The translations under genes were made by a program, and so were the position numbers. Of a DNA stretch of 64,000 bases, positions 1 through 64,000 are shown in pieces. This DNA comes from Candidatus Minusculum obligatum (GTDB lineage: Bacteria; Patescibacteriota; Minisyncoccia; Phycocordibacterales; Phycocordibacteraceae), in assembly GCA_002331145.1 (NCBI GenBank), contig DCYT01000001.1:223697-287696 (forward strand). The letters are read 5' to 3'. The notes below the pieces were generated by a model. It was not told where the DNA came from, did no database searches, and saw only the letters and a list, made by a program, of their open reading frames with translations. Each line of letters begins with the position of its first letter. Positions within the stretch are counted from its first letter, which is position 1.

Positions 1-1
1 A

Positions 2-580
<579 letters not shown>

Positions 581-584
<4 letters not shown>

Positions 585-1222
585 ACGCTTAGTACAATAA
601 TATCACCCTTTTTATCCGTTAGGTCCTTCTTTTTGATAGTTAGTTTATCAACTGGCTTCCCATTTGCTTCCTCTTTCTTAAACACCTTAAGAGCATCTTT
701 GTCTCCCATTCCTTCATAGTGCATAGGAATGATAACTGATGCCTCAAGCTTTACTGCAAGCTTATGCGCCTTATCCGCATCAAGTACTCCACCTCCTCCA
801 ATTGGTACAAAAAGAATGTCCACCTCATCGAGTGCCTCCCGTGCATCAGCTGGAATACTGTCTTCGCTCATTGCTCCAAGGAAAACAAGTGTCATTCCTT
901 CAAGCTCAACTACATACATAGTATTAAGTCCTTCAGGACCTCCATGCTCACTCTTTGTTAGATACCCGCGAATAGCAACTCCATTCTTCTCATATGCTCC
1001 CGGTCCACTTACAACAAATGAGTCATCCTTTGCTCCATTGAAATCAGGATGTTGCTTTGAGACAAGGGTAATATCTGCACCAAATCGTACAGGAGAGAGC
1101 TTTGAATCCTTGTGTGGAGGGTCAAAAAGGAGTGTTGTGTCACCAAAAGAGACTTTGAAACACTGTCCGCCGTGATGCGTAATAACCATTGCAAGCAGTA
1201 TACCAAACCCACCAAAATACAC
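581..1222 (-). CDS. MBL-fold metallo-hydrolase (beta-lactamase superfamily)
   Basis: 213 aa with a His-rich N-terminal motif (ITHHGG) and a later DxxG/H pattern typical of metal-dependent hydrolases of the metallo-beta-lactamase fold. Confidence 0.65.
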
Positions 1223-1281
1223 AATATACCTAGTTTTTAAGCCATATTATCTATTTTTAGCAAGAACACAGCTTTTAGGGG

Positions 1282-1309
1282 TTGACAAGTTTTAGTAGTG
1301 TGGTAAGGT
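1282..1309 (+). promoter_or_regulatory. sigma70-like promoter of unit A (TTGACA, 16-nt spacer, TGGTAAGGT)
   Basis: Perfect -35 TTGACA at 1282-1287 and TGgTAAGGT at 1301-1309, directly followed by a GC-rich hairpin. Confidence 0.5.
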
Positions 1310-1317
1310 GCTGTGGT

Positions 1318-1680
1318 CGGGACGGCGACCAAGGACTTAAGCGAAAGCTTCTCCTTGGTAGGCCGTCGACGTGAACCTTAAGAAATCAACCTGTCGCCAA
1401 CACATGGAGATCATTATGATCCATTCCATTCGGGGTTCCCCGAGCAATGCTCGCTTTTAATCCCGCCGAAATGACACCGATCTTGATCGACCTGGGCCGC
1501 CGCGCGGCCGCCGGCACCTGACTCGCGCTGGATGCGCAGAAAGGAAAACGTCATGAGGCCGTGATGGCCGAGGATTCAACCTTTTATAGTTGTAGATAGA
1601 TAAAATTTCGGGGCTGCTATAGCTAATCAAAGCTTTGCAGCCCCACTCACAATACTAGTCAATAAGACTAGTATTTTTAA
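1318..1680 (+). ncRNA. GC-rich structured transcript of unknown class (unit A); no convincing ORF
   Basis: About 360 nt between promoter and intrinsic terminator. GC is far above the genome background. 5' hairpin 1321-1367 with a GAAA tetraloop and internal loops, and a second hairpin GGGGCUGC...GCAGCCCC at 1602-1640. Only unconvincing short ORFs without SD. Does not match RNase P, tmRNA or 5S signatures I checked. Confidence 0.3.
1652..1680 (+). terminator. rho-independent terminator (ATACTAGTC-AATAA-GACTAGTAT + T-tract)
   Basis: 9-bp perfect stem, 5-nt loop, followed by TTTTTAA. Confidence 0.6.
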
Positions 1681-1694
1681 TATCAGACAACTTG

Positions 1695-1726
1695 TTGACA
1701 ACTTCATAACATTCTCGCAATAATAG
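1695..1726 (+). promoter_or_regulatory. sigma70-like promoter of unit B (TTGACA-N17/18-CAATAAT)
   Basis: TTGACA at 1695-1700 and A/T-rich -10 (CAATAAT) at 1718-1724. Downstream 5' hairpin ACCUUGCGUA-UUG-UACGCAAGGU. Confidence 0.5.
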
Positions 1727-1776
1727 ACGAGTTGACCTTGCGTATTGTACGCAAGGTAAATTGGAAGGATCAACAA

Positions 1777-1881
1777 ATGTTGAAACTTACCATCCGTTCC
1801 ACGCACGATCCGGGCTGCCGCCGTAGCGCCACCCTGATCGAAGTGGATCAATGCGAGACCATCGCCAACGTCGCTCGATGA
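1777..1881 (+). CDS. 34-aa sORF (unit B), MLKLTIRSTHDPGCRRSATLIEVDQCETIANVAR
   Basis: SD GGAAGGA 7 nt upstream of ATG. GC-rich. Own promoter and terminator. Same length and architecture as the unit C sORF. Coding status uncertain; could be a structured RNA instead. Confidence 0.3.
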   Translation: MLKLTIRSTHDPGCRRSATLIEVDQCETIANVAR

Positions 1882-1927
1882 ACGATCGCCCACAAGGAGG
1901 GAAACATGGATCCGCCCGAGTATTACC

Positions 1928-1962
1928 GCCCACAGCACTGCTGTGGGCTTTCTTTTTGTTTT
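1928..1962 (+). terminator. rho-independent terminator (GCCCACAGC-ACU-GCUGUGGGC + U-tract)
   Basis: 9-bp GC-rich stem followed by TTTCTTTTTGTTTT. Confidence 0.7.
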
Positions 1963-2048
1963 CCTACATAAATTCTTGACCTCAAAGTAATTAATGCTAC
2001 GTTTTAAGTACTTGCTTCATTCCGAAGTAGGTTGAACGGAGGTCTATC

Positions 2049-2153
2049 ATGACCCATCACACCAGCTTTGCTGTCAACACGGAGCGAATCAACGCTGCTA
2101 CTGTTGACTACACGCTCGCTGTTGAAACCGGCCGGACCGCCACGCACGGATAG
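2049..2153 (+). CDS. 34-aa sORF (unit C), MTHHTSFAVNTERINAATVDYTLAVETGRTATHG
   Basis: SD GGAGG 6 nt upstream of ATG. GC-rich. Preceded by TTGACC at 1975 and followed by a weak terminator. Weak similarity to the unit B peptide (A-T-x7-E-T). Confidence 0.3.
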   Translation: MTHHTSFAVNTERINAATVDYTLAVETGRTATHG

Positions 2154-2220
2154 TCCAGGTCGCCGTCGAATACTCTAAACCTGTGTGGGGAGCCCCAGTG
2201 CTCCTCATGCAGACACAGCT

Positions 2221-2246
2221 CACAGTTTAACTGTGGGTTTTTCTTT
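2221..2246 (+). terminator. weak intrinsic terminator (CACAG-UUUAA-CUGUG + GGUUUUUCUUU)
   Basis: Short 5-bp stem with a T-rich tail. Ends unit C before rpsA. Confidence 0.35.
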
Positions 2247-2372
2247 ACTTTTCATACAAAAATAGCTATATTTCCATGACTTCAGTACGGAGTAATTAAT
2301 TGACGTATGTAGCTAACACTGCGCTCTATAAAGCAGTACTAGATACGAAACTCCCGAACAAGACAATTACAT

Positions 2373-3449
2373 ATGTTTGGAACAAAAGAGATGGAACATC
2401 CTCTGAATCATTTGATTGAGGAGGCACCAGAGCCACCACAGCCAGGAGATACTGTAGAAGGAGAAATTGTAGCGATTGACCGTGGTCGTGTATACGTAGA
2501 CCTTCCCCCATTTGGGACAGGTATTATCTATGGACGTGAGTACCTAAGTGCTTCTGATATTCTTCGAAAGAGCAATATTGGAGATGCTATTTCTGCAAAG
2601 GTTGTAGATAGCTCAGGACTTGATGGATACATCGAGCTTTCACTTAAGGAAGCACGCCAAGCTGCTATCTGGGGAGAGGCAGAACTTGCTATCGCAGGAG
2701 GTACTACCTACAACATCAATGTTGAGGATGCGAATAAGGGAGGACTTATTCTTAAGTGGCAAGGAATCGATGGATTCCTTCCAGCTTCACAGCTGCGAAG
2801 CGAACACTACCCTCGAGTACAAGATGGAGACAAGGATGAAATTCTTGGAGAACTTAAGAAGTTTATCGGTACTCCCCTTGCTGTTCGAATCATCACAGCA
2901 GATCCAAAGGAAGGAAAGCTTATCTTTACTGAGAAATCTCACGAAGAGGAAGAGGCAAAGACAGATGCAGTTGATAAGTACTCTGTAGGAGATGTTGTAG
3001 AAGGAACCGTAACAGGAGGTGTTGAGTTTGGTCTCTTTGTTGAGATTGAGCAGGGTCTTGAGGGACTTGTGCACATCTCAGAGATCGACTGGGCTCTTGT
3101 TGAGGACCCAGCAGCTCTCTACCCTGTTGGAACAGCAGTTAAAGTTAAGGTTATTGATGTGAAGGACGGAAAGGTTTCTCTTTCAATCAAGGCTCTTAAG
3201 GAGAACCCTTGGGATACTGCAGCAAAGAAGTACAAGAAGGACACTGAGGTTACTGGAGTTGTTATCAAGTACAACAAGCATGGAGCTCTTGCCTCTATTG
3301 AGGAAGGAGTTGCAGGACTTGTGCATGTTTCAGAATTTGAAAGCATGGCAGATCTTCGAGAGAAACTTGAGCTTGGAAAGACATACCCATTCACCATTAC
3401 TCTCTTTGAAGCAAAGGAGCAGCGCATGACGCTCTCATACAAAGGATAA
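2373..3449 (+). CDS. rpsA: 30S ribosomal protein S1 (short four-S1-domain form)
   Basis: 358 aa with repeated S1 RNA-binding domain signatures (GxxVxGxV...G.GGLLH.SE..W). Followed by a strong terminator. Confidence 0.8.
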   Translation: MFGTKEMEHPLNHLIEEAPEPPQPGDTVEGEIVAIDRGRVYVDLPPFGTGIIYGREYLSASDILRKSNIGDAISAKVVDSSGLDGYIELSLKEARQAAIWGEAELAIAGGTTYNINVEDANKGGLILKWQGIDGFLPASQLRSEHYPRVQDGDKDEILGELKKFIGTPLAVRIITADPKEGKLIFTEKSHEEEEAKTDAVDKYSVGDVVEGTVTGGVEFGLFVEIEQGLEGLVHISEIDWALVEDPAALYPVGTAVKVKVIDVKDGKVSLSIKALKENPWDTAAKKYKKDTEVTGVVIKYNKHGALASIEEGVAGLVHVSEFESMADLREKLELGKTYPFTITLFEAKEQRMTLSYKG

Positions 3450-3463
3450 TCAATTCCTTAATA

Positions 3464-3497
3464 AAAACACCCTCCGTCTGGAGGGTGTTTTTATTTT
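3464..3497 (+). terminator. rho-independent terminator after rpsA
   Basis: ACACCCUCC-GUCU-GGAGGGUGU followed by TTTTTATTTT. Confidence 0.8.
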
Positions 3498-3559
3498 GAC
3501 TTTTCTCTATTTGAGGAGTACCTTCGATATTAGAAATGTACTTAGCCAGGGAGGAAATA

Positions 3560-3727
3560 ATGGCACAAGAAACTATTGGTGAGGGCGGAAGCATTGATGC
3601 AAACGGCAACTTTGTTCCTGCAAAAGGCGGAAGTCCGATTGTACCATTCGTGATTGACATCGTGGTTTTCGTCGGAATTGTCTGGGCACTCCTAAGTGGA
3701 ATCTCCTGGATTGTAAACGCCCTCTAG
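3560..3727 (+). CDS. small membrane protein (55 aa, C-terminal TM helix)
   Basis: SD GGGAGG 5 nt upstream of ATG at 3560. Hydrophobic C-terminus (IVPFVIDIVVFVGIVWALLSGI). Terminator-like hairpin follows. Confidence 0.45.
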   Translation: MAQETIGEGGSIDANGNFVPAKGGSPIVPFVIDIVVFVGIVWALLSGISWIVNAL

Positions 3728-3745
3728 ATTTACCGAACCTATTTA

Positions 3746-3772
3746 ACGGCTCACCTGTGTGAGCCGTTTCTA
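3746..3772 (+). terminator. intrinsic terminator-like hairpin (ACGGCUCAC-CUGU-GUGAGCCGU UUC)
   Basis: 9-bp stem with a weak U-tail. Confidence 0.45.
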
Positions 3773-3806
3773 CTGCTATACTCTTATGCAGAAAGGAGGT
3801 AAGGAA

Positions 3807-3926
3807 ATGATACACCCTGATGATTTCCCTCCACGTGAACGCAGACAAGGACATAAATTCCTTTGGGGACTTTTGCTCGTTGGGGCAGTTCTTGCAGTTA
3901 CTGCTATTCGATGCACCGGTGCTTAG
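3807..3926 (+). CDS. small membrane peptide (39 aa)
   Basis: Strong SD AAAGGAGGT upstream of ATG at 3807. Hydrophobic core FLWGLLLVGAVLAVTAI. 3' end overlaps the pth stop on the opposite strand. Confidence 0.4.
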   Translation: MIHPDDFPPRERRQGHKFLWGLLLVGAVLAVTAIRCTGA

Positions 3927-4516
3927 CGCCAACTATTCACTTCATTCTGTGCAATCACGTGACCGTCGGCAAGGATAAGCTCAACAGCTTGCCTCGCCTT
4001 TTTCTTTGCCTTATTCCAAGTAGTCTTATCTTTTCCAAAATCACTCATCAAATACTTAAGTACTTTCTCCTCCCCCTTCGGCTTCTTTGTCTTCCCCTTG
4101 GGGGTTGCAGCAGATATCCCTACCCGAAGACGAATAAAATCTTTTGTTTTTATTCCTCGCATTATTGAGTCAACTCCCTTGTGTCCACCTGATCCTCCTC
4201 CAAAAGATATTTTTATCTTCCCTAAAGGCAAATCAAGATCGTCATAGATAACAATCATTTTCTTTGCAGCATTCACGCTCTTCACAATTTTAGATACCGC
4301 AGACCCAGACTTATTCATGAAGGTGTTTGGAGACAAGAGTGTCACCTTCTCCCCTTCTATTACACCTGTTCCCTTTTCTGCATTACTTGCCTTGTGCTCC
4401 TTCATTTCAATTCCATACTCATCTGCAAGCAAATCAATCACCATGCGTCCAACATTGTGCTTTGTATTTGTGTATTCCCCTCCCGGATTTCCGAGCCCAA
4501 CGATTGTATGTGCCAT
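3923..4516 (-). CDS. pth: peptidyl-tRNA hydrolase
   Basis: N-terminal GLGNPG..Y..T.HNVG motif and overall Pth length and pattern (197 aa). Confidence 0.9.
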   Translation of the reverse strand: MAHTIVGLGNPGGEYTNTKHNVGRMVIDLLADEYGIEMKEHKASNAEKGTGVIEGEKVTLLSPNTFMNKSGSAVSKIVKSVNAAKKMIVIYDDLDLPLGKIKISFGGGSGGHKGVDSIMRGIKTKDFIRLRVGISAATPKGKTKKPKGEEKVLKYLMSDFGKDKTTWNKAKKKARQAVELILADGHVIAQNEVNSWR

Positions 4517-4568
4517 TATTCGTGATTGTATCAGAAAAGACTCACATCGTGTGATGTGAGTCTTTTTT

Positions 4569-4817
4569 CTATAATCTCAAGCCTTTTGAAACATACTCAA
4601 CAAAGTCTGTAGCAAATCCCTTTAATCTAAGTTTTTTCTCAAAAGAACTTTTTTTTACCTTATGCGGATAAGTTGTTAAACACTCTGTAATAGAAGAAGC
4701 AATTGCGTGCGCCTCAAAGGCAGTAAACGCACCACCATTTTGTAAGCGTTCTTCAATACCTCTTCCAAGCGCATGAACATACAAAACTGTTGCTGGATGC
4801 AAACCTTTTTGCGACAT
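4569..4817 (-). CDS. hypothetical protein (82 aa)
   Basis: Strong SD GGAGGTG 4 nt upstream of ATG. No recognisable family. Confidence 0.45.
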   Translation of the reverse strand: MSQKGLHPATVLYVHALGRGIEERLQNGGAFTAFEAHAIASSITECLTTYPHKVKKSSFEKKLRLKGFATDFVEYVSKGLRL

Positions 4818-4913
4818 AATTCACCTCCAATCTTTACTCAAGCTACCTAAAAATTTTTCAAAATACAAGAAATTTGCATCGAACCTTTGAAGTAAGTACA
4901 ATAGTGTCTACTT

Positions 4914-5453
4914 ATGGCCTTTCTAAAGTTTGTTCTACGAGAAATTCTTGTTTTCCTACTCTTGGCCGTCCTCATTGTTGTTCCGTTTCGACTTTTTATT
5001 GCCCAACCCTTCGTTGTACAAGGTGCTTCGATGGAACCAACATACATAAATGGCGAGTACCTCATTATTGACCAGCTAAGTTATAGATTTGGTGACCCTA
5101 AGCGTGGAGATGTGATCACCTTCCGCTACCCAGAAGACCCTTCTGTCTTCTTTATTAAAAGAATTGTTGGACTTCCTGGAGAAACTGTCGTTGTAGAGGA
5201 TGAGACAGTAACAGTAACCACTCCTGGAGTAGGAACAGTCCAGTTGGTGGAGCCATATGCAAAATTTGATGGCCCACTATTTGGAAGACAGAGCTTAACT
5301 CTAGATGAAGGAGAGTATTACGTCCTTGGAGACAATAGGCCACGAAGTGCTGACTCTCGTGTATGGGGAGCACTTCCTGAAGAAAATATTATGGGACGAG
5401 CATTCCTTCGATTACTACCACTTAACAACATTGATTACTTGCCAGGAATATAA
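4914..5453 (+). CDS. lepB: signal peptidase I
   Basis: N-terminal TM, then GASMEPT (Ser box), IKRIVGLPGE, and GDNR..S.DSR motifs of the S26 family. Confidence 0.9.
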   Translation: MAFLKFVLREILVFLLLAVLIVVPFRLFIAQPFVVQGASMEPTYINGEYLIIDQLSYRFGDPKRGDVITFRYPEDPSVFFIKRIVGLPGETVVVEDETVTVTTPGVGTVQLVEPYAKFDGPLFGRQSLTLDEGEYYVLGDNRPRSADSRVWGALPEENIMGRAFLRLLPLNNIDYLPGI

Positions 5454-5454
5454 T

Positions 5455-6618
5455 ATGGGACAGAATGACATTTTTCTTACAGTTGATCCTGATGTGCTTC
5501 TAAAGCGCACACATGCTATTGCCTCATACTATGGATTTGAGTACCTTCCTGACTTTTTAAATGCACGTAAAGATAGAAAAACGAAAGCAACATATCCAGA
5601 TGGCATTGACCCAAAGACAATGGATCCGGTAAGTGGAACATTTGCACAATTCCTGCGACAAATGAAAGAGTACGATGTTGATCCAAATGGTCGACCTCGC
5701 TTCTTCTGGCACACCAATGCAACACCAGGGCGAAGGAGTCCAAAGCAACTAACAGTACACCTACATATTGTTGGAGTTGAAAAAGCTATTGCAGATGCTC
5801 TTATGGTGCGAACCTTCAAAGCACTTATACGAGACCTTACAAAAGAAGATCCTGTAGTACGAGTTAACTCTATGGGAGATCCAGATACGCTCGTTCGATA
5901 CTCACGAGAACTTGGAAACTTCTTTAAGCGAAATATCACAGAACTTTCTCCACAGTGTCAGGCACACCTTCGAAATGACCCCCTTGAAGCACTTGATCAT
6001 CTTCTTCGATACGAAGATGGCTTGGGACACCGAGCCCCCTCTCCTATGGACTACCTCTCTGAGAGCTCTCGTGTACAGCTTGAGGGACTTCTTGAGTACC
6101 TTGAGGCAACAAAGACTGAGTACGAGCTAACACCACACCTCTTTGATCGAAAAGGAAATCTTTCAGAGACAAACTTTGAGCTTGTAACAAGTGAAGGACC
6201 TATCGTACGCGGAGGACGGTACAACACTCTTGCAAGTAAGTTCTATAAAGAAGGAGGGCAAGTGGTTGGAGGCGTACTCCGAGCTAATGCAAAAACAGAA
6301 GCTGAACCAAAGCGAGTTCCAAAGAAAAAGAACTCTGCACCTATTGTATTTGTCCAGGTTGGACCTGAAGCAAAGAGACTTTCTCTTTCTCTTCTTGAAG
6401 AGCTTCGTGATGCAAACGTAAAGCTTGCACAGACTGTAGGTATTGAGTCACTCATCGACCAAATGACAGTGGCAGACAGCATCGACTCTCCATACCTTAT
6501 GATCATGGGGCACAAAGAGGCTCTTGAAAACAGTGTGATAATTCGGGACCGAGCAACAAATTCTCAAACTACTGTACCTATTGATTCTCTTGTAGATGAA
6601 TTACAGAAGCTTGCGTAA
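5455..6618 (+). CDS. HisRS-like class IIa aminoacyl-tRNA synthetase paralog with C-terminal anticodon-binding domain; motif 2 degenerate
   Basis: GGRYN (HisRS/HisZ GGRYD motif), HLHIVGVE resembling the HisRS motif 2 tail (HQIGVEV), and a C-terminal HGPT-type anticodon-binding domain (PIVFVQVG...). Motif 2 FRYERPQ is replaced by FFWHTNATPGRR. I chose the start at 5455 (ATG after the lepB stop) rather than 5305, which overlaps lepB. Confidence 0.55.
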   Translation: MGQNDIFLTVDPDVLLKRTHAIASYYGFEYLPDFLNARKDRKTKATYPDGIDPKTMDPVSGTFAQFLRQMKEYDVDPNGRPRFFWHTNATPGRRSPKQLTVHLHIVGVEKAIADALMVRTFKALIRDLTKEDPVVRVNSMGDPDTLVRYSRELGNFFKRNITELSPQCQAHLRNDPLEALDHLLRYEDGLGHRAPSPMDYLSESSRVQLEGLLEYLEATKTEYELTPHLFDRKGNLSETNFELVTSEGPIVRGGRYNTLASKFYKEGGQVVGGVLRANAKTEAEPKRVPKKKNSAPIVFVQVGPEAKRLSLSLLEELRDANVKLAQTVGIESLIDQMTVADSIDSPYLMIMGHKEALENSVIIRDRATNSQTTVPIDSLVDELQKLA

Positions 6619-6660
6619 AGACTTCACTTTTTTACCCCTCTATGTTACATTTTCCGCACT

Positions 6661-6921
6661 ATGAATAACGCAGTTCGCGTAGAAGTATCAAAGAAAGGGA
6701 GCGAGAATAGCACATCGCTTATTCGTCGTTTCTCACGTCGTGCTATGAGCGCGGCTATTGTGCGAACAATGCGAAATCGTCGATTCTTCGACCGACCTCT
6801 TTCAAAGAACGTGCAGCAGAAGAAAAAGCTTCACTCACTTGCAAAGCGAGCCAACTATGAGGAGCAGGTAAAGCTTGGTAAAATTGATCCAGCCGCACGT
6901 AAGCGTGGCCGACGCCGCTAA
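6661..6921 (+). CDS. rpsU: ribosomal protein S21-like small basic protein
   Basis: 86 aa, very basic, with LIRRFSRRAM...RRFF..P pattern resembling bS21 (ALRRFKR...RREFYEKP). Confidence 0.5.
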   Translation: MNNAVRVEVSKKGSENSTSLIRRFSRRAMSAAIVRTMRNRRFFDRPLSKNVQQKKKLHSLAKRANYEEQVKLGKIDPAARKRGRRR

Positions 6922-7301
6922 TGGATACGAATTTTTCAATACGTAAAACTTCGCGGGGTATTCCCCCGCGAATTTTATATAAAGAGATCAAGAACGATAT
7001 TCTCGGGAAGAGTTTTGATTTGTCTCTTGTTTTTGTTGGAGACATGCTTGCAACTCGTTTAAATATTGAACGAAGAGGAAAAGGATATACACCAAATGTT
7101 CTAACCTTTCCGTTAACTGAAAAGTCAGGAGAGATGTTTATTAATCTTCGTGAAGCGAAGCGTCAGGCAAAAAAATATGGTGTTCCATACAGAACTTGGA
7201 CACTCCAATTGTTTATCCACGGCCTACTACACTTGGAGGGTATGGATCATGGCGCTACAATGGAAACAAAGGAGCAGAAGCTTGTGAGGAAGTACTCATA
7301 A
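6921..7301 (+). CDS. ybeY: rRNA maturation endoribonuclease YbeY
   Basis: HGLLHLEGMDH zinc-binding motif (H-x-x-x-H-x-x-G-x-D-H) characteristic of YbeY/UPF0054. 126 aa. Confidence 0.85.
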   Translation: MDTNFSIRKTSRGIPPRILYKEIKNDILGKSFDLSLVFVGDMLATRLNIERRGKGYTPNVLTFPLTEKSGEMFINLREAKRQAKKYGVPYRTWTLQLFIHGLLHLEGMDHGATMETKEQKLVRKYS

Positions 7302-7322
7302 TCTAGCGCCTATGTTTTTTCC

Positions 7323-8495
7323 ATGGCACGCCGCATTGCAACAGGTATTGATATTGGAACCCACCAGGTAAAGGTGGTTATTGCTGAGGTTGCCCAAACA
7401 AAAGGAGGAAGCACCTACCCCAAAATCCTAGGAACTGGAATCTCTGAAAGCAAAGGACTTAGGCACGGATATATTGTAAATAACACTGACGTTTCAAAGA
7501 GTGTTGCAGAAGCACACCAGCAAGCTGAGGCCGCTGCTGGTATTCAGACAAAGAAAGCGTTTCTTTCTGTTGGAGGTATTGGTATTGATGAGATTAAAAC
7601 AACAGGAGAGACAATTATTCAAAGAGCAGACTCTGAGGTAACTGATCTTGATGTAGAAAAAGCTATTGAAGCTGCTCGAATGCTAGCTGAGCCGAACCTT
7701 ACCAATCGAAGGGTGCTCCACCAAATTCCCCTCACCTATCGTCTTGATGGACATGCAGTCCACGGCAACCGTCCACAAGGGATGAGCGGAACAAAACTAG
7801 AGGTTGATGTGCTTTTCATAACAACTCTTAAGCAACACCATGATGATTTAGTTGCTGCAGTAGAAGAAATTGGTATTGAAGTACTGGACGAGATGGCGTC
7901 TCCCCTTGCAGGAAGTTTTGTAACTCTTTCAAAAGAACAGAAGATGAAAGGAGTGGTTCTTGCAAACATTGGAGCTGAGACAGTGTCTGTTGTTATTTAT
8001 GACCACAATGTTCCTGTGTCAGTTAAAGTTTTTGATATTGGAAGTGCCAACATTACCGACGACCTGGCACTCGCTCTTCGCATTCCTCCAGAGGATGCAG
8101 AGAAGCTAAAGCTCAATAAATTAGCTGGAGAAGGATATCCAGAGAAACGAGTGCAGTCTATTATCCAACAACGACTTAAGGCTATCTTTGCACTCATTGA
8201 TGCGCACCTTAAAGAGATTGGGAAGAACCAAATGCTTCCTGCTGGAGTTGTGTTAGCTGGAGGAGGAGCTGGGATTGGAGATATTCGAGACATTGCACGA
8301 AGTTGCTTGAAGCTTCCATCACGAACAGCACAGCTGCAGGTACCGGAGAACACCCAAATAAAGGATTCTTCATGGGCTGTTGCATATGGACTTACTATTT
8401 GGGGTCTTACAAGTGAACAAGAGACAGGTGCAAGTACCATGATTCGAGGAGCTGGGAACTCTTTTACAAAATTCTTCAAACAGTTCCTTCCATAG
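7323..8495 (+). CDS. ftsA: cell division protein FtsA
   Basis: Actin-like ATPase fold pattern (GIDIGT..VKVVIAEV...; LAGGGA). Located immediately upstream of ftsZ. Confidence 0.85.
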   Translation: MARRIATGIDIGTHQVKVVIAEVAQTKGGSTYPKILGTGISESKGLRHGYIVNNTDVSKSVAEAHQQAEAAAGIQTKKAFLSVGGIGIDEIKTTGETIIQRADSEVTDLDVEKAIEAARMLAEPNLTNRRVLHQIPLTYRLDGHAVHGNRPQGMSGTKLEVDVLFITTLKQHHDDLVAAVEEIGIEVLDEMASPLAGSFVTLSKEQKMKGVVLANIGAETVSVVIYDHNVPVSVKVFDIGSANITDDLALALRIPPEDAEKLKLNKLAGEGYPEKRVQSIIQQRLKAIFALIDAHLKEIGKNQMLPAGVVLAGGGAGIGDIRDIARSCLKLPSRTAQLQVPENTQIKDSSWAVAYGLTIWGLTSEQETGASTMIRGAGNSFTKFFKQFLP

Positions 8496-8581
8496 GACAC
8501 AAATAGAGGTGACATGTCAACGCTTTGCAAGCGCTGTTTCATTTCTGTATGATAGGTAGCAACTAATTAAGCGCGTAAGAT

Positions 8582-9787
8582 ATGGCAAGAAAAGTACAGC
8601 CCGACGTAGAATCATTTGCACGAATTCGAGTGGTTGGAGTTGGAGGGTCAGGAAACAATGCGGTTAATCATATGATTAACTCAAAAGTGAAGGGAGTTGA
8701 GTTCATTGCGATCAATACTGATGCGCAAGATCTTCATAGGTCACTAGCAAAGAGGAAAATTCATATTGGAAAGAACGTAACACGAGGATTGGGAGCTGGA
8801 GGACATCCAGACACGGGACAGCGAGCAGCCGAGGAAACTCGTGAAGAAATTCAGGAAGCACTAAAAGGTTCTGACATGGTATTTGTTACCTGCGGAATGG
8901 GAGGAGGAACAGGAACAGGAGCAGCACCTGTTATTGCACGGATAGCTCAAGAAGTAGGAGCACTTACTGTGGCTGTTGTTACAAAGCCATTCTCATTTGA
9001 AGGACAGCAACGAACACGGACTGCAGAGCACGGACTTGCAGTACTTAAGGATTCAGTAGATGCGCACATCGCTATTCCAAACGACAAGCTGCTAACTATT
9101 GTTGATCAGAACACAACAAGCAAATCAGCGTTTGCTATGTGTGATGACATTCTTCGACAAGCTGTTGAGGGAGTATCAGACATTATTACAACCGCAGGAG
9201 AAATTAATACTGACTTCAATGACATTAAGTCAGTTATGGAGGCTGCAGGACCTGCCCTTATGGGAATTGGAATTGCAGATGGTGACACTCGAGCTAAAGA
9301 TGCTGCAGAGATCGCTATCAATTCCCCACTTCTTGATGTATCTATCTCAGGAGCTAAGGGAGTATTGCTTGCTGTTGCAGGAAGCGATGATCTTGGAATC
9401 CTTGAGGTTCAGGAAGCTGCAAAGGTTGTAACTGAAGCAGTTGATACTGATGCGAAGATTATCTTCGGAATCATGAAGGACGAGAAGCTTAAGAAGGGTC
9501 ACATCCGTGTAATTGTTATCGCAACAGGATTCCCAGAAAAAGGTTCGAATGTTGTACCTGAGCGAAACACTTCCCTTTTCTCACTTCCACGAAAGGAACA
9601 GGAGGATGAGAGGGACCGAATCTACAATTCAGTAATTCCAAAGAGCAAGGAGGTTACAGAAGAAAAGAAAGAAGAAGTACCGGTAGTAGAAGAGCCTCTT
9701 GAAGAAGAAGTAATTGAAGACGAGGACGATAATCAAAAAGATAATCTAGGAGGAGCAATTCCTTCATTCTTACGACGCAATAAGTAA
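8582..9787 (+). CDS. ftsZ: cell division GTPase FtsZ
   Basis: [10 protein letters not shown] and [13 protein letters not shown] tubulin signature. Acidic C-terminal tail. Confidence 0.95.
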
Positions 9788-9846
9788 AAGCAAACACTCT
9801 CTGTTTGATGTATACTGGGCTGTAATAACAGCTCAGTTTTCATTTT

Positions 9847-10770
9847 ATGCAGTATGATCTTGTAATTATTGGAGGAGGACCCGCAGCAGTATCTGGCGGG
9901 ATTTACGCAGCTCGTAAAAAACTAAAGACTGCACTTATTGCCACAGAGATTGCAGGACAAAGTGTTGTCTCAGAAGGTATCCAAAACTGGATAGGAGAAG
10001 TTTCTATTCCTGGAGCAGATTTGGTTAAGAAGTTTAGAGAACACCTAGATGCCTATAAGGGAGATATTGTGGAGATTCATGAGGGACAAACAGTAAGTAA
10101 GGTTGAAAAGAAAGATGAAGGACACTTTGTTACAACAACAGACAAAGGAGAGACTTTTGAATCCCGCGCTGTGCTTGTAGCATCTGGTGCTGTGCGAAGA
10201 CGACTTCCTGTACCTGGAGCAGATGAATTTGAGCACAAAGGACTTACCTACTGTGCTAGTTGTGACGGACCTCTCTTTACTGACATGGACGTTGTAGTTG
10301 TTGGAGGAGGAAATGCTGGATTTGAAACTGCAGCGCAGCTTCTAGCCTATACAAAGAGTGTTACTCTTCTACACCGAAGTGACTCATTTAAGGCAGACCC
10401 TGTGACTGTAGAGAAAGTTCTTGCAGATCCAAAGATGACTGCCATTACAAATGCTAATACTAAAGAAGTACTTGGAGATAAATTTGTAACTGGAATCAAG
10501 TACGAAGTTAATGGAGAAGAAAAAGAACTTCCAGTTGCTGGAATCTTTGTAGAGATTGGAATGGTTCCTTCAACAAACTTTGTAGAAGGACTTGTAGCCC
10601 TAGATGATTACAAGCGAATCAAGGTTGATGGAAAGAGTCAGCAGACAGAAACTCCTGGTATCTGGGCAGCTGGAGATTGTACCGATGAGCTCTATCACCA
10701 AAACAATATTGCTGCAGGAGATGCAGTTAAAGCACTTGAGGATATTTACGTACACCTAAAGGCTAAGTAA
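9847..10770 (+). CDS. trxB: thioredoxin-disulfide reductase
   Basis: FAD motif GGGPAA, redox-active CASCDGPLF (CxxC of TrxB), NADPH motif VVGGGNAG, and C-terminal GD motif. 307 aa. Confidence 0.85.
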   Translation: MQYDLVIIGGGPAAVSGGIYAARKKLKTALIATEIAGQSVVSEGIQNWIGEVSIPGADLVKKFREHLDAYKGDIVEIHEGQTVSKVEKKDEGHFVTTTDKGETFESRAVLVASGAVRRRLPVPGADEFEHKGLTYCASCDGPLFTDMDVVVVGGGNAGFETAAQLLAYTKSVTLLHRSDSFKADPVTVEKVLADPKMTAITNANTKEVLGDKFVTGIKYEVNGEEKELPVAGIFVEIGMVPSTNFVEGLVALDDYKRIKVDGKSQQTETPGIWAAGDCTDELYHQNNIAAGDAVKALEDIYVHLKAK

Positions 10771-11187
10771 ATGAAAAACATACGAACATTGCCTCAACTG
10801 CTTGTTCGTATTTTCATACGTCCCGTATTTCCCTTTTTCCAATGGCTTGTTGTTACTCTTGGAATTATCAAGGCTCCTCCACGACAAGAGTTCCTTCTTG
10901 GAAAGTTGAGAGAAAATCTTTCATTTGATGAGGTACATAAACTTCTTAGAAAAGAAGGTTTTTATACAAACCGTATTGCCTTCATTGATCCAGGACAAGT
11001 TCTTAGCATGCGACGATTGGATGAGGAAAAACCTGACTGGCAATATCATATTCGTATTTTTGAAGATGGAGAGATTCGAGGACATTATGAGAAAACTCCC
11101 GAAGACCACCCCTTTGAACACTTAAACAATGTTGGGTTTGAAAATAGAGCCAACATGTTCTCCACATGGACTAAAAACATAACTTGA
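10771..11187 (+). CDS. hypothetical protein (138 aa, N-terminal hydrophobic segment)
   Basis: ATG directly after the trxB stop. No family recognised. Confidence 0.4.
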   Translation: MKNIRTLPQLLVRIFIRPVFPFFQWLVVTLGIIKAPPRQEFLLGKLRENLSFDEVHKLLRKEGFYTNRIAFIDPGQVLSMRRLDEEKPDWQYHIRIFEDGEIRGHYEKTPEDHPFEHLNNVGFENRANMFSTWTKNIT

Positions 11188-11213
11188 CAGAATTATACTG
11201 CGGGTGGTATAAT
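11184..11213 (+). promoter_or_regulatory. consensus sigma70 promoter TTGACA-N18-TATAAT (with GGTGG immediately upstream of -10)
   Basis: TTGACA 11184-11189 and TATAAT 11208-11213. The same 11-mer GGTGGTATAAT at the same distance from TTGACA is found at 34178. Confidence 0.65.
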
Positions 11214-11253
11214 GTAAACAGTTACGTACATTGGGTATGTAACTGTTCTTTAC

Positions 11254-11442
11254 ATGGAGGCTGTTATGGCCAAAAATCTTGCAGATGACCTGCGTCAGCG
11301 CAAAGAAGACCGCACGCAACACCGTCCTGCTTTTTCTGACAGGAACGGATGTGTGCACTTTGGGGAAACTCAAAGAGCAGCACAGCTTGTTGCGGCTGAA
11401 ACGAATCGGTCCTACGGCGCAAACGGTGGTCGTCGCGACTAA
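11254..11442 (+). CDS. GC-rich 62-aa hydrophilic small protein
   Basis: SD GGAGG upstream of ATG. Independently transcribed (consensus promoter, 5'-UTR hairpin, strong terminator). GC about 55% versus a roughly 40% genome background. Confidence 0.45.
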   Translation: MEAVMAKNLADDLRQRKEDRTQHRPAFSDRNGCVHFGETQRAAQLVAAETNRSYGANGGRRD

Positions 11443-11473
11443 CCAAGAATACGACTCAGAGAGACGAGTCATT

Positions 11474-11508
11474 GGGGACAGAATTCTGTTCTGTCCCCTC
11501 TTCTTTTG
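11474..11508 (+). terminator. rho-independent terminator (GGGGACAGAA-UUCUG-UUCUGUCCCC + U-tract)
   Basis: 10-bp stem followed by TCTTCTTTTG. Confidence 0.75.
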
Positions 11509-11562
11509 AGCTCATGAACATATTCGTGACCTCAAAGAGAGGATCTTTACACGGAGGTGGTG

Positions 11563-11937
11563 ATGGATACTGTCAGAATTCTCTGGCGGTCTAAACACCC
11601 GCCAACAAATAAACATAAACAGCTCCTTGAAGAGCTGTACGCAGGGAAAAAAGTTATTCTTTCTCCAGATGCAAATTGGATCAAGCACGCACATCACGTT
11701 GCTGAAGAATTCAAGACTGGAGAGTATGACGACCTGTTTGTGAATGCATCCTGGACCGTTCTCGATGCAATTGCAAAATGTGGCACACCGCCACTCATTG
11801 CAATTCTTGAAGAAAGTTCAGAACAAGATGCCGATCTTCATGACGGCAGAACTCACAAACAAGTGGTTGAAATTCGTCGCTTTAAGCAACTTATTATCGA
11901 CCACACAAAACCTCAACCGTATGAGTTGAAGAACTAA
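11563..11937 (+). CDS. hypothetical protein (125 aa), possibly Rossmann-like
   Basis: SD GGAGGTGG upstream of ATG at 11563. No confident family. Confidence 0.4.
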   Translation: MDTVRILWRSKHPPTNKHKQLLEELYAGKKVILSPDANWIKHAHHVAEEFKTGEYDDLFVNASWTVLDAIAKCGTPPLIAILEESSEQDADLHDGRTHKQVVEIRRFKQLIIDHTKPQPYELKN

Positions 11938-11965
11938 GCCGCTAGGATTTATCCGGCGGCTTTTC

Positions 11966-12652
11966 TCATGCCCTAGGCACAGAAATTCTTCGAATAGATT
12001 CGTTTCTATGAATCAATTCATCATCTCGAATTGAACAAAATAACTCATATTCATTTTTACACTCTCTTCCATAGAATTTTAGAAACTCACTCTCTATGTG
12101 GCGCTTCTTAAGCTCATCTCCACACTCTTCAATAAATTCTGAATACTGTTCATACGCATGAGACTCAAAAAGGTAGTTGAGCTCAAGTGCTGACTTTCGG
12201 TGCACCGTATAAAGAACAGCGCTCACGATGTAATAAAAGAATGAAAATAGAAGAGGGATAAGATAGTGCCTAAATGGTCCTCCAAGACCTTCCCTCTTGC
12301 AAATCTGTGTCATTACAACAACATGCATGGTCTCATTATCCTGCGCCACACGCCCAAAACGAGATGTGTGCGTTAGATTAATAGCCTTTTGCTCATTCCC
12401 GTACATGGCAGTTAAAAACATGTATGAGATCCATTCCCACGACTGATATGGGATACGTGCAATAACTTCTACTGCTTTAAATTTTTCATACGATGGCTTC
12501 TTCCCGTATACGGTATTCCCTGCAAATACGAGTATCCAACCAAAAATATTAGGAATAATTCCTACCTTGTATTCGCCACAAGCATTTTCATACCCCTTCT
12601 TAAATTCTGAGTCTTTAAGCTTTTCTACCAACTCCTCGTGTCTTTTGTCCAT
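11966..12652 (-). CDS. alternative-oxidase-like di-iron carboxylate protein (AOX/PTOX family)
   Basis: Motifs AVEVIARIPY (cf. LETVARVPY), NETMHV (cf. NERMHL), E-x-x-H-A-Y-E and RDDELIHR (cf. RADEAHHR) in the order and spacing of bacterial AOX. 228 aa. Confidence 0.6.
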   Translation of the reverse strand: MDKRHEELVEKLKDSEFKKGYENACGEYKVGIIPNIFGWILVFAGNTVYGKKPSYEKFKAVEVIARIPYQSWEWISYMFLTAMYGNEQKAINLTHTSRFGRVAQDNETMHVVVMTQICKREGLGGPFRHYLIPLLFSFFYYIVSAVLYTVHRKSALELNYLFESHAYEQYSEFIEECGDELKKRHIESEFLKFYGRECKNEYELFCSIRDDELIHRNESIRRISVPRA

Positions 12653-12724
12653 ATGACTCTAGTATATACGTATTGTTTGATTCTGGCGTTTTCTCCCCAA
12701 AATGCTACAATCGCGGCTACTTAC

Positions 12725-12796
12725 GGCCCTATCGTCTAATGGTTAGGACACCAGGTTTTCATCCTGGAAATCGGGGTTCAATTCCCCGTAGGGTCA
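12725..12796 (+). tRNA. tRNA-Glu (anticodon UUC)
   Basis: Cloverleaf with 7-bp acceptor GGCCCUA/UAGGGUC, anticodon stem CCAGG/CCUGG with loop UUUUCAU, T-arm GGGGUUCAAUUCCCC. Confidence 0.85.
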
Positions 12797-13801
12797 CAGA
12801 ATTTCAGGCTCGTTCGTAAGCCTCACGCCAGTTTCAGACTCAACTTTCTTTTGAACTTTCTCAAAAAGTTCCTGTATTTGCGATGCTGTTGCCTCACCTT
12901 TATTTACAATCATATTTGCTTGAGTCTCTGAAATACACGCATCTCCCACACAAAGTCCCTTAAGCCCTAAATCATCAATAAGTGCAGCACCTGGAATTTT
13001 AAATCCGTCTTCTGTTTTAAACACAGATTTCTTTACCTTCTCTGAGAGATTATATTTCTCAAGATCATCCACTTCTACATTTTTGAAAAATGAACCAACA
13101 CTCCAAATATTCTCTGGGTCTAAATCTTTTCCTTTTCTAATTTCTATTACCTTCTCTCTAATTTCTTTCTGTGTTGGATTATCTTTAAAGTTTTTTAGAC
13201 TTCGATACTTTGTAATTGGCTTTGGTTTTTTAGAAAGTTCTAAAGTTAATGAATGAACAATATACTTTCCTTTCTTATCAGTATTGAAAATACTTCTCCT
13301 GTACCCAAAGCCGCAATCTTCACAAAGAATTCGCTCATACATCTCTGTCTCAATATTAAAAGCATTTACGCTTTTAATATATGAAGATGCCTCAACTCCA
13401 TACGCTCCTACATTTTGTATAGCGAGCCCTGCTACAGTTCCTGGAATAAGTGAGAGATTCTCAAGGCCCCAATACCCCTTCTCTACCGTCTCTTGAATGA
13501 AACTGTCTAGATTCTCTGCAGCACCTACAGAAATAGTTACACTCTCTTCATCTTCTTTTAAAACTTCACTTCCCTTCACATCAAGTTGTACGACAACCAT
13601 ATCAAGCACCCTCTCTGGAAGAACAATATTGCTTCCCCCACCAAGCACAAATATTGGAAGATTCTTTTCTTTTGCAAATGAAGCTGTGGCCTGGAGGTCA
13701 TTTGTCTCAACAAAATATTGAGCAATACCACCCACTTTTAGCGTTGTCTTGTCTTTCAGTTCAACTCGTTCAGAAACCTTCATTTCATTGAATAGTACCA
13801 A
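12794..13801 (-). CDS. murB: UDP-N-acetylenolpyruvoylglucosamine reductase
   Basis: FAD-binding GGGSN motif and MurB-like N- and C-terminal domains. 335 aa. Confidence 0.8.
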   Translation of the reverse strand: MVLFNEMKVSERVELKDKTTLKVGGIAQYFVETNDLQATASFAKEKNLPIFVLGGGSNIVLPERVLDMVVVQLDVKGSEVLKEDEESVTISVGAAENLDSFIQETVEKGYWGLENLSLIPGTVAGLAIQNVGAYGVEASSYIKSVNAFNIETEMYERILCEDCGFGYRRSIFNTDKKGKYIVHSLTLELSKKPKPITKYRSLKNFKDNPTQKEIREKVIEIRKGKDLDPENIWSVGSFFKNVEVDDLEKYNLSEKVKKSVFKTEDGFKIPGAALIDDLGLKGLCVGDACISETQANMIVNKGEATASQIQELFEKVQKKVESETGVRLTNEPEIL

Positions 13802-13822
13802 TAAATAGGCTAGGCTTCACCT

Positions 13823-14980
13823 ATGAAAATCCTAGCGATTGAAACCTCATGTGACGAGACAGCTGTTGCTGTTATTGAAGCTACTGGAGACTCAAAATCT
13901 GCAGAATTTAACGTGCTTGGAAATGCACTTCTTTCGCAAATTGAACTACACCGAGAGTACGGTGGTGTATACCCATCTCTTGCAAAGCGAGAGCATGCAA
14001 AGAATCTAACTCCTATTACACGAGCAGCCCTAACTGAAGCTGAGATGATTGTGAGCAATAGAGTTGACCTTAATGATGAGGTGAAGGCAAAAATTACAGA
14101 GCTCCTACACAGAGAGCCTGAAATGACATCTGCATTCCTTGAATTCGTACAAGAAGTTGAAGTTCCTAACATTGATGCAATTGCGATAACACACGGACCA
14201 GGATTAGCTCCCGCTCTTTGGGTTGGTGTTAACTTTGCACAAGCATTAGCACTCGCATGGGATAAACCTCTTGTTCCAGTAAACCACATGGAGGGACACA
14301 TTGTCTCTTCACTTCTTAAAGAGAACAAAATTGAGAACGTAAAGCTTCCACTCCTTGCTCTCCTTATCTCAGGAGGCCACACAGAGCTTGTACTGATGAA
14401 GGACTGGCTTTCATATGAACTTATAGGACAAACACGAGATGATGCTGTTGGAGAGGCTTTTGATAAGGTGGCACGTATGATGGATCTTCCATACCCTGGA
14501 GGACCTGAGATAAGCAAGCTTGCAGAGAAAGCACGAGAAGAAGGGCTTGAGGAAGTATTCAATCTCCCCCGCCCTATGCTTGATTCAAAAGATTGTGACT
14601 TCTCTTTTGCGGGACTTAAGACTTCTGTTCTCTATGCTCTTAAAGAACTCCCGAATTTAAACGGTGAAGACAAGAAAAATATTGCACACGCATTTGAAAA
14701 TGCAGCAGCTGATGTACTAAAAGCAAAAACCCTTAAAGCTATTGAAGAGCATGGAGTGCAATCTCTTGTGCTTGGAGGAGGAGTATCTGCAAACCATCAC
14801 ATACGAAGAGTTTTTGAAGAAACCATCTCTGAGAAACATCCTGAAGTTGATCTCTATCTCCCAGAGCCAAAACTCACAACCGACAATGCCATTATGATTG
14901 GTGTTGCAGGATACTTCAGAGCACTGAGAAAAGAATTTGCTACAGAGATAAAAGCAGACGGAAATCTAAAAGTGCACTAA
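13823..14980 (+). CDS. tsaD: tRNA N6-adenosine threonylcarbamoyltransferase
   Basis: N-terminal ILAIETSCDETAVA and Kae1/Gcp-family metal-binding His pair. 385 aa. Confidence 0.85.
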   Translation: MKILAIETSCDETAVAVIEATGDSKSAEFNVLGNALLSQIELHREYGGVYPSLAKREHAKNLTPITRAALTEAEMIVSNRVDLNDEVKAKITELLHREPEMTSAFLEFVQEVEVPNIDAIAITHGPGLAPALWVGVNFAQALALAWDKPLVPVNHMEGHIVSSLLKENKIENVKLPLLALLISGGHTELVLMKDWLSYELIGQTRDDAVGEAFDKVARMMDLPYPGGPEISKLAEKAREEGLEEVFNLPRPMLDSKDCDFSFAGLKTSVLYALKELPNLNGEDKKNIAHAFENAAADVLKAKTLKAIEEHGVQSLVLGGGVSANHHIRRVFEETISEKHPEVDLYLPEPKLTTDNAIMIGVAGYFRALRKEFATEIKADGNLKVH

Positions 14981-15025
14981 ATATCCGCTTCAAAAGCGGG
15001 TATTTTTCTGATACTCTGGTCAGAT

Positions 15026-17206
15026 ATGCACGAGAAATTCGAAAAACCATACGATCCGCAGGAAACGGAATCTCGTATCTATCAAATGTGGGAGGAATCA
15101 GGACTTTTTAATCCAGAGAAGTCTATTGAGGCTGGATATACAGATGAAAATGCTGAGTCATATACCATTGTCCTTCCCCCACCGAATGTAACTGGAGTAC
15201 TTCACATGGGACATGCTTCGATGCTCGCCATTGAAGACCTTCTTATTCGTTACCACCGAATGCAAGGAAAGCGAACTCTTTGGATCCCAGGAACTGACTC
15301 TGCCTCTATTGCTACACAGAGCGTAGTTGAGAAAAAAGTTCAAAAAGAAGAAAAGAAAAATCGCCACGACCTTGGACGTGAAGTATTTCTTGAGAGAATT
15401 GCTGACTTTGTAGAAGATAGTAAAAATACAATAATCTCTCAGGTCAAAGCCATGGGATCGTCACTTGATTGGTCTCGCTACGCTTTCACAATGGATGAGA
15501 CACGAACCAATGCTGTGAATGAGGCGTTTATCCGAATGTACAATGCAGGACTTATTACACGCGGACACCGGAGCGTAAACTGGGACCCGAAAGGACAGAC
15601 TACGATTTCAGATGATGAGGTTGAATATAAGGAAGAAACAACAAAATTCTACTACCTAAAGTACGGGCCATTTACCATTGGAACTGCACGACCTGAGACA
15701 AAATTCGGAGACAAATACGTGGTAATGCATCCAGATGATGAGCGGTACAAGGAGTATGAGCATGGGCAGCAACTAGAAGTTGAGTGGATCAATGGGAAAA
15801 TTACCGCAACCATCATCAAAGATGAGGCTGCAAATCCTGAGTTTGGATCAGGAGTTATGACCATTACCCCATGGCACTCTGCAATTGATTTTGATATCGC
15901 AAAGAAACACGATCTTGAGTATGAGCAGATAATTGATTTCTACGGAAAACTTCTTCCTGTTGCAGGAGAGGAGTTTGAAGGAATGAAGATTAGTGAAGCT
16001 CGAGAAAAGATTATTGAGAAACTTGATGGCAAGGGACTTGTTGAAAAAATTGATGAGGACTACGTTCACAACATTGCTATTGGAGATAGAACAAAGGCAA
16101 CTATTGAACCTCAAGTTATGGAACAGTGGTTTATTGATGTAAATAAAAAAATCACCCTTCCAGAGTCACACATAACTGGAATTAAAGATGGACAAGAAGT
16201 AACACTCAAAGAACTTATGATTGCTGCTGTAGAAAGTGGTGATGTTGATATTATTCCAAATCGTTTCAATAAGATTTACTTCCACTGGGTAAATAATCTA
16301 CGCCCATGGTGTATTAGCCGACAGATTTGGTACGGACACCGCATCCCCATGTGGTACAAGGATGGTGAGGCAAAAGCTCAAGTTGAATCTCCTGGAGATG
16401 GATGGGAGCAAGACCCTGACACACTCGATACATGGTTCTCTTCAGGACTTTGGACACTCTCAACACTTGGGTGGCCAAATAACGAAGAAGATCTAAAAAT
16501 CTATCATCCAACCTCAGTACTTGAGACAGGACACGACATTATCTTCTTCTGGGTTGCTCGAATGATCCTTATGACAACATTCCTTACTGGAGAAGTTCCA
16601 TTTAAGAAAGTATTCCTTCATGGAATGGTTCGAGATGCTAAGGGAGCAAAGATGAGTAAGAGTAAAGGAAATGGAATTGATCCACTTGATCTTATCTCTG
16701 AGTATGGGGCAGATGCTTCTCGCTTTGCACTCCTTACAGGAGCAGCTCCAGGAAACGACATTCCTCTTGATGTACAGCAAGTGCGCGGGTACAAAAAGTT
16801 TACAAACAAGATCTGGAATGTTGCACGTTTCGTTCTAACTCACACTGATGGCGTAGACCTTTCAAAACGCCCTGACTTCTCTGAAGATGATGAGAAAGAT
16901 CTTGAAGAACTTAATGCAATGGTAAATGAAGTTACTGAGCACCTAGATACCTACCGATTTGATCTTGCTGCAGACCGTGCATACCACTACTTATGGCACA
17001 CATTCGCTGATATTATTATTGAGAAGAGTAAAGAAGAGCTTGAGGGAGACCGTAGAAGCACTGTGCAGTGGAAACTCTATTTCATCCTTATAACAGTATT
17101 GAAAACTCTTCATCCATTCATGCCATTTGTTACTGAAGAAATTTGGCAGTCTCTTGATACAAAAGAGTCTCCGTATCTTTTTGTTGCAAAATGGCCTAAA
17201 GCCTAA
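15026..17206 (+). CDS. valS: valyl-tRNA synthetase (short form lacking C-terminal coiled coil)
   Basis: Class I HIGH motif (PPPNVTGVLHMGHA) and KMSKSKGN. ValRS-like N-terminus (IRY.RMQG...WIPGTD.A.IATQ). 726 aa. Confidence 0.8.
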   Translation: MHEKFEKPYDPQETESRIYQMWEESGLFNPEKSIEAGYTDENAESYTIVLPPPNVTGVLHMGHASMLAIEDLLIRYHRMQGKRTLWIPGTDSASIATQSVVEKKVQKEEKKNRHDLGREVFLERIADFVEDSKNTIISQVKAMGSSLDWSRYAFTMDETRTNAVNEAFIRMYNAGLITRGHRSVNWDPKGQTTISDDEVEYKEETTKFYYLKYGPFTIGTARPETKFGDKYVVMHPDDERYKEYEHGQQLEVEWINGKITATIIKDEAANPEFGSGVMTITPWHSAIDFDIAKKHDLEYEQIIDFYGKLLPVAGEEFEGMKISEAREKIIEKLDGKGLVEKIDEDYVHNIAIGDRTKATIEPQVMEQWFIDVNKKITLPESHITGIKDGQEVTLKELMIAAVESGDVDIIPNRFNKIYFHWVNNLRPWCISRQIWYGHRIPMWYKDGEAKAQVESPGDGWEQDPDTLDTWFSSGLWTLSTLGWPNNEEDLKIYHPTSVLETGHDIIFFWVARMILMTTFLTGEVPFKKVFLHGMVRDAKGAKMSKSKGNGIDPLDLISEYGADASRFALLTGAAPGNDIPLDVQQVRGYKKFTNKIWNVARFVLTHTDGVDLSKRPDFSEDDEKDLEELNAMVNEVTEHLDTYRFDLAADRAYHYLWHTFADIIIEKSKEELEGDRRSTVQWKLYFILITVLKTLHPFMPFVTEEIWQSLDTKESPYLFVAKWPKA

Positions 17207-17917
17207 ATGCCTGAAATACAAACTTTTATATATGCATTCCTTGGTGGACTTTTACCCGCTTTAGTTTGGCTATACTTCTGGCTTAAAGAAGATTCACGAT
17301 GTCCTGAACCACGACATCTTATTTTCTTTGCTTTTGTACTTGGAATGATCGCTGTGCCACTTGTGCTTCCCTTCCAGAAGTGGGCAATAGCGCACTATGG
17401 AGAAATAAGCACTTCTGTTGTTTTTGTATGGGCTGCAGTTGAAGAACTTATGAAGTACGGAGTGGTTGCAGCTGCAATTCTTTGGCGCAAAGCAGTGAAT
17501 GAACCAATTGATGCAATGATGTACATGGTTACTGCAGCGCTTGGTTTTGCAGCACTTGAAAATACACTCTTTCTCCTGGCCCCTATTGCAGATGGAAATC
17601 TTATCGATAGTTTTATAACAGGAAATCTTCGCTTCCTTGGTGCAACACTTCTACATGTATTGGCTTCTGCTGTTGTTGGTTTTGCCATGGCAATCTCTTT
17701 CTATGCACACAAAAAACTCATGCCAATCTATACGAGCATTGGACTTATCCTTGCGATCGCATTGCATACAATCTTTAACCTACTTATAATTTCAGGTGAA
17801 GGATACAACACGTTAACTGCATTCTTCTTTGTTTGGATCGGTGTAGTTATTATCTTGGTGTTGTTTGAAGTTGCACGACTAATTAGACGCACACCAAAGA
17901 AGCGTGACGAATGCTAA
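17207..17917 (+). CDS. PrsW-family intramembrane metalloprotease-like protein
   Basis: Polytopic membrane protein carrying EELMK, FLGATLLH and HTIFN motifs (EExxK / FxxxH / HxxxN-D of the PrsW/CPBP clan). Confidence 0.55.
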   Translation: MPEIQTFIYAFLGGLLPALVWLYFWLKEDSRCPEPRHLIFFAFVLGMIAVPLVLPFQKWAIAHYGEISTSVVFVWAAVEELMKYGVVAAAILWRKAVNEPIDAMMYMVTAALGFAALENTLFLLAPIADGNLIDSFITGNLRFLGATLLHVLASAVVGFAMAISFYAHKKLMPIYTSIGLILAIALHTIFNLLIISGEGYNTLTAFFFVWIGVVIILVLFEVARLIRRTPKKRDEC

Positions 17918-17920
17918 TGT

Positions 17921-18448
17921 ATGTTTGGAAAAAAGAAAAAACAATCACTATTTGAAAAGTTAACTGGAAGCGTAAGTCTGAACGAAGACTTCGATGCTTT
18001 TGAAGATGATTTTAAACCTGAGATTGCAGAAGAAGTACCTACAAAGAAGATTTCAGTAAATGAACATGATGAACCTCTTCCACCTGAGATGGAAGAGGAG
18101 GAGCCAGAAAATGAAGCTGAGGGGCAACTTCCTGTTGATGTGTATCAAAGTACTAATGAGATTGTTATTCGTGCATTTGTAGCTGGAGTGCGCGCTGACA
18201 TGCTCGACCTCTCTATTACACGGGACATGGTTACTATCTCAGGAGCCCGTGAGGCACGAGAAGAAGTAGACGCAGCAGATTATTTTCATAAAGAACTTTA
18301 TTGGGGATCATTCTCACGAACTATTCTCCTCCCTCAAGAGGTGGATGTAGATGCATCAACAGCATCAGCAAAAGACGGATTGCTTACTCTTATCCTTCCA
18401 AAGCTTGATAAGGCAAGGCAGACGAAACTGAAAGTGAAAAGCGGATAA
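17921..18448 (+). CDS. Hsp20/alpha-crystallin family small heat-shock protein
   Basis: Alpha-crystallin domain pattern (VDVYQS..E..I.A.VAGV...L.I......L.ISG......F.R...LP). Confidence 0.8.
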   Translation: MFGKKKKQSLFEKLTGSVSLNEDFDAFEDDFKPEIAEEVPTKKISVNEHDEPLPPEMEEEEPENEAEGQLPVDVYQSTNEIVIRAFVAGVRADMLDLSITRDMVTISGAREAREEVDAADYFHKELYWGSFSRTILLPQEVDVDASTASAKDGLLTLILPKLDKARQTKLKVKSG

Positions 18449-18451
18449 GAA

Positions 18452-18482
18452 AAAGGCGATCACATGATCGCCTTTTTCTTTT
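18452..18482 (+). terminator. rho-independent terminator after hsp20
   Basis: GGCGAUCACAUGAUCGCC palindrome followed by TTTTTCTTTT. Confidence 0.75.
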
Positions 18483-18558
18483 GGTGCTGAGAGGCAGATT
18501 CGAACTGCCGACCCCTTGTGCTTCAAACAAGTGCTCTAACCAACTGAGCTACCTCAGC
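18482..18558 (-). tRNA. tRNA-Phe (anticodon GAA), CCA encoded
   Basis: Minus-strand cloverleaf: acceptor GCUGAGG/CCUCAGC, anticodon loop UUGAAGC, T-arm GGCAGUUCGAAUCUGCC, 3' CCA. Confidence 0.85.
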
Positions 18559-18559
18559 A

Positions 18560-18958
18560 TTATTCTGGTGCTTCCACTTTATTACTCTCTATCGCGTTTT
18601 GAAATGCATCGAGCCCTGGAATATTAATAAACTGTTGCAGAATACTTGTATCCCCTGACTTAATAGTCTCAAACGTAGTAGTTGCTCCATCAACGTACGG
18701 CTTTAGAAGAGAGAAATAGATGAAGATTGGAAGTCCAAGGATAACCCCCCAGATAATGAGACGGATGATTCCACTCATAAACATTCCACGCTGAATACCC
18801 CGAATCCGCCTATTGTTCTCTTTCGAGATACGAAGGCTTTCTTTAACCATTCTTTCTAGTCTCTGATCGTCATCCATACGATGGGTCTTAATATAGCAAA
18901 GATATTGGATTTTGAAAGAATTTAAGCGCCGTACATGTGCACGGCGCTTAATTGTCAC
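18560..18958 (-). CDS. hypothetical membrane protein, translationally coupled to the upstream Flp pilin gene
   Basis: GTG start overlapping the flp stop with AGGAAG SD. Single TM (IIRLIIWGVILGLPIFIYFSLL). Alternative ATG start at about 18877. Confidence 0.4.
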   Translation of the reverse strand: MTIKRRAHVRRLNSFKIQYLCYIKTHRMDDDQRLERMVKESLRISKENNRRIRGIQRGMFMSGIIRLIIWGVILGLPIFIYFSLLKPYVDGATTTFETIKSGDTSILQQFINIPGLDAFQNAIESNKVEAPE

Positions 18959-19125
18959 TCGACTTCCTGAACAGTTTCCACAGACTCTTGAGGAGCACTC
19001 TGGATACCTGTTCCGAGGGCTGTCACAGCACCAATGATCACAACTGCAATCAGTGCAGCGATAAGACCATACTCAATGGCTGTGGCCCCGCCTTCATGAC
19101 CTCGGAATTTCTTCGAAAAGTTCAT
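18955..19125 (-). CDS. flp: Flp/Fap family type IVb pilin
   Basis: GATAIEYGLIAALIAVVIIGAV matches the Flp motif (G-x-T-A-I-E-Y-G-L-I). SD AAGGAGAG upstream of MNFSKK. 56 aa. Confidence 0.8.
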   Translation of the reverse strand: MNFSKKFRGHEGGATAIEYGLIAALIAVVIIGAVTALGTGIQSAPQESVETVQEVE

Positions 19126-19236
19126 GTCCTCTCTCCTTTTCTGGACCATAAGAACTTATCATTTTAAATATAAAAATACTAGTGTAGAGCACCGACCTTT
19201 AGGTCGAACCCTTTTGGCTTTGTTGGTAGAAATATC

Positions 19237-19282
19237 AAAAAAGAAAAGCCCCTCCAGAGCACCACAAAGTGATGGGAGGGGC
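19237..19282 (-). terminator. intrinsic terminator downstream of the small basic protein gene
   Basis: GCCCCUCC...GGAGGGGC 8-bp GC stem. U-tract on the minus-strand transcript. Confidence 0.55.
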
Positions 19283-19299
19283 TGACCGCGGCCAGGTTT

Positions 19300-19443
19300 T
19301 CACCTAGCCTGTTTATTCTGTTCGCGCAAAGCACGAATGTACGCATTGGGCTTATAGTTTGCCGCTGCATCAGTGGCAAACTTCCCGATTTCAGCAAGCT
19401 TACGCTTTACTGATTTTCGTTTGTTTGCCGCCCTTGCTGCCAT
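19300..19443 (-). CDS. small basic protein (47 aa, MAARAANKRKSVKRKLAEIGKF...)
   Basis: SD GGGAGG 5 nt upstream of ATG at 19443. Lys/Arg-rich, so possibly a ribosomal-protein-like or nucleic-acid-binding peptide. Family not identified. Confidence 0.45.
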   Translation of the reverse strand: MAARAANKRKSVKRKLAEIGKFATDAAANYKPNAYIRALREQNKQAR

Positions 19444-19531
19444 GGCAACCTCCCAATATTGACCATATAAAATATACCACAACTCATTGTTTTTAATAAG
19501 CGTGCCTTGCCTCTTCGAAAAAAATGTTTTG

Positions 19532-19603
19532 TGTCACCACCAGGAGTCGAACCTGAATCTAGAGTTTAGGAAACTCTTGTTTTATCCATTAAACTATGGC
19601 GAC
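19532..19603 (-). tRNA. tRNA-Arg (anticodon CCU)
   Basis: Acceptor GUCGCCA/UGGUGAC, D-arm GUUUAAUGGAUAAAC, anticodon stem AGAGU/ACUCU with loop UUCCUAA, T-arm UCAGGUUCGACUCCUGG. Confidence 0.8.
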
Positions 19604-20233
19604 AGAATGTCTACTGTAAGAATTTTTGAGATTCTCTATCCCTTCCATTATTAAAAGAAATTCCTCAATGTTCTTCTTTACACGTACACGACACATACCA
19701 TACTCCAAATTGCTTTTATTACCAGCAGGGATTATGTAAATACTGTGCAAATTGCTTTTTGGAAGATTTAGAACATTTAGCCAGAATTTTGCAGCTTTTT
19801 GTTTATCTATATTCTCGTGTACTCGTATGGTTACAATAAACCTATTAGAACTAATGCCAAGATCCTTTAAGAGCTCTACAAAGACCTTTAGCATATAAGA
19901 ATCTGAGTTTATAAAAGAGAGCTCTCTTTTTGTTCCTTCTCCCCAATAAAGACCTAGGAGGAGGAGATACTTTTCTTTTTTCGATAAACTTGTTCCTAAT
20001 ATTCTTTTTGCAGCTTTTTGAGCTTCAACTTTTCTTTTTGAGGCTCTTTCTGTACTTAACCCCCTCCTTTTCTTTATGCGTGCAGATGCATGGTCATTTA
20101 AAATCACATCCTTTGTATATCTCCATACTGTTGCCCTTGGCACATTAGTTAGGGATTCAATCTCAGGAATACTTTTACCTGATTTTCTTAGTTGAATAAT
20201 ATTTTGAATAGTTTCTGCAGAATACTTATACAT
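19589..20233 (-). CDS. LAGLIDADG-type homing-endonuclease-like protein with N-terminal resolvase-type HTH
   Basis: YLLLLGLYWGEGTKR matches the LAGLIDADG motif (cf. LLYLAGFVDGDGS). N-terminal NIIQLRKSGKSIPEIESLTNVPRATVWRY is a Hin/resolvase-like HTH. The last 15 nt overlap the 5' end of tRNA-Arg. Confidence 0.45.
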   Translation of the reverse strand: MYKYSAETIQNIIQLRKSGKSIPEIESLTNVPRATVWRYTKDVILNDHASARIKKRRGLSTERASKRKVEAQKAAKRILGTSLSKKEKYLLLLGLYWGEGTKRELSFINSDSYMLKVFVELLKDLGISSNRFIVTIRVHENIDKQKAAKFWLNVLNLPKSNLHSIYIIPAGNKSNLEYGMCRVRVKKNIEEFLLIMEGIENLKNSYSRHSVAIV

Positions 20234-20280
20234 GAATATATCATATCATCCTAGGAGAATATTTTATCCATTTTATACAA

Positions 20281-20310
20281 GTATCAAAAAACCGCCTGAT
20301 AGGCGGTTTT
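20281..20310 (-). terminator. intrinsic terminator downstream of the nrdH-like gene
   Basis: ACCGCCU-GAU-AGGCGGU hairpin flanked by A/T tracts on both sides. Confidence 0.65.
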
Positions 20311-20315
20311 AAACT

Positions 20316-20561
20316 TTATAGTCCTAGATTCTGCTTCAGCTTGTCTTCATCGTATCCAATGATCATCTCCTCTCCGATGAACACTACTGGCACTCCCATC
20401 TGCCCACTTTTTTCAATCATCTCTGCTCGCTTCTCCTGGTCTGTTGAGACATCAAACTCTGTATACTCAACATTATTTTCCTTGAAAAACTCTTTTGTTG
20501 TCTGACAAAAATGACAAGTTGGTGTGCTGTAGATTACTACTTCTTTATCCATGTGTATCAA
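20316..20561 (-). CDS. nrdH: NrdH/glutaredoxin-like redoxin
   Basis: CHFC (CxxC) active site after a beta1 strand (VVIYSTPTCHFC), glutaredoxin-like GVPVVFIGEEMIIGYDE. True start may be the internal ATG at 20552. Confidence 0.75.
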   Translation of the reverse strand: MIHMDKEVVIYSTPTCHFCQTTKEFFKENNVEYTEFDVSTDQEKRAEMIEKSGQMGVPVVFIGEEMIIGYDEDKLKQNLGL

Positions 20562-20591
20562 TTCTATTCGTAATTAAAAGCAAGTATACCA

Positions 20592-20960
20592 CTACTCAAA
20601 TAAACTCAAAAACCATGGGATCAAACCTTTTGGAGATTCTTTAGGGGTTGTTGTTGCAGGAAGTGCATCCAGTACCACTATCACCTCTTCCCCTTCTTTT
20701 GCCACATCAAAAGTATTCCGAACAAGCGCTTCTTGGCCACGTGATGTATTTAAAACAGCAAGATCAGCATCAAGTACTCTTTCGCGCTCTTCAACACTCT
20801 TAAATTCACGGAAAGCTTCTGCTCTGCGCATCCCAGCCTCACGCTCTTTTTCAAACAGATTAAAAACAACTAGGGATAGGAACCCTACAGCCAAAATAAG
20901 AAAAAATAGTGTGATTCGATTATAAAATGGAGAAATCCCTCTTTTCGCTCGCCTTGCCAT
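20592..20960 (-). CDS. FtsB/DivIC-like septum formation initiator
   Basis: N-terminal TM, coiled-coil segment, and C-terminal VRNTFDVAKEGEEVIVV resembling the FtsB family core. Confidence 0.5.
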   Translation of the reverse strand: MARRAKRGISPFYNRITLFFLILAVGFLSLVVFNLFEKEREAGMRRAEAFREFKSVEERERVLDADLAVLNTSRGQEALVRNTFDVAKEGEEVIVVLDALPATTTPKESPKGLIPWFLSLFE

Positions 20961-21091
20961 ATATGCTAGTATAGCACCATGTTATTTGACCCTAAGGTAC
21001 AAAAAGCACTCAAATATGTATTTATTGTCTTCGCAATTCTTCTTGCGTTTTCAATGACCTTTGCCTTTGCCCCAATCTTTACAGGAGGATA

Positions 21092-22882
21092 CTAGGAATT
21101 CTCCCCCTTTATCATATTCATAAATACTTCCTCTGGAATATTTACTTTCGCATTTGCAAGAGCTTTCTTCTTTCCCTTCTTCTGCTTCTCCAGAAGTTTT
21201 TTCTTTCTTGTTATATCTCCTCCATAAAGATGTCCTGTTACATCTTTTTTAAATGCAGAAAGTGTCTTTGATGAAAGAATGCGTCCCATTGCCTGAGCCT
21301 GTAGCTTTGTAACAAACTGCTGCCGCGGAAGCACACCATGCAGTTTCTCTACAAGTTTTTCAGCATCTTCTTGTGCACGTCGTCTTGAAACAATTCGTGT
21401 AAATGCAGGGACTGGCTCTTCCGCAACCAACACATCAAGACGAACAACATCAGCGTCTCGCATTTCAAGAATTTCATAACTTAAAGAAGCATATCCACTT
21501 GAAACACTTTTTACACGATCAAAGAATCCACGCATAAGTTCTCGAAGGGGCATCTCTGCAACAATTTCTATACGCCCGTCTCCAAATGTAGAAGTGTCTC
21601 CAACCACCGCCTCATGTTCATAGAGAAGCTTCAATATATTGTCGATAGTATCTGGAGTTGTAATGAGTGTAATAAGTACCCATGGCTCAGAAACACTTTC
21701 TATATCTCCATGGTCAGGAAACTTTGAAGGTGTATACACAACTATTTTTTCTCCCTTTTTATCCGTAACTTCATAGGTAATGGTTGGCATCGTAACAACA
21801 AGTGCCAAGTTAAATTCTCGCCTCAAACGCTCCATAATTATCTCAAGATGAAGCATTCCTAGGAAACCACACCGAAAACCTCTTCCAAGCACTCCTGAGG
21901 CCTCCTCCTCAAAGGATAGAGACGAGTCTGTTAGCTGTAGGCGCTCAAGTGCTTGGCGTAAGATGGGTAGATCATCTTGTCCTTCAGGATATACAGAAGC
22001 CCACACAACTGGACGTACATCTTTGTACCCTGGAAGCGCAGGAAGCTTGCCGTCTTTCTTTCCTACTGTGTCTCCTACCGAAACCACTCCTGGCTCTTTG
22101 ATACCAGTCACCACATACCCAATCTCTCCACAAGACAGAGAGTCTGCAGGAGTTTCCTTTGGCATAAACACTCCAACCTCCTGGGCTATAAAACTCTTTC
22201 CTGCTTCTTTAAAATAAAGCTGATCTCCTTTTTTAATAGACCCATCAAAAAGTCTGGAGAAAAGAATAATTCCTCGGTGATTAGAATAATCAAAATCAAA
22301 AATAAGTCCTCGAGGCTCCGACTCATTGTTGTTTTCTGGAGCAGGCACTTTATGTATAAGCGTACTTAAAAGTTCTTCTGCACCCTCTCCTGTCTTCCCT
22401 GACGTATGAATAATCTCATCCTTAGAACACTTTAGGAGATTCATGATTTCTTCACTCACCTCATCAATACGTGAGTATGGTGAATCAATTTTTGAAAGCA
22501 CAGGAATAATCACACACCCCTGGTCTTTTGCCATAGCAAGTGTTGAGAGTGTTTGTGCCTGCACACCCTGCGTACTATCAACAAGCAGCACCACCCCTTC
22601 TACTGCATTAAGAGCTCGCGATACCTCGTACGCAAAGTCGATGTGCCCTGGAGTATCAATAAGATTAATGATGTACTCCTCGCCCTTGTTCTCATACTTC
22701 ATACGAACGGGCTGCATTTTAATTGTGATACCTCGCTCTCTCTCGAGATCCATTTGATCAAGAACCTGATCTTTCATTTCTCGAGCAGTAATAGTTTTTG
22801 TATGCTCAAGAAGCCGGTCTGCAAGAGTCGACTTCCCATGATCAATATGGGCAATAATTGAAAAATTTCGTATCTGCTGCAT
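21092..22882 (-). CDS. lepA: elongation factor 4 (LepA)
   Basis: AHIDHGKSTLADR G1 motif, DTPGH, NKID and the LepA-specific C-terminal domain. 596 aa. Confidence 0.9.
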   Translation of the reverse strand: MQQIRNFSIIAHIDHGKSTLADRLLEHTKTITAREMKDQVLDQMDLERERGITIKMQPVRMKYENKGEEYIINLIDTPGHIDFAYEVSRALNAVEGVVLLVDSTQGVQAQTLSTLAMAKDQGCVIIPVLSKIDSPYSRIDEVSEEIMNLLKCSKDEIIHTSGKTGEGAEELLSTLIHKVPAPENNNESEPRGLIFDFDYSNHRGIILFSRLFDGSIKKGDQLYFKEAGKSFIAQEVGVFMPKETPADSLSCGEIGYVVTGIKEPGVVSVGDTVGKKDGKLPALPGYKDVRPVVWASVYPEGQDDLPILRQALERLQLTDSSLSFEEEASGVLGRGFRCGFLGMLHLEIIMERLRREFNLALVVTMPTITYEVTDKKGEKIVVYTPSKFPDHGDIESVSEPWVLITLITTPDTIDNILKLLYEHEAVVGDTSTFGDGRIEIVAEMPLRELMRGFFDRVKSVSSGYASLSYEILEMRDADVVRLDVLVAEEPVPAFTRIVSRRRAQEDAEKLVEKLHGVLPRQQFVTKLQAQAMGRILSSKTLSAFKKDVTGHLYGGDITRKKKLLEKQKKGKKKALANAKVNIPEEVFMNMIKGENS

Positions 22883-24553
22883 TTAGAATTCTGATTGCGG
22901 CTCAAGCTTCTTTTTTACAAGAAAATTGCTTATTCCTGCCCTAATCTCCTGGAACTCTTTATTTGAAAGTCCCCACAGAACAAAAAGGAATACCGTAAGA
23001 CCCAGGGTACCAGCAAGTACACCTTGTGCAAGTACTGCAGTAAGAGATGTTAGTGCAAAGATTCCTCCCAACAAACTAAGCGTTAGATACGCTGTAGCTC
23101 CTCCAATAACAGCAGCAGCAAAGCTTTGGAAGAATACTGGCACTACAATCTTTGCAAAACCTTTGTATCGATGTGCAAAAAGAACAAAAGCAAGCACTCC
23201 TGCAAATATCTGCCCTAGTGCAACACCAAGTGCTATAGAAGCAATTTCTGTTCCTGGAACAAATGAAATTCGAAGAATTGATTCTATGAAATATGTATAC
23301 CCCGGAACATTTCCATGCACATACAGAAGTCCCATGGCTGCAAATATTGAGACTGCGGCACCAGCTCCTTGAATTATTAGCGGAATGAAGGTTTTTCCTG
23401 CAGCGTAGTATGCTCTTGCAATCAAAAGTACGAGAGCCTGCCCAACAAGTGCAGTAACAAGGAGTGCGAGCACCGCCGCAGTAAGACGAGTATCATCCCA
23501 TGTAAATTCTCCTGACCCCAAAATCACACGTACAAGATGTGCTCGGAGCACCACGAATATAACAAGAGCAAATGTTGACCAAAGAATTAAGTGCCGAGCA
23601 GCATCAGCAACTCTTTTTACAAAGTTCTCAACTTCATTTGCAGCATAGAGTGTTGCAAGCGTTGGAAATGCAACAACCGCATACGAGGCACCAATAAGTG
23701 CAAGTGGCACTCCCTCTAAGTTATACGCAAAACTAAAGATTGTTATTGAACCCTCCTTAAGCGGTGCTGCGAGCATTGTTACAACAACAGCAATGATTAT
23801 GTGAGAAGAGAGCGCGAGCGCACGTGGGAAAGAGTGAATTATGATGTGCCGTAATTTTTGTACATCTGGAAACTTTAGGTACGGAGCAAGTCCAGAAGAA
23901 ACAACTATAGGAATGTGCAGTGCCATATGCATAAACGCACCAAGAACTACTCCGTACCCAAGACCTGCAATACCAAAAAGAGGTTCTAGAACAAGAATTC
24001 CAAAGATAATTCCTACGTTATAGAACACTCCTGATAATGCATAGAGCAAGAACCTTCTTTCAAGCTGGGTGACGCTACTTATAACGCTTGAGATACCAAG
24101 TAGTATTGGCTGCAATAGCAATATTCTCGTAAGCAGCACAAACTCAGAAAATAGAGACGAGTCTGCAAAACTTGGATATAGCGCTGTTAGGATTTGCGGC
24201 GTAAATGCTGCAGCAACAGCAGCTGTTGCTCCCAGCACAATAGTTAGGAACATAACCGCATCAGAAAGTAATTCTCGAGCTTTCTTTTTTGATTCTTCTC
24301 CTGCTCTTGCAATAAGAGGAATCAAAATATATGCAGATACTAGCGATGCAATAAGCGCAAAGAGAAGATCCGGCAATTTAAATGCAGCGTAGTAGATATC
24401 GAGCAATTCGCTAGCTCCAAAACTGTGCGCCAAGATCCTATCACGCAAAAGCGCAAGTAATTGCGCTAAAAACGTAAAGATTGCAACGGTATATGCAGCG
24501 GCGTGCAGGTTCGCTACTTCCTTGCGAATGAGTCGAAAGAAGGAAGTAACCAT
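22883..24553 (-). CDS. murJ: lipid II flippase MurJ/MviN family
   Basis: 556-aa polytopic membrane protein (about 14 TM) with MviN-like N-terminal region. Located beside the O-antigen-ligase-like gene. Confidence 0.65.
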   Translation of the reverse strand: MVTSFFRLIRKEVANLHAAAYTVAIFTFLAQLLALLRDRILAHSFGASELLDIYYAAFKLPDLLFALIASLVSAYILIPLIARAGEESKKKARELLSDAVMFLTIVLGATAAVAAAFTPQILTALYPSFADSSLFSEFVLLTRILLLQPILLGISSVISSVTQLERRFLLYALSGVFYNVGIIFGILVLEPLFGIAGLGYGVVLGAFMHMALHIPIVVSSGLAPYLKFPDVQKLRHIIIHSFPRALALSSHIIIAVVVTMLAAPLKEGSITIFSFAYNLEGVPLALIGASYAVVAFPTLATLYAANEVENFVKRVADAARHLILWSTFALVIFVVLRAHLVRVILGSGEFTWDDTRLTAAVLALLVTALVGQALVLLIARAYYAAGKTFIPLIIQGAGAAVSIFAAMGLLYVHGNVPGYTYFIESILRISFVPGTEIASIALGVALGQIFAGVLAFVLFAHRYKGFAKIVVPVFFQSFAAAVIGGATAYLTLSLLGGIFALTSLTAVLAQGVLAGTLGLTVFLFVLWGLSNKEFQEIRAGISNFLVKKKLEPQSEF

Positions 24554-24556
24554 GAA

Positions 24557-26947
24557 TTACTGAGTCAGTCCTCCAAGCTCTTCAAATGGATTCTCTCCTG
24601 CTTCAAGTGCAGCGATCTGATCTGCTAGTGCTGTAGCATTTTCCTCAGATAGTGCTGCTGCTCTATTTAGTGCCTCAAGTGCTGCCTCAAACTCTCCTTC
24701 TTGAGCCAAGATTGTTGCAAGAACATAGTGTCCATTTGCAAAACTTGGATTTACATTTGTTGCTCGCACCAGAGCTGCAATAGCTCCTTCTGTATTTCCT
24801 GTTGTTTCCCGAAGGATAGCAAGCTGGAATAGAACGTTTGAGTTATTTGGCTGGAAGAATGCTGCAGCCTCAGCACTCTGTAGTGCCTCCTCTGTATTTC
24901 CTGCCTGTACCTCAAGCTGTGAAAGTAGGAAGATTGCATCTACATAATCCTGCTTTAGAGCGATTGCTTCTTCAAGAAGTACTCGTGCAGCATCTGTATC
25001 TTGGTTTGCAATTTCAAGCTGAGCCAAGATTAGAGAAATCTCTGGATTAAACGGATTGAGCTCCTGTGCCTTTGCATATGCAGTTTTTGCATTGTCATAT
25101 GCTCCTTCTACCTGAAGAGGAACTACAAGCTGATATACATTTCCAAGTGCTAGCCAGTTCTGGTAGTTATCTTCTTTAATTTGTGTTGCGAGAAGCGCGC
25201 TCTCTACTGCACTTCCAAGTGCTGCTTGGAATGCTTGCGCTCGCTCTTCTTGAGACAGAGACTCATCGTTTGCAATTTGATTTAGATCATTTTGTCCAAG
25301 TGCTGCTGCTAAACGATACTGTCTATCACTTTGATGAAGTGTTAGGGATTGCGCAAGTGCATTTCCTGCGCCTGCTCTATCACCCGTTTGTGCTGCTGCT
25401 ACTGACTGGTTATAGAAGAGTCCTGCAAGATATCGCTCTCCTGCGAAGAAGATTGTAACGATACTTGAAAGAAGAACTAGTGTGAGAACAAACACAAGAA
25501 CAAATCCAATACGTGGACTTCGAGAGAAGAAGATTCCCCACTCTCGCTTTTGGTTTCCACTAAATCGCAGTGTTGCGATAAAGAGACCGGTCATTGCAAA
25601 TGCAAGGAATAGAATAACCGCACCAGGCACATTTAGAATTGCAATTAGCCAGAAGTAGAGAGCCAACACATAACTTCCCAGAGAAAGAACAAACATTCCC
25701 TGATGCTGTGCTCGAGAAAGAATAAGGGCTCTAAATCCTATGTAGATAAAGAATCCAAAGAATACAAGCCACGCAAGTACTCCAATTAGACCAGTAACAG
25801 CAATCATTGAAGGTACATACCCAATACCTGCACTAAAGTCTACGTTCCAGAAAATAGTGTTGTTGAGGTCTGCGCTCTTTGCTAGAAGCCACTCGCTTCC
25901 AAATGTTGTTGGCCCTGTTCCGAAGATAGGGTTCTTTGCAAATGTTTCTTGCCCAACAGCAAGTGTTGCATCCCATGATGGACGAACTGATGTTTGATCA
26001 AATCCAAATGCATTTGAAAGAATATTTCCAAGAGAACCAGACCCAATCACCATAATGATAGAAAGAGCTAGTACAGATAGTGAAAGCACGAGATTGTTAG
26101 CACCACCCTGCTTTACTCCCATGTTTTCGTTCATGTTTGTAGGTGCATCTCCCATCTCTCCTGCATATAGCGCAGTTACTCCCTCAACATCATCGTGTGT
26201 TCCCCCGCTTTGCTTAAGCATCCCTTGAATAAAGATTGCTAGTGCAAATAGTCCAATAACAAACCAGATAAGCGTAAAGTTAATCACCGCAAGGAATGCA
26301 AGTGACACTGCAAGGAATGCATATAGCCATCGCTTTGTTTTCTTCCCTGTATTTCCCATAAGCAATGCCAAGAGACTTGCAATTGCTCCAGCTCCAAGGA
26401 ATACCGCAAGGTCATTAGCACTTCCAAGAGTGTTCGCAGCAGGAGCTGCAGTAACTCCAAGACCTGAAAGAAGTCCTGTTCCAAGAACAAAGAGAATTAT
26501 TTGTACAATGAGCACCAATCCAAGCCCTATAAAAGAGGCTTTTGTTACGTGTGAGAATTGCTCTGCTTTTCTTAGCGTGAAGGCAAGCACAGTAGCAAGC
26601 ACTGTTCCTGCTAATACAAACCCGATAGTGTTTGTCTCAATCTGATTCCCAAATACTGAGAAGCCAAGGTTATTTCCTGCAAAAAGCGCAGATAAGAAAT
26701 ACGCCACTGGAATAAGCCAAAGTGTTCCAAGAAGCGCAAGCGGAGGCATAATAATGCTTCCCCTTCGAAGCCTTGTAAGAATGTGGAGTGCAAGCCCAAC
26801 TACTGCAGCAAGCACCACTGCCATTGTTTTAGTAAATCCAAACGGTATTACTGCCATTGGAATAAAAAGAACCGGGATAATAGCAAGTGCCGCAGCAGCT
26901 GCTATCACTGTCCCAGTCTCAAGCGTAAACGGTAATTTTCTGTCCAT
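24557..26947 (-). CDS. O-antigen ligase/polymerase-like (Wzy_C) membrane protein with C-terminal TPR repeats
   Basis: N-terminal about 12 TM region with a large periplasmic loop typical of Wzy_C/O-antigen ligases. C-terminal 300 aa with repetitive A/L/Y-rich TPR-like units. Confidence 0.55.
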   Translation of the reverse strand: MDRKLPFTLETGTVIAAAAALAIIPVLFIPMAVIPFGFTKTMAVVLAAVVGLALHILTRLRRGSIIMPPLALLGTLWLIPVAYFLSALFAGNNLGFSVFGNQIETNTIGFVLAGTVLATVLAFTLRKAEQFSHVTKASFIGLGLVLIVQIILFVLGTGLLSGLGVTAAPAANTLGSANDLAVFLGAGAIASLLALLMGNTGKKTKRWLYAFLAVSLAFLAVINFTLIWFVIGLFALAIFIQGMLKQSGGTHDDVEGVTALYAGEMGDAPTNMNENMGVKQGGANNLVLSLSVLALSIIMVIGSGSLGNILSNAFGFDQTSVRPSWDATLAVGQETFAKNPIFGTGPTTFGSEWLLAKSADLNNTIFWNVDFSAGIGYVPSMIAVTGLIGVLAWLVFFGFFIYIGFRALILSRAQHQGMFVLSLGSYVLALYFWLIAILNVPGAVILFLAFAMTGLFIATLRFSGNQKREWGIFFSRSPRIGFVLVFVLTLVLLSSIVTIFFAGERYLAGLFYNQSVAAAQTGDRAGAGNALAQSLTLHQSDRQYRLAAALGQNDLNQIANDESLSQEERAQAFQAALGSAVESALLATQIKEDNYQNWLALGNVYQLVVPLQVEGAYDNAKTAYAKAQELNPFNPEISLILAQLEIANQDTDAARVLLEEAIALKQDYVDAIFLLSQLEVQAGNTEEALQSAEAAAFFQPNNSNVLFQLAILRETTGNTEGAIAALVRATNVNPSFANGHYVLATILAQEGEFEAALEALNRAAALSEENATALADQIAALEAGENPFEELGGLTQ

Positions 26948-27033
26948 ATCTAATATTTAATCTAAATCTCACACGCGAATAATACGTACTATAATAGCAC
27001 TTTCACCAAACCTCCTTGAGACTTTTCCAGAGC

Positions 27034-28071
27034 TTAAAACTCCCAGTCTCCCTTAAGTCCAGTTGATTGAGTGTAATTAACTACAGTTGTTTCAAAGAAG
27101 TTACTCTTGTCATTATCTTGATCCTGTAGACGCTCAAGGTGCACGTACGGGTTCTCTTCTGGTGCATTTGGGTAAATTGGTGCAATACCAATCCGAGCCA
27201 TACGCTCGTTTGCAAGCCAGTGAGTATACTTTTCTGTAGATTCACTATTAATTCCTGCCATATTGTCTCCAATAATATGATTAGTCCATGCAATTTCTTG
27301 TTCTACTGCAACTTTAGTCATTTCAATAACCATTTCCTCATCAAACATCTCTGGAAACTCCTTCTTTATTTCGTTCATCATGTTTGCAAACATCACAACA
27401 TGCGTTAGCTCATCCCGACGGATGTACGCAATCATTCGCCCGGTTGCAAGCATTTTTCCGTGGTCCACAAGTGTGTCGAAGAATGCAAAACCGTTATAGA
27501 AGTAAAGGCTCTCAAGTAGATAGTTGGCAACAACAGTCCTAAAGAAGTTTGTATCTGTTGGCTCATCAATAAATTTTTGATAAATATCTCCAATATATTT
27601 ATTTCGCCCAAGAAGAACCTCATCATTCTTCCAGAAGTAATAAATCTCGTCTCGCTCCTTACTCTCTACCACTGTCTCAAGAATAGTTGCGTAACTTTGT
27701 GAGTGAATTGCCTCCTGATATGCCTGAATAGCAAGAAGAAGGTTCACCTCAGGTGCAGTAATGTAGTCTGAAATATTTGGAAGGTTTACTGTCTGAATTG
27801 AATCTAAGAAGATAAGAAATGAAAGAATTCCTTTGTATGCTTTTTGCTCTACAGGAGACAGAGCACTGTGAAAAGCATTTGCATCCTCCTTAAGACCCAT
27901 AACCTTCTCTGGAATCCAAAAGTTTCCAACCATGATTGGATACAGCTTCTTTGCCCAAGAGTACTTGGTTGCATTTAGTTGAAACAGCCCTGTTGTGCTT
28001 CCTTTTATAATCGTTCGATTTCCTACCGAATCATCCCCCGCCGGATTAAAGATTTTACTTTTCTCTACCAT
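27034..28071 (-). CDS. nrdB: ribonucleotide reductase class I beta subunit
   Basis: Di-iron/tyrosyl radical ferritin-like fold motifs (E..A.HS.SY, EGI.F...F). 345 aa, adjacent to nrdA. Confidence 0.85.
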   Translation of the reverse strand: MVEKSKIFNPAGDDSVGNRTIIKGSTTGLFQLNATKYSWAKKLYPIMVGNFWIPEKVMGLKEDANAFHSALSPVEQKAYKGILSFLIFLDSIQTVNLPNISDYITAPEVNLLLAIQAYQEAIHSQSYATILETVVESKERDEIYYFWKNDEVLLGRNKYIGDIYQKFIDEPTDTNFFRTVVANYLLESLYFYNGFAFFDTLVDHGKMLATGRMIAYIRRDELTHVVMFANMMNEIKKEFPEMFDEEMVIEMTKVAVEQEIAWTNHIIGDNMAGINSESTEKYTHWLANERMARIGIAPIYPNAPEENPYVHLERLQDQDNDKSNFFETTVVNYTQSTGLKGDWEF

Positions 28072-28085
28072 ATTTTATTTATTAA

Positions 28086-30851
28086 CTAACCACTACAGCT
28101 TTCGCATACATTGTACTGAGGCTTCTCAGGAGCTTGAACTTGTACTTTTGGCTCTTCAGTTTTTACCTCCTCGTCTCCCAAATTCTCAACCTTTGCAGAA
28201 AGACTTCGCACATAATAAACCGTCTTAATTCCCTTCTCCCATGACTGCACATAATATTCGTACAGATTTTGAGGACTGGTGTTCTCTGGATTGATCATCC
28301 ACTCAAAACTAATTGACTGGTCAATCCATTGATAAATTTCCGCGATAAGGTCAATAACATCCTTCATATCAAGACTGATGTACTCCTTGTAGTACGGGAA
28401 GTTATCTTTATCTAGCTGTGGTGCAACACGAATTGTTGGAGATGAAAGATTATTCTCTACAAAGAATCGCTTGTAGATTGGAAGAAGCGCTGCTGTTGTT
28501 CCAACCACTCCAGCTGTTGAGGTATTTGGCGCAGGACCAGTATGGTACCCAAACCTAAATCCAGTTGTGGTCATATCAGCAAAGAGATCTTCCCACCCCT
28601 GGGCTCGTCCAGTATTTTCTACATACCACTGCTTATCTCTTCCAAGCAATATTCCCTTACTAAACTGACTTCCAGGATATAGCTCATAGTGTCCTCGCTC
28701 CTTTGCAAGATCAGCACTTGCTCGGTACATGTGATATGAGTACCGCTCAAATAGCTTATTCACCTCCTTCTTGGCATCCTCTGAGTCATATGCAATATGA
28801 TTTGTTGCCAAATACTCTGCAAGTCCCAAATACCCTACTCCTACAGGACGATATCGCTTTGCCGTTCGCTCAGCTTCCTTGATTGGATAGTAATTAAGGG
28901 TAATAACATTATCCAGTGCCCGCATTAGAGTTGGATATACTCGCGCAACAGTCTTCTCATCATTTACCTTCGCAACATTAACTGATGCAAGATTACACAC
29001 CACGGTATCTCCCGCCTTGTACTTTAGAGTGATGGTTCCATCCTCATGAGACTCTTCCTCAAACTTTGAAGGTGAAGTGTTCTGGCAAATCTCAGTACAC
29101 AGCTGTGTTGAATATACATTTCCAGCATGCTGGTTTGGATTTAGTCGATTTACTGTATCTCGGAAGAACACGTATGGCATTCCTGTCTCCACTACAGTCT
29201 TAAGATGTTTCTTGAAGAGATCTTTCGCACTTACGCTCTTCTTAAGCTTCAGACGATCATCCCTCTCACACTCCTCATAAAATTCATCGAACTCTTTCCC
29301 AAAAGAATCTTGCAGCCGCTTTCCATAAAACTTTTCAATCTCGTGTGGATCAAAGAGTGTCCATTCTCCATTCTCTTTCATACGACGCATGAAAATATCT
29401 GGAACAGAGATTGCTGGGAAGATATCAAAAGCCTTGTTTCGAATATCTCCTGTTTCAGTTTGAAGATCTAGGAAATCATAAATATCCCGATGCCACATAT
29501 CGAGCGTTACAGAAATAGCACCCATACGAGCACCAAGCTGATTTACTGCTACACCAGTGTCGTTAATAACTTTGATCCAAGGATTAACTCCACCTGAAGC
29601 TTTCTCTACACCTCGAATAGAAGCCTCTCGAGAGCGGATATTTCCCCAGTACATTCCTACTCCTCCTCCAAACTTAGAGATCTGCGCCACATTCTCAATA
29701 GCGTGGTAGATAGCACGTAGATCATCATCTACGTTTAGCTTGAAGCAGCTTGAAAGCTGGTGATAGTTTGTCCGTGAATTAAGGAGAGTTGGTGTAGGAA
29801 GTGACACTAACTGATTTGCACATGCGTCATATAGCTTAAATGCAAATTGGAGTCTATTCTCGCTAGCTTCCGGGATAGCCAAGAATAGGGCTACAGACAT
29901 GTACATTTCCTGTGGTGTCTCCTTCACTACACCATTTGGATTAAGGAGATATCGCTTTGTTAGAGAAAGTACTGTTGTGTACTGATAACTATCATCATAA
30001 CTTTGCTTTAGATATCTCCCCGCCTTCTTGATGTCATCTTTTGTGTAGTACTTGAAGAAATCTTTATAATAAAGTCCGCTCTCTACATACTCCTCAAAGA
30101 GTGCGAGGTAACTCTCATCTGTATATAGATCCTTAATTGAAATTCCTCGATTCTTTGTCGCCTTCTTATATACATTCTCAAGCAAGATACGTGCGGCAAT
30201 ATGTTGCCACCATGTATTTTCAATTGTCACCATATCAATCGCTGTTTTGATCATGAAGCGATTGATATCTTTTGTCTCGATATCATTTGCAAGATTTCGC
30301 TTAAACGCCTCTAGGAAATCTTCAAAATGACATTTGTTTTCATACCCACGGCACGCACGATTAAACACCTTTCGTATTTTATGGAGCTCAAATGTCTGCT
30401 GCTCCCCACCTGTTTTCTTTACACTAAGTTTTTTCTCTTCAAGCTGTGCTAGAAGATCATAGTGCTTGTTTTTTCGAGCTTGTGTTCTCTCATCTCGATA
30501 CAAAATATAGTGCTTTGCAATATTAAATTGCTTTGATTTCATCAAAGTCTCCTCTACTGCATCCTGCACCTGCTCAACGGTTAGAAGTTTTACTCCATTT
30601 GCATGTGCATCACGCTCAAGATTGAGCAATAGCTCATCAACAAGTCCTGGGATGAAAGATACGTCATCCACTGCAACTGCCGTACACGCCTTTTCTATAG
30701 CCTCTTCAATCCTCTTCCGATTAAACGGAACTACACGTCCGTCACGCTTCTCGATATTCGCAAGAACAGGATCTTGCGCGGTAATTCGTGGTCCTTCTGC
30801 GCTACTTGGGGGAGTTCCTGTAGCAACTTTGGTCGGCAGTTTGTTGTCCAT
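28086..30851 (-). CDS. nrdA: ribonucleotide reductase class I alpha subunit with N-terminal ATP-cone
   Basis: ATP-cone (VVPFNRKRIEEAIEKA), catalytic core motifs, and C-terminal CESCSG redox cysteine pair. 921 aa. Confidence 0.9.
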   Translation of the reverse strand: MDNKLPTKVATGTPPSSAEGPRITAQDPVLANIEKRDGRVVPFNRKRIEEAIEKACTAVAVDDVSFIPGLVDELLLNLERDAHANGVKLLTVEQVQDAVEETLMKSKQFNIAKHYILYRDERTQARKNKHYDLLAQLEEKKLSVKKTGGEQQTFELHKIRKVFNRACRGYENKCHFEDFLEAFKRNLANDIETKDINRFMIKTAIDMVTIENTWWQHIAARILLENVYKKATKNRGISIKDLYTDESYLALFEEYVESGLYYKDFFKYYTKDDIKKAGRYLKQSYDDSYQYTTVLSLTKRYLLNPNGVVKETPQEMYMSVALFLAIPEASENRLQFAFKLYDACANQLVSLPTPTLLNSRTNYHQLSSCFKLNVDDDLRAIYHAIENVAQISKFGGGVGMYWGNIRSREASIRGVEKASGGVNPWIKVINDTGVAVNQLGARMGAISVTLDMWHRDIYDFLDLQTETGDIRNKAFDIFPAISVPDIFMRRMKENGEWTLFDPHEIEKFYGKRLQDSFGKEFDEFYEECERDDRLKLKKSVSAKDLFKKHLKTVVETGMPYVFFRDTVNRLNPNQHAGNVYSTQLCTEICQNTSPSKFEEESHEDGTITLKYKAGDTVVCNLASVNVAKVNDEKTVARVYPTLMRALDNVITLNYYPIKEAERTAKRYRPVGVGYLGLAEYLATNHIAYDSEDAKKEVNKLFERYSYHMYRASADLAKERGHYELYPGSQFSKGILLGRDKQWYVENTGRAQGWEDLFADMTTTGFRFGYHTGPAPNTSTAGVVGTTAALLPIYKRFFVENNLSSPTIRVAPQLDKDNFPYYKEYISLDMKDVIDLIAEIYQWIDQSISFEWMINPENTSPQNLYEYYVQSWEKGIKTVYYVRSLSAKVENLGDEEVKTEEPKVQVQAPEKPQYNVCESCSG

Positions 30852-31048
30852 AGAAAAAATGATTATCCTAAATTACTAATTTTTGTGCAGGTGTCCTTCT
30901 ATAGAACTGCACAAAGCTCACTACAGAATTATACAGACCAGGACACCATGATCCCTGTGGATATCCTTCAAAAAGTTCACTCTGAAACACTTTTTGCTAC
31001 GTAGACAACCCCCTCCAAATCTCGCTGCTCCACTAAGGGCCCAAATAG

Positions 31049-31078
31049 AAAACACTCGGGTTTTATCCCGAGTGTTTT
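31049..31078 (-). terminator. intrinsic terminator of rnpB
   Basis: AAACACUCGGG-AUAAA-CCCGAGUGUUU hairpin followed by UCUAUUU on the minus-strand transcript. Confidence 0.7.
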
Positions 31079-31087
31079 CATTTTTAT

Positions 31088-31408
31088 ATCGTGGCTATAA
31101 GCCGGATTCTGTAATAAGAGTTTACACTCTTACCGACAGTTATTTACCTTGCCTTTATGTTGCCATAAAGATCTTTGCGGCACTCTCCATAAAATGGAGT
31201 ACGGCCTTGCACGTAGGTAGGAATTTTGCCGTTTCACCCATATGTCTCCACATGATTATTCCCGAGGGAACCCATTGCATCTCTGCGCTGGCGTCACTGC
31301 TCGCATCCCTAAGATTGCTCTCGACGGGCGTTACCCGCTACCCTGCTACAGAACAAGTCTGTACGTGTCCGGACTTTCCTCACAAAAGCGCAACTGTCCA
31401 CCACGACA
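31088..31408 (-). ncRNA. rnpB: RNase P RNA (bacterial type A-like, reduced)
   Basis: On the minus strand: P4 5' strand GAGGAAAGUCCGG (31369-31381), CAGGGUAGCGGGUAACGCCCG (P10/11/12 region), AGAGCAA, GGGUGAAA, AAGGCCGUAC (P15-like), P4 3' strand ACAGAAUCCGGCUUAUA (31096-31112). P1 pairing GUCGUGGU/GCCACGAU. About 320 nt. GC-rich against an AT-rich genome. Confidence 0.85.
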
Positions 31409-31414
31409 AAAAAG

Positions 31415-31443
31415 ATTATACAACTTATTGGCTAAATAGTCCA
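31415..31443 (-). promoter_or_regulatory. promoter of rnpB (-10 TATAAT, -35 TGGACT)
   Basis: TATAAT (revcomp of 31415-31420) 7 nt upstream of the inferred RNase P RNA 5' end. Overlaps the stop of the upstream DUF192 gene. Confidence 0.5.
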
Positions 31444-31922
31444 CCAAAGTTAAATACTGCTGGACGGTATGAGATAAGCTTCAACTTTATTCCATCTTTA
31501 ATGCCATGTCCCTCAATAAAACCAACATTAGTCTCTAGCACATAGCGTGCCTCTATTGGAGGATAGAAAATCTTTGGGTAGGTATCTGGGCTTATATCAT
31601 TCTTCCAGTACACCACTCGCAGGTTCTCATCTAGCCACATAATATCTATAGGAAACTTCATTCCCTTCATCCAGATTCCATACTTTTCATTCTCTGGAAA
31701 CACAAAAAGGAGTCCATGATTTTGTGGAAGAGATTCAAGACCCGAGAGCCCTTGAGATCGCGTCTCTTCAGTATTTGCAATCGCCACCTTAAGTGGAGAG
31801 TTGTTGATATACGCATAATAGATACGCGTACTATCCAATTGCTGATTGAACATTGTAGATCCTACATACAAGAAGAATCCCCCAAATGCTGCAATCAATA
31901 CTGCGTAGAGAACTATTTTCAT
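31425..31922 (-). CDS. DUF192-family secreted/membrane-anchored protein
   Basis: N-terminal signal/TM. GIWMKGMKFPIDIMWLDEN..VV resembles the DUF192 (COG1430) core. Confidence 0.55.
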   Translation of the reverse strand: MKIVLYAVLIAAFGGFFLYVGSTMFNQQLDSTRIYYAYINNSPLKVAIANTEETRSQGLSGLESLPQNHGLLFVFPENEKYGIWMKGMKFPIDIMWLDENLRVVYWKNDISPDTYPKIFYPPIEARYVLETNVGFIEGHGIKDGIKLKLISYRPAVFNFGGLFSQ

Positions 31923-31958
31923 CTAAACATTTAGTATAAGTAACGAATTTAGTATACC

Positions 31959-32384
31959 TCACTCACTTACCTCTCCATCGAAGTGTTCATGCATTTCGTC
32001 AGCCTTTGTTTTATGAACTATTCCGTGTTTATGCTCTGGTGGAGTATAGACAGAGTAAAGCTTCATAACCTCCTCTCCTGTATTTAAAACATTATGAGAT
32101 GCGCCAGCAGGAATCACTACCGCAAAATCGTCTTCAACATCATGTCCTACTCCATCAATTACAACTTTCCCAGAACCTTGTTCAAAACGAATAAACTGGT
32201 CAAGGTCGTGAACCTCTTCTCCAATCTCGTCTCCAGACTCAATTGCCATTAGTACTAATTGACTATTTTTCGTCGTGTAGAGAACTCGACGGTATTGAGT
32301 ATTTTCTAGCGTTTCCTTTTCAATATTTAATACGTATCCTTTCATTGTCTGTAAGTATATCAAAAACGAGAAGAGGGTGATCAA
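31959..32384 (-). CDS. cupin-domain protein
   Basis: Cupin motifs G.E.HDLDQF.RFEQGSG...DG (G(X)5HXH...E / G(X)5PXG(X)2H(X)3N-like). 141 aa; true start may be the internal MKGYV. Confidence 0.6.
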   Translation of the reverse strand: MITLFSFLIYLQTMKGYVLNIEKETLENTQYRRVLYTTKNSQLVLMAIESGDEIGEEVHDLDQFIRFEQGSGKVVIDGVGHDVEDDFAVVIPAGASHNVLNTGEEVMKLYSVYTPPEHKHGIVHKTKADEMHEHFDGEVSE

Positions 32385-32527
32385 GATAGACCACCCTCGT
32401 CCGAGATGCAGATCACCTCGCTTTCGTAGTTGGCGTTGACATCAGGGAATTTGCCATAGTTTATATTTTCACCTCCTACGTTGAACCTAGCTTAATTATA
32501 CAAAACCACCCCACCAAAAGAGATAAG

Positions 32528-33415
32528 TTATCCCCGTAATGCTTTCACCCTCTCTTCAATTGGTGGATGTGTAGAGAATAGCTTTGCCATATGCTTCCCT
32601 GCTTTTGCAGATCCAAATGGATTGCTAATAAAAAGATGAGCTGTTGCGTTATTTGCTCGCTTCATAGGAGCTTTGTGCCCTCCGATTTTCTCTAGCGCAG
32701 ATGCCAATCCCTCAGGATACCGGGTCATAAGACCTGCTGATGCATCAGCTAGAAATTCCCGCTTTCTTGATACTGCCAAGTGAATAAGCTGTGCTGCAAT
32801 AGGAGCCAGGATTGCAAATACAATTCCGGCAATAGCAATTGCGCCATTTCCTCCTCGATCGTTACCTTTCATTCCCCCATAGAATGTCATTCGCATAAAC
32901 ATATCAGCAAGGATTGTAATGAACCCAAGGAGGACAACCGTTACGGTCATAACAAGCATGTCTTTGTTTTTGATATGAGAGAGTTCGTGAGCTATTACCC
33001 CCTCAAGCTCATTTTTCTCAAGCATAGAGACAAGTCCTGTTGTAACTGCAACAACCGCATGCTTCTCATCCCTTCCTGTAGCAAAAGCATTAGGAGCGGA
33101 ATCTTCAATAATATAAAGCCTTGGCATTGGAAGACCTGCTGCAATTGAGAGGTTCTCTGTAATATTCCACAAATCAAAGTACTCTTCTCGAGTTACTTTC
33201 TTTGCTCCATTCATAGAAAGCGCGATCTTGTCTGAGAACCAAAAGCTTCCCACATTCATAAAGAGCGCAAAAGCTACCGCAATAAAGAGAAGGTATTGCG
33301 CATCATAATAGTATGAGAAGAACCATCCGATACCAATCACCACCAAAGCAAACGTGATCATTAACATCCACGTTTTGTACACATTTTTGCTTTGTTGACT
33401 ATACAGTGATGCCAT
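32528..33415 (-). CDS. htpX: zinc metalloprotease HtpX (M48)
   Basis: HELSHIKNKD (HExxH) plus two N-terminal and two C-terminal TM helices. 295 aa. Confidence 0.85.
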   Translation of the reverse strand: MASLYSQQSKNVYKTWMLMITFALVVIGIGWFFSYYYDAQYLLFIAVAFALFMNVGSFWFSDKIALSMNGAKKVTREEYFDLWNITENLSIAAGLPMPRLYIIEDSAPNAFATGRDEKHAVVAVTTGLVSMLEKNELEGVIAHELSHIKNKDMLVMTVTVVLLGFITILADMFMRMTFYGGMKGNDRGGNGAIAIAGIVFAILAPIAAQLIHLAVSRKREFLADASAGLMTRYPEGLASALEKIGGHKAPMKRANNATAHLFISNPFGSAKAGKHMAKLFSTHPPIEERVKALRG

Positions 33416-33458
33416 GGTGTGATATTATACTTTGATCGTTCTTTAAAGGGAGGGTTGT

Positions 33459-33548
33459 ATGGATCCCGCTGTCTACATTATTGTGGGACTCACAGGTCTC
33501 GCACTTGCAATCGCGATCTACAATGTACTTCGCGGAAACTCAACCTAA
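33459..33548 (+). CDS. 29-aa single-TM peptide (MDPAVYIIVGLTGLALAIAIYNVLRGNST)
   Basis: Strong SD AGGGAGGG 5 nt upstream of ATG. Immediately followed by an intrinsic terminator. Confidence 0.45.
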   Translation: MDPAVYIIVGLTGLALAIAIYNVLRGNST

Positions 33549-33581
33549 GGGGGCGCACTATCATTTCAGTGCGCCCTTTTT
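33549..33581 (+). terminator. rho-independent terminator (GGCGCACU...AGUGCGCC + UUUUU)
   Basis: 8-bp GC-rich stem followed by CTTTTTC. Confidence 0.7.
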
Positions 33582-33584
33582 CAA

Positions 33585-34157
33585 TTAGATAGAAACCTTT
33601 ACGGGGTCCTTTGCTGCCTCTTCCTCTAGCTCAAAGAACTCTCGTGGAGAAAATCCAAGAATTCCAGCAATCATATTTGTTGGGAATACTTCAAGAGCAG
33701 TATTCAGGTCTCGTACCACAGTGTTGTAGAAACGTCGTGCTGCCTGAATCTTATTCTCAGTGTCAGTTAGTTCATTCTGAAGATTAAGGAAGTTCTCATT
33801 TGCTTTAAGGTCTGGATACGCCTCAGATACTGCAAATAGAGACTTTAGTGCTCCGCTAAGCATATTCTCAGCTGCTCCTTGCTCTGCTGCTCCATCTGCC
33901 TGCATTGCAGCACTTCGAGCCTTTGTTACCTCCTCAAACACAGACTTCTCATGTGCCGCATACCCCTTTACTGTTTCTACAAGATTGGGAATAAGGTCAT
34001 ATCGACGCTTAAGTTGCACATCGATGTCAGCCCACGCTTCTTTCCCTCGATTTACCAAAGAAACAAGCTTATTAAAGGTCCCAATTACCCAAAGAATAAT
34101 AACTACAGCTACTCCTAGTACTATATATAGTGGTGTCATATGCGGGTATTGTACCAA
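33585..34157 (-). CDS. lemA: LemA family protein
   Basis: N-terminal TM then conserved LemA core (NKLV..RN...AWADIDVQLKRR.DLIPNLV.TVK.YA.HE...). 190 aa. Confidence 0.85.
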   Translation of the reverse strand: MVQYPHMTPLYIVLGVAVVIILWVIGTFNKLVSLVNRGKEAWADIDVQLKRRYDLIPNLVETVKGYAAHEKSVFEEVTKARSAAMQADGAAEQGAAENMLSGALKSLFAVSEAYPDLKANENFLNLQNELTDTENKIQAARRFYNTVVRDLNTALEVFPTNMIAGILGFSPREFFELEEEAAKDPVKVSI

Positions 34158-34177
34158 GGTTTGATTTAGGAGCTATA

Positions 34178-34207
34178 TTGACAATGTATATATTTAGGTG
34201 GTATAAT
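34178..34207 (+). promoter_or_regulatory. consensus sigma70 promoter TTGACA-N18-TATAAT (GGTGGTATAAT module)
   Basis: TTGACA 34178-34183 and TATAAT 34202-34207. Same GGTGGTATAAT module and spacing as the promoter at 11184. Divergent from lemA. Confidence 0.65.
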
Positions 34208-34239
34208 ACATTTAACGTTGATCTTTACAGGAGGCTCTT

Positions 34240-34473
34240 ATGAGCGACGCAAAAAAAGAAGGTTCCGTCATTGCTTGGTTCCTCATTGCTGGTGCAGGAG
34301 TTCTCTGCGCCATCGTGGGAATCGGAGCATTCGTCACTGACGTGTTCATCATGTCACCGGATCGCCCTGCAGCAGGAATTGGCGGAACAATGCTTCTGTT
34401 CCTCTTCGGAACACTCAGCTGGCTCTGCTGGCACATGCTTCATACGGGCACAGTAAGGCCTGAAGAAAGTTAA
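34240..34473 (+). CDS. GC-rich 77-aa two-TM small membrane protein
   Basis: SD AGGAGG upstream of ATG. Two hydrophobic helices. Own consensus promoter and terminator. Confidence 0.5.
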   Translation: MSDAKKEGSVIAWFLIAGAGVLCAIVGIGAFVTDVFIMSPDRPAAGIGGTMLLFLFGTLSWLCWHMLHTGTVRPEES

Positions 34474-34478
34474 ACAAA

Positions 34479-34516
34479 ACCCCCGGACTCAAATGAGTTC
34501 CGGGGGTTACTTTATC
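34479..34516. terminator. bidirectional intrinsic terminator (serves the + sORF and the - response regulator)
   Basis: CCCCCGGA(A)CUC-AAAUG-GAGUUCCGGGGG hairpin with U-tracts on both strands. Confidence 0.7.
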
Positions 34517-35252
34517 CTCCAGATGAATATAAAGAGGCAATCTCTTCTGGAGTGACAACAACGGTAACGTTTTCGGAGGCAGGTTCAGATACACTGTACC
34601 CTCCTCCCCAAACCGTTTTAATATAATGATCTCCATTATTCTCTCTTGCCAGCTTCCTGCGAAGTCTGCAAACAAAGACATCAATGACTTTTTCATCAGG
34701 TTCATCCATTCCACCGTACAGATGATCCATTATCACGTCTTTGGATACAACTTTCCCCTTACGCAAGAACAACAGCTCAAGCAGCTTGTACTCTTTCTGA
34801 CTAAGACTTACAGAAACATCCTGAACTGTAATAGCCTTGGACGAAATATCCACATTAATATTCCCAACACTGATAATGTTTTGGACTTGGCCATGCACTC
34901 GCCGCGCTACAGCCCTAACACGAGCAACAAGCTCATTCACATCGCAAGACTTCACAATGTAGTCATCCGCTCCAGCATCAAGACAGGATATTTTATTATC
35001 AATCTCACTATTTCCGCTTAACATCAAAACTGGCGTTTCAATTTTTGCTAAACGCAAACCTCGAACAACATCGAGTCCAGAAATATCTGGCAAACAGAGA
35101 TCGAGAATAATTACGTCGTAATCAAACAACTTTCCAAGATCTAGGCCCTCATCTCCAAGATCGGTTGCATACACATTGAAACCTTCTGACCTAAGATAAA
35201 GCTGCAGTGAGTCAGAAAATGCCTTGTCATCTTCAACAAGAAGTACACGCAT
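34512..35252 (-). CDS. OmpR/PhoB-family response regulator (REC + winged-helix)
   Basis: Receiver motifs (VLLVEDD, D...ILDL.LPD.SG, K-S) and C-terminal trans_reg_C (LS.KEY.LLELL...G.V.S...I....YGG). No adjacent histidine kinase. Confidence 0.8.
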   Translation of the reverse strand: MRVLLVEDDKAFSDSLQLYLRSEGFNVYATDLGDEGLDLGKLFDYDVIILDLCLPDISGLDVVRGLRLAKIETPVLMLSGNSEIDNKISCLDAGADDYIVKSCDVNELVARVRAVARRVHGQVQNIISVGNINVDISSKAITVQDVSVSLSQKEYKLLELLFLRKGKVVSKDVIMDHLYGGMDEPDEKVIDVFVCRLRRKLARENNGDHYIKTVWGGGYSVSEPASENVTVVVTPEEIASLYSSGG

Positions 35253-35340
35253 TGGTCACTCCTTTCTTTTCTCTATATATGAACATACGCCTTAAAATTA
35301 CCCTGGTCAAACTCTTGCAAACCTCTCATCTCATGGTATC

Positions 35341-35586
35341 TTGATGCTAACGATGGAAGCAGTAGCTAATATCCTGCCTTACGCGCAGATCATTCTCTCT
35401 ATCCTCCTTATTGTGAGCATCTTGCTGCAACAGCGCGGTGCAAGCATTGGAGGGGCTTTTGGTACTGACAATTTCTCATCTACCTTCTACAAGCGACGAG
35501 GAATTGAAAAAGTGCTATTCCGAGCGACAATTATTCTCGCTATTCTTTTCGTATTATCAGCACTAGTTGCACTATTGATTAAATAA
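35341..35586 (+). CDS. secG: preprotein translocase subunit SecG
   Basis: 81 aa, two TM with LLQ..G.G..GG.FG motif typical of SecG. Confidence 0.7.
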   Translation: MMLTMEAVANILPYAQIILSILLIVSILLQQRGASIGGAFGTDNFSSTFYKRRGIEKVLFRATIILAILFVLSALVALLIK

Positions 35587-35591
35587 ATTCT

Positions 35592-37301
35592 ATGGACGCG
35601 CGACGTCTTCGCGACACTCTTACAAAGGAACGAACAATTCCTTTCACTCAAAAAGCAACTTCAGTCCTTCATTCTCTCTCACATGGAGACAAGGTTATTT
35701 TTTGGATGCTAGCGGGACTCATGGGTCTTGGTGCTATTTTTGCGCTTGGTGAGCTACGGGATCAAATTGTTGAGGTAGTACCAGCACACGGCGGATCACT
35801 AACTGAAGGAGTTGTAGGATCTCCACGATTTGTAAATCCACTCCTTGCCCTCTCTGATACAGACCGAGACCTTGTAGAACTTACCTTTGCAGGACTTATG
35901 GGAGTAGACAAGGAAGGAAACCTTATTCCTGAACTTGCAGAGAGCTACACGCTTTCAGAGGACGGCCTAACATATACTTTTATTATTAAAGAAAGTGCAA
36001 CTTTCCACGATGGAGAGCCTGTAACAGCAGAGGATGTTGCCTTTACCGTTTCAAAACTACAAGACCCGCTTATTAAAAGTCCCAAAATTGCCAACTGGCT
36101 TGGAGTGCAGACAGAGGTGCTCGATATTCGATCTGTCTCATTTACACTAACTGAGCCATACGCACCATTCCTTGAGAATGCAACGCTTGGGATTATCCCA
36201 AAGCATATTTGGAAAGATGTACCGAGCGAAGAGTTCCCCTTCTCACAATTTGTTGTAGAGCCAATTGGAGCAGGCCCATATAAAGTTACAAATGTGCAAA
36301 GGAATAACTCAGGAATTCTAAAAGAGTATAATCTTCGAGCTTTTGATGAATACGCACTTGGGAAGCCCTACATCAACAACATCTCTCTAAAGTTTTACGG
36401 AAATGAGAGCTCACTCCAGAAAGCTCTTGCTCGAGGAGAGATAGAAAGCGCACATTCACTTATTCCAGAGAACCTTCCAAAGGATCTTAAAGTTGTAACA
36501 GGGCCATACCTGCGAGTGTTTGGAGTATTCCTGAATCAAAATGAGAATGAAGTACTTTCAAGCATTGTTGTGCGAAAAGCACTTTCAACATCTCTTGATA
36601 GACAAAAGATTATCGATACGGTACTTTCTGGCTACGGAACACCTCTTACGTCCCCTCTTCCAGGAATTCCAGCTACAACAGTTGAAAATCCTATTGAAGA
36701 GGCAATTGATGTGCTTGAGCGCAACGGCTGGGAATTTAGTGTTGAGAATCGAGTGTGGGAGAAAAAGAATGACAGTATTCGAATTACTCTCCGCACAAGC
36801 AACATTCCTGAACTTGCGCAAACAGCACAGATCATAAAGCAAAGTTTTGAGGCAATTGGAGTGCCCACAAACCTTGAGCTCTATGACACGGGTGAGCTAA
36901 GTCAGGGAGTTATTCGTCCACGAAATTACCAAGGATTGCTCTTTGGTATGGTGCTAGGTCGGGTTCCAGATCTTTACGCATTTTGGCATTCAAGCCAGCG
37001 TAATGATCCGGGTCTTAACGTGGCACTATACGCAAATGTAGATGCAGATGATGCACTTGAACATTTGCGTGAGACACACGATGCGGAAGAAAGAGAAGAA
37101 CATCTAGAGGAGTTTCTTGATGAAGTAGATGCGGACATCCCTGCAATCTTCACCCACGCTCCACAGATGACATATCTTATTCCTCAAAACCTAAACGGTG
37201 TATCACTTCCACCGCTGACAACAGCAAGTGACCGCTTTAGCAATGTACATACGTGGTACAGAGAAACCGAAAAGGTTTGGCCATTTTTAGTACGGGATTA
37301 A
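35592..37301 (+). CDS. ABC transporter substrate-binding protein, family 5 (peptide/nickel type)
   Basis: 569 aa with N-terminal TM/signal and overall SBP_bac_5 architecture. No adjacent permease or ATPase genes. Confidence 0.55.
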   Translation: MDARRLRDTLTKERTIPFTQKATSVLHSLSHGDKVIFWMLAGLMGLGAIFALGELRDQIVEVVPAHGGSLTEGVVGSPRFVNPLLALSDTDRDLVELTFAGLMGVDKEGNLIPELAESYTLSEDGLTYTFIIKESATFHDGEPVTAEDVAFTVSKLQDPLIKSPKIANWLGVQTEVLDIRSVSFTLTEPYAPFLENATLGIIPKHIWKDVPSEEFPFSQFVVEPIGAGPYKVTNVQRNNSGILKEYNLRAFDEYALGKPYINNISLKFYGNESSLQKALARGEIESAHSLIPENLPKDLKVVTGPYLRVFGVFLNQNENEVLSSIVVRKALSTSLDRQKIIDTVLSGYGTPLTSPLPGIPATTVENPIEEAIDVLERNGWEFSVENRVWEKKNDSIRITLRTSNIPELAQTAQIIKQSFEAIGVPTNLELYDTGELSQGVIRPRNYQGLLFGMVLGRVPDLYAFWHSSQRNDPGLNVALYANVDADDALEHLRETHDAEEREEHLEEFLDEVDADIPAIFTHAPQMTYLIPQNLNGVSLPPLTTASDRFSNVHTWYRETEKVWPFLVRD

Positions 37302-37324
37302 TTAATAAAATTTAGAAAATAGAC

Positions 37325-39214
37325 ATGGAACACAAAAGACCAGGTCCAGGGAAAAAGCCCGGACCACACAAGCGAGGGCCAGGAGGACCAAGGAAACCTC
37401 GACCAAAAATTCACGGAGGGCCATCAACAGCCCCAGGTGGAAACAGAACGGTTCGCAGCAAGCGAAACGCTCGTATGGAGATGCGTCGAGACGCACCAAT
37501 TATTGCTCGTCGTGAAGATGAGTACTATCCAGAAGCTCCAGATAAAGATACAGCTCGAGTTATACCTCTTGGAGGAGTTGAGGAGGTGGGACGAAACTGT
37601 ACTGCTATTGATGTAAATGGAGACATCTTTATTTTGGATGTTGGATTCCAGTTCGTATCAGAAGAGCATGCTCCTGGAATTGACTATGTTCTTCCAAATA
37701 CAAAGTACTTGGAGAAAAACGTAGATCGAATCAGAGGTGCACTTATCACTCACGGTCACCTTGACCACATTGGAGGAGTTCCCTTCATGATGGGACGTAT
37801 TGGAAACCCAACAATCTACACACAGAATCTAACATCTGTGATGATTAAGAAGCGACAGGAAGAATATCCTGATGCACCAAAGCTTGATATTCAGGAAGTG
37901 AAGGTTGGAGATCGAATCAAAATTGGAAACACTTTTGTAAAGTTCTTCCCCGTAACTCACTCTATTCCTGATTCAATGGGAGTATCAATTGAATCTCCAC
38001 ACGGAAACCTGGTTATCTCAGGAGACCTTAAGCTTGACCATGTTGATGGAAAGCCAGCTCCTATTGAGGAGAAAACATGGGGAGAGCTTGGAAAAGACAA
38101 GAACATCTTCTTCATGGGAGATTCAACAAACGCTGAGCGTGATGGATTCTCAATGCCTGAAACAAAGGTACACCAGACTATTGAAGACATCATCAAGACA
38201 GTAAAAGGACGTCTTATTATTGGAACCTTTGCCTCACAGTTTGAGCGAATGGTGAAGATTCTTGAAATGTCTGAGAAGCTTGGAAAGAAAGTGGTTCTTG
38301 AAGGACGAAGTATCAAAACAAACGTGGAGATCGCAAACCATGTGAATCTTCTAAACATTGGAAAGGATGTGATTATTCCTTCAGGAGATATTGATAAGTA
38401 TCCACCAGACAAGATCATTATCATTGCCACAGGAGCTCAGGGAGAGAAGTTTGCTGCTCTTATGCGCATCGCAACTGGTAAGCACAAGTTCGTAAAACTT
38501 ACTCCTCGAGACACTATTGTTTTCTCATCTTCTGTTATTCCAGGAAACGAAGTTTCTGTTCAGAAGCTGAAGGACAATCTATACAGGCATGATATTAACC
38601 TTCTTCACTACCGAACAAGTGATGTGCACTCAACAGGGCACGGAAATACTGGAGAGCTTGTATGGATCAACCAGCAAGTTCACCCTACATTCTTTATGCC
38701 AGGGTACGGATATCACACAATGCTTAGGCTTCATGCCCGCGCTGTTGAGCAATCTGGATTCCCCAAGGAGAACATCATCATTCCAGATAATGGAACAGTG
38801 ATTGATATTATCAAGGGAGAAAAGCTTCACATCCACAAGCAAAAGGTACCTGCTGCCCCACTTCTTGTTGATGGAATCGGAATTGGAGATATGCAGGAAG
38901 TTGTTATCCGAGATCGGCAGATGCTTTCAAAGGATGGAATCTTCGTGATCATTGCAACTGTGCAATTGAAGACCGGAAAGCTTCGAAAGTCTCCTGACAT
39001 TATTTCTCGAGGATTTGTATACATTCGAGAAAACCAGGAGCTCTTCCAGCATGCTCGCATCCTTATCAAGAAGAGTGTTGAGGACACTACACAAGGCATG
39101 CATCCTATCGACCTAGATATTGTGAAGAAGGAACTAACCAATACACTTGAAACGTACCTCTTCCAAAAGACCAACAAAACACCAATTGTTATACCTGTAC
39201 TGATCGGAGTATAA
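37325..39214 (+). CDS. rnj: ribonuclease J (beta-CASP MBL) with basic low-complexity N-terminal extension
   Basis: HGHLDHIGG metallo-beta-lactamase motif, beta-CASP region, and C-terminal domain. About 80-aa Pro/Gly/Lys/Arg-rich N-terminus. Confidence 0.85.
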   Translation: MEHKRPGPGKKPGPHKRGPGGPRKPRPKIHGGPSTAPGGNRTVRSKRNARMEMRRDAPIIARREDEYYPEAPDKDTARVIPLGGVEEVGRNCTAIDVNGDIFILDVGFQFVSEEHAPGIDYVLPNTKYLEKNVDRIRGALITHGHLDHIGGVPFMMGRIGNPTIYTQNLTSVMIKKRQEEYPDAPKLDIQEVKVGDRIKIGNTFVKFFPVTHSIPDSMGVSIESPHGNLVISGDLKLDHVDGKPAPIEEKTWGELGKDKNIFFMGDSTNAERDGFSMPETKVHQTIEDIIKTVKGRLIIGTFASQFERMVKILEMSEKLGKKVVLEGRSIKTNVEIANHVNLLNIGKDVIIPSGDIDKYPPDKIIIIATGAQGEKFAALMRIATGKHKFVKLTPRDTIVFSSSVIPGNEVSVQKLKDNLYRHDINLLHYRTSDVHSTGHGNTGELVWINQQVHPTFFMPGYGYHTMLRLHARAVEQSGFPKENIIIPDNGTVIDIIKGEKLHIHKQKVPAAPLLVDGIGIGDMQEVVIRDRQMLSKDGIFVIIATVQLKTGKLRKSPDIISRGFVYIRENQELFQHARILIKKSVEDTTQGMHPIDLDIVKKELTNTLETYLFQKTNKTPIVIPVLIGV

Positions 39215-39219
39215 GTTAC

Positions 39220-39251
39220 AAAAACCCCAGCAATAGCTGGGGTTTTTGTTT
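39220..39251 (+). terminator. rho-independent terminator after rnj
   Basis: AAAACCCCAGC-AAUA-GCUGGGGUUUU followed by UGUUU. Confidence 0.8.
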
Positions 39252-39277
39252 ATATGTACATGCTATTATGTGCGTAA

Positions 39278-40435
39278 ATGCTAAAGCAGACTCGAGGTAT
39301 TACGATAACCAACTTCTTTGGAGCGCTACACTATTTCCTTACAGTGTTCATTTTGGCTCCCTACTTGGCCCAATTCATGGGTGAAGCTGAAGTTGGGCTA
39401 GTGTTCTCTGCAGCTGCAGTACTTTCTTTCCTTGGGTTTCTTCTCCTTCCTTATGCGTTGAAATTTGTTTCTCTTAAGCGATTTGCACAAGGCTTAAGCC
39501 TTGTGCAGTTCCTTGTACTTCTCGCACTTATACAGTCTCCTTCAGTTGGAATTACTATTGGCCTTGTTGTATTACTTGCGGCGCTCCCTGCTCTTATTGG
39601 ATACGCTTTTGATATTTTCCTAGAGCAAGCAACACGCAGTGAGGGAGACACTGGAAACATTCGCGGTTTCTTTATTACCATTTCAAATATAGCTCTTGTC
39701 CTCTCTCCTCTTGCCATTGGATACATTCTTGGAGATTCAGATGAATATAACAAAATCTTTGCACTAGCTGCCGCAACTCTTTTGCCATTCATGCTTTTGC
39801 TTGCAACCCTTATCAAGGGCGGGAAGCATAAAGAAGAAGCAACGCTTTCATTTAAAAGTACCTTGAAGTGCCTCCTTCATTCAAAAGATATCTTCCTTGG
39901 AGCAAGTGCACATTTTGTAATGCTTCTATTTTTCTCATGGGTAGCAATTTACATCCCGCTATACCTTCATACTGAACTTGGAATTCTTTGGAGTGACCTT
40001 GGGTGGGTTTTCAGTGTAATGCTGCTTCCGTATGTATTTCTTGAATTCCCTCTTGGCTTTGCAGCAGACAAATGGTTTGGAGAGCGTGAGATTATGATGG
40101 GAGGATTTACCATTATGGGAATTGCCATGGCGATGCTTAGCTTTATTACCATTCCTGCCATTACGCTCTTCTTGATCTCTATTCTTATTCTTACTCGTGT
40201 GGGAGGTGCTATGGCTGAAATTACAACAGAAACATACTTCTTTAAGCATGTTGATGGAAATGACTTAAACAGTATCGGACTCTTTAGAATGCTACGACCC
40301 TTAGGCGCTCTTGTTGGACCACTTATTGGAAGTTTTGCCCTTATATTTGTATCACTCCAAAGCCTCTTTATTGTTCTTGGAGGACTGTGTCTTCTTGGAA
40401 TTCCCCTTGCCTTCTTTATTAAAGATACTCGTTAA
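39278..40435 (+). CDS. MFS-type transporter
   Basis: 385 aa, 10-12 TM helices with two-fold repeat. Family not assigned. Confidence 0.55.
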   Translation: MLKQTRGITITNFFGALHYFLTVFILAPYLAQFMGEAEVGLVFSAAAVLSFLGFLLLPYALKFVSLKRFAQGLSLVQFLVLLALIQSPSVGITIGLVVLLAALPALIGYAFDIFLEQATRSEGDTGNIRGFFITISNIALVLSPLAIGYILGDSDEYNKIFALAAATLLPFMLLLATLIKGGKHKEEATLSFKSTLKCLLHSKDIFLGASAHFVMLLFFSWVAIYIPLYLHTELGILWSDLGWVFSVMLLPYVFLEFPLGFAADKWFGEREIMMGGFTIMGIAMAMLSFITIPAITLFLISILILTRVGGAMAEITTETYFFKHVDGNDLNSIGLFRMLRPLGALVGPLIGSFALIFVSLQSLFIVLGGLCLLGIPLAFFIKDTR

Positions 40436-41256
40436 GAGCTGAGTACGTACCCTCTCCCCTTCTTTTGTATAAACCCTTCCTTAAGAAGGTTTTTTATTTG
40501 CTTCTCTACCTGCTCTTTCCTGTCTGGGAAAACTGTTCCTATAGACTTCTTTTGTGTAAGAGCTCGAATAATAGCTCCTCGAACCTCCCTATCGGATCCT
40601 TTAAATACACTCTGCTTATTGTAGTGTTTACTCTTCTTGTTTATGCGAACCCCAGAGGCTTTTAAGTATGCCCCATAGTCCATAAGCGCCCAATACCATT
40701 CTCGAGGATTCTTTTTATCTAACGTTTGCTCAATTATTGGAAATATTTCTTTGTCAGAAACTCCAGGCCTGTCTTTAAAAAAGTGGTGCGTGTAGACAGT
40801 TCGTATGTTTGTCTCGATACATGGGTTTGGAATATTAAATGCAAAAGCTTGTATTGCACATGCTGTATATGGACCAATGCCAGGAATACTCTCTAAGTTT
40901 TCCTTTGGAAAAACTCCCTTATGCTCTTTAACAATATATTTTGCTCCAAGGTGTAGAAGCTTTGCTCGCCTATTGTATCCAAGCCCCTGCCAACATGAGA
41001 GCACCTCAGAGAGTGGTGCGCTTGAAAGTTCTTTAATTGTTTTAAATTTCTTTAGAAACTCTTTGTACTTAGGAAGCACGCGCGCAACCTGTGTCTGCTG
41101 CAACATTATCTCAGACACCCAAATACGATATGGGTTTGTTGTATTTCTCCAAGGAAGATCTCTTCCTTCTTTTTTATAAAAACTCCAGACAAGCTTTTTA
41201 AACTTCTTTTGATCCATCTGCAGCAGGAACAATAAATAGTCCGAGGAAATATGCAA
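40432..41256 (-). CDS. HhH-GPD DNA glycosylase, MutY/adenine-glycosylase-like, lacking the 4Fe-4S cysteine cluster
   Basis: EIMLQQTQV...HhH...GIGPYTA motif pattern of MutY/Nth. No C-x6-C-x2-C-x5-C loop. Confidence 0.6.
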   Translation of the reverse strand: MHISSDYLLFLLQMDQKKFKKLVWSFYKKEGRDLPWRNTTNPYRIWVSEIMLQQTQVARVLPKYKEFLKKFKTIKELSSAPLSEVLSCWQGLGYNRRAKLLHLGAKYIVKEHKGVFPKENLESIPGIGPYTACAIQAFAFNIPNPCIETNIRTVYTHHFFKDRPGVSDKEIFPIIEQTLDKKNPREWYWALMDYGAYLKASGVRINKKSKHYNKQSVFKGSDREVRGAIIRALTQKKSIGTVFPDRKEQVEKQIKNLLKEGFIQKKGRGYVLSS

Positions 41257-41402
41257 TAAGTCCTGGGAAGATACCGGTAAAGATAGTTACCATCATGTAT
41301 CCAAATCGAAAGATAACAGGATCCATATCTAGGTACTCTCCGATACCTCCAAACACTCCTGCAAATACTTTATTTGTTTTACTTCGTGTGAGTAGTTTCT
41401 TC
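41198..41402 (-). CDS. pspC: PspC-domain membrane protein
   Basis: LTRSKTNKVFAGVFGGIGEYLDMDPVIFRFGYMMVTIFTGIFP = PspC domain. Start set at MKKLL (41402), because an intrinsic terminator lies inside the longer ORF-track extension. Confidence 0.7.
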
Positions 41403-41421
41403 ATTGCGCTGAGTATAGCAA

Positions 41422-41450
41422 ATAAAAAAGCCGCCACAAAGTGTGACGGC
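41422..41450 (-). terminator. intrinsic terminator 20 nt upstream of the pspC start (end of leader/sRNA)
   Basis: GCCGUCACA-CUU-UGUGGCGGC 9-bp stem followed by UUUUUU on the minus-strand transcript. Confidence 0.65.
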
Positions 41451-41672
41451 AAAGATCAGGCGGACTCAGAAGGAGATTTTTCCAGTTAAGGTACCAGCTC
41501 GTGAACTGCGCATTTCGACACGAGTATTAAATTAGGTGCGCTCTGGCTCGAACAGTCTTTCAGGACATTCCAATACTTCAGAATAGAAGCAAGTTAGTCT
41601 CAACAAAACTGTTGACGAGGCCGCTTAGGAACGTTCCCCTTGGGTCCTCCTGGGTTATCTCCTCCTGAGTCC
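41451..41672 (-). ncRNA. candidate non-coding leader/sRNA between nth and pspC (about 250 nt, promoter-to-terminator, no ORF)
   Basis: Minus-strand TTGACG-N18-TAGTAT promoter (41679-41708) overlapping the nth stop. Purine-rich structured region (GGACUCAGGAGGAGAUAACCCAGGAGGACCCAAGGGGAACGUUCC...). Ends in the terminator just before the pspC start. Confidence 0.35.
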
Positions 41673-41704
41673 GATACGATACTACCTTATTCTACCTCCC
41701 GGCG

Positions 41705-42370
41705 TCAACCCTTATGCCACCCTTGTGCAGCTTCTGGATAAATCTTTACGAGCGGATCTTCTGTAGTGTCGTACTTCCTTGCAGGAGCAATATCTCTTCC
41801 ATATTCAATAGCTAGATACGTAAAATTAAACCAATCCTTCTTTGGAACTATCTCCATTAAGTCCTGTTCTATTTTCTCTGGAGTTTTATTATCTGTTAGA
41901 TCAAATCGTATTGAAAACCTCTTTACATGCGTATCAACTGCAATCCCCTCTACAATTCCATATGCATTCCCCAAAACAACATTGGCCGTCTTCCTTCCAA
42001 CACCAGGTATCTTTATCATCTCCTCTATTGTTTTAGGAATTTTCCCTCCAAACTCTTCTTTTACAACCTTTGCTCCTGCCAAGACATTCTTGGCTTTCAT
42101 TTTATAAAACCCCGTTGACTTAATATCTTGCTCAAACTCTCTAATATCTGCATTCACATAATCATCAAGCTTCTTATATTTCTTAAAAAGCTTTTCAGTT
42201 ACCTTATTCACCATCTTGTCAGTGCATTGCGCAGAGAGTGCAACAGCAACAACAAGCTCCCAATTATTTGAATAATTGAGCATCATTTCTGCCTTTGGGA
42301 AAAGACTTTTGAGTTTTTTTACAAGCTTTCCAGCTCTTACCTTTCGCTCTTTAAGCTTCTTTGGCTCCAT
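41705..42370 (-). CDS. nth: endonuclease III (Nth) homolog without Fe-S cysteine cluster
   Basis: HhH-GPD core (IPGVGRKTANVVLG..D.HV.R). Lys-rich N-terminal extension; start uncertain (42286-42433). Confidence 0.75.
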   Translation of the reverse strand: MEPKKLKERKVRAGKLVKKLKSLFPKAEMMLNYSNNWELVVAVALSAQCTDKMVNKVTEKLFKKYKKLDDYVNADIREFEQDIKSTGFYKMKAKNVLAGAKVVKEEFGGKIPKTIEEMIKIPGVGRKTANVVLGNAYGIVEGIAVDTHVKRFSIRFDLTDNKTPEKIEQDLMEIVPKKDWFNFTYLAIEYGRDIAPARKYDTTEDPLVKIYPEAAQGWHKG

Positions 42371-43076
42371 TTTTCTGGATTTCCTTCGCTTCCTCAAGAC
42401 GCTTCTCTTCTTTTTGTACCACCTTCTCAGCAACCTTTCGTTTTGTGTACAAATTCATAAGCGCAAAGATAAGCATGCTAGAAAATACAATTCCTAGAAC
42501 GTTCACGAGATAAAGCGTGAATGCTCCTGAGATAACAGCAATATCAAGATTTGCTACTCCAATACCAATTGTTGCAAGCGGTGGAATAAGTGCCACTGAT
42601 ACTGCAATACCAGGAAGTGTTGCAGATAGCGCAGGTTGCGCTAGTGAGTATGAGACAGCAAGACCTGCCACAATAGCAACCCCAACATAAATAAGAGATG
42701 GCTCTGTTCGAAGAAGAATTTCGCTTGTAATAGGTGCAAACGGCGCAAAGATAAGTGTTGCGGCAGCGGCAGTAAGAATTGCGGCAGCTGATGCCTTGAG
42801 GAAGGTTGCAATGGATCGAGCGATGATTGGCCCATCAGACATAATTATTGAAAGAGAAATAGAAAGAATTGGAAATAGAATTGGAGCTAGAAGCATTGAC
42901 CCAATTACAATTGCTGGGTTATTAGCAATAAGTCCAAGTGTTGCCATGAGTACGGAAAGCACAATAAAGAAGAAGAAGTCAAAATCTCCTGTACTCTCAC
43001 GAATCAAAAGGTCTACTGCCTTTGTCTTGTCTGAGTCGTTGATTGTGCGCAAGTGCGCAATGAAGTTAAACACCAT
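42351..43076 (-). CDS. DUF389-family integral membrane protein
   Basis: Hydrophobic protein with about 6 TM followed by a Lys/Glu-rich C-terminal tail. Architecture of the TIGR00341/DUF389 family. Confidence 0.5.
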   Translation of the reverse strand: MVFNFIAHLRTINDSDKTKAVDLLIRESTGDFDFFFFIVLSVLMATLGLIANNPAIVIGSMLLAPILFPILSISLSIIMSDGPIIARSIATFLKASAAAILTAAAATLIFAPFAPITSEILLRTEPSLIYVGVAIVAGLAVSYSLAQPALSATLPGIAVSVALIPPLATIGIGVANLDIAVISGAFTLYLVNVLGIVFSSMLIFALMNLYTKRKVAEKVVQKEEKRLEEAKEIQKNGAKEA

Positions 43077-43096
43077 ATATAGCGATTATATCATTT

Positions 43097-43573
43097 CTAC
43101 CCCTCCTCTTTTCGCATCATTGGTGGGATAAGGTCTGTATACCGAGGAGACTCTTTGGGAATACGAATAATAAAGAGAGCGACAATAAGAAGAAGTGTTG
43201 AGAGAAGCGCAGAGAACATGCAGTACATACACACTGCTTCAATTACGAAGAATTGTAGGTACGTAAAGTACAGAGAGAACAAAAACCCAACTGCTGTTCC
43301 AAATACAAAGAAATGAGAGAGAGTTCGTGCTCGTACCATAAGCATGGTTGCTGCAAGTACAAAAATACCAAAGTAGAAAAGCACTCCCCATGAAGCAAGC
43401 GGTACTCCAAGCACTGTTGAGTATGGACTTGCAGCTACTGCATTACATCCATCTAACAAACTACAATTTAAAGGTGTTCCTGTTGTGTGCGCCTGCACCA
43501 AATAAAAGGTATTGGTAAGTCCAACAAACGCTAGAATAACTGCTGCCCATACAAGTCCTACGTACTTTTTCAT
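43097..43573 (-). CDS. VKOR-family (vitamin K epoxide reductase-like) membrane disulfide oxidoreductase
   Basis: Loop Cys pair (CSLLDGC) and TM CxxC (CMYC) within a 4-5 TM protein. Confidence 0.6.
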   Translation of the reverse strand: MKKYVGLVWAAVILAFVGLTNTFYLVQAHTTGTPLNCSLLDGCNAVAASPYSTVLGVPLASWGVLFYFGIFVLAATMLMVRARTLSHFFVFGTAVGFLFSLYFTYLQFFVIEAVCMYCMFSALLSTLLLIVALFIIRIPKESPRYTDLIPPMMRKEEG

Positions 43574-43593
43574 ATTAACTAATCCTATAGAAA

Positions 43594-43821
43594 TTAATCT
43601 TCTTTCGCAAATCGAGGCTGACCCCCTTCATTTTCAATAAACATTGAAAGAGGTCTCGCCCAAATAAGCTCTCTATTATTTCTGTCTTGATAGATAACAA
43701 GCTCCTCAAGAGTCTCAGAGTGCCGCCCCACAAACAACACTTCATATTCTCCACCTTTATAGTGTCGATAATTCCCTAGCGGGAGTTTTTTTGCTGCATC
43801 TGAGTATACAAGCTCCCCCAT
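43594..43821 (-). CDS. DUF1653 family protein
   Basis: GNYRHYKGGEYEVLFVGRHSETLEELVIYQ matches the DUF1653 core. Confidence 0.55.
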   Translation of the reverse strand: MGELVYSDAAKKLPLGNYRHYKGGEYEVLFVGRHSETLEELVIYQDRNNRELIWARPLSMFIENEGGQPRFAKED

Positions 43822-43824
43822 AGA

Positions 43825-44028
43825 CTATTTCTTCCAATCTTTAATAACGAGCCTCTTTCGCTTCTCGTCTACCTCAACAACAAGCTTCTGTCGGTCTCGC
43901 CACTTAAATTTACGCACCGCATCAATAGGAAGCGTTACGCTATAACTTGCCCCTCCTGCAATTTTAGTAAGTGCACGTATGTGCCGTTTTTCTAGTTCTC
44001 TTCGTGCCATATGAGAAGAGTGTATCAC
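43825..44028 (-). CDS. small AbrB/MazE-like (swapped-hairpin) DNA-binding protein
   Basis: 67 aa, SYSVTLPIDAVRKFKW...VVEVDE pattern. Weak assignment. Confidence 0.35.
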   Translation of the reverse strand: MIHSSHMARRELEKRHIRALTKIAGGASYSVTLPIDAVRKFKWRDRQKLVVEVDEKRKRLVIKDWKK

Positions 44029-44053
44029 AAAACTACGTAATTAACTACGTAGT

Positions 44054-45160
44054 TTAAATTCTTTTATACCCACCGGGCACACCATTTTTAGACAAAACAA
44101 TTTGCCAATCTTGTATAAATCGTGCTCTTGATGAGCCCTGCATCGTCTCTAAATAATACTTCCACATTCTGTAGAATCGCTCCCCATACTTATCTTTAAG
44201 TTTTGGCCATGCGGCATCAAAGTTCTCAAACCAAGCTTTTAATGTTGGCTCATAATCTGCACCAAAACTATACCAATCTTCCAACACAAAAAGGTCATCA
44301 ATGGACTCTCCTATCTGCTGCACCGAAGGAAGCATTCCATTTGGGAAAATATATTTATCAAGCCAAGGTTCTCCGAGCTTATTTGTGTTATTTTCTCCAA
44401 TAGTTTGAAGCACAAACAAACCATCATCACTGAGTACGTCGTGAACTTTTTGCATAAAGGTTCTAAAATTTTTATATCCTACAGCCTCAAACATCTCGAC
44501 AGAAACCACATGATCAAATGTTCCTGTTAAGTCTCTATAGTCCATAAACTTGAAATCTACATTTAGGCCTTTTGTTACTTCTTCTGCTTTTTTCTTTTGT
44601 TCTTTTGAAAGAGTTATACCCGTAACTTTTGCTCCATAGTTCTCTGCCGCATGCTTTGCAAGACCTCCAAAACCAAATCCAATATCGAGAATATGATCTC
44701 CTTTCTTTAACTTCATCTTTTTACAAAGCAGATCCATCTTCTGCTCCTGTGCGTCATCTAGATTATCTACCCCATCCCATACAGCGCAGGTGTACACCAT
44801 CCCCTTTCCAAGCATCGCTTCATACAGATCATTTCCTAGATCATAGTGATCTTCTGCAACTTTTGGTGCACGCGCTTTTGACTGCAGATTCATAAACATA
44901 TTTCCCAAAATACTTAGGAGAGGTCGTTTGTTTGCCTCTTTATGAATATTTGACTTCAATATTCTGTAAATAAGTTCGTTGAGGTCATCGCAATCCCACC
45001 AACCATCCATATACGATTCACCAAGCGCTAGTGAGCCTCCTCTTAAAACACGTCCATAGAAACGCTCATCATGAACCTGTATATCCCAAGCTCTATCTCC
45101 ATTAAATTGAATGTCCGCTTTCTGCACGAACTCTGTTAGGACCTTTTTAGCAATATTCAT
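44054..45160 (-). CDS. cfa: cyclopropane-fatty-acyl-phospholipid synthase family SAM-dependent methyltransferase
   Basis: ILDIGFGFGGLAKHAAENYGAKVTGITLS (SAM motif I) and CFA-synthase-like length and architecture. 368 aa. Confidence 0.75.
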   Translation of the reverse strand: MNIAKKVLTEFVQKADIQFNGDRAWDIQVHDERFYGRVLRGGSLALGESYMDGWWDCDDLNELIYRILKSNIHKEANKRPLLSILGNMFMNLQSKARAPKVAEDHYDLGNDLYEAMLGKGMVYTCAVWDGVDNLDDAQEQKMDLLCKKMKLKKGDHILDIGFGFGGLAKHAAENYGAKVTGITLSKEQKKKAEEVTKGLNVDFKFMDYRDLTGTFDHVVSVEMFEAVGYKNFRTFMQKVHDVLSDDGLFVLQTIGENNTNKLGEPWLDKYIFPNGMLPSVQQIGESIDDLFVLEDWYSFGADYEPTLKAWFENFDAAWPKLKDKYGERFYRMWKYYLETMQGSSRARFIQDWQIVLSKNGVPGGYKRI

Positions 45161-45557
45161 TGCAGAAAGTATACCAAACTTCTTTGCTGCCCGTTCAATG
45201 CCATTATTCGAACTTTAGCGCGGGGATTTGCTCAAAAGAAAAATGATCACACGATGGACACATAACAAGATCTTGTTTTTAGTGTAGAATGTACTCAGAT
45301 GGAGACGAAGGTACGCCATGCGTCTCCGGCCTAAATGTTCTTTCAAAGAAAATAATTCCTTCTCGTCCTTGAGAAGGCAAGATCACTAAGGGCTTCTCTC
45401 CATCTGGAGGGAAGCCCATTTTCATATTTACTATTACAAGATATCTGCTCCACAGAGTAAAAATGACCACGCCAACGATAACTAAGCCGCTCCGCACAAC
45501 CATTTACAAATTGGATATTTATGCTTTAATTCAATTAGTTAACGGTTGGAGGTAACC

Positions 45558-45698
45558 ATGGCCAACTTTGGCTCTTTGATCAAGAAAGCATGGGATGAAC
45601 AAAATCCCTGGATGGTGGCATCAGTTGCTGCAGTCTACTTATCAGCCTTCTGGAGTCTTCTCTATTGGCTCGCATTTTATGCGCCAAGAGGTTCCTAA
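45558..45698 (+). CDS. 46-aa small membrane protein (MANFGSLIKKAWDEQNPWMVASVAAVYLSAFWSLLYWLAFYAPRGS)
   Basis: SD GGAGGT upstream of ATG. Hydrophobic helix. Intrinsic terminator follows. Preferred over the overlapping 45595 ORF, which has no SD. Confidence 0.45.
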   Translation: MANFGSLIKKAWDEQNPWMVASVAAVYLSAFWSLLYWLAFYAPRGS

Positions 45699-45720
45699 GG
45701 CTGATATAAAAGCCCTTCGA

Positions 45721-45752
45721 AAGGTCGCGCCTGGCGCGGCCTTTTTCTTTTC
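45721..45752 (+). terminator. rho-independent terminator (GGUCGCG-CCUGG-CGCGGCC + UUUUUCUUUU)
   Basis: GC stem followed by a T-tract. Confidence 0.7.
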
Positions 45753-45923
45753 AGAACAAAACACCCCACTAGGGACAGCGAACCTGAACACACGGCTTTA
45801 AGCCGTATTCTCAGGCCTCCTTCACCGTGTTCTCCAAATACTCAAAAGCACGAACTTTTGGTCGCGCTTTTGAGTGCATGATTATGCGGTTTTTGGTGGG
45901 ACGGCTTGTGCCGTCCCTACTAG

Positions 45924-45994
45924 CTGCCCGGCAGGGAATCGAACCCCGATTTTTGGTACCAGAAACCAACGTCCTACCGTTAGACGACCAGGCA
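45924..45994 (-). tRNA. tRNA-Gln (anticodon CUG)
   Basis: U1-A72 acceptor (typical of bacterial tRNA-Gln), D-arm GUCUAACGGUAGGAC, anticodon stem UUGGU/ACCAA with loop UUCUGGU, T-arm UCGGGGUUCGAUUCCCUG. Confidence 0.75.
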
Positions 45995-46025
45995 AGTTCC
46001 CGTAGGATAGTCTAAAAATCAATAT

Positions 46026-46063
46026 ATTTCAAACAAAAAGGCACATCATTTGCGATGTGCCTT
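46026..46063 (-). terminator. intrinsic terminator downstream of the 118-aa gene
   Basis: GGCACAUC-GCAAAU-GAUGUGCC followed by UUUUUGUUUG on the minus-strand transcript. Confidence 0.65.
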
Positions 46064-46070
46064 GAGTAGA

Positions 46071-46427
46071 TCATACGACCTGAGAAGCAGGGACACTTTC
46101 GAACCCTCTTCTTTGGCTCCGGGGATCCCAGTTAGGCTCATTTACCTTATGTCCCTTCTCATACACAGCCCGACAGGCATGCAGATCAGAAGGAGACATT
46201 CCTTGAACCTTCTTCATGGGAAGTTCGGCGCTCATTTCCGTAAGACGGAAATGCGTGAGAACTGCCTCATACCCTTCTTGGGTGAGATTCTTGCCTTCCC
46301 AGCGACAACCGACTTTCTCTGAAACACTCCAACCAGGAAGATTGTTGTGCTCCCAGTCAGCCTGAACTTGTCCGCACTCATCGATATTCACCGAATAGCA
46401 CGCCTTTTCTTCTGTAAGTAGGGACAC
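46071..46427 (-). CDS. hypothetical protein (118 aa, GTG start)
   Basis: Strong SD AGGGAGGAAG 6 nt upstream of GTG. Moderately GC-rich. Cys/His-containing. Adjacent to tRNA-Gln. No family recognised. Confidence 0.4.
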   Translation of the reverse strand: MSLLTEEKACYSVNIDECGQVQADWEHNNLPGWSVSEKVGCRWEGKNLTQEGYEAVLTHFRLTEMSAELPMKKVQGMSPSDLHACRAVYEKGHKVNEPNWDPRSQRRGFESVPASQVV

Positions 46428-46498
46428 TTTCTTCCTCCCTGGCTATTGAGCTTAAGTGCTCCTAACCTGAAGATATTCCTGAAACAGGAAACTGTCAA

Positions 46499-47425
46499 CT
46501 AAGACTTAAGATATTTCTGTACTGCAAGGAAACTTGAGATGACACCAAGTACTACTCCTGCAGCAAGAAGCATGATGAATATGAACCCAAAGTTTGAAGT
46601 GTAATACTCAAATAGATTTACTCCCCCAAGCCATTCTTGTGTATATTCGGCAAAATAGAATGTAACCGGATAGAAGAAAATGATTGTAATAATTGTTGCA
46701 GCAACTCCATAGAGAACTCCTTCGATAATGAATGGCCCACGCACGTACATATTTGAAGCACCTACAAGACGCATAACTTTAATCTCTTCTCGTGCTGAAT
46801 AGATGGCAAGGCGGATAGTATTAAAGGCAATAATGATTGAAGCTGCAATGAAAACAAGGGCAAGAAGTATTCCTATTCTTTCTACTGCATCGGTAATACC
46901 ATTGAGACGCTCGATAACGATCTTATTTTGGAAATAATTAACATCATCAATAATTGAAACTCCTCCTGCCCCAAGAACTGGGTCTGTATCTAGAAATGCT
47001 GCAATGCTCTCATACTGAGATGGTTCTACAGCTTTAATGGCAAGAGAAGCACCAAGTGGGTTCTCCCCAAGCTCATCAAGAGCCTGAAGTGTTAGCTGAT
47101 CATCTTTATGTCGCTCTCTAAACTGAGCCAGAGCATCTTCCCTTGTTGTATATGTCACATATGAGACCTCAGGAAGGTCTTCTACCTGGTCTTTAAACTC
47201 AAGAATTTCAATCTCTGGAGCATCTACTACAAAATACACATTCACATCCACCTTATCTCGCACTTGATCAAGCACATTCGTAAGGGTGGCGCTCATAAAC
47301 ATAACTGACCCAATGATCATCAGAGTCACAGTCATAATCAGCACTGTCGCAAATGAAATAAAGCTATTACGGAAAAAGCTTGTGAGTCCTGCTTTGCAAA
47401 TTCGTTTTAGGTTTGTAAGAAACAT
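46499..47425 (-). CDS. ftsX: cell division ABC transporter permease FtsX
   Basis: Four TM with a large extracellular loop. Immediately downstream of ftsE. Confidence 0.8.
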   Translation of the reverse strand: MFLTNLKRICKAGLTSFFRNSFISFATVLIMTVTLMIIGSVMFMSATLTNVLDQVRDKVDVNVYFVVDAPEIEILEFKDQVEDLPEVSYVTYTTREDALAQFRERHKDDQLTLQALDELGENPLGASLAIKAVEPSQYESIAAFLDTDPVLGAGGVSIIDDVNYFQNKIVIERLNGITDAVERIGILLALVFIAASIIIAFNTIRLAIYSAREEIKVMRLVGASNMYVRGPFIIEGVLYGVAATIITIIFFYPVTFYFAEYTQEWLGGVNLFEYYTSNFGFIFIMLLAAGVVLGVISSFLAVQKYLKS

Positions 47426-47427
47426 GA

Positions 47428-48108
47428 TTACAAAATATACCTTCCCTGCTTATCATCTCGAACGATCTTTCCATTCTCCATGGTGATCACTCGACGCCCT
47501 ACTGCATCTACAACTCCCTTGTTGTGTGTTGTAAGAATGACAGTAGTACCAAGCTCATTAATCTTCTCCAAGATCTGCATGATTTCATGCGTATTAATTG
47601 GATCTAGATTTCCTGTTGGCTCATCAGCAATAATAACATCAGGCTGATTAATGATTGCGCGACCAATGGCAACACGCTGTCTTTCTCCACCAGAGAGTTC
47701 ATGCGGGAAGTGATCCCCTTTGTCTCCAAGACCTACAAGATCAAGAATGTGAGGCACATCAGATGCAATCTCTGCGTCAGTTCTCCCTGCTGCTTCCATA
47801 GCAAAAGCAATATTTTCGTATGTAGTTTTATTATCTATCAGACGGAAATCCTGGAACACTGTACCCATTCGCTTTCGATAATTATGCAGCTCCCCCCGAG
47901 GAAGTTCATTTACACAAGTAGACTCAAAGAAAACACTTCCTTCACTTGGAGACTCTTCTGCCAAAAGCATGCGAAGGAGCGTTGTTTTTCCAGCTCCTGA
48001 CTGCCCCACAATAGAAACAAACTCTTTAGGTCCAATAGAGAGCGTAATATCTTCTACGGCAGTGGCACCTTTGCCGTATTTTTTTGTTACCTTATCAAAA
48101 TAGATCAT
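47428..48108 (-). CDS. ftsE: cell division ATP-binding protein FtsE
   Basis: Walker A GQSGAGKTT, ABC signature LSGGERQR, Walker B IIADEPTGNLD. 226 aa. Confidence 0.9.
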   Translation of the reverse strand: MIYFDKVTKKYGKGATAVEDITLSIGPKEFVSIVGQSGAGKTTLLRMLLAEESPSEGSVFFESTCVNELPRGELHNYRKRMGTVFQDFRLIDNKTTYENIAFAMEAAGRTDAEIASDVPHILDLVGLGDKGDHFPHELSGGERQRVAIGRAIINQPDVIIADEPTGNLDPINTHEIMQILEKINELGTTVILTTHNKGVVDAVGRRVITMENGKIVRDDKQGRYIL

Positions 48109-48125
48109 GGCTGTTTTCCTCTATT

Positions 48126-48986
48126 CTACTGCCTCTCCTTCATTGCGTCTATAAAACTATCCAGGTCTCCTCCAAGAACTTTCTCTGGGTCACGAATTTC
48201 AAGATCAGTTCTATGATCTTTTACTAATTTATATGGATGTAATACGTATGAGCGTATCTGATTCCCCCACTCAATAGAAGTGTCTTTTGCAGTAGAGAGG
48301 TCACGGAGCTCGCTCTTTTGTTCTTCTTCCATCTTTTTTGCAAGTTTTCCTCGAAGGAGCGTCATGGCTTTTTCTCTATTTGCCTGCTGAGATCTCTCAT
48401 TTGAAGCATGCACTGAAATACCTGTGGGGATGTGTGTTATCCGCACAGCTGTTTCTCTTTTATTTACATTTTGCCCTCCTGCTCCCCCGCTTCGTGCAAA
48501 AGATAGTTCAATATCATCTGACGGAATAGAAAGTTCTGCATTCTCCTTAATAACAGGAAGCACCTCAATGAGGGCAAAGGATGTTTGTCTTTTTCCTGCT
48601 GCATTAAATGGAGAAAGTCTTACAAGCCTGTGTACACCAATCTCATGTTTGAGCGCTCCATATACATTCTTTCCAGAGATTTCTATCGTTGCATTTCGAT
48701 ACCCATCTAAATCATTTGGTGTTGTGTCGATAGTAAATACATCCCAACCTTTATTGCCCGCATATGATTGATACATACGAAGAAGCATTCCTGCAAAATC
48801 TTCTGCATCATCTCCCCCTGCTCCTGCAAGAACTGAGAGTACCGCTCCTCCACGGTCATATTTCCCAACACCATCTGCCTGATCTTTTAGCTCTTGCAGC
48901 TCTTTAATCATTGCTTGTGCTTTAGCACTATCATTCCAAAAAGAAGGCTCTAACATTGCCTCTTCTATTTCTTTTACGCGATCCAT
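48126..48986 (-). CDS. prfB: peptide chain release factor 2 (N-terminally short form)
   Basis: SPF tripeptide (RF2-specific), GGQ motif ([11 protein letters not shown]). 286 aa, with a tRNA gene only about 23 nt upstream of the start. Confidence 0.8.
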
Positions 48987-49008
48987 TTTCTTGAGTATAA
49001 CAAATTAG

Positions 49009-49082
49009 AGCCACCGCGCGGAATTGAACCGCGGACCTCATCCTTACCATGGATGCGCTCTAACCAACTGAGCTACGGTGGC
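49009..49082 (-). tRNA. tRNA-Thr (anticodon GGU)
   Basis: Acceptor GCCACCG/CGGUGGC, D-arm GCUCAGUUGGUUAGAGC, anticodon stem CAUCC/GGAUG with loop AUGGUAA, T-arm CGCGGUUCAAUUCCGCG. Confidence 0.85.
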
Positions 49083-49099
49083 GAAGTTACAAGATAGTA

Positions 49100-49573
49100 T
49101 CAAAGTTCCGGAATGAGCTCTAGGACTTCTTCATAGCTCTCTACAGCATGAACTCCTTCTGGAGCTTCTCCCTCTTCATTATATTTTCCGTGCCTAAACC
49201 AAATAGTTTTTGCGCCAAATTCTTTTCCAAGAGCAACTTCACTGTCCCTTCTGTCTCCTATCATCACAACCTCTTCTACCGAAGTTCCATACTCTTCTAA
49301 TATTTTTTTAAAATAGATTACTTTTTCTGCATCAGACTCTGCTACATACATATTGTCTATAACTTCAGTTAATCCAATTTGATGAATCTTAGATCGTTGA
49401 TATACAAAATCTCCTTTTGTTAGAACAACAATAGGAACACTTTGTGCGACAAGCACTTTGAACACCTTTGCAGCATCAGGAAAGAGCTCAAGCTCTCCTA
49501 TTTTATTTTCATCTCCCTCAAGCATATCTGTGTCACACAGCGTATTATCTAAATCTGTTACCCAAAGCTTCAT
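49100..49573 (-). CDS. HAD-superfamily hydrolase
   Basis: N-terminal DLDNTL (DxDxT) motif I and later HAD motifs. 157 aa. Confidence 0.65.
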   Translation of the reverse strand: MKLWVTDLDNTLCDTDMLEGDENKIGELELFPDAAKVFKVLVAQSVPIVVLTKGDFVYQRSKIHQIGLTEVIDNMYVAESDAEKVIYFKKILEEYGTSVEEVVMIGDRRDSEVALGKEFGAKTIWFRHGKYNEEGEAPEGVHAVESYEEVLELIPEL

Positions 49574-50529
49574 GATTGTATATATTCTACTATTGCTTCT
49601 GCTGTCTTCTCTGAATTATGCCTGGCAACATCCGCACGACTCATAAAGTTTTTTACCACAGTTTTTCGTGCATACTTTTCTATTTCTTCTGGAATCAAAG
49701 CAAGCATCTCTTTATTTTGTTCTTTATAGCGATCAAGAAGATCTTTTTCTAGCTCTCCCTCATTTACAAAAGCTACATCAAATTTTTCTTTGCCAATATA
49801 CGAAAGTAGTGTTTTTGCATACTCATGCACTCCCATGCCATGAGTCTCTCCCCACTTACTCATAATATTTGCTACAAAAATAAGTTTTGCATTACTTTCT
49901 TTAATAGCATCCTTAAATCCATCAACAAGCACATTTGCAATTATTGAGGTATAGAGATCTCCTGGCCCAAAGATAATATAATCTGCCTCTTTTATTGCTT
50001 CCTTTGCTTCTTTATTTAGAGTGGCTTCTGGCTCAAGCCACGCTTTTGTTATTTTTACACTTCCATCATGCTCTGGGTTGTCAATATTTGCCTCTTCTTT
50101 TATCACCTCTCCACTCTCAAGACCAACACAAAGGTGTGCATCATCTAGAGAAACTGGAAGTACCCTCCCTTTTATTGAAAAGAGCTTTGCAATTTCTTTT
50201 ATTCCTTCTACCTTATCTTTTGTTACGCGCTCTGCGGCAAGAAGAAAAAGATTTCCAAAGCTGTGATTGTGCAGACTTGAACCAGGAGATTCAAAACGAA
50301 CCTGGAAGAGTTCACGCAAAAATTGATCTCCACGATCTGGAGCAAGTGCCACAAGGGCCCTTCTTACATCTCCTCCGGGCAAGGTCCCGAATTCATCCCG
50401 AAGTACTCCCGTACTTCCTCCTGAGTCGAAGGTTGTAACAACAGAGGCAAGATCAAGATCGTAGTGCTTAAGTCCAGACAGAAGGTTGAAGCTTCCTGTT
50501 CCTCCTCCAATTGTTACCACTTTCTTCAT
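49570..50529 (-). CDS. YvcK/CofD-family (gluconeogenesis factor / UPF0052) protein
   Basis: N-terminal VVTIGGGTGSFNLLSGL and DSGGSTG motifs characteristic of YvcK/CofD. Confidence 0.75.
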   Translation of the reverse strand: MKKVVTIGGGTGSFNLLSGLKHYDLDLASVVTTFDSGGSTGVLRDEFGTLPGGDVRRALVALAPDRGDQFLRELFQVRFESPGSSLHNHSFGNLFLLAAERVTKDKVEGIKEIAKLFSIKGRVLPVSLDDAHLCVGLESGEVIKEEANIDNPEHDGSVKITKAWLEPEATLNKEAKEAIKEADYIIFGPGDLYTSIIANVLVDGFKDAIKESNAKLIFVANIMSKWGETHGMGVHEYAKTLLSYIGKEKFDVAFVNEGELEKDLLDRYKEQNKEMLALIPEEIEKYARKTVVKNFMSRADVARHNSEKTAEAIVEYIQS

Positions 50530-50590
50530 ATCAGTTAATCAAAACATATATAACAAAAGTCGGCCATATATGACCGACTTTTGCGCTCTG

Positions 50591-50664
50591 CGCGAGCGAC
50601 GAGACTCGAACTCGCAACCTCTCGCGTGACAGGCGAGTGCTCTAACCAGTTGAGCTACGCCCGC
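50591..50664 (-). tRNA. tRNA-Asp (anticodon GUC)
   Basis: Acceptor GCGGGCG/CGCUCGC, D-arm GCUCAACUGGUUAGAGC, anticodon loop CUGUCAC, T-arm GCGAGUUCGAGUCUCGU. Confidence 0.85.
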
Positions 50665-50732
50665 AGTACAAACTGCACTGCAGTTGCCATACCTTACCGG
50701 TTTTTTACTGTTACGGCAAGGGTTTAATCGTG

Positions 50733-50806
50733 TGTCGAGGGTGGGAATTGAACCCACGACCTCAGCTTTATGAGTGCTGCGCTCTAACCAACTGAGCTAC
50801 CCCGAC
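50733..50806 (-). tRNA. tRNA-Met elongator (or Ile2-lysidine) with anticodon CAU
   Basis: Acceptor GUCGGGG/CCUCGAC, anticodon loop CUCAUAA, T-arm GUGGGUUCAAUUCCCAC. No initiator features (G1-C72; A31xA39). Confidence 0.8.
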
Positions 50807-50921
50807 AAGTGTGGCGATATTAGCATAATTTTCTCATATATACACCCATATAAAAGTGCTTATATCTGTCTGCTACCATATACATATGTAGGTTTTATCC
50901 TAACTGCCTACGAACACTTAT

Positions 50922-51308
50922 ATGGATTTAACACTTCTTCTAACTCAAATAATTGGAGTTTATCTTCTTGTTGCAGGTCTTTCAGGACTTTTCTACCCTG
51001 ATCGGATGCAAAAAGCCATGGCGGAGATGACACGAAGCTATCTTCTACCCTACTTTGATGGTGCATTAGCACTTCTGCTTGGACTTCTGCTTGTGCTTAA
51101 CCACAATATCTGGGATTCAGCTGCAGAGATTATCATCTCTCTATTTGGATGGATTGCACTTGTGGAGGGACTTGCGCTTATGCTGCTACCTCATGGATTC
51201 ATCATGGGAATTGCAAAGAAAATGGTTTCAAAGCAAGCAGCTACAGGATGGAGCATTATTGCTATTCTTTTGGGAGCATATCTTGCATACATGGGATTCC
51301 TTGTATAA
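50922..51308 (+). CDS. hypothetical integral membrane protein (128 aa, 4 TM)
   Basis: Hydrophobic ORF followed by a strong terminator. No family assigned. Confidence 0.45.
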   Translation: MDLTLLLTQIIGVYLLVAGLSGLFYPDRMQKAMAEMTRSYLLPYFDGALALLLGLLLVLNHNIWDSAAEIIISLFGWIALVEGLALMLLPHGFIMGIAKKMVSKQAATGWSIIAILLGAYLAYMGFLV

Positions 51309-51327
51309 AAGAATTTTTCTCCAAAAC

Positions 51328-51357
51328 AAAAACCCGCATATGCGGGTTTTTGTTTTA
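51328..51357. terminator. bidirectional intrinsic terminator (CCCGCAUAUGCGGG palindrome with flanking A/T tracts)
   Basis: AAAAACCCGCAUAUGCGGGUUUUUGUUUU. Serves the + membrane-protein gene and the - initiator tRNA. Confidence 0.75.
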
Positions 51358-51362
51358 ACTTG

Positions 51363-51433
51363 TTGCGGGATCCGGATTCGAACCGGAGTCTGGAGGTTAT
51401 GAGCCTCCCGAGGTACCACTCCTCCATCCCGCG
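51363..51433 (-). tRNA. initiator tRNA-fMet (anticodon CAU)
   Basis: C1xA72 mismatch at the top of the acceptor stem, A11:U24 in the D-stem, G-C-rich anticodon stem GGAGG/CCUCC with loop CUCAUAA, T-arm CCGGUUCGAAUCCGG. Confidence 0.75.
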
Positions 51434-51474
51434 GTGTGGCGACAACTATACCAAAAATGGGTTATTTTTCAATA

Positions 51475-52065
51475 CTAATCAAAATGAAACTCGTCAAATA
51501 CTTGCTCAAACCACCTCATTGCCTGACGGGCTTCTCGCTCTGTTAGAACAAATTCTTGCCCCTTATGTGCAATCTCATTACGCACTTTGTGTGCTGCCCA
51601 CGCATATTGAAGCGTAGAGAAATCAGAAGGCTCAACGGCTTTTAGTTTTTCTCCAACTGTATCTCCATCATACCCCTGCACAGTTAGCATATCGTCGAGC
51701 ATGATATCTGCTTCAAGGATTGCCTGTCGCCAATTTGATTCCCCACCTCGGTCATAGAGTGCTTCGATCTTCTTCCACCTACTTTGTTCTACTTCATACT
51801 CCTCATCAGGAACGATAACAGCATCTTCAAAGAATTTATCGTCTGCTTTGCGAACCTGCCACAACCTATATGCTGAATAAATGAAAATTGTAAGGAGGAT
51901 AAGGGTTACGAACGTAGCAAAAAATGTAAATACGTTCCAAATTGTTACAAGCTGTCTGTAGAATTCACTCGCAAAGAATTCCTCCTCTCCTACAAGGTTA
52001 CCTCCATTTATAAGGAAGCTATATATCAAATAGAATATGTACTCTACATTTAAGTAGTTTTGCAT
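51475..52065 (-). CDS. membrane-anchored HEPN-like (DUF4145-type) protein
   Basis: Two N-terminal hydrophobic segments, then a cytosolic domain with AAHKVRNEIAHKG (R-x4-H HEPN motif, DUF4145-like). Confidence 0.45.
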   Translation of the reverse strand: MQNYLNVEYIFYLIYSFLINGGNLVGEEEFFASEFYRQLVTIWNVFTFFATFVTLILLTIFIYSAYRLWQVRKADDKFFEDAVIVPDEEYEVEQSRWKKIEALYDRGGESNWRQAILEADIMLDDMLTVQGYDGDTVGEKLKAVEPSDFSTLQYAWAAHKVRNEIAHKGQEFVLTEREARQAMRWFEQVFDEFHFD

Positions 52066-52068
52066 TAC

Positions 52069-53478
52069 CTACTTAGTATACTCTTCTCCGGTTACATCGC
52101 TTCCAATTGTAAACAATCGCTCTTCACCAAAGTGTGGCGCCACAAACTGAATACCTACAGGCAGTTTTACTCCATCTCGATCCACTTCTCCCATTGGCAC
52201 TGAAATTCCAGGGTTTCCTGTTAGGTTTGCAGGAACAGTAAAGATATCTTGTGCATACATGGCAAGAGGATCGCTCTTCTCTCCAAATTTAAATGCTGGT
52301 GTTGCGGTACTTGGAGTTGCAAGAACATCTACTTTCTCAAAAATCTCTCGAAGTTCTGCTCGCATTACCTCCCGAGCTCGCTCTGCAGAGTTGTAGTACG
52401 CATCAATATATCCAGATGAAAGTACATATGTTCCAAGCAAGATACGCCTACGCACCTCTTCTCCAAATCCTTCTGTTCGAGTTTTGCTAAATGATTCATT
52501 GAAATCCTTTCCTTCTACTCTTGGCCCAAATCGAACTCCATCATAACGAGCTAGGTTTGTTGAAGCTTCAGCTGGCATAACAATGTAGTACACAGGGATT
52601 CCATACTTTGCAGTCTCAAACTTCACATCAACAACCTCATGCCCCTGCTCTTTGAGTTTTTCAAGTGAAGCTTCAAAGTGATTTAGCACATCCTCATCAA
52701 CCCCCTCCTTCATAAGATCTCGTGGTACTCCAATCTTCATCTTCTTTGAAGTTTCTACCTCCTTCCCACTCTGTGAAGTTGAATCTTTTGGATCAAGCCC
52801 TTTTATTGCATCAAAAACAATTTTTGCATCCTCTACATTTGTGGTTAATGGCCCAATCTGATCAAGTGACGATCCCATGGCCATAAGTCCATACCGAGAA
52901 ACTGCTCCATACGTTGGCTTAAGTCCTACAATTCCACAAAAACTTGCAGGCTGTCTAATAGATCCCCCAGTGTCTGACCCAAGTGCAACAGGCACAATAT
53001 CAAGACCAACTGCTGCAGCTGATCCGCCAGAGGACCCTCCTGGCACTCGAGTATCGTCTATCGGATTTAATGTCTTTTGGTAGGCAGAGTGTTCTGTTGA
53101 AGAGCCCATGGCAAACTCATCCATATTTGTTCGCCCAACAAGTACTGCTCCCTGTTCTTTAAGTTTTGCAATAACAGTAGCGTCATATGGCGCTACATAC
53201 CCATCAAGAATCTTTGACGCAGATGTTGCAACATGACCCTTCACGAGCATGTTGTCCTTTACAGCAATAGGGATTCCACAGAGCGCTGGAGCCTCTTCTC
53301 CTTTCTCATCTAGAAGCTTCTGAGCATATTCAGCCTGCTCTTTTGTATCATCATACAGCTCAAGGAATGCTCCATATGACTCCTTTGCTTTAGCATTTTG
53401 CAGTGCAGCATTTACAACCTCCTCAACTGAGAGTTCTTTTGAGAGAAGCTTTGCCCGAATGTCACTTATGCTAGTCAT
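52069..53478 (-). CDS. gatA: Glu-tRNA(Gln)/Asp-tRNA(Asn) amidotransferase subunit A
   Basis: Amidase signature [11 protein letters not shown] with Ser-cisSer-Lys triad context. 469 aa. Overlaps gatC. Confidence 0.9.
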
Positions 53479-53755
53479 TTGAAATAATTTTAGGAACTAC
53501 AATATTCTTTCCCTTTGCAGTTGCTGCGGTTTTAAGGAGGTCGTCCGTGAAGAGGCCACCTTCATGCGGCTCTCCATCCTCTCGCATAATGTTTTTGTGC
53601 TCAATTACAGGTTTTGCATCTCCTGAGATCTCCTGTACCTGAGATACAAAATCTACAATGTCAGACATTTCCTTTGCTAGAGTCTCTGTCTCTTCCTGCG
53701 AAACATTGATTCGGGCAAGCTCTGCGAGTTTTTCTACGTCTCCTTTATCTACCAT
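53471..53755 (-). CDS. gatC: amidotransferase subunit C
   Basis: 94 aa, INVSQEE..TLA.EMS.I..FV.Q pattern of GatC. Immediately upstream of gatA. Confidence 0.8.
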   Translation of the reverse strand: MVDKGDVEKLAELARINVSQEETETLAKEMSDIVDFVSQVQEISGDAKPVIEHKNIMREDGEPHEGGLFTDDLLKTAATAKGKNIVVPKIISND

Positions 53756-53774
53756 ATGGCGCTATGCTAGCACG

Positions 53775-56208
<2,434 letters not shown>

Positions 56209-56218
<10 letters not shown>

Positions 56219-56724
56219 TTAAATAAACGTTCCTCCACCGTTACGTTCCTCGTTACCCCTCTTTGTGTCCAACGAACCTCAACATCAACCAACACCTCAT
56301 GTGCTTGGATTTGTGTAATTGAAATAGTTCGAACATACCTTGTATCTGTACCATTTTGATACCCAAACAATCCTGTAGAGCTCTGCCGCAGAAACGGACA
56401 TGTTCCAGAACATGATGTAATTGTAGGATATGTTGCAACAGAGCTGTCGATAGTACAGTTTCCACCAACACACGGACCTAGGTCCTGCAGCCAATTTGCC
56501 TCATTTGAGAGGTAGTTATGGTCTCGAACACTTCGCACATACTCAATTCCTTCTTGGGCCAAGAATGATGCAGTTGTTCTGTCTCGCGCTGTAGCAGCTG
56601 AGGTAAAACTTTGCTGAGCAATAAAGAGCGGCCCGGTAATAGAAAGTGTCAAAACAAAGATCGCTACGAGCGTTTCAACCAATGTAAATCCTTGTGTGCT
56701 TTGATATCTCATACTATAGGTCAA
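56209..56724 (-). CDS. type IV pilin-like minor pilin/pseudopilin
   Basis: QGFTLVETLVAIFVL prepilin cleavage/methylation motif. Confidence 0.65.
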
Positions 56725-57274
56725 TTATTCTCTGTGTTACCGTCGACTGAATTGAAAAGTCAGAAGTCTCCTCTCCACTCTCTGCAGTCCCAGAGAGCGC
56801 AATCATCACACGAGGCTGAAACTGATCTGATCCTGATGCACCAAAGACAAAGAAGTTGAATTCTTCAATATCTACATTGGTAGAGGTAATCTCGATCCAG
56901 CCAAGAGAAGATCCTTCTGCAATAGGCACAAGCTGCCTTTCGATGAATCCTCGACCTCCAACTTGACGGTGTCGATACCGCACTCGATATTCTTCATTGT
57001 TTATTACCGCATTTAGCTGCAGACGATTGCTCCCACTTGCACAATCACTCCCCACAGAGAAATTACATCCGTAGGAATATCCTGTACGAATTGTTCGCGC
57101 CATACTCTCAAGTGAGAAATTCAGATCAGTAATCACACTATTTAGCGCCTGAGCTCTTTTATTCTCTGACACAAGCGTAAAGAGCGCACTCATTCCAACC
57201 AACATAACTACACTAAAGAGTGCAACTGACACCATCATCTCAATCAATGTAAACCCTCTTACGGAATCTGACAT
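56714..57274 (-). CDS. type IV pilin-like minor pilin/pseudopilin
   Basis: RGFTLIEMMVSVALFSVVM prepilin motif. Confidence 0.65.
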   Translation of the reverse strand: MSDSVRGFTLIEMMVSVALFSVVMLVGMSALFTLVSENKRAQALNSVITDLNFSLESMARTIRTGYSYGCNFSVGSDCASGSNRLQLNAVINNEEYRVRYRHRQVGGRGFIERQLVPIAEGSSLGWIEITSTNVDIEEFNFFVFGASGSDQFQPRVMIALSGTAESGEETSDFSIQSTVTQRIIDL

Positions 57275-57918
57275 GTTGTTTCAATAGATACTTGCCCTGT
57301 TGGCCTAACCCTTACACACCGAGTAGCGTTCCCGTCTTGAGATCTCAGGATAATAAGTGCTGACTCATAGAGACTTGTTCCTCCTCCTGTTCTTCCCACG
57401 ATAACCGCATCAGGATTGGGGCGCCTAAACTGGACAGAAAGATCGAGCAGTGATCCTGGAGTGCTGATACCTGTACTACACGTTGCTGCTCCTGCTCTAA
57501 TTCCGCAGAATCGATCAATGAAGTTTCCTCGTGTAATTGTCGTTGTCTCTACAATCTCTGTATCATTAGTAAATCGCTCATCATCATTTAAATCGGCGTA
57601 CAAAACGTACTCTGTTCTATTTGCTGGATCGTATTCAAAGTGCACTCCATAGAGAAAGTCCTCAGTTGCTCCAATACGCGCAGATCCCTCAAACTCTCTT
57701 ACCGAAATACCAAATACCTGTGCCTGCCGCACTGAAAGTCCTACCTCATAAGCAAGGTTCGTAAGGGCAAGCGTTTCATTAAATTGATTGTGCTGCACGA
57801 GCGCTACACTCGTAATCACAATAATAATTCCCATTGAAACGAGAAGCTCAACAAGAGTAAACCCCTTCTTTAGAAGAAGACCGATGGTAGAAGGTTTAGT
57901 TGTAGTAGATACGCGCAT
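57259..57918 (-). CDS. type IV pilin-like minor pilin/pseudopilin
   Basis: KKGFTLVELLVSMGIIIVI prepilin motif after a short leader. Confidence 0.65.
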   Translation of the reverse strand: MRVSTTTKPSTIGLLLKKGFTLVELLVSMGIIIVITSVALVQHNQFNETLALTNLAYEVGLSVRQAQVFGISVREFEGSARIGATEDFLYGVHFEYDPANRTEYVLYADLNDDERFTNDTEIVETTTITRGNFIDRFCGIRAGAATCSTGISTPGSLLDLSVQFRRPNPDAVIVGRTGGGTSLYESALIILRSQDGNATRCVRVRPTGQVSIETTCQIP

Positions 57919-58616
57919 AAAAATCCAATAGCGAGATATGGCGCAAAAGGCACCTCATTACTCATTGTACGGCGCTTTCCATAAATCACCAACAGAGCTA
58001 CTGAAATAACTGCACCGATCCAAAATGAGAGCATAAAGCCAGTTATAGCAAGTGGATATCCAACAAAAAGAGCAAGTGCGAGTACCAATTTCGCATCTCC
58101 AAACCCCATTGCCCTCCCTTTTGAAAAGAGCCAAATAAGACCAAAAAATAGGGCCATAGCAGAAGCTGCTATTGGCGTGTAAATATCTCCTGAGATATAT
58201 GCCATTGCCCCTCCAACTACAATAAGTGGGTATACCAATACATTTGGAATAATGGTGTGGCGCAAATCGTAAATAACGATACTGCTAAGGAGCGTAAGGA
58301 AGATGAGAGATAAAACTAATTCAATACCAAACCCATGTATATAAAACGCAGCACCAAATAATGCGGCTAATACTATCTCTGCAAGAAAATGAGATACTCC
58401 TATCTTACTCCCACACATCTGACACCTGCCACGCAATACAAGAAACGAAACAATTGGAATAAGTGTAAAGGGAGATAATTCCTCTGCGCATGAATCACAC
58501 TTAGAGCGTCCAGTTAAAATCTGTCGCCCACTGTTTAACCTATAGGCAACAACATTTGCAAAGCTTCCAACAATTGCACCGAGCGCAATAATTGCTATGT
58601 AGTACGAGATCATCAT
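57870..58616 (-). CDS. pilD: prepilin peptidase (A24 family)
   Basis: N-terminal CxxC...CxxC zinc-binding pairs (CDSC, CQMC), polytopic peptidase A24 domain with conserved Asp residues. Confidence 0.8.
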   Translation of the reverse strand: MMISYYIAIIALGAIVGSFANVVAYRLNSGRQILTGRSKCDSCAEELSPFTLIPIVSFLVLRGRCQMCGSKIGVSHFLAEIVLAALFGAAFYIHGFGIELVLSLIFLTLLSSIVIYDLRHTIIPNVLVYPLIVVGGAMAYISGDIYTPIAASAMALFFGLIWLFSKGRAMGFGDAKLVLALALFVGYPLAITGFMLSFWIGAVISVALLVIYGKRRTMSNEVPFAPYLAIGFLCAYLLQLNLLPSVFF

Positions 58617-59074
58617 GGAATCAATCGAGATGTGTCGTAGCAGTGATATCGAAACTCTCTTCTACACCCACTTGTGTCTGTCCCATTAATACCTGTTCGT
58701 ACTGCGTCACTATCTGAGAGAAGTGCTGCTGCAGTACTTGATTCAAGATTTACACCTAGATAGTAACGACTTCCGTCTCGAGTTGTTTTATAGATAAATG
58801 GCTCATTAAGCCTTGGGTCCTCTGGGACTTCAGATAGGTATGCTTGAGCAACAAGCGTCTCAAGCGTCACAGGGTAAATAGCATGATCTTCTGCATAGCG
58901 TTGAAGAGCACGACTTACATCAGCAACCTCAATAATTCGCTTACTGTCCCTTGCTTCAATTCGAGCATTCACCAAAGATGTAAGTGAAATAGAAGAAAGC
59001 AGACCTACAGCCGCTAAGATAACCAGAAGTTCCATAAGAGTAAAACCTCGCATATACCCCCTATCATACAACAC
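58613..59074 (-). CDS. type IV pilin
   Basis: RGFTLMELLVILAAVGLL prepilin motif. 153 aa. Confidence 0.7.
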   Translation of the reverse strand: MLYDRGYMRGFTLMELLVILAAVGLLSSISLTSLVNARIEARDSKRIIEVADVSRALQRYAEDHAIYPVTLETLVAQAYLSEVPEDPRLNEPFIYKTTRDGSRYYLGVNLESSTAAALLSDSDAVRTGINGTDTSGCRREFRYHCYDTSRLIP

Positions 59075-59123
59075 TCAAAAACGCCCCGTAAGGAGCGTTT
59101 TCGAATAGCTTAGAAAAGTTACC

Positions 59124-59585
59124 CTATGACGCAGGACAACTTGTGTTTCCAGCTGTTAGGTTTGTAGTTCGCTCTCCTCTAAATCCAGTAGAGTCAACAC
59201 AGAAGAATGTGCTGGCAGTTCCTGGAAGCGGTGATGAGATTGCGTATGCGCTAGCACTAGCTCCACATACTACAGACCCAGCTGCGTTTCGAGACTCAAC
59301 CTCAGTAACTGCGTTTGCAATTGCTGTGTCGTCCTCAAATAGACTTGCTGCGGTCTCACCTGTACAAGCATCGATTGCTCCTCCAGCGTACGTACTGCTG
59401 TTACTGTCGTAGTAAAGCTCAGCCTGTACAGCTACAGTCGCAAGGTTTGCCTTAATGTTAGCGTCAGCTCCTCGGCTTCGTGCTGTATTAAGTGAAGCAA
59501 GTACCACTGATGAGAGAATTCCGATGATCGCGATCACCACAAGCAACTCAATCAAGGTAAAACCTCGTTTTGTATTCATTGTCAT
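59124..59585 (-). CDS. pilA: major type IV pilin (PilA-like)
   Basis: KRGFTLIELLVVIAIIGILSSVVLASL canonical class III signal and N-terminal helix. C-terminal Cys pair. Own transcription unit (terminator upstream and downstream). Confidence 0.8.
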   Translation of the reverse strand: MTMNTKRGFTLIELLVVIAIIGILSSVVLASLNTARSRGADANIKANLATVAVQAELYYDSNSSTYAGGAIDACTGETAASLFEDDTAIANAVTEVESRNAAGSVVCGASASAYAISSPLPGTASTFFCVDSTGFRGERTTNLTAGNTSCPAS

Positions 59586-59618
59586 ATCTGTTGTTTGTTC
59601 GTTACCGATAATTCCCTA

Positions 59619-59641
59619 TAAAAAAAGGGTCCGGACCCTCT
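59619..59641 (-). terminator. intrinsic terminator downstream of pilC
   Basis: AGGGUCCGGACCCU palindrome followed by UUUUUUU on the minus-strand transcript. Confidence 0.65.
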
Positions 59642-59689
59642 TATTGTACGGCCCAGACCCTTGGTAGTTTTTATTTCGTGTGGATAAAC

Positions 59690-60916
59690 CTACACAGCAC
59701 CTGAAGAAATATTGTAAATCGGGATAAGCACGGCACCGAGAAGCACTCCTACACCAAGCGCCAAAGTCACAATCATGGCAGGCTCAATAAGATCCACGAG
59801 CGTATCTACCGCATTAGATACCTCTCGCCTATAAAACTTAGAAAGTGTTGTGAGGATATTTCCAAGCTCTCCAGTCTCCTCTCCCACTCGAATCATAGCG
59901 GTCATAATTGACGGAATTTGTGGGTGCTTTCCAATAGCATCAGCAATTGATGATCCCCCACGAATCTCTTCTGCAGAATTTAGAAGAATCTTTTCATACA
60001 CTCTGTTATCTACTACCGTAGCGGTAATCTCCACCGCCTCTACAACGGCAATACCAGAGAGAAGCATAGTAGATAGGTTATCTGCCATTCGAGAAAGATA
60101 GAGTTTCTGGTAGAGGTTTCCAAGATATGGAGCGGCAAGCTTTATCTCATCCAAGATATATGACCCCTGGTTTGTTGACATATATCGGTAGAAGAAGAAT
60201 CCTCCAATCGCAAGACCAATCAACAAGAAGAATCCATAATTAATGAAGAACTCTGAAAGTCCAATAACCAATTTTGTGTACAAAGGAATCTCCTGACCTG
60301 AATCGATAAGGATTGCACTAATACGTGGAATCACCATCGTAAGCATCAGGATCATCACCACAACGAATGTGCTAATAACGAATGCAGGATAAATCAGAGC
60401 ATTCTGTGCTTTATTCTGTACCTCATAGGTTCGATCAAGATAGTCAGCCAGGAAGGTGAATGTTTCAGACAATCGTCCTGCCTCTTCTCCTGCCTTTACC
60501 ATGTTTGCGTAGAATTTAGAGAAAACCTTTGGATGTTTTGTCATCGCCTTTGAGATAGGGTTTCCTCCTTGAATATCATCTGCAACTGAAGTTAGAATCT
60601 TCGCAAGCTTTGGATTCTCCACCACCGTAGCCAAAAGACGAAATACTCGAAGCGCTGACACTTGTGCCTCAAAAAGTGTTGAGATCTGGCGAGACAAAAT
60701 AACAATGTCTCGATTTGATACTCCACTGAAAATATCGATTTCAAATGAAAGGATTCCTCCTTGCTCTGCAGGAGAAATAGAAGAAACAATAAGGTTTCGA
60801 CGCTGTAGCGCTGTTACCGCAACATCCATTGAAAGAGCGTCGATTGTTCCCTCTCGCTCGTTTCCTTCCTGATCTAGGGCTTTATATACAAACAACATAT
60901 TACAGGTATCGCTCAA
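59690..60916 (-). CDS. pilC: type IV pilus assembly platform protein PilC (GspF family)
   Basis: Two T2SSF repeats with three TM segments. 408 aa. Between pilT and the pilin genes. Confidence 0.85.
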   Translation of the reverse strand: MSDTCNMLFVYKALDQEGNEREGTIDALSMDVAVTALQRRNLIVSSISPAEQGGILSFEIDIFSGVSNRDIVILSRQISTLFEAQVSALRVFRLLATVVENPKLAKILTSVADDIQGGNPISKAMTKHPKVFSKFYANMVKAGEEAGRLSETFTFLADYLDRTYEVQNKAQNALIYPAFVISTFVVVMILMLTMVIPRISAILIDSGQEIPLYTKLVIGLSEFFINYGFFLLIGLAIGGFFFYRYMSTNQGSYILDEIKLAAPYLGNLYQKLYLSRMADNLSTMLLSGIAVVEAVEITATVVDNRVYEKILLNSAEEIRGGSSIADAIGKHPQIPSIMTAMIRVGEETGELGNILTTLSKFYRREVSNAVDTLVDLIEPAMIVTLALGVGVLLGAVLIPIYNISSGAV

Positions 60917-61961
60917 ACACTCTTGGATCGAGTGCTCGCTCGTATGCGTGCTCTACGGTAATCTCTCCCTTTTGCACAAGCTCTGCAAGAGATCGGTCCA
61001 TATCCACCATTCCATCCTGCGTTCCTGTCTGGATGATGGTATTAATTTCGTGCGTTCGTCCCTCTCGAATAAGGTTTGCTACCGCCGCATTATTGATAAG
61101 CACCTCATATGCTGGGATTCGTCCTCCTGAGATTCGAGGTACAAGCCGCTGAGAGAAAATACCAGCAAGAGACCCCGCAAGCTGAATTCGCACCTGGTCC
61201 TGCTGACTTGCTGGGAACGAATCGATAATTCGATCAATTGTCTGTGCCGCATTGTTTGTGTGAAGTGTTGAAAGTACGAGGTGCCCTGTCTCAGCTGCAG
61301 TTACGGCAGATGAAATAGTTTCGTATGCCCGCATCTCTCCCACCATCATTACGTCTACATCCTGACGGAATGCTGCGCGAAGTGCCTCGTGGAAACTTGG
61401 TGCATCAATTCCAACCTCTCGTTGCTCGATAAGAGATTTCTTTGGCTGGAAAATATACTCAATAGGATCCTCAATCGTTACGATGTGCTCAGCCCTTGTT
61501 AGGTTGATCATCTCAATCATGGCAGCAAGTGTTGTTGACTTACCTTGCCCCACCGGCCCTACCACCAAAAAGAATCCCTGCTTCCTTTGTGCAAAGGTTT
61601 CAAGAATTGGAGGAAGTCCAAGACTTTGAATAGATTGAATTTGTTTTGGAATCAGACGAAGTGCAATAGCAATACTTCCATGCTGATAGAATCCGTTTCC
61701 TCGAAAACGCCCAACATCTCCAAAGCTGTATGAAAAATCAATTGACTGCTCCTTTTGGAATCGTGGGTATCGCCCCTCTCCCACAAGCTCCTTAAGGAAG
61801 ACTTCAGTATCTTCTGCTGTTAACTTATCTTTTTGGAAAAGAGGAATGAGTGAACCTGACACCCTGATGGTTGGATGATTTCCAACAGAAAGATGAAGGT
61901 CTGATCCACCTTCGTCGACAACGGTTTGTAGTAGTTGTTGTAAATCTTGTACAGTCGCCAT
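60900..61961 (-). CDS. pilT: twitching-motility retraction ATPase PilT
   Basis: Walker A GPVGQGKST, Asp box, Walker B, His box. 353 aa (PilT-sized, no N-terminal GSPII_E_N domain). Confidence 0.8.
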   Translation of the reverse strand: MATVQDLQQLLQTVVDEGGSDLHLSVGNHPTIRVSGSLIPLFQKDKLTAEDTEVFLKELVGEGRYPRFQKEQSIDFSYSFGDVGRFRGNGFYQHGSIAIALRLIPKQIQSIQSLGLPPILETFAQRKQGFFLVVGPVGQGKSTTLAAMIEMINLTRAEHIVTIEDPIEYIFQPKKSLIEQREVGIDAPSFHEALRAAFRQDVDVMMVGEMRAYETISSAVTAAETGHLVLSTLHTNNAAQTIDRIIDSFPASQQDQVRIQLAGSLAGIFSQRLVPRISGGRIPAYEVLINNAAVANLIREGRTHEINTIIQTGTQDGMVDMDRSLAELVQKGEITVEHAYERALDPRVFERYL

Positions 61962-61962
61962 A

Positions 61963-62379
61963 TTACGCAGTTTCTTCTCCTCTTAAAATCTTCCCTGTCC
62001 GCTCAAGCACCTCAGACGGGATAGCACTCGCCTTGATAATGTATCCTGCAGCTCCAAGCTTCTTTGCTCGCTCCACATCACTGTCCTGTCCCTGATTTGA
62101 AAGAATAATAACCTTTGTTTTTGGAGCTAAATTCTCTCGATTAATTGCCTCGAGCACAGCAAATCCATCCACCTCAGGCATAACAACATCAAGAAGAATT
62201 GCATCAGGCGGAGTTCCTTCTCGAAGCTTTGTAAGCACATCATTTCCTCCCTGACATGCTGTTACGTCCATCCCTGCACTCTTAAACTTCATTGAGTACA
62301 TATCCAAAAGGAATCGATCGTCATCAACCAAGTAGATTTTGTATTTTTTTGCAGGTTCCGCCATATTAGTCTTCAACAA
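61963..62379 (-). CDS. single-domain response regulator (CheY/PilH-like receiver)
   Basis: Receiver motifs (YLVDDD...D..MP..DG...K). 138 aa. Embedded between pilB and pilT. Confidence 0.7.
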   Translation of the reverse strand: MLKTNMAEPAKKYKIYLVDDDRFLLDMYSMKFKSAGMDVTACQGGNDVLTKLREGTPPDAILLDVVMPEVDGFAVLEAINRENLAPKTKVIILSNQGQDSDVERAKKLGAAGYIIKASAIPSEVLERTGKILRGEETA

Positions 62380-64000
62380 GGAATTCTCCGCCCAAAGTAT
62401 TCACCTCCTCAAACGGAACTGTTCCCTCTAGTGCCTTAATAATAGCATCCTCCTTCATAGTGAGCATTCCTTTTGCACGGGCAGCTGTAAACACTTTGTC
62501 CTCTACTGGATCGTTCAAGATCACCTGCTCAAGATCGTCATCAACCCGAAGCAATTCAAATACTCCAAGACGTCCTCGTGTACCATTTGGACAATCAGGA
62601 CCCGGCGCAACTCCATACATAAACTTCTTATCTGGAATGTATTTTGTTCGATACTCCTCTGGAAGATCCTCAAACTGCTTATCAAGCATAATCTTAAGAC
62701 CTCCCTCAATTGGGATCTTTCTTCCAGCTCCTTCACACATCTTTCGCACGAGTCGCTGTCCAATAACAGCAACAAGCGTAGGGGCAATAAGGTATGGATC
62801 AATTCCCATGTTAATCAAACGCGGAATGGCTCCTGCCGCTGTATTGGTGTGAATAGTTGAGAACACCAAGTGACCTGTTAGCGCAGCCTGGATAGCAAGC
62901 TGTGCTGTTTCTTTATCTCGGATCTCTCCCACCATGATGATATCCGGGTCCTGTCGCAAAATAGACCGCAGTCCCGAAGCGAAGGTATAGCCAATCTCAG
63001 GACGCACTTGAGATTGAGATACTCCAGTAATATCGTACTCAACCGGATCCTCAAGAGACACTACATTGTGCTTCTCTCGATCAATCTCTCGAAGCATAGA
63101 GTAGAGCGTTGTAGATTTTCCAGATCCTGTAGGCCCTGAAATAAGAATGATTCCGTATGGTTGCTGTACGATCTCTCGTACCACCTCAAGGTTTCTCTTA
63201 ATAAACCCGAGATCCTCAAGCGTCCTCTGTCCTGCAGACCTGTCGAGGATTCGCATCACCACCTTCTCCCCATAGAAGGTTGGGAATGTTGAAACTCGGA
63301 AGTCGATATTTCGATCTTCTACCTTTGCAGAGAATCGTCCATCTTGCGGCTTTCGTTTCTCATCAAGCTTAATAGACGCAAGAATCTTAATACGCGCCAC
63401 TACCGCTCTGTGCACCTTTGTTGGAAGCTCAAGAGACGTATGAAGATCTCCATCCATTCGGAAACGAATACGAACCTTCTCTCGTGTAGGCTCAATATGA
63501 ATATCGGACGCTCCTCCCTCTACCGCATAACGAAGTACCGTTGCTACAATTTTTGTAACAGGAGCATCTTCCTTGATGATAGTTTGAACGTCTTCTGCCT
63601 TTGACTCCTCCTTCTTTCCAGCTCCTGAATCTGTAACAAGAGCAGTCTCAAGCTCGGTAAGAGCAGCCCCCACCTCTCCTGTTAGAGATTGGTATTGCTC
63701 AATTACTTTATCAAAATCACTCTTTCCTATAAGGAAGAGCTTGTACGGCATCTTAATTCGAGTAGAGATGAAGTTAAGTGCATCAAGTGCCTCAATATTA
63801 TCTGGATCTACAATTCCAACCTCCAACACATCGTCTGCAACTGAAAGAGGAATCATCTGATAGTGCCGAGCACTCTCCTCTGGCACATATCCAAGAACAC
63901 TGTTGGCAACAGTAACGTCTGAAATATCCCGAGTGGGCATATTGTAGTGCTCCCCTTCTGCCTCAAGAATATCCTCTTTTGAAATACCTCTTCGAGCAAG
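62366..64000 (-). CDS. pilB: type IV pilus assembly ATPase PilB (GspE family), 5' end beyond the window
   Basis: GSPII_E N-terminal domain, Walker A GPTGSGKST, tetracysteine-region equivalents and His box. The reading frame stays open upstream of the ATG at 63940 to the window edge. Confidence 0.85.
   Translation of the reverse strand, partial: LARRGISKEDILEAEGEHYNMPTRDISDVTVANSVLGYVPEESARHYQMIPLSVADDVLEVGIVDPDNIEALDALNFISTRIKMPYKLFLIGKSDFDKVIEQYQSLTGEVGAALTELETALVTDSGAGKKEESKAEDVQTIIKEDAPVTKIVATVLRYAVEGGASDIHIEPTREKVRIRFRMDGDLHTSLELPTKVHRAVVARIKILASIKLDEKRKPQDGRFSAKVEDRNIDFRVSTFPTFYGEKVVMRILDRSAGQRTLEDLGFIKRNLEVVREIVQQPYGIILISGPTGSGKSTTLYSMLREIDREKHNVVSLEDPVEYDITGVSQSQVRPEIGYTFASGLRSILRQDPDIIMVGEIRDKETAQLAIQAALTGHLVFSTIHTNTAAGAIPRLINMGIDPYLIAPTLVAVIGQRLVRKMCEGAGRKIPIEGGLKIMLDKQFEDLPEEYRTKYIPDKKFMYGVAPGPDCPNGTRGRLGVFELLRVDDDLEQVILNDPVEDKVFTAARAKGMLTMKEDAIIKALEGTVPFEEVNTLGGEFLVED

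Follow-up and report, generated by a model that had tools for sequence, protein, structure and literature searches.

Ribosome arrest peptides are known from two settings, the C-terminal end of proteins that monitor secretion and the leaders of operons for resistance or catabolism. In leaders such as ErmCL/ErmBL/ErmDL, CatA86/CmlA and TnaC, an identifiable downstream resistance or catabolic gene is controlled and the stalled ribosome demonstrably opens a hairpin, whereas the SecM/RAPP-like peptides (E. coli SecM with RAGP, MsSecM with HAPIRGSP, ApdA/ApdP with RAPP, and the 'RQH family') are secreted or membrane 'monitoring substrates' of 60-200 aa that carry the motif near the C-terminus and lie upstream of secA, secDF or yidC on the same mRNA. 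Related themes are the Gram-positive 5' mRNA stabilisers (5'-terminal stem-loops, STAB-SD sequences and the stalled ribosome on the ermC leader), which protect a long protein-coding message, and the hypervariable small-peptide loci, which include RiPP precursor families such as the prochlorosins as well as pheromone genes. In the Mannheimia SecM (MsSecM), the eight residues HAPIRGSP are enough for arrest and the core is IRGSP (PMC12526060), and the RAPP-like arrest motifs that have been listed comprise RGSP, HAPP, HGPP, TGPP, RGPP and RSPP (PMC10987492).

The locus discussed here lies in a window of 64 kb, the whole stretch of DNA analysed, with a GC content of 42.4%, and its neighbours include an MBL-fold hydrolase (PF13483), a 121-aa protein, gyrA, rpsA, pth and lepB. 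Windows of 120 nt with a GC of at least 0.56 occur at 1391-1611 (maximum 0.64), 1771-1951 (0.62) and 2031-2241 (0.60), and otherwise coincide with rnpB, a tRNA cluster and the Pro/Gly/Arg-rich N-terminus of the RNase J gene present in the window; the three island blocks are thus the only GC peaks of the 64 kb that lack an explanation. An earlier note had described this GC-rich island and divided it into three same-strand units, each with a promoter, a 5' hairpin and a terminator, and both descriptions are borne out: the promoter, terminator and fold evidence defines three co-oriented plus-strand mini-genes that run from promoter to terminator (unit A 1282-1680, unit B 1695-1958, unit C 1975-2248), with 5' hairpins at 1321-1367 (GAAA loop), 1732-1760 and 2010-2032 and terminator-like hairpins on the plus strand at 1651-1675, 1928-1948 and 2217-2239. 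Each unit folds more stably than every shuffle tested (z of -7.2 for A, -5.1 for B and -4.6 for C), and the terminators and 5' hairpins contribute part of these scores. Contigs from Logan and JGI are 100% identical to the window and therefore add nothing on strain-level variants.

Unit A opens with a promoter read from the sequence (1282-1309, plus strand), in which a -35 element TTGACA (1282-1287) is separated by a 16-nt spacer from an extended -10 element TGgTAAGGT (1301-1309); TTGACAA and GT.GGTA...T are invariant or nearly so among 9 aligned homologs, and the promoter is kept in 8 relatives. The 5'-terminal stem-loop that follows (1321-1367, plus strand) appears in both the MFE and centroid folds with the GAAA loop that the earlier note had described, and a compensatory G:C to A:U change between the window and the relative L009 (AAGGA/TCCTT to AAGAA/TTCTT), with the two further differences confined to one in a loop and one in a bulge, argues firmly that the RNA structure is real locally.

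The same note saw no credible ORF in unit A, but a 14-codon SD-led frame is present there and is conserved in relatives: SD1 (GGAG, 1406-1409) precedes sORF-A1 on the plus strand, which runs from an ATG at 1416 to a TAA ending at 1460, encodes the peptide MIHSIRGSPSNARF and carries the arrest-like motif IRGSP at codons 5-9 (1428-1442). Among 7 loci, the codons for R, G and S never differ at their first two positions and take three states at each third position (CGG/CGA/CGC, GGT/GGG/GGA and TCC/TCT/TCG), so that R, G and S are kept in 7/7, while the motif proline is kept in 6/7; L011 has IRGST and has therefore lost the A-site Pro. Within the low-GC clade, where rpsA is 83-98% identical, 8/9 members have the unit; its homologs retain the promoter, the 5' hairpin, the SD and the first 9 codons, and those 9 codons show purifying selection at the peptide level. 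Among the RGSP-type ORFs, conservation ends directly after the proline and the length ranges from 14 to 42 codons, and half of the unit-A alleles (3/6) end after 14 codons.

Behind this short frame lies a GC-rich body (1461-1540, plus strand) of local hairpins with a GC of up to 0.64, and the homologous segment is the lowest-identity window in 7 kb when L004 and L108 are compared, being 46-69% identical in loci that are 95.9% identical over their whole 7 kb; the many indels of the variable segment include lengths that are not multiples of three, and the alignments show that the body is hypervariable. Diversification of the DGR type was rejected: many of the differences between alleles are indels, and the neighbourhood has no reverse transcriptase. 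Downstream, at 1541-1577 on the plus strand, stand an SD2-like AAAGGAAAAC, a mini-ORF ATG AGG CCG TGA (1553-1564) and the motif ATGAGG-hairpin-CGAGGATT, the last of which recurs in L007 (4791) and in L009/L092 (3301) with stems GGCC/GGCC, GGGCG/CGCCC and GGGC/GCCC, and hence with one covarying pair. A K-turn reading of ATGAGG-hairpin-GAGGATT was set aside on inspection: although tandem G.A pairs could form, the three instances do not keep the C-stem that a K-turn needs. The 3' end of the unit (1610-1680, plus strand) consists of a hairpin GGGGCTGC...GCAGCCCC (1610-1644) followed by a terminator hairpin (1651-1675) and a T-run.

Unit B starts from a TTGACA-18-AATAAT promoter (1695-1724, plus strand; 11/12 consensus matches), and its 5' stem-loop (1732-1760, plus strand) is both an inverted repeat (I6, with 13-nt arms that are 92% complementary) and a feature of the fold. 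An SD GGAAGGA (1763-1769) then leads sORF-B (1777-1881; SD and frame together 1763-1881, plus strand), whose 34 codons encode MLKLTIRSTHDPGCRRSATLIEVDQCETIANVAR and have GC1/2/3 of 0.56/0.50/0.71 where the host GC3 is 0.31-0.42. A homolog in L009 (3153) has an identical start, 33 codons and a common core HDP..RRSA, and both L043 and L074 have HDP[TGA] again, at codons 5-12. Against the L009 homolog, sORF-B shows 21 nonsynonymous and 3 synonymous codon differences, spread over the codon positions as 13/16/14, and outside the core the frame is without codon-level constraint. A second SD (AAGGAGG, 1895-1900), read from the sequence, precedes another small ORF (1906-1971; with the SD 1895-1971, plus strand; peptide MDPPEYYRPQHCCGLSFCFPT) that opens with the polyproline motif DPP, extends through the terminator and has no comparative support; the intrinsic terminator itself, a 9-bp stem with 7 GC pairs and a T-run, occupies 1928-1958 on the plus strand.

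Unit C has the weakest promoter of the three, TTGACC (1975-1980) and TGcTACGTT (1994-2002) with a 16-nt spacer (1975-2002, plus strand), as read from the sequence and under the promoter-scan threshold. The fold places a 5' stem-loop at 2010-2032 (plus strand), and an SD GGAGG (2038-2042) leads sORF-C (2049-2153; together 2038-2153, plus strand), again of 34 codons, with the peptide MTHHTSFAVNTERINAATVDYTLAVETGRTATHG and GC1/2/3 of 0.56/0.53/0.65. This peptide contains neither proline nor an arrest-like motif and has no homolog in 172 loci. The 3' end (2181-2248, plus strand) combines a GGGGAGC/GCTCCTC hairpin beside an ATG (2181-2211) with a terminator at 2217-2239, and the T-run of the latter abuts the -35 element of the rpsA promoter (CTTTACT-17-TATATT, 2244-2272, plus strand), which is kept in relatives, including L010, where the island is missing. 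The two 34-codon ORFs with their SDs are thus as the earlier note described them, but the weak similarity that it saw between their peptides did not hold up, since BLASTP returned no alignment at E <= 100 and only a 49-nt terminator/flank segment, at 71% identity, is common to units B and C. The search of related genomes that the note had proposed came out differently for each unit: A is conserved, B is found in L009 relatives and C has no homolog, and both B and C fit the cassette architecture, with weaker comparative support for B and none for C.

Now considering the relatives (Patescibacteria/Paceibacteria, rpsA identity 70-98%), the MBL(-)/rpsA(+) synteny is kept while the spacer measures anything from 134 to 3037 nt and is filled by co-oriented mini transcription units with SD-led GC-rich small ORFs, although L010, with an rpsA 91% identical, has no island. 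The plus strand of 122 non-redundant MBL-rpsA spacers has 96 terminator-like hairpins and 63 promoter-like sites, against 19 and 7 on the minus strand. GC3 is the highest codon position in 77/102 SD-led plus-strand ORFs as against about 48% in other ORF classes; in the island, minus-strand promoter-like sites score only 9/12, and the region as a whole is no richer in them than shuffles. In higher-GC relatives, the GC3 of the cassettes is 0.75 and that of rpsA 0.68, which is near host gene composition. The sORFs of the island have a GC3 of 0.65-0.9 against about 0.35 for the genome, a difference that could reflect RNA-level selection. Larger ORFs in the spacers of relatives have clear signal peptides and common motifs such as PDGDGIT, and the L035/L159 pair (MKIPTQGSPA...) resembles unit A in its conserved start and divergent remainder. 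The MBL-rpsA spacer is a conserved hotspot, and the three units are part of a large and rapidly diversifying population of small-ORF cassettes throughout the Paceibacteria.

Attempts to attach this population to anything already named were without result. No SRP, 6S, tmRNA or riboswitch model of Rfam matched the island at the gathering thresholds or at E <= 10 (1150-2450 returned just two miRNA matches, at E of about 8-9 and due to chance), and nothing matched 7 homologous spacers at E <= 1, so the Rfam explanation that the earlier note had envisaged did not materialise and, within the reach of covariance models, no known RNA family accounts for the island. A tmRNA had been considered because of the ~360-nt size and the Ala-rich peptide ends, and was rejected, as there is no tRNA-like domain and ARAGORN found no tmRNA in the island. 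Pfam, NCBIfam, PHROG and PADLOC provided no family for the island products, phage and plasmid DNA gave no match to the island, phmmer against the six-frame ORFs of all loci found peptide matches only in L009 relatives, a profile search of 5.8 billion proteins with the sORF peptides recovered only an L077 sORF, and called versions of sORFs B and C are not on record in public assemblies; the products match no known RNA or protein family. Integron attC cassettes were rejected on inspection, the unit boundaries having no core-site consensus and there being no integrase. Nor does the island resemble a type I toxin-antitoxin locus, in which a small hydrophobic membrane toxin is paired with an overlapping antisense RNA that has its own promoter: peptides A1, B and C are hydrophilic and have no transmembrane segment, and promoter-like sites on the minus strand reach no more than 9/12. 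A search for papers on small proteins or structured RNAs of Patescibacteria found none. Where the earlier note left the choice between housekeeping or regulatory RNAs and a family of tiny peptides, the second option is now the better supported because of the synonymous-only R-G-S codons of unit A, the homolog of unit B and the SD-led sORFs in 122 spacers, and its SRP, 6S, tmRNA and riboswitch candidates fell away with the Rfam and ARAGORN searches.

Arrest-like motifs are not confined to unit A. In the 122 spacers, RAPP-like motifs occur within the first 18 residues of 16/240 SD-led sORFs and of 11/1720 control ORFs (OR 11, p = 6e-9), they remain enriched when the RGSP homologs are removed (10/234, p = 5e-5), and the 16 matches in the first 18 residues of the SD-led sORFs compare with 1 later; in the sister cassettes, the last Pro of the motif falls at codons 6-16, with a median of 9. 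Chance RGSP is frequent in GC-rich frames (93 in 2.0 M six-frame residues), and the sORFs with RGSP go back to no more than one or two independent lineages. As far as sequence goes, sORF-A1 has the R-x-x-P arrangement with Arg and an A-site Pro, whereas a localisation signal with a spacer of more than 30 residues, through which a pulling force could relieve the arrest, is absent, the motif ending at codon 9 of a peptide that has no hydrophobic segment, and the nascent chain at the predicted stall would be only 8 residues long. Nor is this a uORF before secA, secDF or yidC: unit A is followed only by the 3-codon mini-ORF and two terminator hairpins, and then by units B and C and by rpsA with its own conserved promoter, so that its transcript contains no downstream protein gene, in contrast to all characterised arrest peptides. 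A model in which the stall opens SD2 finds no support in constrained partition-function folding; the unpaired probability of SD2-AUG2 under a ribosome footprint does not rise in 6 homologs (e.g., 0.55 to 0.53 and 0.36 to 0.34), a weak result because the prediction is thermodynamic only.

With conservation limited to some 5-10 N-terminal codons, the peptides resemble leaders or arrest peptides that act in cis more than they do stable small proteins, and I would give an even chance to the reading that the island is a tandem of leader-type sORF cassettes that are translated and of which unit A has an arrest motif at the N-terminus. Every unit starts with a sigma-70-type promoter and a 5'-terminal stem-loop. 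A small hairpin partly hides its SD-AUG, which opens a short GC-rich ORF (14, 34 and 34 codons); GC-rich hairpins and an intrinsic terminator follow, and in units A and B a second SD-AUG mini-ORF lies among these hairpins. The unit A sORF would act as a cis-acting leader in which the nascent ...SIRGS, with Pro-tRNA in the A site, arrests the ribosome at codons 8/9, as in Mannheimia SecM HAPIRGSP and the RAPP-like peptides, and this stalled ribosome, some 120 nt from the 5' end, may act with the 5' hairpin to protect or gate the structured GC-rich RNA that follows, with its SD2 mini-ORF and terminator. Unit B, with its conserved HDP core and a second ORF starting MDPP, and unit C would be paralogous in architecture, with peptides barely or not constrained. 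A broader version, which must be called unlikely at present, is that the Paceibacteria possess a hitherto unrecognised class of orphan 'arrest mini-transcripts', autonomous RNAs of 200-600 nt with a RAPP-like N-terminal stalling motif (IRGSP, HAPP, HSPP, TGPP...) as the sole conserved feature of their coding part and a hypervariable, recombining, GC-rich structured body, that serve as sensors of translation status and whose hotspot GC excess is maintained. Such RNAs might sense EF-P, prolyl-tRNA or ribosome-targeting compounds, their output might be RNA stability or terminator read-through into the adjacent rpsA (ribosomal protein S1), and biased gene conversion or selection for structure might keep up the GC excess.

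A conserved N-terminus, a hypervariable remainder, tandem paralogs in a variable hotspot, the signal peptides and PDGDGIT of larger spacer ORFs in relatives and the raised GC3 of the SD-defined frame could also be expected of diffusible small peptides (pheromone-, bacteriocin- or RiPP-like), in which the N-terminus is a leader for processing or export and the hypervariable C-terminal core is the product. However, stopping at 14 codons leaves 3/6 unit-A alleles with a 'core' of only 4-5 residues, the peptides are short and have no hydrophobic or double-glycine leader, the variable segment has indels that break the frame, and the neighbours include no maturation, transport, export or immunity genes and the peptides match no precursor family; this reading has a modest chance at best. 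Rather less probable is a new class of structured non-coding RNAs in which the GC-rich bodies are functional and the small ORFs are incidental or secondary, as in dual-function sRNAs. The folding z-scores would be natural for such RNAs, although terminators and 5' hairpins supply part of them, as would the compensatory change in the 5' hairpin, the covarying stem pair of ATGAGG-hairpin-CGAGGATT at 3 loci, GC-richness kept in a 42% GC genome with a coding GC3 of ~0.35, and a long, well-conserved non-coding 3' domain common to four relatives, but the permissive Rfam thresholds yielded no family, the GC-rich body is the least conserved part and rich in indels, and the synonymous-only pattern of the most conserved element is not explained by a helix, with CGG GGT TCC CCG versus CGA GGG TCT CCG producing an A.C mismatch in the putative hairpin.

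It is a long shot that the island has no function at all, being either recently acquired GC-rich DNA or the decaying remnants of cassettes from higher-GC Paceibacteria in a spacer that tolerates insertions; presence/absence polymorphism (L010), extreme turnover and mosaicism, the orphan unit C and the near-host composition of the cassettes of higher-GC relatives are compatible with it, but most of the low-GC clade has unit A and conserves the promoter, the 5' hairpin, the SD and the first 9 codons of the unit, neutral DNA would be expected to lose a GC excess faster than coding third positions, and promoters and terminators show a strong strand bias over the 122 spacers. Scarcely credible is the one feature that gene callers annotate in the island, a conventional protein gene of 103 aa on the minus strand (1627-1938) that would explain its middle. 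Gene calls on the Logan and JGI contigs include it and an open antisense frame also exists in L009, but open frames opposite GC-rich ORFs are expected anyway, its one cluster among 5.8 billion proteins consists of the identical sequence and belongs to no family, GC1/2/3 of 0.56/0.39/0.49 show no GC3 excess, there is no SD, and the frame overlaps the promoter, 5' hairpin, SD and terminator of unit B as well as the unit A terminator.

If the reading of leader-type cassettes is true, it would widen the range of where and how nascent-peptide stalling is used, since the arrest-like motif sits at codons 5-9 of free-standing mini-transcripts that contain no regulated gene and its many variants recur at a single hotspot throughout an entire class of ultra-small symbionts. 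The locus also illustrates that a GC island in a reduced genome is not necessarily a structural RNA and that standard gene callers overlook such sORFs and annotate a spurious antisense ORF, and it provides a natural system for extreme local hypervariability and GC maintenance beside a core ribosomal gene.

Set against the described systems, the island shares with hypervariable small-peptide loci its tandem paralogs, conserved N-terminal segment, hypervariable remainder and allele mosaicism between strains, but it has no modification or export genes, a conserved segment of only about 10 residues and several alleles that stop at 14 codons. Like the Gram-positive 5' stabilisers, each unit has a 5'-terminal hairpin and a strong SD, unit A also has a putative early stall, and the window encodes RNase J, whereas the RNA to be protected here is a GC-rich non-coding/sORF region of 200-300 nt. 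The Erm, Cat and TnaC leaders are closer in layout, with an SD-led ORF of 8-25 codons, a stall site (here putative) in the first ~10 codons, stable hairpins with a second SD and/or a terminator downstream and few conserved peptide residues, but the island has no regulated gene and constrained folding did not open SD2. Unlike the SecM/RAPP-like peptides, the motif of the island stands at codons 5-9 of an ORF of 14-42 codons, with no localisation signal and with a terminator before any protein gene; yet the core IRGSP is identical in sORF-A1, the Arg of unit A is invariant three residues before the Pro, conservation ends at the would-be A-site Pro as it does in those peptides, and HAPP, HGPP, TGPP, RGPP, RSPP and RAPP recur in the sister cassettes.

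The GC-rich spacer between the MBL-fold hydrolase gene (581-1222, minus strand, PF13483) and rpsA (2373-3449) is best explained as three plus-strand, translated, leader-type small ORF (sORF) cassettes, and the reading of translated sORFs rather than classical non-coding RNAs is held with moderate to good confidence. In a window of 42.4% GC, 120-nt windows of at least 56% GC peak at 1391-1611 (maximum 0.64), 1771-1951 (0.62) and 2031-2241 (0.60), the remaining ones lying in rnpB (31.3 kb), a tRNA cluster and the Pro/Gly/Arg-rich N-terminus of RNase J (37.3 kb); the latter, a 629-aa homolog, has a Pro/Gly/Arg/Lys-rich N-terminal extension of ~55 residues (37325-37490) that accounts for the sole other unexplained GC peak. 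Unit A comprises a promoter (TTGACA at 1282-1287, 16 nt, TGgTAAGGT), a 5' hairpin with a GAAA loop (1321-1367), the SD GGAG (1406-1409), the 14-codon sORF-A1 (1416-1460), a second SD (AAAGGAAAAC) followed by ATG AGG CCG TGA (1553-1564), a hairpin (1610-1644) and a terminator (1651-1675). Unit B follows with TTGACA-18-AATAAT (1695-1724), a hairpin (1732-1760), GGAAGGA (1763-1769), the 34-codon sORF-B (1777-1881), a second SD (AAGGAGG) with an ATG at 1906, and a terminator (1928-1948), and unit C with TTGACC (1975-1980), 16 nt and TGcTACGTT, a hairpin (2010-2032), GGAGG (2038-2042), the 34-codon sORF-C (2049-2153), a GGGGAGC/GCTCCTC hairpin (2181-2211) adjoining an ATG, and a terminator (2217-2239) that abuts the rpsA promoter. 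All three fold far more stably than their dinucleotide shuffles (z of -7.2, -5.1 and -4.6 for A, B and C). The earlier note's description of a GC-rich island with three same-strand units and two 34-codon, SD-led ORFs is therefore upheld; its statement that unit A holds no credible ORF gives way to sORF-A1, and the weak similarity it saw between the B and C peptides is absent when the two are compared.

The promoter of unit A is conserved among homologs (-35 and extended -10), and its 5' hairpin differs between the window and L009 (L numbers denote loci collected from relatives) by a compensatory G:C to A:U change, other differences falling at unpaired positions. The strongest conservation signal is the small ORF, which reads MIHSIRGSPSNARF (stop) in the window, MTRSIRGSPSNARS (stop) in L009, MSRSIRGSPSALRA (stop) in L108, MSRSIRGSPSTVAHEITKRTALHHTIDLRLVAA (stop) in L004, ..VISCRGSPASAT... 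in L091, MTNRHIRGSTVNG... in L011 and MHIRGSPAFSAG... in L077, whose rpsA is 70% identical. Across these seven loci R is encoded by CGG/CGA/CGC, G by GGT/GGG/GGA and S by TCC/TCT/TCG, so that none of the six first and second positions changes while each third position takes three states, a pattern that, judged from the codons, is one of peptide-level constraint. A hairpin reading of the same segment (CGGGGTTCCCCG) was rejected, as the third-position changes break the pairing. Conservation stops at the proline, beyond which sequence, frame and ORF length (14-42 codons) vary. In four relatives unit A extends into a conserved, lower-GC 3' domain of ~300 nt (L004 2751-3035, L108 2586-2870, L009 2764-3050, L011 3094-3385) that starts with an SD-led MFRFRLMVPYATACG (stop) region overlapping a 9-bp hairpin, ends in its own terminator and has no Rfam match; the window is without it.

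The body that follows sORF-A1 behaves quite differently from its start: L004 and L108 are 95.9% identical across 7.1 kb and only 46-69% identical, with many indels, from sORF codon 10 to the second SD, the lowest value of the whole region, and since the L108 allele partly resembles that of L009, mosaic recombination is indicated. The window and L009 are ~85% identical until 1480 and then carry unrelated 3' modules, and an ATGAGG-hairpin-CGAGGATT motif, with one covarying stem pair, recurs after an SD-like run in three different cassettes. Unit B has a single homolog (L009 3153; identical start, 33 codons) that shares the core xHDPxxRRSA, and HDP[TGA] appears again at codons 5-12 of sORFs in L043 and L074; outside the core there are 21 nonsynonymous and 3 synonymous codon differences, and the even spread of changes over codon positions (13/16/14) speaks against codon-level constraint there. 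The second ORF of unit B opens with the polyproline context MDPP and reads into the terminator. Unit C encodes a proline-free peptide, has no homolog in any collected locus and is supported by architecture only. The B and C terminators, taken with a flank that resembles the rpsA promoter region, are 71% identical to each other over 49 nt, which suggests that cassettes were added by recombination at this junction. GC3 is 0.57-0.71 in the window sORFs and up to 0.9 in clade relatives versus 0.31-0.42 in host genes, and in higher-GC relatives cassettes come close to the host value (0.75 versus 0.68); because neutral relics would be expected to lose GC faster than coding third positions, the excess must be upheld by selection for stable structure, rare-codon usage or GC-biased gene conversion at a recombination hotspot.

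By its rpsA protein the window belongs to Patescibacteria/Paceibacteria, contigs identical to it occur in Tara Oceans assemblies, and among 172 loci collected through rpsA the order of minus-strand MBL gene and plus-strand rpsA is kept down to 70% rpsA identity, with spacers of 134-3037 nt (median 546). A set of 122 non-redundant spacers holds 96 terminator-like hairpins on the rpsA strand versus 19 on the opposite one, and 63 versus 7 TTGACN...T[AG]nnnT promoter-like sites. SD-led ORFs of ~14-140 codons, of which some encode a signal peptide or transmembrane segment, also lie in the spacers, so this interval is a hotspot of mini transcription units sharing one orientation across the whole class. 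In 77 of 102 SD-defined frames GC content peaks at the third codon position, versus ~48% in other ORF classes. Searching related genomes, a check the earlier note had proposed, recovered a unit A homolog in 8 of the 9 genomes of the low-GC marine clade containing the window; L010, with a 91% identical rpsA, has a bare 202-nt spacer. Several larger spacer ORFs (L016 1253, L035 2919, L066 2855, L054 1569, L067 2892, L084 2126) share a (W)PDGDGIT-like motif or, near the C-terminus, a D-x-G-R-G-A-like motif and may, from these motifs, belong to an unannotated family of secreted proteins. Distant relatives carry a further family of leader-like sORFs near rpsA (L035 3143, L045 3197, L081 1444, L088 3076), with a conserved N-terminal W(N/S)HR(M/I)TK and a divergent remainder.

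The rpsA leader itself contains, at 2312-2352 and ~70 nt upstream of the start, a structured motif found at the equivalent position in ~60 distinct loci (L015 and L016, for example), with covarying outer-stem flanks (AUCGG..CCGAU, GCGGG..CCCGC, GUCAG..CUGAU), conserved strands GCUA(A/U)C(C/A)CU and AGUAC, and an inner hairpin of variable length. Rfam has no match for this motif, which is a candidate leader for autoregulation by ribosomal protein S1. Downstream of rpsA lie two small ORFs that encode hydrophobic segments and have an SD and terminator apiece (3536-3727, 63 aa; 3759-3926, 55 aa). Relatives have other sets here (66/61/48 aa in L004; 100 and 70 aa in L005), so variability extends to the rpsA-pth spacer.

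Could the units instead be RNAs? At gathering thresholds Rfam matched only rnpB and tRNAs in the whole window, at E <= 10 it gave two chance miRNA matches in the island, at E <= 1 nothing relevant in seven homologous loci, and ARAGORN found no tmRNA, which, within the reach of covariance models, excludes the SRP, 6S, tmRNA and riboswitch options of the earlier note. The RNase P RNA (31082-31409, minus strand) scores 104.6 bits against a threshold of 100, so structured RNAs of this lineage lie near the Rfam detection limit, a caveat on the negative island result. A new structured RNA is weakened as an explanation, for conservation is lowest in the body and the conserved segment shows coding behavior. 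The other suggestion, tiny peptides, is supported in part, for unit A by constraint on the peptide and for unit C by architecture only. Neither the island peptides nor the larger spacer ORFs match a Pfam, NCBIfam, PHROG or PADLOC family, and the island DNA has no match in phage and plasmid collections. Diffusible peptides, in which a conserved leader would precede a hypervariable core, are a weakened alternative, given the 14-codon alleles and absent partner genes, as is junk or remnant DNA, given the promoter, hairpin, SD and motif retained across the clade and the strand bias of spacer elements. Public gene callers never call sORF-B or sORF-C and choose instead an antisense ORF of 103 aa that spans unit B (1627-1938, minus strand); it crosses the plus-strand promoter and terminators and is very unlikely to be a real gene, probably a spurious call, because it has no relatives, SD or GC3 excess.

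Returning to translated leader-type cassettes, the RQH arrest-peptide family is defined by RAPP-like motifs, namely RGSP, RAPP, RGPP, RAGP, RAPG, HAPP, HGPP, QAPP, TGPP, RSPP and RDGP (PMC10987492). Near sORF N-termini we find HAPP (L083, L055), HGPP (L145), TGPP (L014, L074, L151), RGPP (L035) and both RAPP and RSPP (L122), with the related HSPP, GSPP, QGSP and NGPP in other spacers. A published motif lies within the first 18 residues in 16/240 SD-led plus-strand sORFs versus 11/1720 control ORFs (odds ratio 11, p = 6e-9), and in 10/234 once RGSP homologs are removed (p = 5e-5); within the sORFs 16 matches fall in this region versus 1 further on, the last motif proline being at codon 6-16 (median 9). 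A second pair, L035/L159 (MKIPTQGSPA...), has a conserved start and divergent remainder, as in unit A. Unit A thus resembles arrest peptides, and from this likeness and the literature we infer stalling: its conserved function would be carried by the nascent peptide ...SIRGS-P, which plausibly stalls ribosomes at codons 8/9, a mechanism held with modest confidence. The classical model, in which a stalled ribosome frees a downstream SD, found no support, as the unpaired probability of the second SD and AUG proved unchanged by a ribosome footprint constraint in the predicted folds of six homologs. The parked ribosome might instead shield downstream RNA from 5'-end-dependent decay, an option raised by the combination of 5' hairpin, strong SD and arrest with an RNase J encoded in the window, or might control whether transcripts terminate or run on towards rpsA; against an essential role stand the island-free L010 and the conserved promoter and leader that belong to rpsA itself.

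The closest known counterpart is the SecM of Mannheimia succiniciproducens, whose arrest sequence HAPIRGSP suffices, with its eight residues, for ribosome arrest (PMC12526060) and whose core IRGSP is identical to that of sORF-A1. The element class is that of leader or arrest-peptide sORFs, among which these are unusual in being orphan, in their N-terminal motif, in their tandem arrangement and in occupying a hypervariable, GC-rich hotspot adjoining rpsA.

Follow-up and report, generated by a model that had tools for sequence, protein, structure and literature searches.

The window, by which we mean the whole 64-kb stretch of DNA that was analysed, comes from an uncultured marine Patescibacteria (Paceibacteria-like) bacterium. 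Between genes for a 138-aa and a 124-aa protein it holds a small gene that is real and ordinary and encodes a product of 58 aa (Table 1). Relatives with 93% identical FtsZ keep the order FtsA-FtsZ-TrxB-138aa-[small]-124aa-AOX, the stretch FtsZ-TrxB-138aa-small-124aa-AOX being found in L003, L007 and L008. The nearest species representatives by FtsZ (Paceibacteria, Nomurabacteria and Parcubacteria) are at most 74% identical and do not carry the cassette formed by the small and 124-aa genes. In all relatives found, the promoter, hairpins and terminator around the small gene are present.

Table 1. Features of the small-gene locus and of the second locus, in window positions.
Feature	Position	Strand	Basis
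−35 box TTGACA	11184–11189	+	Overlaps the TGA stop of the upstream 138-aa gene; invariant in 6/6 versions
Extended −10 box TGgTATAAT	11205–11213	+	TGnTATA(A/C)T in 6/6 versions
5'-terminal hairpin AGUUACGUAC-AUUGG-GUAUGUAACU	11220–11244	+	Predicted fold; DNA palindrome 11216–11247
RBS module UCUUUACAUGGAGG, with Shine-Dalgarno GGAGG at 11256–11260, 5 nt before the ATG	11247–11260	+	83–94% identical in the three closest relatives
CDS of the 58-aa protein MAKNLADDLRQRKEDRTQHRPAFSDRNGCVHFGETQRAAQLVAAETNRSYGANGGRRD	11266–11442, stop codon included	+	Homologues, dN/dS, sole frame open in six versions
3'-UTR hairpin hp1: GACUC, loop AGAGAGAC, GAGUC	11453–11470	+	Consensus fold
Intrinsic terminator: 11-bp stem (11474–11498), then U-tract UCUUCUUUUG	11474–11508	+	Stem pairs covary between clades
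Hairpin hp3, ~18 bp, abutting the terminator stem; 5' arm is the terminator U-tract	11499–11543	+	Predicted in the four lineages folded
RBS module UCUUUACACGGAGGUGGUG of the downstream gene	11544–11562	+	Sequence
124-aa gene	11563–11937	+	Homologues at the same position in L003, L006, L007, L008 and L009
Second locus: TTGACA-N18-GGTGGTATAAT promoter, RBS module TCTTTACAGGAGGCTCTTATG, 77-aa gene	34178–34473	+	Same promoter class

A preliminary description of this DNA had called a GC-rich ORF with a 62-aa product. The ORF is present as called (11254–11442), with a GC content of 0.55 compared with 0.42 for the window and with coding support from five relatives, although the genome, which had been termed AT-rich, is at 42% GC only moderately so. 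The length of the product, however, required correction. ATG 11254 falls within the Shine-Dalgarno sequence, homologues are 59–61 aa long, and their alignment begins at residue 5 of the called ORF; the start codon is ATG 11266 (MAKNL...), which gives a protein of 58 rather than 62 aa. Frame +1 was the only one without stop codons across all six versions of the locus (the window and five metagenomic relatives), and indels between versions are in frame. The dN/dS ratio was 0.11–0.13 in the two closest pairs, with pN/pS values of 0.12/0.56 for L005 vs L009 and 0.02/0.17 for L003 vs L008. On the strength of the frame kept in six versions, this purifying selection, and the GGAGG placed 5 nt before ATG 11266, sequence comparison identifies the gene as protein-coding, and the gene order kept in L003, L007 and L008 identifies it as vertically inherited.

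Alignment of the homologues showed a conserved core, D-x-R-G-C-V-H-F-G, and a tail, SYGxNGG(R/K)R, that is common to four lineages, with DRYGNLHFA in place of the core in the sister clade represented by L003. An AlphaFold model of the 58-aa protein consists of a helix, a β-hairpin and a second helix (pLDDT 74), and a Foldseek search of this model against the PDB returned nothing at E ≤ 0.001, with a PDB search by sequence giving a weak match to a repeat protein alone (8fjf, E = 0.025). A word-indexed protein search with the single sequence recovered only the protein itself, and exhaustive phmmer and profile searches were needed to find homologues. By profile search the family was seen only in its own clade and on one distant AT-rich contig, and the distant homologue P0010 retains the core in a different context. 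A search on the small products, as proposed earlier, did yield homologues of the 58-aa protein in relatives, but the small, 77-aa, 124-aa and 138-aa proteins have no match in Pfam, NCBIfam, PADLOC or PHROGs.

The GC-rich segment might instead act as a structured non-coding or dual-function RNA, rather than mainly as a protein gene, because structured RNAs in genomes of lower GC are typically GC-rich and the window copy has several open frames. Moreover, the ORF body folds unusually well, with z-scores of −3.9 (dinucleotide shuffles) and −3.65 (synonymous-codon shuffles), and four of six orthologues gave z ≤ −2.65 in both shuffle tests. Nevertheless, a search of Rfam was empty at gathering thresholds, with only chance-level matches at E ≤ 10, ARAGORN gives no tmRNA or tRNA at the locus, and predicted architectures differ among orthologues, with those of L005 and L009 not unusually stable. 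Amino-acid motifs are conserved while the nucleotides are only ~50% identical, which, alongside the low dN/dS, the single frame open in all versions and the in-frame indels, leaves an RNA gene extremely improbable. A conserved mRNA structure within the coding sequence was considered separately, and rejected on the same differences in architecture and the two orthologues of ordinary stability.

The promoter upstream of the small gene matches consensus at 12 of 12 hexamer positions (TATAAT at 11208–11213), is preceded by TG, and has an 18-nt spacer, which exceeds the optimum length and compares with 16 nt in the other versions. With its −35, −10, TG and spacer of 16–18 nt, it has the sequence features of a sigma-70-type promoter with an extended −10. 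A perfect consensus of this kind had been called rare in this genome, and TTGACA-N16–19-TATAAT was found only twice in the 64 kb (at 11184 and 34178), compared with 0.05 expected, and none of 100 shuffles reached two. The promoter is kept in the relatives, where the orthologues carry ATGCTATAAT or ATGGTATACT with the 16-nt spacer, the exact GGTGGTATAAT context being confined to this genome. At seven of the window's 11 TGnTATAMT sites, a long ORF opens with an ATG exactly 7–8 nt downstream, and most promoters of this genome seem to consist of an extended −10 only and to give leaderless mRNAs. Using the spacing of these leaderless genes as calibration, transcription of the small gene is predicted to start at 11220/11221. 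Translation signals are likewise strong, as stated earlier for the Shine-Dalgarno sequence, and CTTTACA-N0–2-GGAGG occurs four times in the window compared with 0.03 expected.

The second perfect promoter lies ahead of a 77-aa gene whose product has, by appearance, two predicted transmembrane segments. GGTGGTATAAT occurs again at 34197, and both leaders also have TCTTTACA(N)GGAGGCTNTTATG. The recurrence of the promoter module is real as a second copy, although that of the 11-mer, with one mismatch allowed, is not significant alone (0.69 expected, and at least two in 14 of 100 shuffles). As regards the co-regulation suggested earlier, the two loci have a promoter class and RBS module in common but do not share the palindrome, and the 34178 locus is without a 5' hairpin.

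It had also been suggested that the small genes at 11266 and 34240 form a horizontally co-acquired GC-rich set. Both are GC-richer than the window, with GC3 values of 0.45 and 0.52, respectively, compared with 0.34 ± 0.05, and the common promoter and RBS module would fit such an origin. However, the ribosomal protein S21 gene has a similar GC3 of 0.44–0.45, and in the small gene the excess falls largely at codon positions 1 and 2 (0.69/0.50 vs 0.55/0.38), which points to amino-acid composition as its source. The GC excess reflects a composition rich in Ala, Gly, Arg and Asp plus an S21-like GC3. In addition, synteny holds in the relatives with 93% identical FtsZ, the family was detected in this clade and on the one distant AT-rich contig only, and viral contigs contained no relatives of either cassette protein or of the 3'-UTR motif. 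Joint acquisition from outside is, on these grounds, hardly credible.

Just after the −10 box, AAACAGTTACGTAC (11216–11229) pairs with GTATGTAACTGTT (11235–11247), forming the imperfect palindrome noted previously, with 13-bp arms and one G:T. As RNA it folds into a 10-bp hairpin of approximately −11 kcal/mol. All nine stem pairs are kept in four orthologues, and two of the nine vary solely by G-U wobbles (G-C to G-U and G-U to A-U). Covariation is minimal, with seven of nine pairs invariant and no pair changed on both sides, so that an RNA role is no more than compatible with these data. In the L003 sister clade a longer hairpin (~20 bp) of different sequence occupies the same position, so that among syntenic relatives the palindrome is either conserved or structurally replaced. 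The predicted +1 coincides with the start of the hairpin in five lineages (the window, L005, L006, L009 and the L003 clade), at the nucleotide where leaderless genes of this genome put their AUG. RNase J is encoded in the window, as had been pointed out, at 37325–39214. Because of this position, the unrelated hairpin at the same place in the sister clade and the presence of RNase J, we favour a 5'-terminal mRNA-stabilising stem-loop over an operator, and of the two roles first put forward for the palindrome the stem-loop appears the better fit.

The operator reading holds that a dimeric repressor binds DNA at GTTACRTAC-N5-GTATGTAA just past the −10 and silences a strong promoter. A TetR-type factor from another part of the genome could serve as repressor, or the small protein could do so itself, in which case the small and 124-aa genes would be autoregulated in the manner of a toxin-antitoxin pair. 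The palindrome, with arms of 9–13 bp, lies at +1 to +24, overlapping the predicted transcription start in a classic repressor position, and in L106 it also directly follows a promoter, TTGACA-N17-TAAAAT. In a metagenome scan the exact palindrome was found at 25 loci, at least eight of them directly beside TetR_N genes. Likewise, its sequence is kept in four lineages though their small proteins are only 43–57% identical to that of the window, in the L003 clade the core motif and the palindrome both differ, and hypervariability of the kind seen in the two-gene cassette is frequent among toxin-antitoxin and immunity pairs. Against this, the TetR-linked matches come from unrelated genomes of 40–74% GC, and a perfect palindrome needs only ~9 bases of information, so these matches may be coincidental. 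No TetR_N ORF was detected in the window, L003, L007 or L008 (phmmer with three TetR queries on six-frame ORFs; best E 0.054), and no DNA-binding fold can be recognised in the model of the small protein, which also has no PADLOC or Pfam match. The two genes are also separated by 120 nt with a terminator, unlike type II toxin-antitoxin pairs, and the ~20-bp hairpin of the L003 clade, with its AU-rich centre, is atypical for an operator. The idea that the palindrome marks further regulator sites gained nothing from the window, where it has no second copy in the 64 kb searched, out of at least 600 kb in the whole genome. A regulon was accordingly rejected, as counts of half-sites in the window were also only weakly above chance. 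We consider an operator unlikely. The TetR-linked copies elsewhere, the hairpin-less second promoter at 34178 and the long 18-nt spacer nevertheless count against the favoured reading of the locus.

Downstream of the coding sequence, three hairpins follow one another. In hp1 there is a compensatory A-U to G-C change in L006, and L005 has a hairpin of unrelated sequence in its place. The terminator claimed earlier as strong has six GC pairs in its 11-bp stem, followed by the U-rich stretch TCTTCTTTTG, and is kept in all five relatives; at pair 51–73, three of the six sequences have GC and three have AU. A stem-loop, a U-tract and compensatory changes characterise it as an intrinsic (Rho-independent) terminator. 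The gene has, as first described, its own consensus promoter and its own terminator, both of which recur in all five related versions. The pairs of hp3 are conserved in six of six sequences, the layout of hp1, terminator and hp3 was predicted in four lineages, and fold z-scores for the whole 3' region range from −3.9 to −6.9. We know of no description of an adjacent hairpin that re-uses a terminator U-tract as one arm, as hp3 does. No promoter-like site was found between 11443 and 11562, and the 124-aa gene is, from this arrangement, probably expressed by terminator read-through. The model of its product has a Rossmann-like β-α core (pLDDT ~75–80 over residues 1–83), for which Foldseek against the PDB gave only generic Rossmann-like or periplasmic-binding-protein lobes (TM 0.3–0.4); a profile of the protein matched no PDB sequence, and a scan of genome contigs recovered no member of its family.

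Three successive hairpins, one of them a terminator, ahead of a gene without its own promoter raise the question of attenuation-like control, in which the small ORF would be a regulatory leader whose translation governs hp1, the terminator and hp3, and hence the 124-aa gene. The stop codon (11440–11442) lies 10 nt before hp1, as such control might suggest. However, the terminator and hp3 do not overlap and so are not mutually exclusive, and an antiterminator pairing was not found. With 58 codons and a conserved structured core the ORF is also unlike known leader peptides, and P0010 keeps that core in another context, so that we regard a leader function as very unlikely.

The sole unusual trait of the locus appears, from comparison with its neighbours, to be the much faster change of the small protein. 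Divergence in the small gene, as also in the 124-aa gene, far outpaces that of the flanks, and the 124-aa protein of the window is 55% identical to those of relatives whose AOX is 96–100% identical. L006 and L009 have 124-aa proteins that are 92% identical but small proteins that are only 51% identical, and the small protein of L009 groups with that of L005 (80% identity) but the flanks of L009 with those of L006. Such patterns could be explained if the two genes formed a hypervariable cassette between conserved signals and flanks, with alleles recombining among co-occurring Paceibacteria populations, an account that we think quite improbable. If true, the cassette would point to diversifying pressure from host, phage or kin interaction in an episymbiotic lineage, with a new toxin/immunity-like or effector pair as an example, and the GC enrichment could be a by-product of biased gene conversion. 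Of all features of the locus, this rapid and possibly recombination-driven turnover of the two genes is the one that could have wider importance; conflict or interaction loci show a signature of that type. Identity in the non-coding flanks is about that of the genomic background (~80%) and stands out solely against the hypervariable coding sequence. For this reason the 3'-UTR and intergenic region was rejected as an exceptionally conserved element, the coding sequence being the outlier. A diversity-generating retroelement target was also rejected, as no repeat longer than 16 nt from 11150–11600 occurs elsewhere in the window and there is hence no template repeat.

Taking these observations together, we think it somewhat probable that the locus works as a self-contained unit for high expression of a lineage-restricted, cytoplasmic 58-aa protein, with a stabilising hairpin at the 5' end of its mRNA. 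In this unit the full −35 and extended −10 would drive transcription. The start would lie 7–8 nt past the −10 and coincide with the first paired base of the 9–10-bp hairpin, leaving at most one unpaired nucleotide at the mRNA end. Secondary structure at the 5' end stabilises mRNA because RppH and 5'-dependent RNases require that end to be single-stranded, with at least two unpaired nucleotides in the case of B. subtilis RppH (reviewed in PMC3997798). The stem-loop, along with ribosomes on the strong GGAGG, may then shield the message from 5'-end-dependent decay by an RppH-type pyrophosphohydrolase and RNase J. Most transcripts would be ended by the 3' hairpin and intrinsic terminator. Any read-through RNA would fold the further 18-bp hairpin, with the U-tract as one arm, and would carry the same RBS module, UCUUUAYA-N-GGAG, before the 124-aa gene; we infer from this that the 124-aa product may be made at a lower level.

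The value of the locus is mostly one of annotation, in that it adds an as yet undescribed family of small proteins, whose start codon is corrected here, from an uncultured marine Patescibacteria lineage. It also illustrates one way in which these organisms may assemble a unit for high expression (full −35, extended −10, hairpin, strong Shine-Dalgarno sequence and terminator), in contrast to a genomic background of leaderless genes with an extended −10 only. If the hairpin is indeed a stabiliser, the 5'-stem-loop and RNase J logic of Firmicutes would extend to the Candidate Phyla Radiation.

Several known systems resemble parts of this arrangement. TetR-family operators with GTTACATAC-N5-GTATGTAAC from soil-metagenome bacteria have identical half-sites and spacing, and the same position in L106, but the organisms are unrelated, no TetR lies near the locus, and the low information content of the palindrome may account for the match. 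Type II toxin-antitoxin systems likewise pair a small upstream with a larger downstream gene behind a promoter palindrome and diversify fast relative to their flanks; here, however, no toxin or antitoxin domain was found in Pfam, NCBIfam, PADLOC or PHROGs, the 120 nt between the genes hold a terminator, and the cassette is chromosomal, syntenic and single-copy. Intercistronic terminators that tune operon expression offer a further parallel, with a strong terminator between co-oriented genes of which the second has no promoter of its own, and differ in that an adjacent hairpin built on the U-tract is, to our knowledge, not described for them. The 5'-terminal stem-loop stabilisers of E. coli ompA and papA, and of B. 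subtilis aprE, where the stem-loop acts with ribosome binding, have no sequence similarity to the locus, whose host is a Patescibacteria bacterium and whose hairpin lies at a predicted transcription start. If that start is right, the locus would resemble them in a hairpin at the extreme 5' end that leaves no more than one nucleotide unpaired and precedes a strong RBS, in a genome that encodes the 5'-end-dependent RNase J. [quoted passage not shown] Although the 58-aa protein is unrelated to HU, the two would share the form of a short monocistronic mRNA with a strong Shine-Dalgarno sequence and structured UTRs at both ends, for which RNase J is the relevant nuclease.

The locus is a real and ordinary small protein gene, correctly observed in the preliminary description, with strong and conserved expression signals. 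A GC-rich island may signal a structured RNA. A search of the locus against Rfam returned nothing at gathering thresholds, with chance-level matches only at E ≤ 10, and ARAGORN detected no tmRNA. The ORF body folded unusually well compared with dinucleotide shuffles (z = -3.9) and synonymous-codon shuffles (z = -3.65), and the coding region (11264-11450 and its orthologues) was more stable than synonymous-codon shuffles in four of six cases (z = -2.65 to -3.65); the architectures predicted for the six orthologues are not alike, however, and two of the six show no unusual stability. A word-indexed protein search matched only the query itself and homologues needed exhaustive phmmer, which detected 60-aa and 59-aa proteins whose alignment begins at residue 5 of the called ORF, with profile searching expanding the family to six clusters and one distant member. 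In the alignment, the core D-x-R-G-C-V-H-F-G is conserved and leads into a helix, and there is a SYGxNGG(R/K)R tail. Furthermore, pN/pS was 0.12/0.56 between the relatives L005 and L009 and 0.02/0.17 between L003 and L008 (dN/dS 0.11-0.13), and the small-gene frame is the only one uninterrupted by stop codons in every one of the six versions (the window and five metagenomic relatives). This evidence that the gene codes for a protein is decisive and, with no Rfam family and differing architectures, a structured RNA was set aside.

The ORF had been called as 62 codons from ATG 11254 and, while the gene stands, its length does not: the protein is 58 aa, because the conserved start MAKNL corresponds to ATG 11266, and ATG 11254 falls within the Shine-Dalgarno sequence and is missing in the L003 clade. 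The AlphaFold model has a helix (5-18), a beta-hairpin (22-32) and a second helix (36-54), with a mean pLDDT of 74. Family and structure searches found no matching fold or family, and the protein, which is present on Tara Oceans contigs up to 602 kb, represents a narrowly distributed family with no earlier description. Its distant homologue P0010 (L010, 400-800; core AIDSRGCVHFGPTPQEA, acidic tail) lies on a very AT-rich contig, preceded by TTGACA-N17-TATAGT, a ~150-nt hairpin-bearing leader and then AAAGGAGGT. The strong-expression layout may be a trait of the whole family, P0010 included.

The order FtsA-FtsZ-TrxB-138aa-small-124aa-AOX(-) is kept in L003/L004/L007 and L008, with the same centre on the short contigs L005, L006 and L009, and thus the small gene was vertically inherited and is not a recent import. 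In the nearest species representatives by FtsZ (Paceibacteria, Nomurabacteria and Parcubacteria, ≤74% identity) the cassette is absent near ftsZ. As reported, the ORF is GC-rich (55% vs 42% for the window), with GC1/GC2/GC3 of 0.69/0.50/0.45 compared with window means of 0.55/0.38/0.34 (SD ~0.05-0.06). The excess is mostly amino-acid composition, and the GC3 matches the 0.44 of the S21 gene, which favours composition together with codon choice linked to expression over a foreign origin.

AOX itself (11966-12652, -) encodes a 228-aa protein matching Pfam AOX (alternative oxidase, di-iron; E = 1e-7) that is 85-100% conserved in relatives and unexpected for a small-genome Patescibacteria bacterium. 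Between AOX and MurB the window has only a tRNA-Glu (12653-12800); members of the L003/L007/L008 clade carry an additional DUF6653 gene there (L003 11099-12114 region), with a small ORF too in L003 and L007. Elsewhere in the window, an RNase P RNA (bacterial class A; 31082-31409, -) scored 104.6 bits against an Rfam threshold of 100 and this narrow margin suggests a divergent or reduced form. A type IV pilus or pseudopilin-like cluster, with several GFTLIE-type N-termini and large upstream ORFs, occupies 55754-63940 (-).

Against a genomic background of ~80% nucleotide identity between the window and L003, the small CDS was an outlier at ~50% in every comparison. The non-coding flanks match the background level, and the idea that the 3' UTR/intergenic region is strikingly conserved was dropped. 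Amino acid identities between the window and L003 were 93% for FtsZ, 86% for TrxB and 85% for AOX, and 54%, 34% and 59% for the 138-aa, small and 124-aa proteins, respectively. L006 and L009, from one sample, have 124-aa proteins that are 92% identical and small proteins that are 51% identical, with synonymous codon differences at identical residues of 0.18 and 0.45, respectively. The L009 small protein groups with that of L005 (80%), incongruent with its flanks, which group with L006; likewise, the window 124-aa protein is only ~55% identical to those of L006/L009, although the AOX fragments of these two match that of the window at 96-100% identity. L005 has a very divergent downstream gene (MTKRILWWSSHGPLP...). 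No DGR-type template repeat was found; the pattern suggests that alleles have been exchanged or that mutation or selection is peculiar at this site. Of everything at the locus, only the rapid divergence of the small and 124-aa genes (11266-11937) relative to their flanks might repay further work.

The consensus promoter TTGACA-N18-TATAAT was found as described, and within the 64 kb TTGACA-N16-19-TATAAT has just two matches, this one and that at 34178, compared with 0.05 expected. Every one of the six aligned versions carries TTGACA and TGnTATA(A/C)T; the spacer is 18 nt in the window, as against 16 nt in the other five. There are 11 TGnTATAMT sites in the window (4 expected), and seven have an ATG opening a long ORF exactly 7-8 nt downstream, none with a recognisable -35 box. 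These genes are read as leaderless, and leaderless mRNAs from extended -10-only promoters seem to be the rule for this organism. Calibrated on them, the small-gene +1 would lie at 11220/11221, and this predicted +1 coincides with the first paired hairpin base in each of the five lineages, the clade with a different hairpin among them.

Sequence features of the small-gene locus and extended -10 sites in the window
Feature	Position	Strand	Remarks
-35 box TTGACA	11184-89	+	overlaps TGA of upstream gene
-10 box TATAAT with upstream TG (extended -10)	11208-13	+	18-nt spacer, promoter score 12/12
Palindrome AAACAGTTACGTAC / GTATGTAACTGTT	11216-11247		one G:T position
Shine-Dalgarno GGAGG	11256-60	+	5 nt before ATG 11266
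Terminator	11474-98	+	11-bp stem, then U-rich tail; stem covaries between clades
Seven extended -10 sites with ATG at 7-8 nt	48994-49002, 45168-45176, 43085-43093, 41412-41420, 32354-32362, 20968-20976, 1197-1205	all -	

At 34178 the same promoter class, 18-nt spacer, GGTGGTATAAT and TCTTTACAGGAGGCTCTTATG precede a gene, between LemA and a response regulator, for a 77-aa hydrophobic protein; no hairpin was found at this locus. Only this genome has the exact 11-mer; in small-gene orthologues the -10 context is different. This recurrence had been taken to suggest a co-regulated or co-acquired set of genes. The shared elements hold, and shared high-expression signals are supported at sequence level, whereas conserved synteny and the S21-like GC3 speak against co-acquisition. 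A third leadered small gene (3774-3980, +; TGCTATACT, 37-nt leader with AGGAGG, 52-aa ORF) sits just 3' of a hairpin that resembles a terminator and follows the S1 gene, where the relatives' annotated ORFs are 66 and 56 aa.

Three adjacent hairpins follow the small-gene stop codon. The first (GACUC/GAGUC) has a compensatory A-U to G-C substitution in L006 and gives way in L005 to a hairpin of unrelated sequence, the second is the strong terminator previously noted, and the third, of ~18 bp, takes the terminator's own U-tract as its 5' arm; fold z-scores of this region ranged from -3.9 to -6.9 in four lineages. Downstream lie UCUUUACACGGAGG and the 124-aa gene, from ATG 11563, with no promoter-like site upstream of it, and we infer that it would be expressed through terminator read-through. 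Both cistrons share a leader layout of a hairpin followed by UCUUUAYA-N-GGAG, in which UCUUU can, by predicted pairing, weakly engage GGAGG. CTTTACA-N0-2-GGAGG occurs four times (0.03 expected), three of these in leaders (11248, 11545, 34223).

The palindrome just after the -10 box and the strong Shine-Dalgarno sequence were both present, and the former had been proposed to be either a stabilising 5' stem-loop or an operator. L005, L006 and L009 retain the window's core, AGTTACRTAC-N5-GTATGTAAY, and in these four versions all nine stem pairs form and two vary, through wobble-compatible changes only, with none changed on both sides; the promoter is thus conserved throughout and the palindrome in part, as the L003/L008 clade has a ~20-bp hairpin of unrelated sequence at this position. 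RppH and 5'-end-dependent RNases are known to be blocked when a transcript opens with a stem-loop preceded by no more than one unpaired nucleotide (PMC3997798), and RNase J is indeed encoded in the window (37325-39214). Since the predicted +1 falls on the first paired base, a 5'-terminal mRNA-stabilising hairpin is the best mechanistic reading, held with slightly better than even confidence.

The main rival, that the palindrome is an operator or serves autoregulation, we consider unlikely. The exact palindrome is present in 25 metagenome loci, at least eight adjoining TetR_N genes, and in L106 it lies immediately 3' of a TTGACA-N17-TAAAAT promoter; therefore such a palindrome can be an operator. 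However, none of the 25 loci in this metagenome-wide scan is orthologous to the small-gene locus, the window and related loci lack a TetR ORF, and a perfect palindrome carries ~9 bases of information, which makes coincidental matches plausible. The proposed in silico search also found no recurrence elsewhere in the window. The TetR_N-adjoining copies of AGTTACATAC-N5-GTATGTAAC (L094, L097, L103, L105, L106, L107, L109 and L113) occur in bacteria unrelated to this one (40-70% GC) and are often paired in tandem with another site like it; the motif resembles an operator type that recurs in the TetR family.

The predicted stabilising hairpin would act jointly with the strong Shine-Dalgarno sequence, and in this combination the small-gene leader is comparable to those of the aprE and hbs mRNAs of B. 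subtilis.
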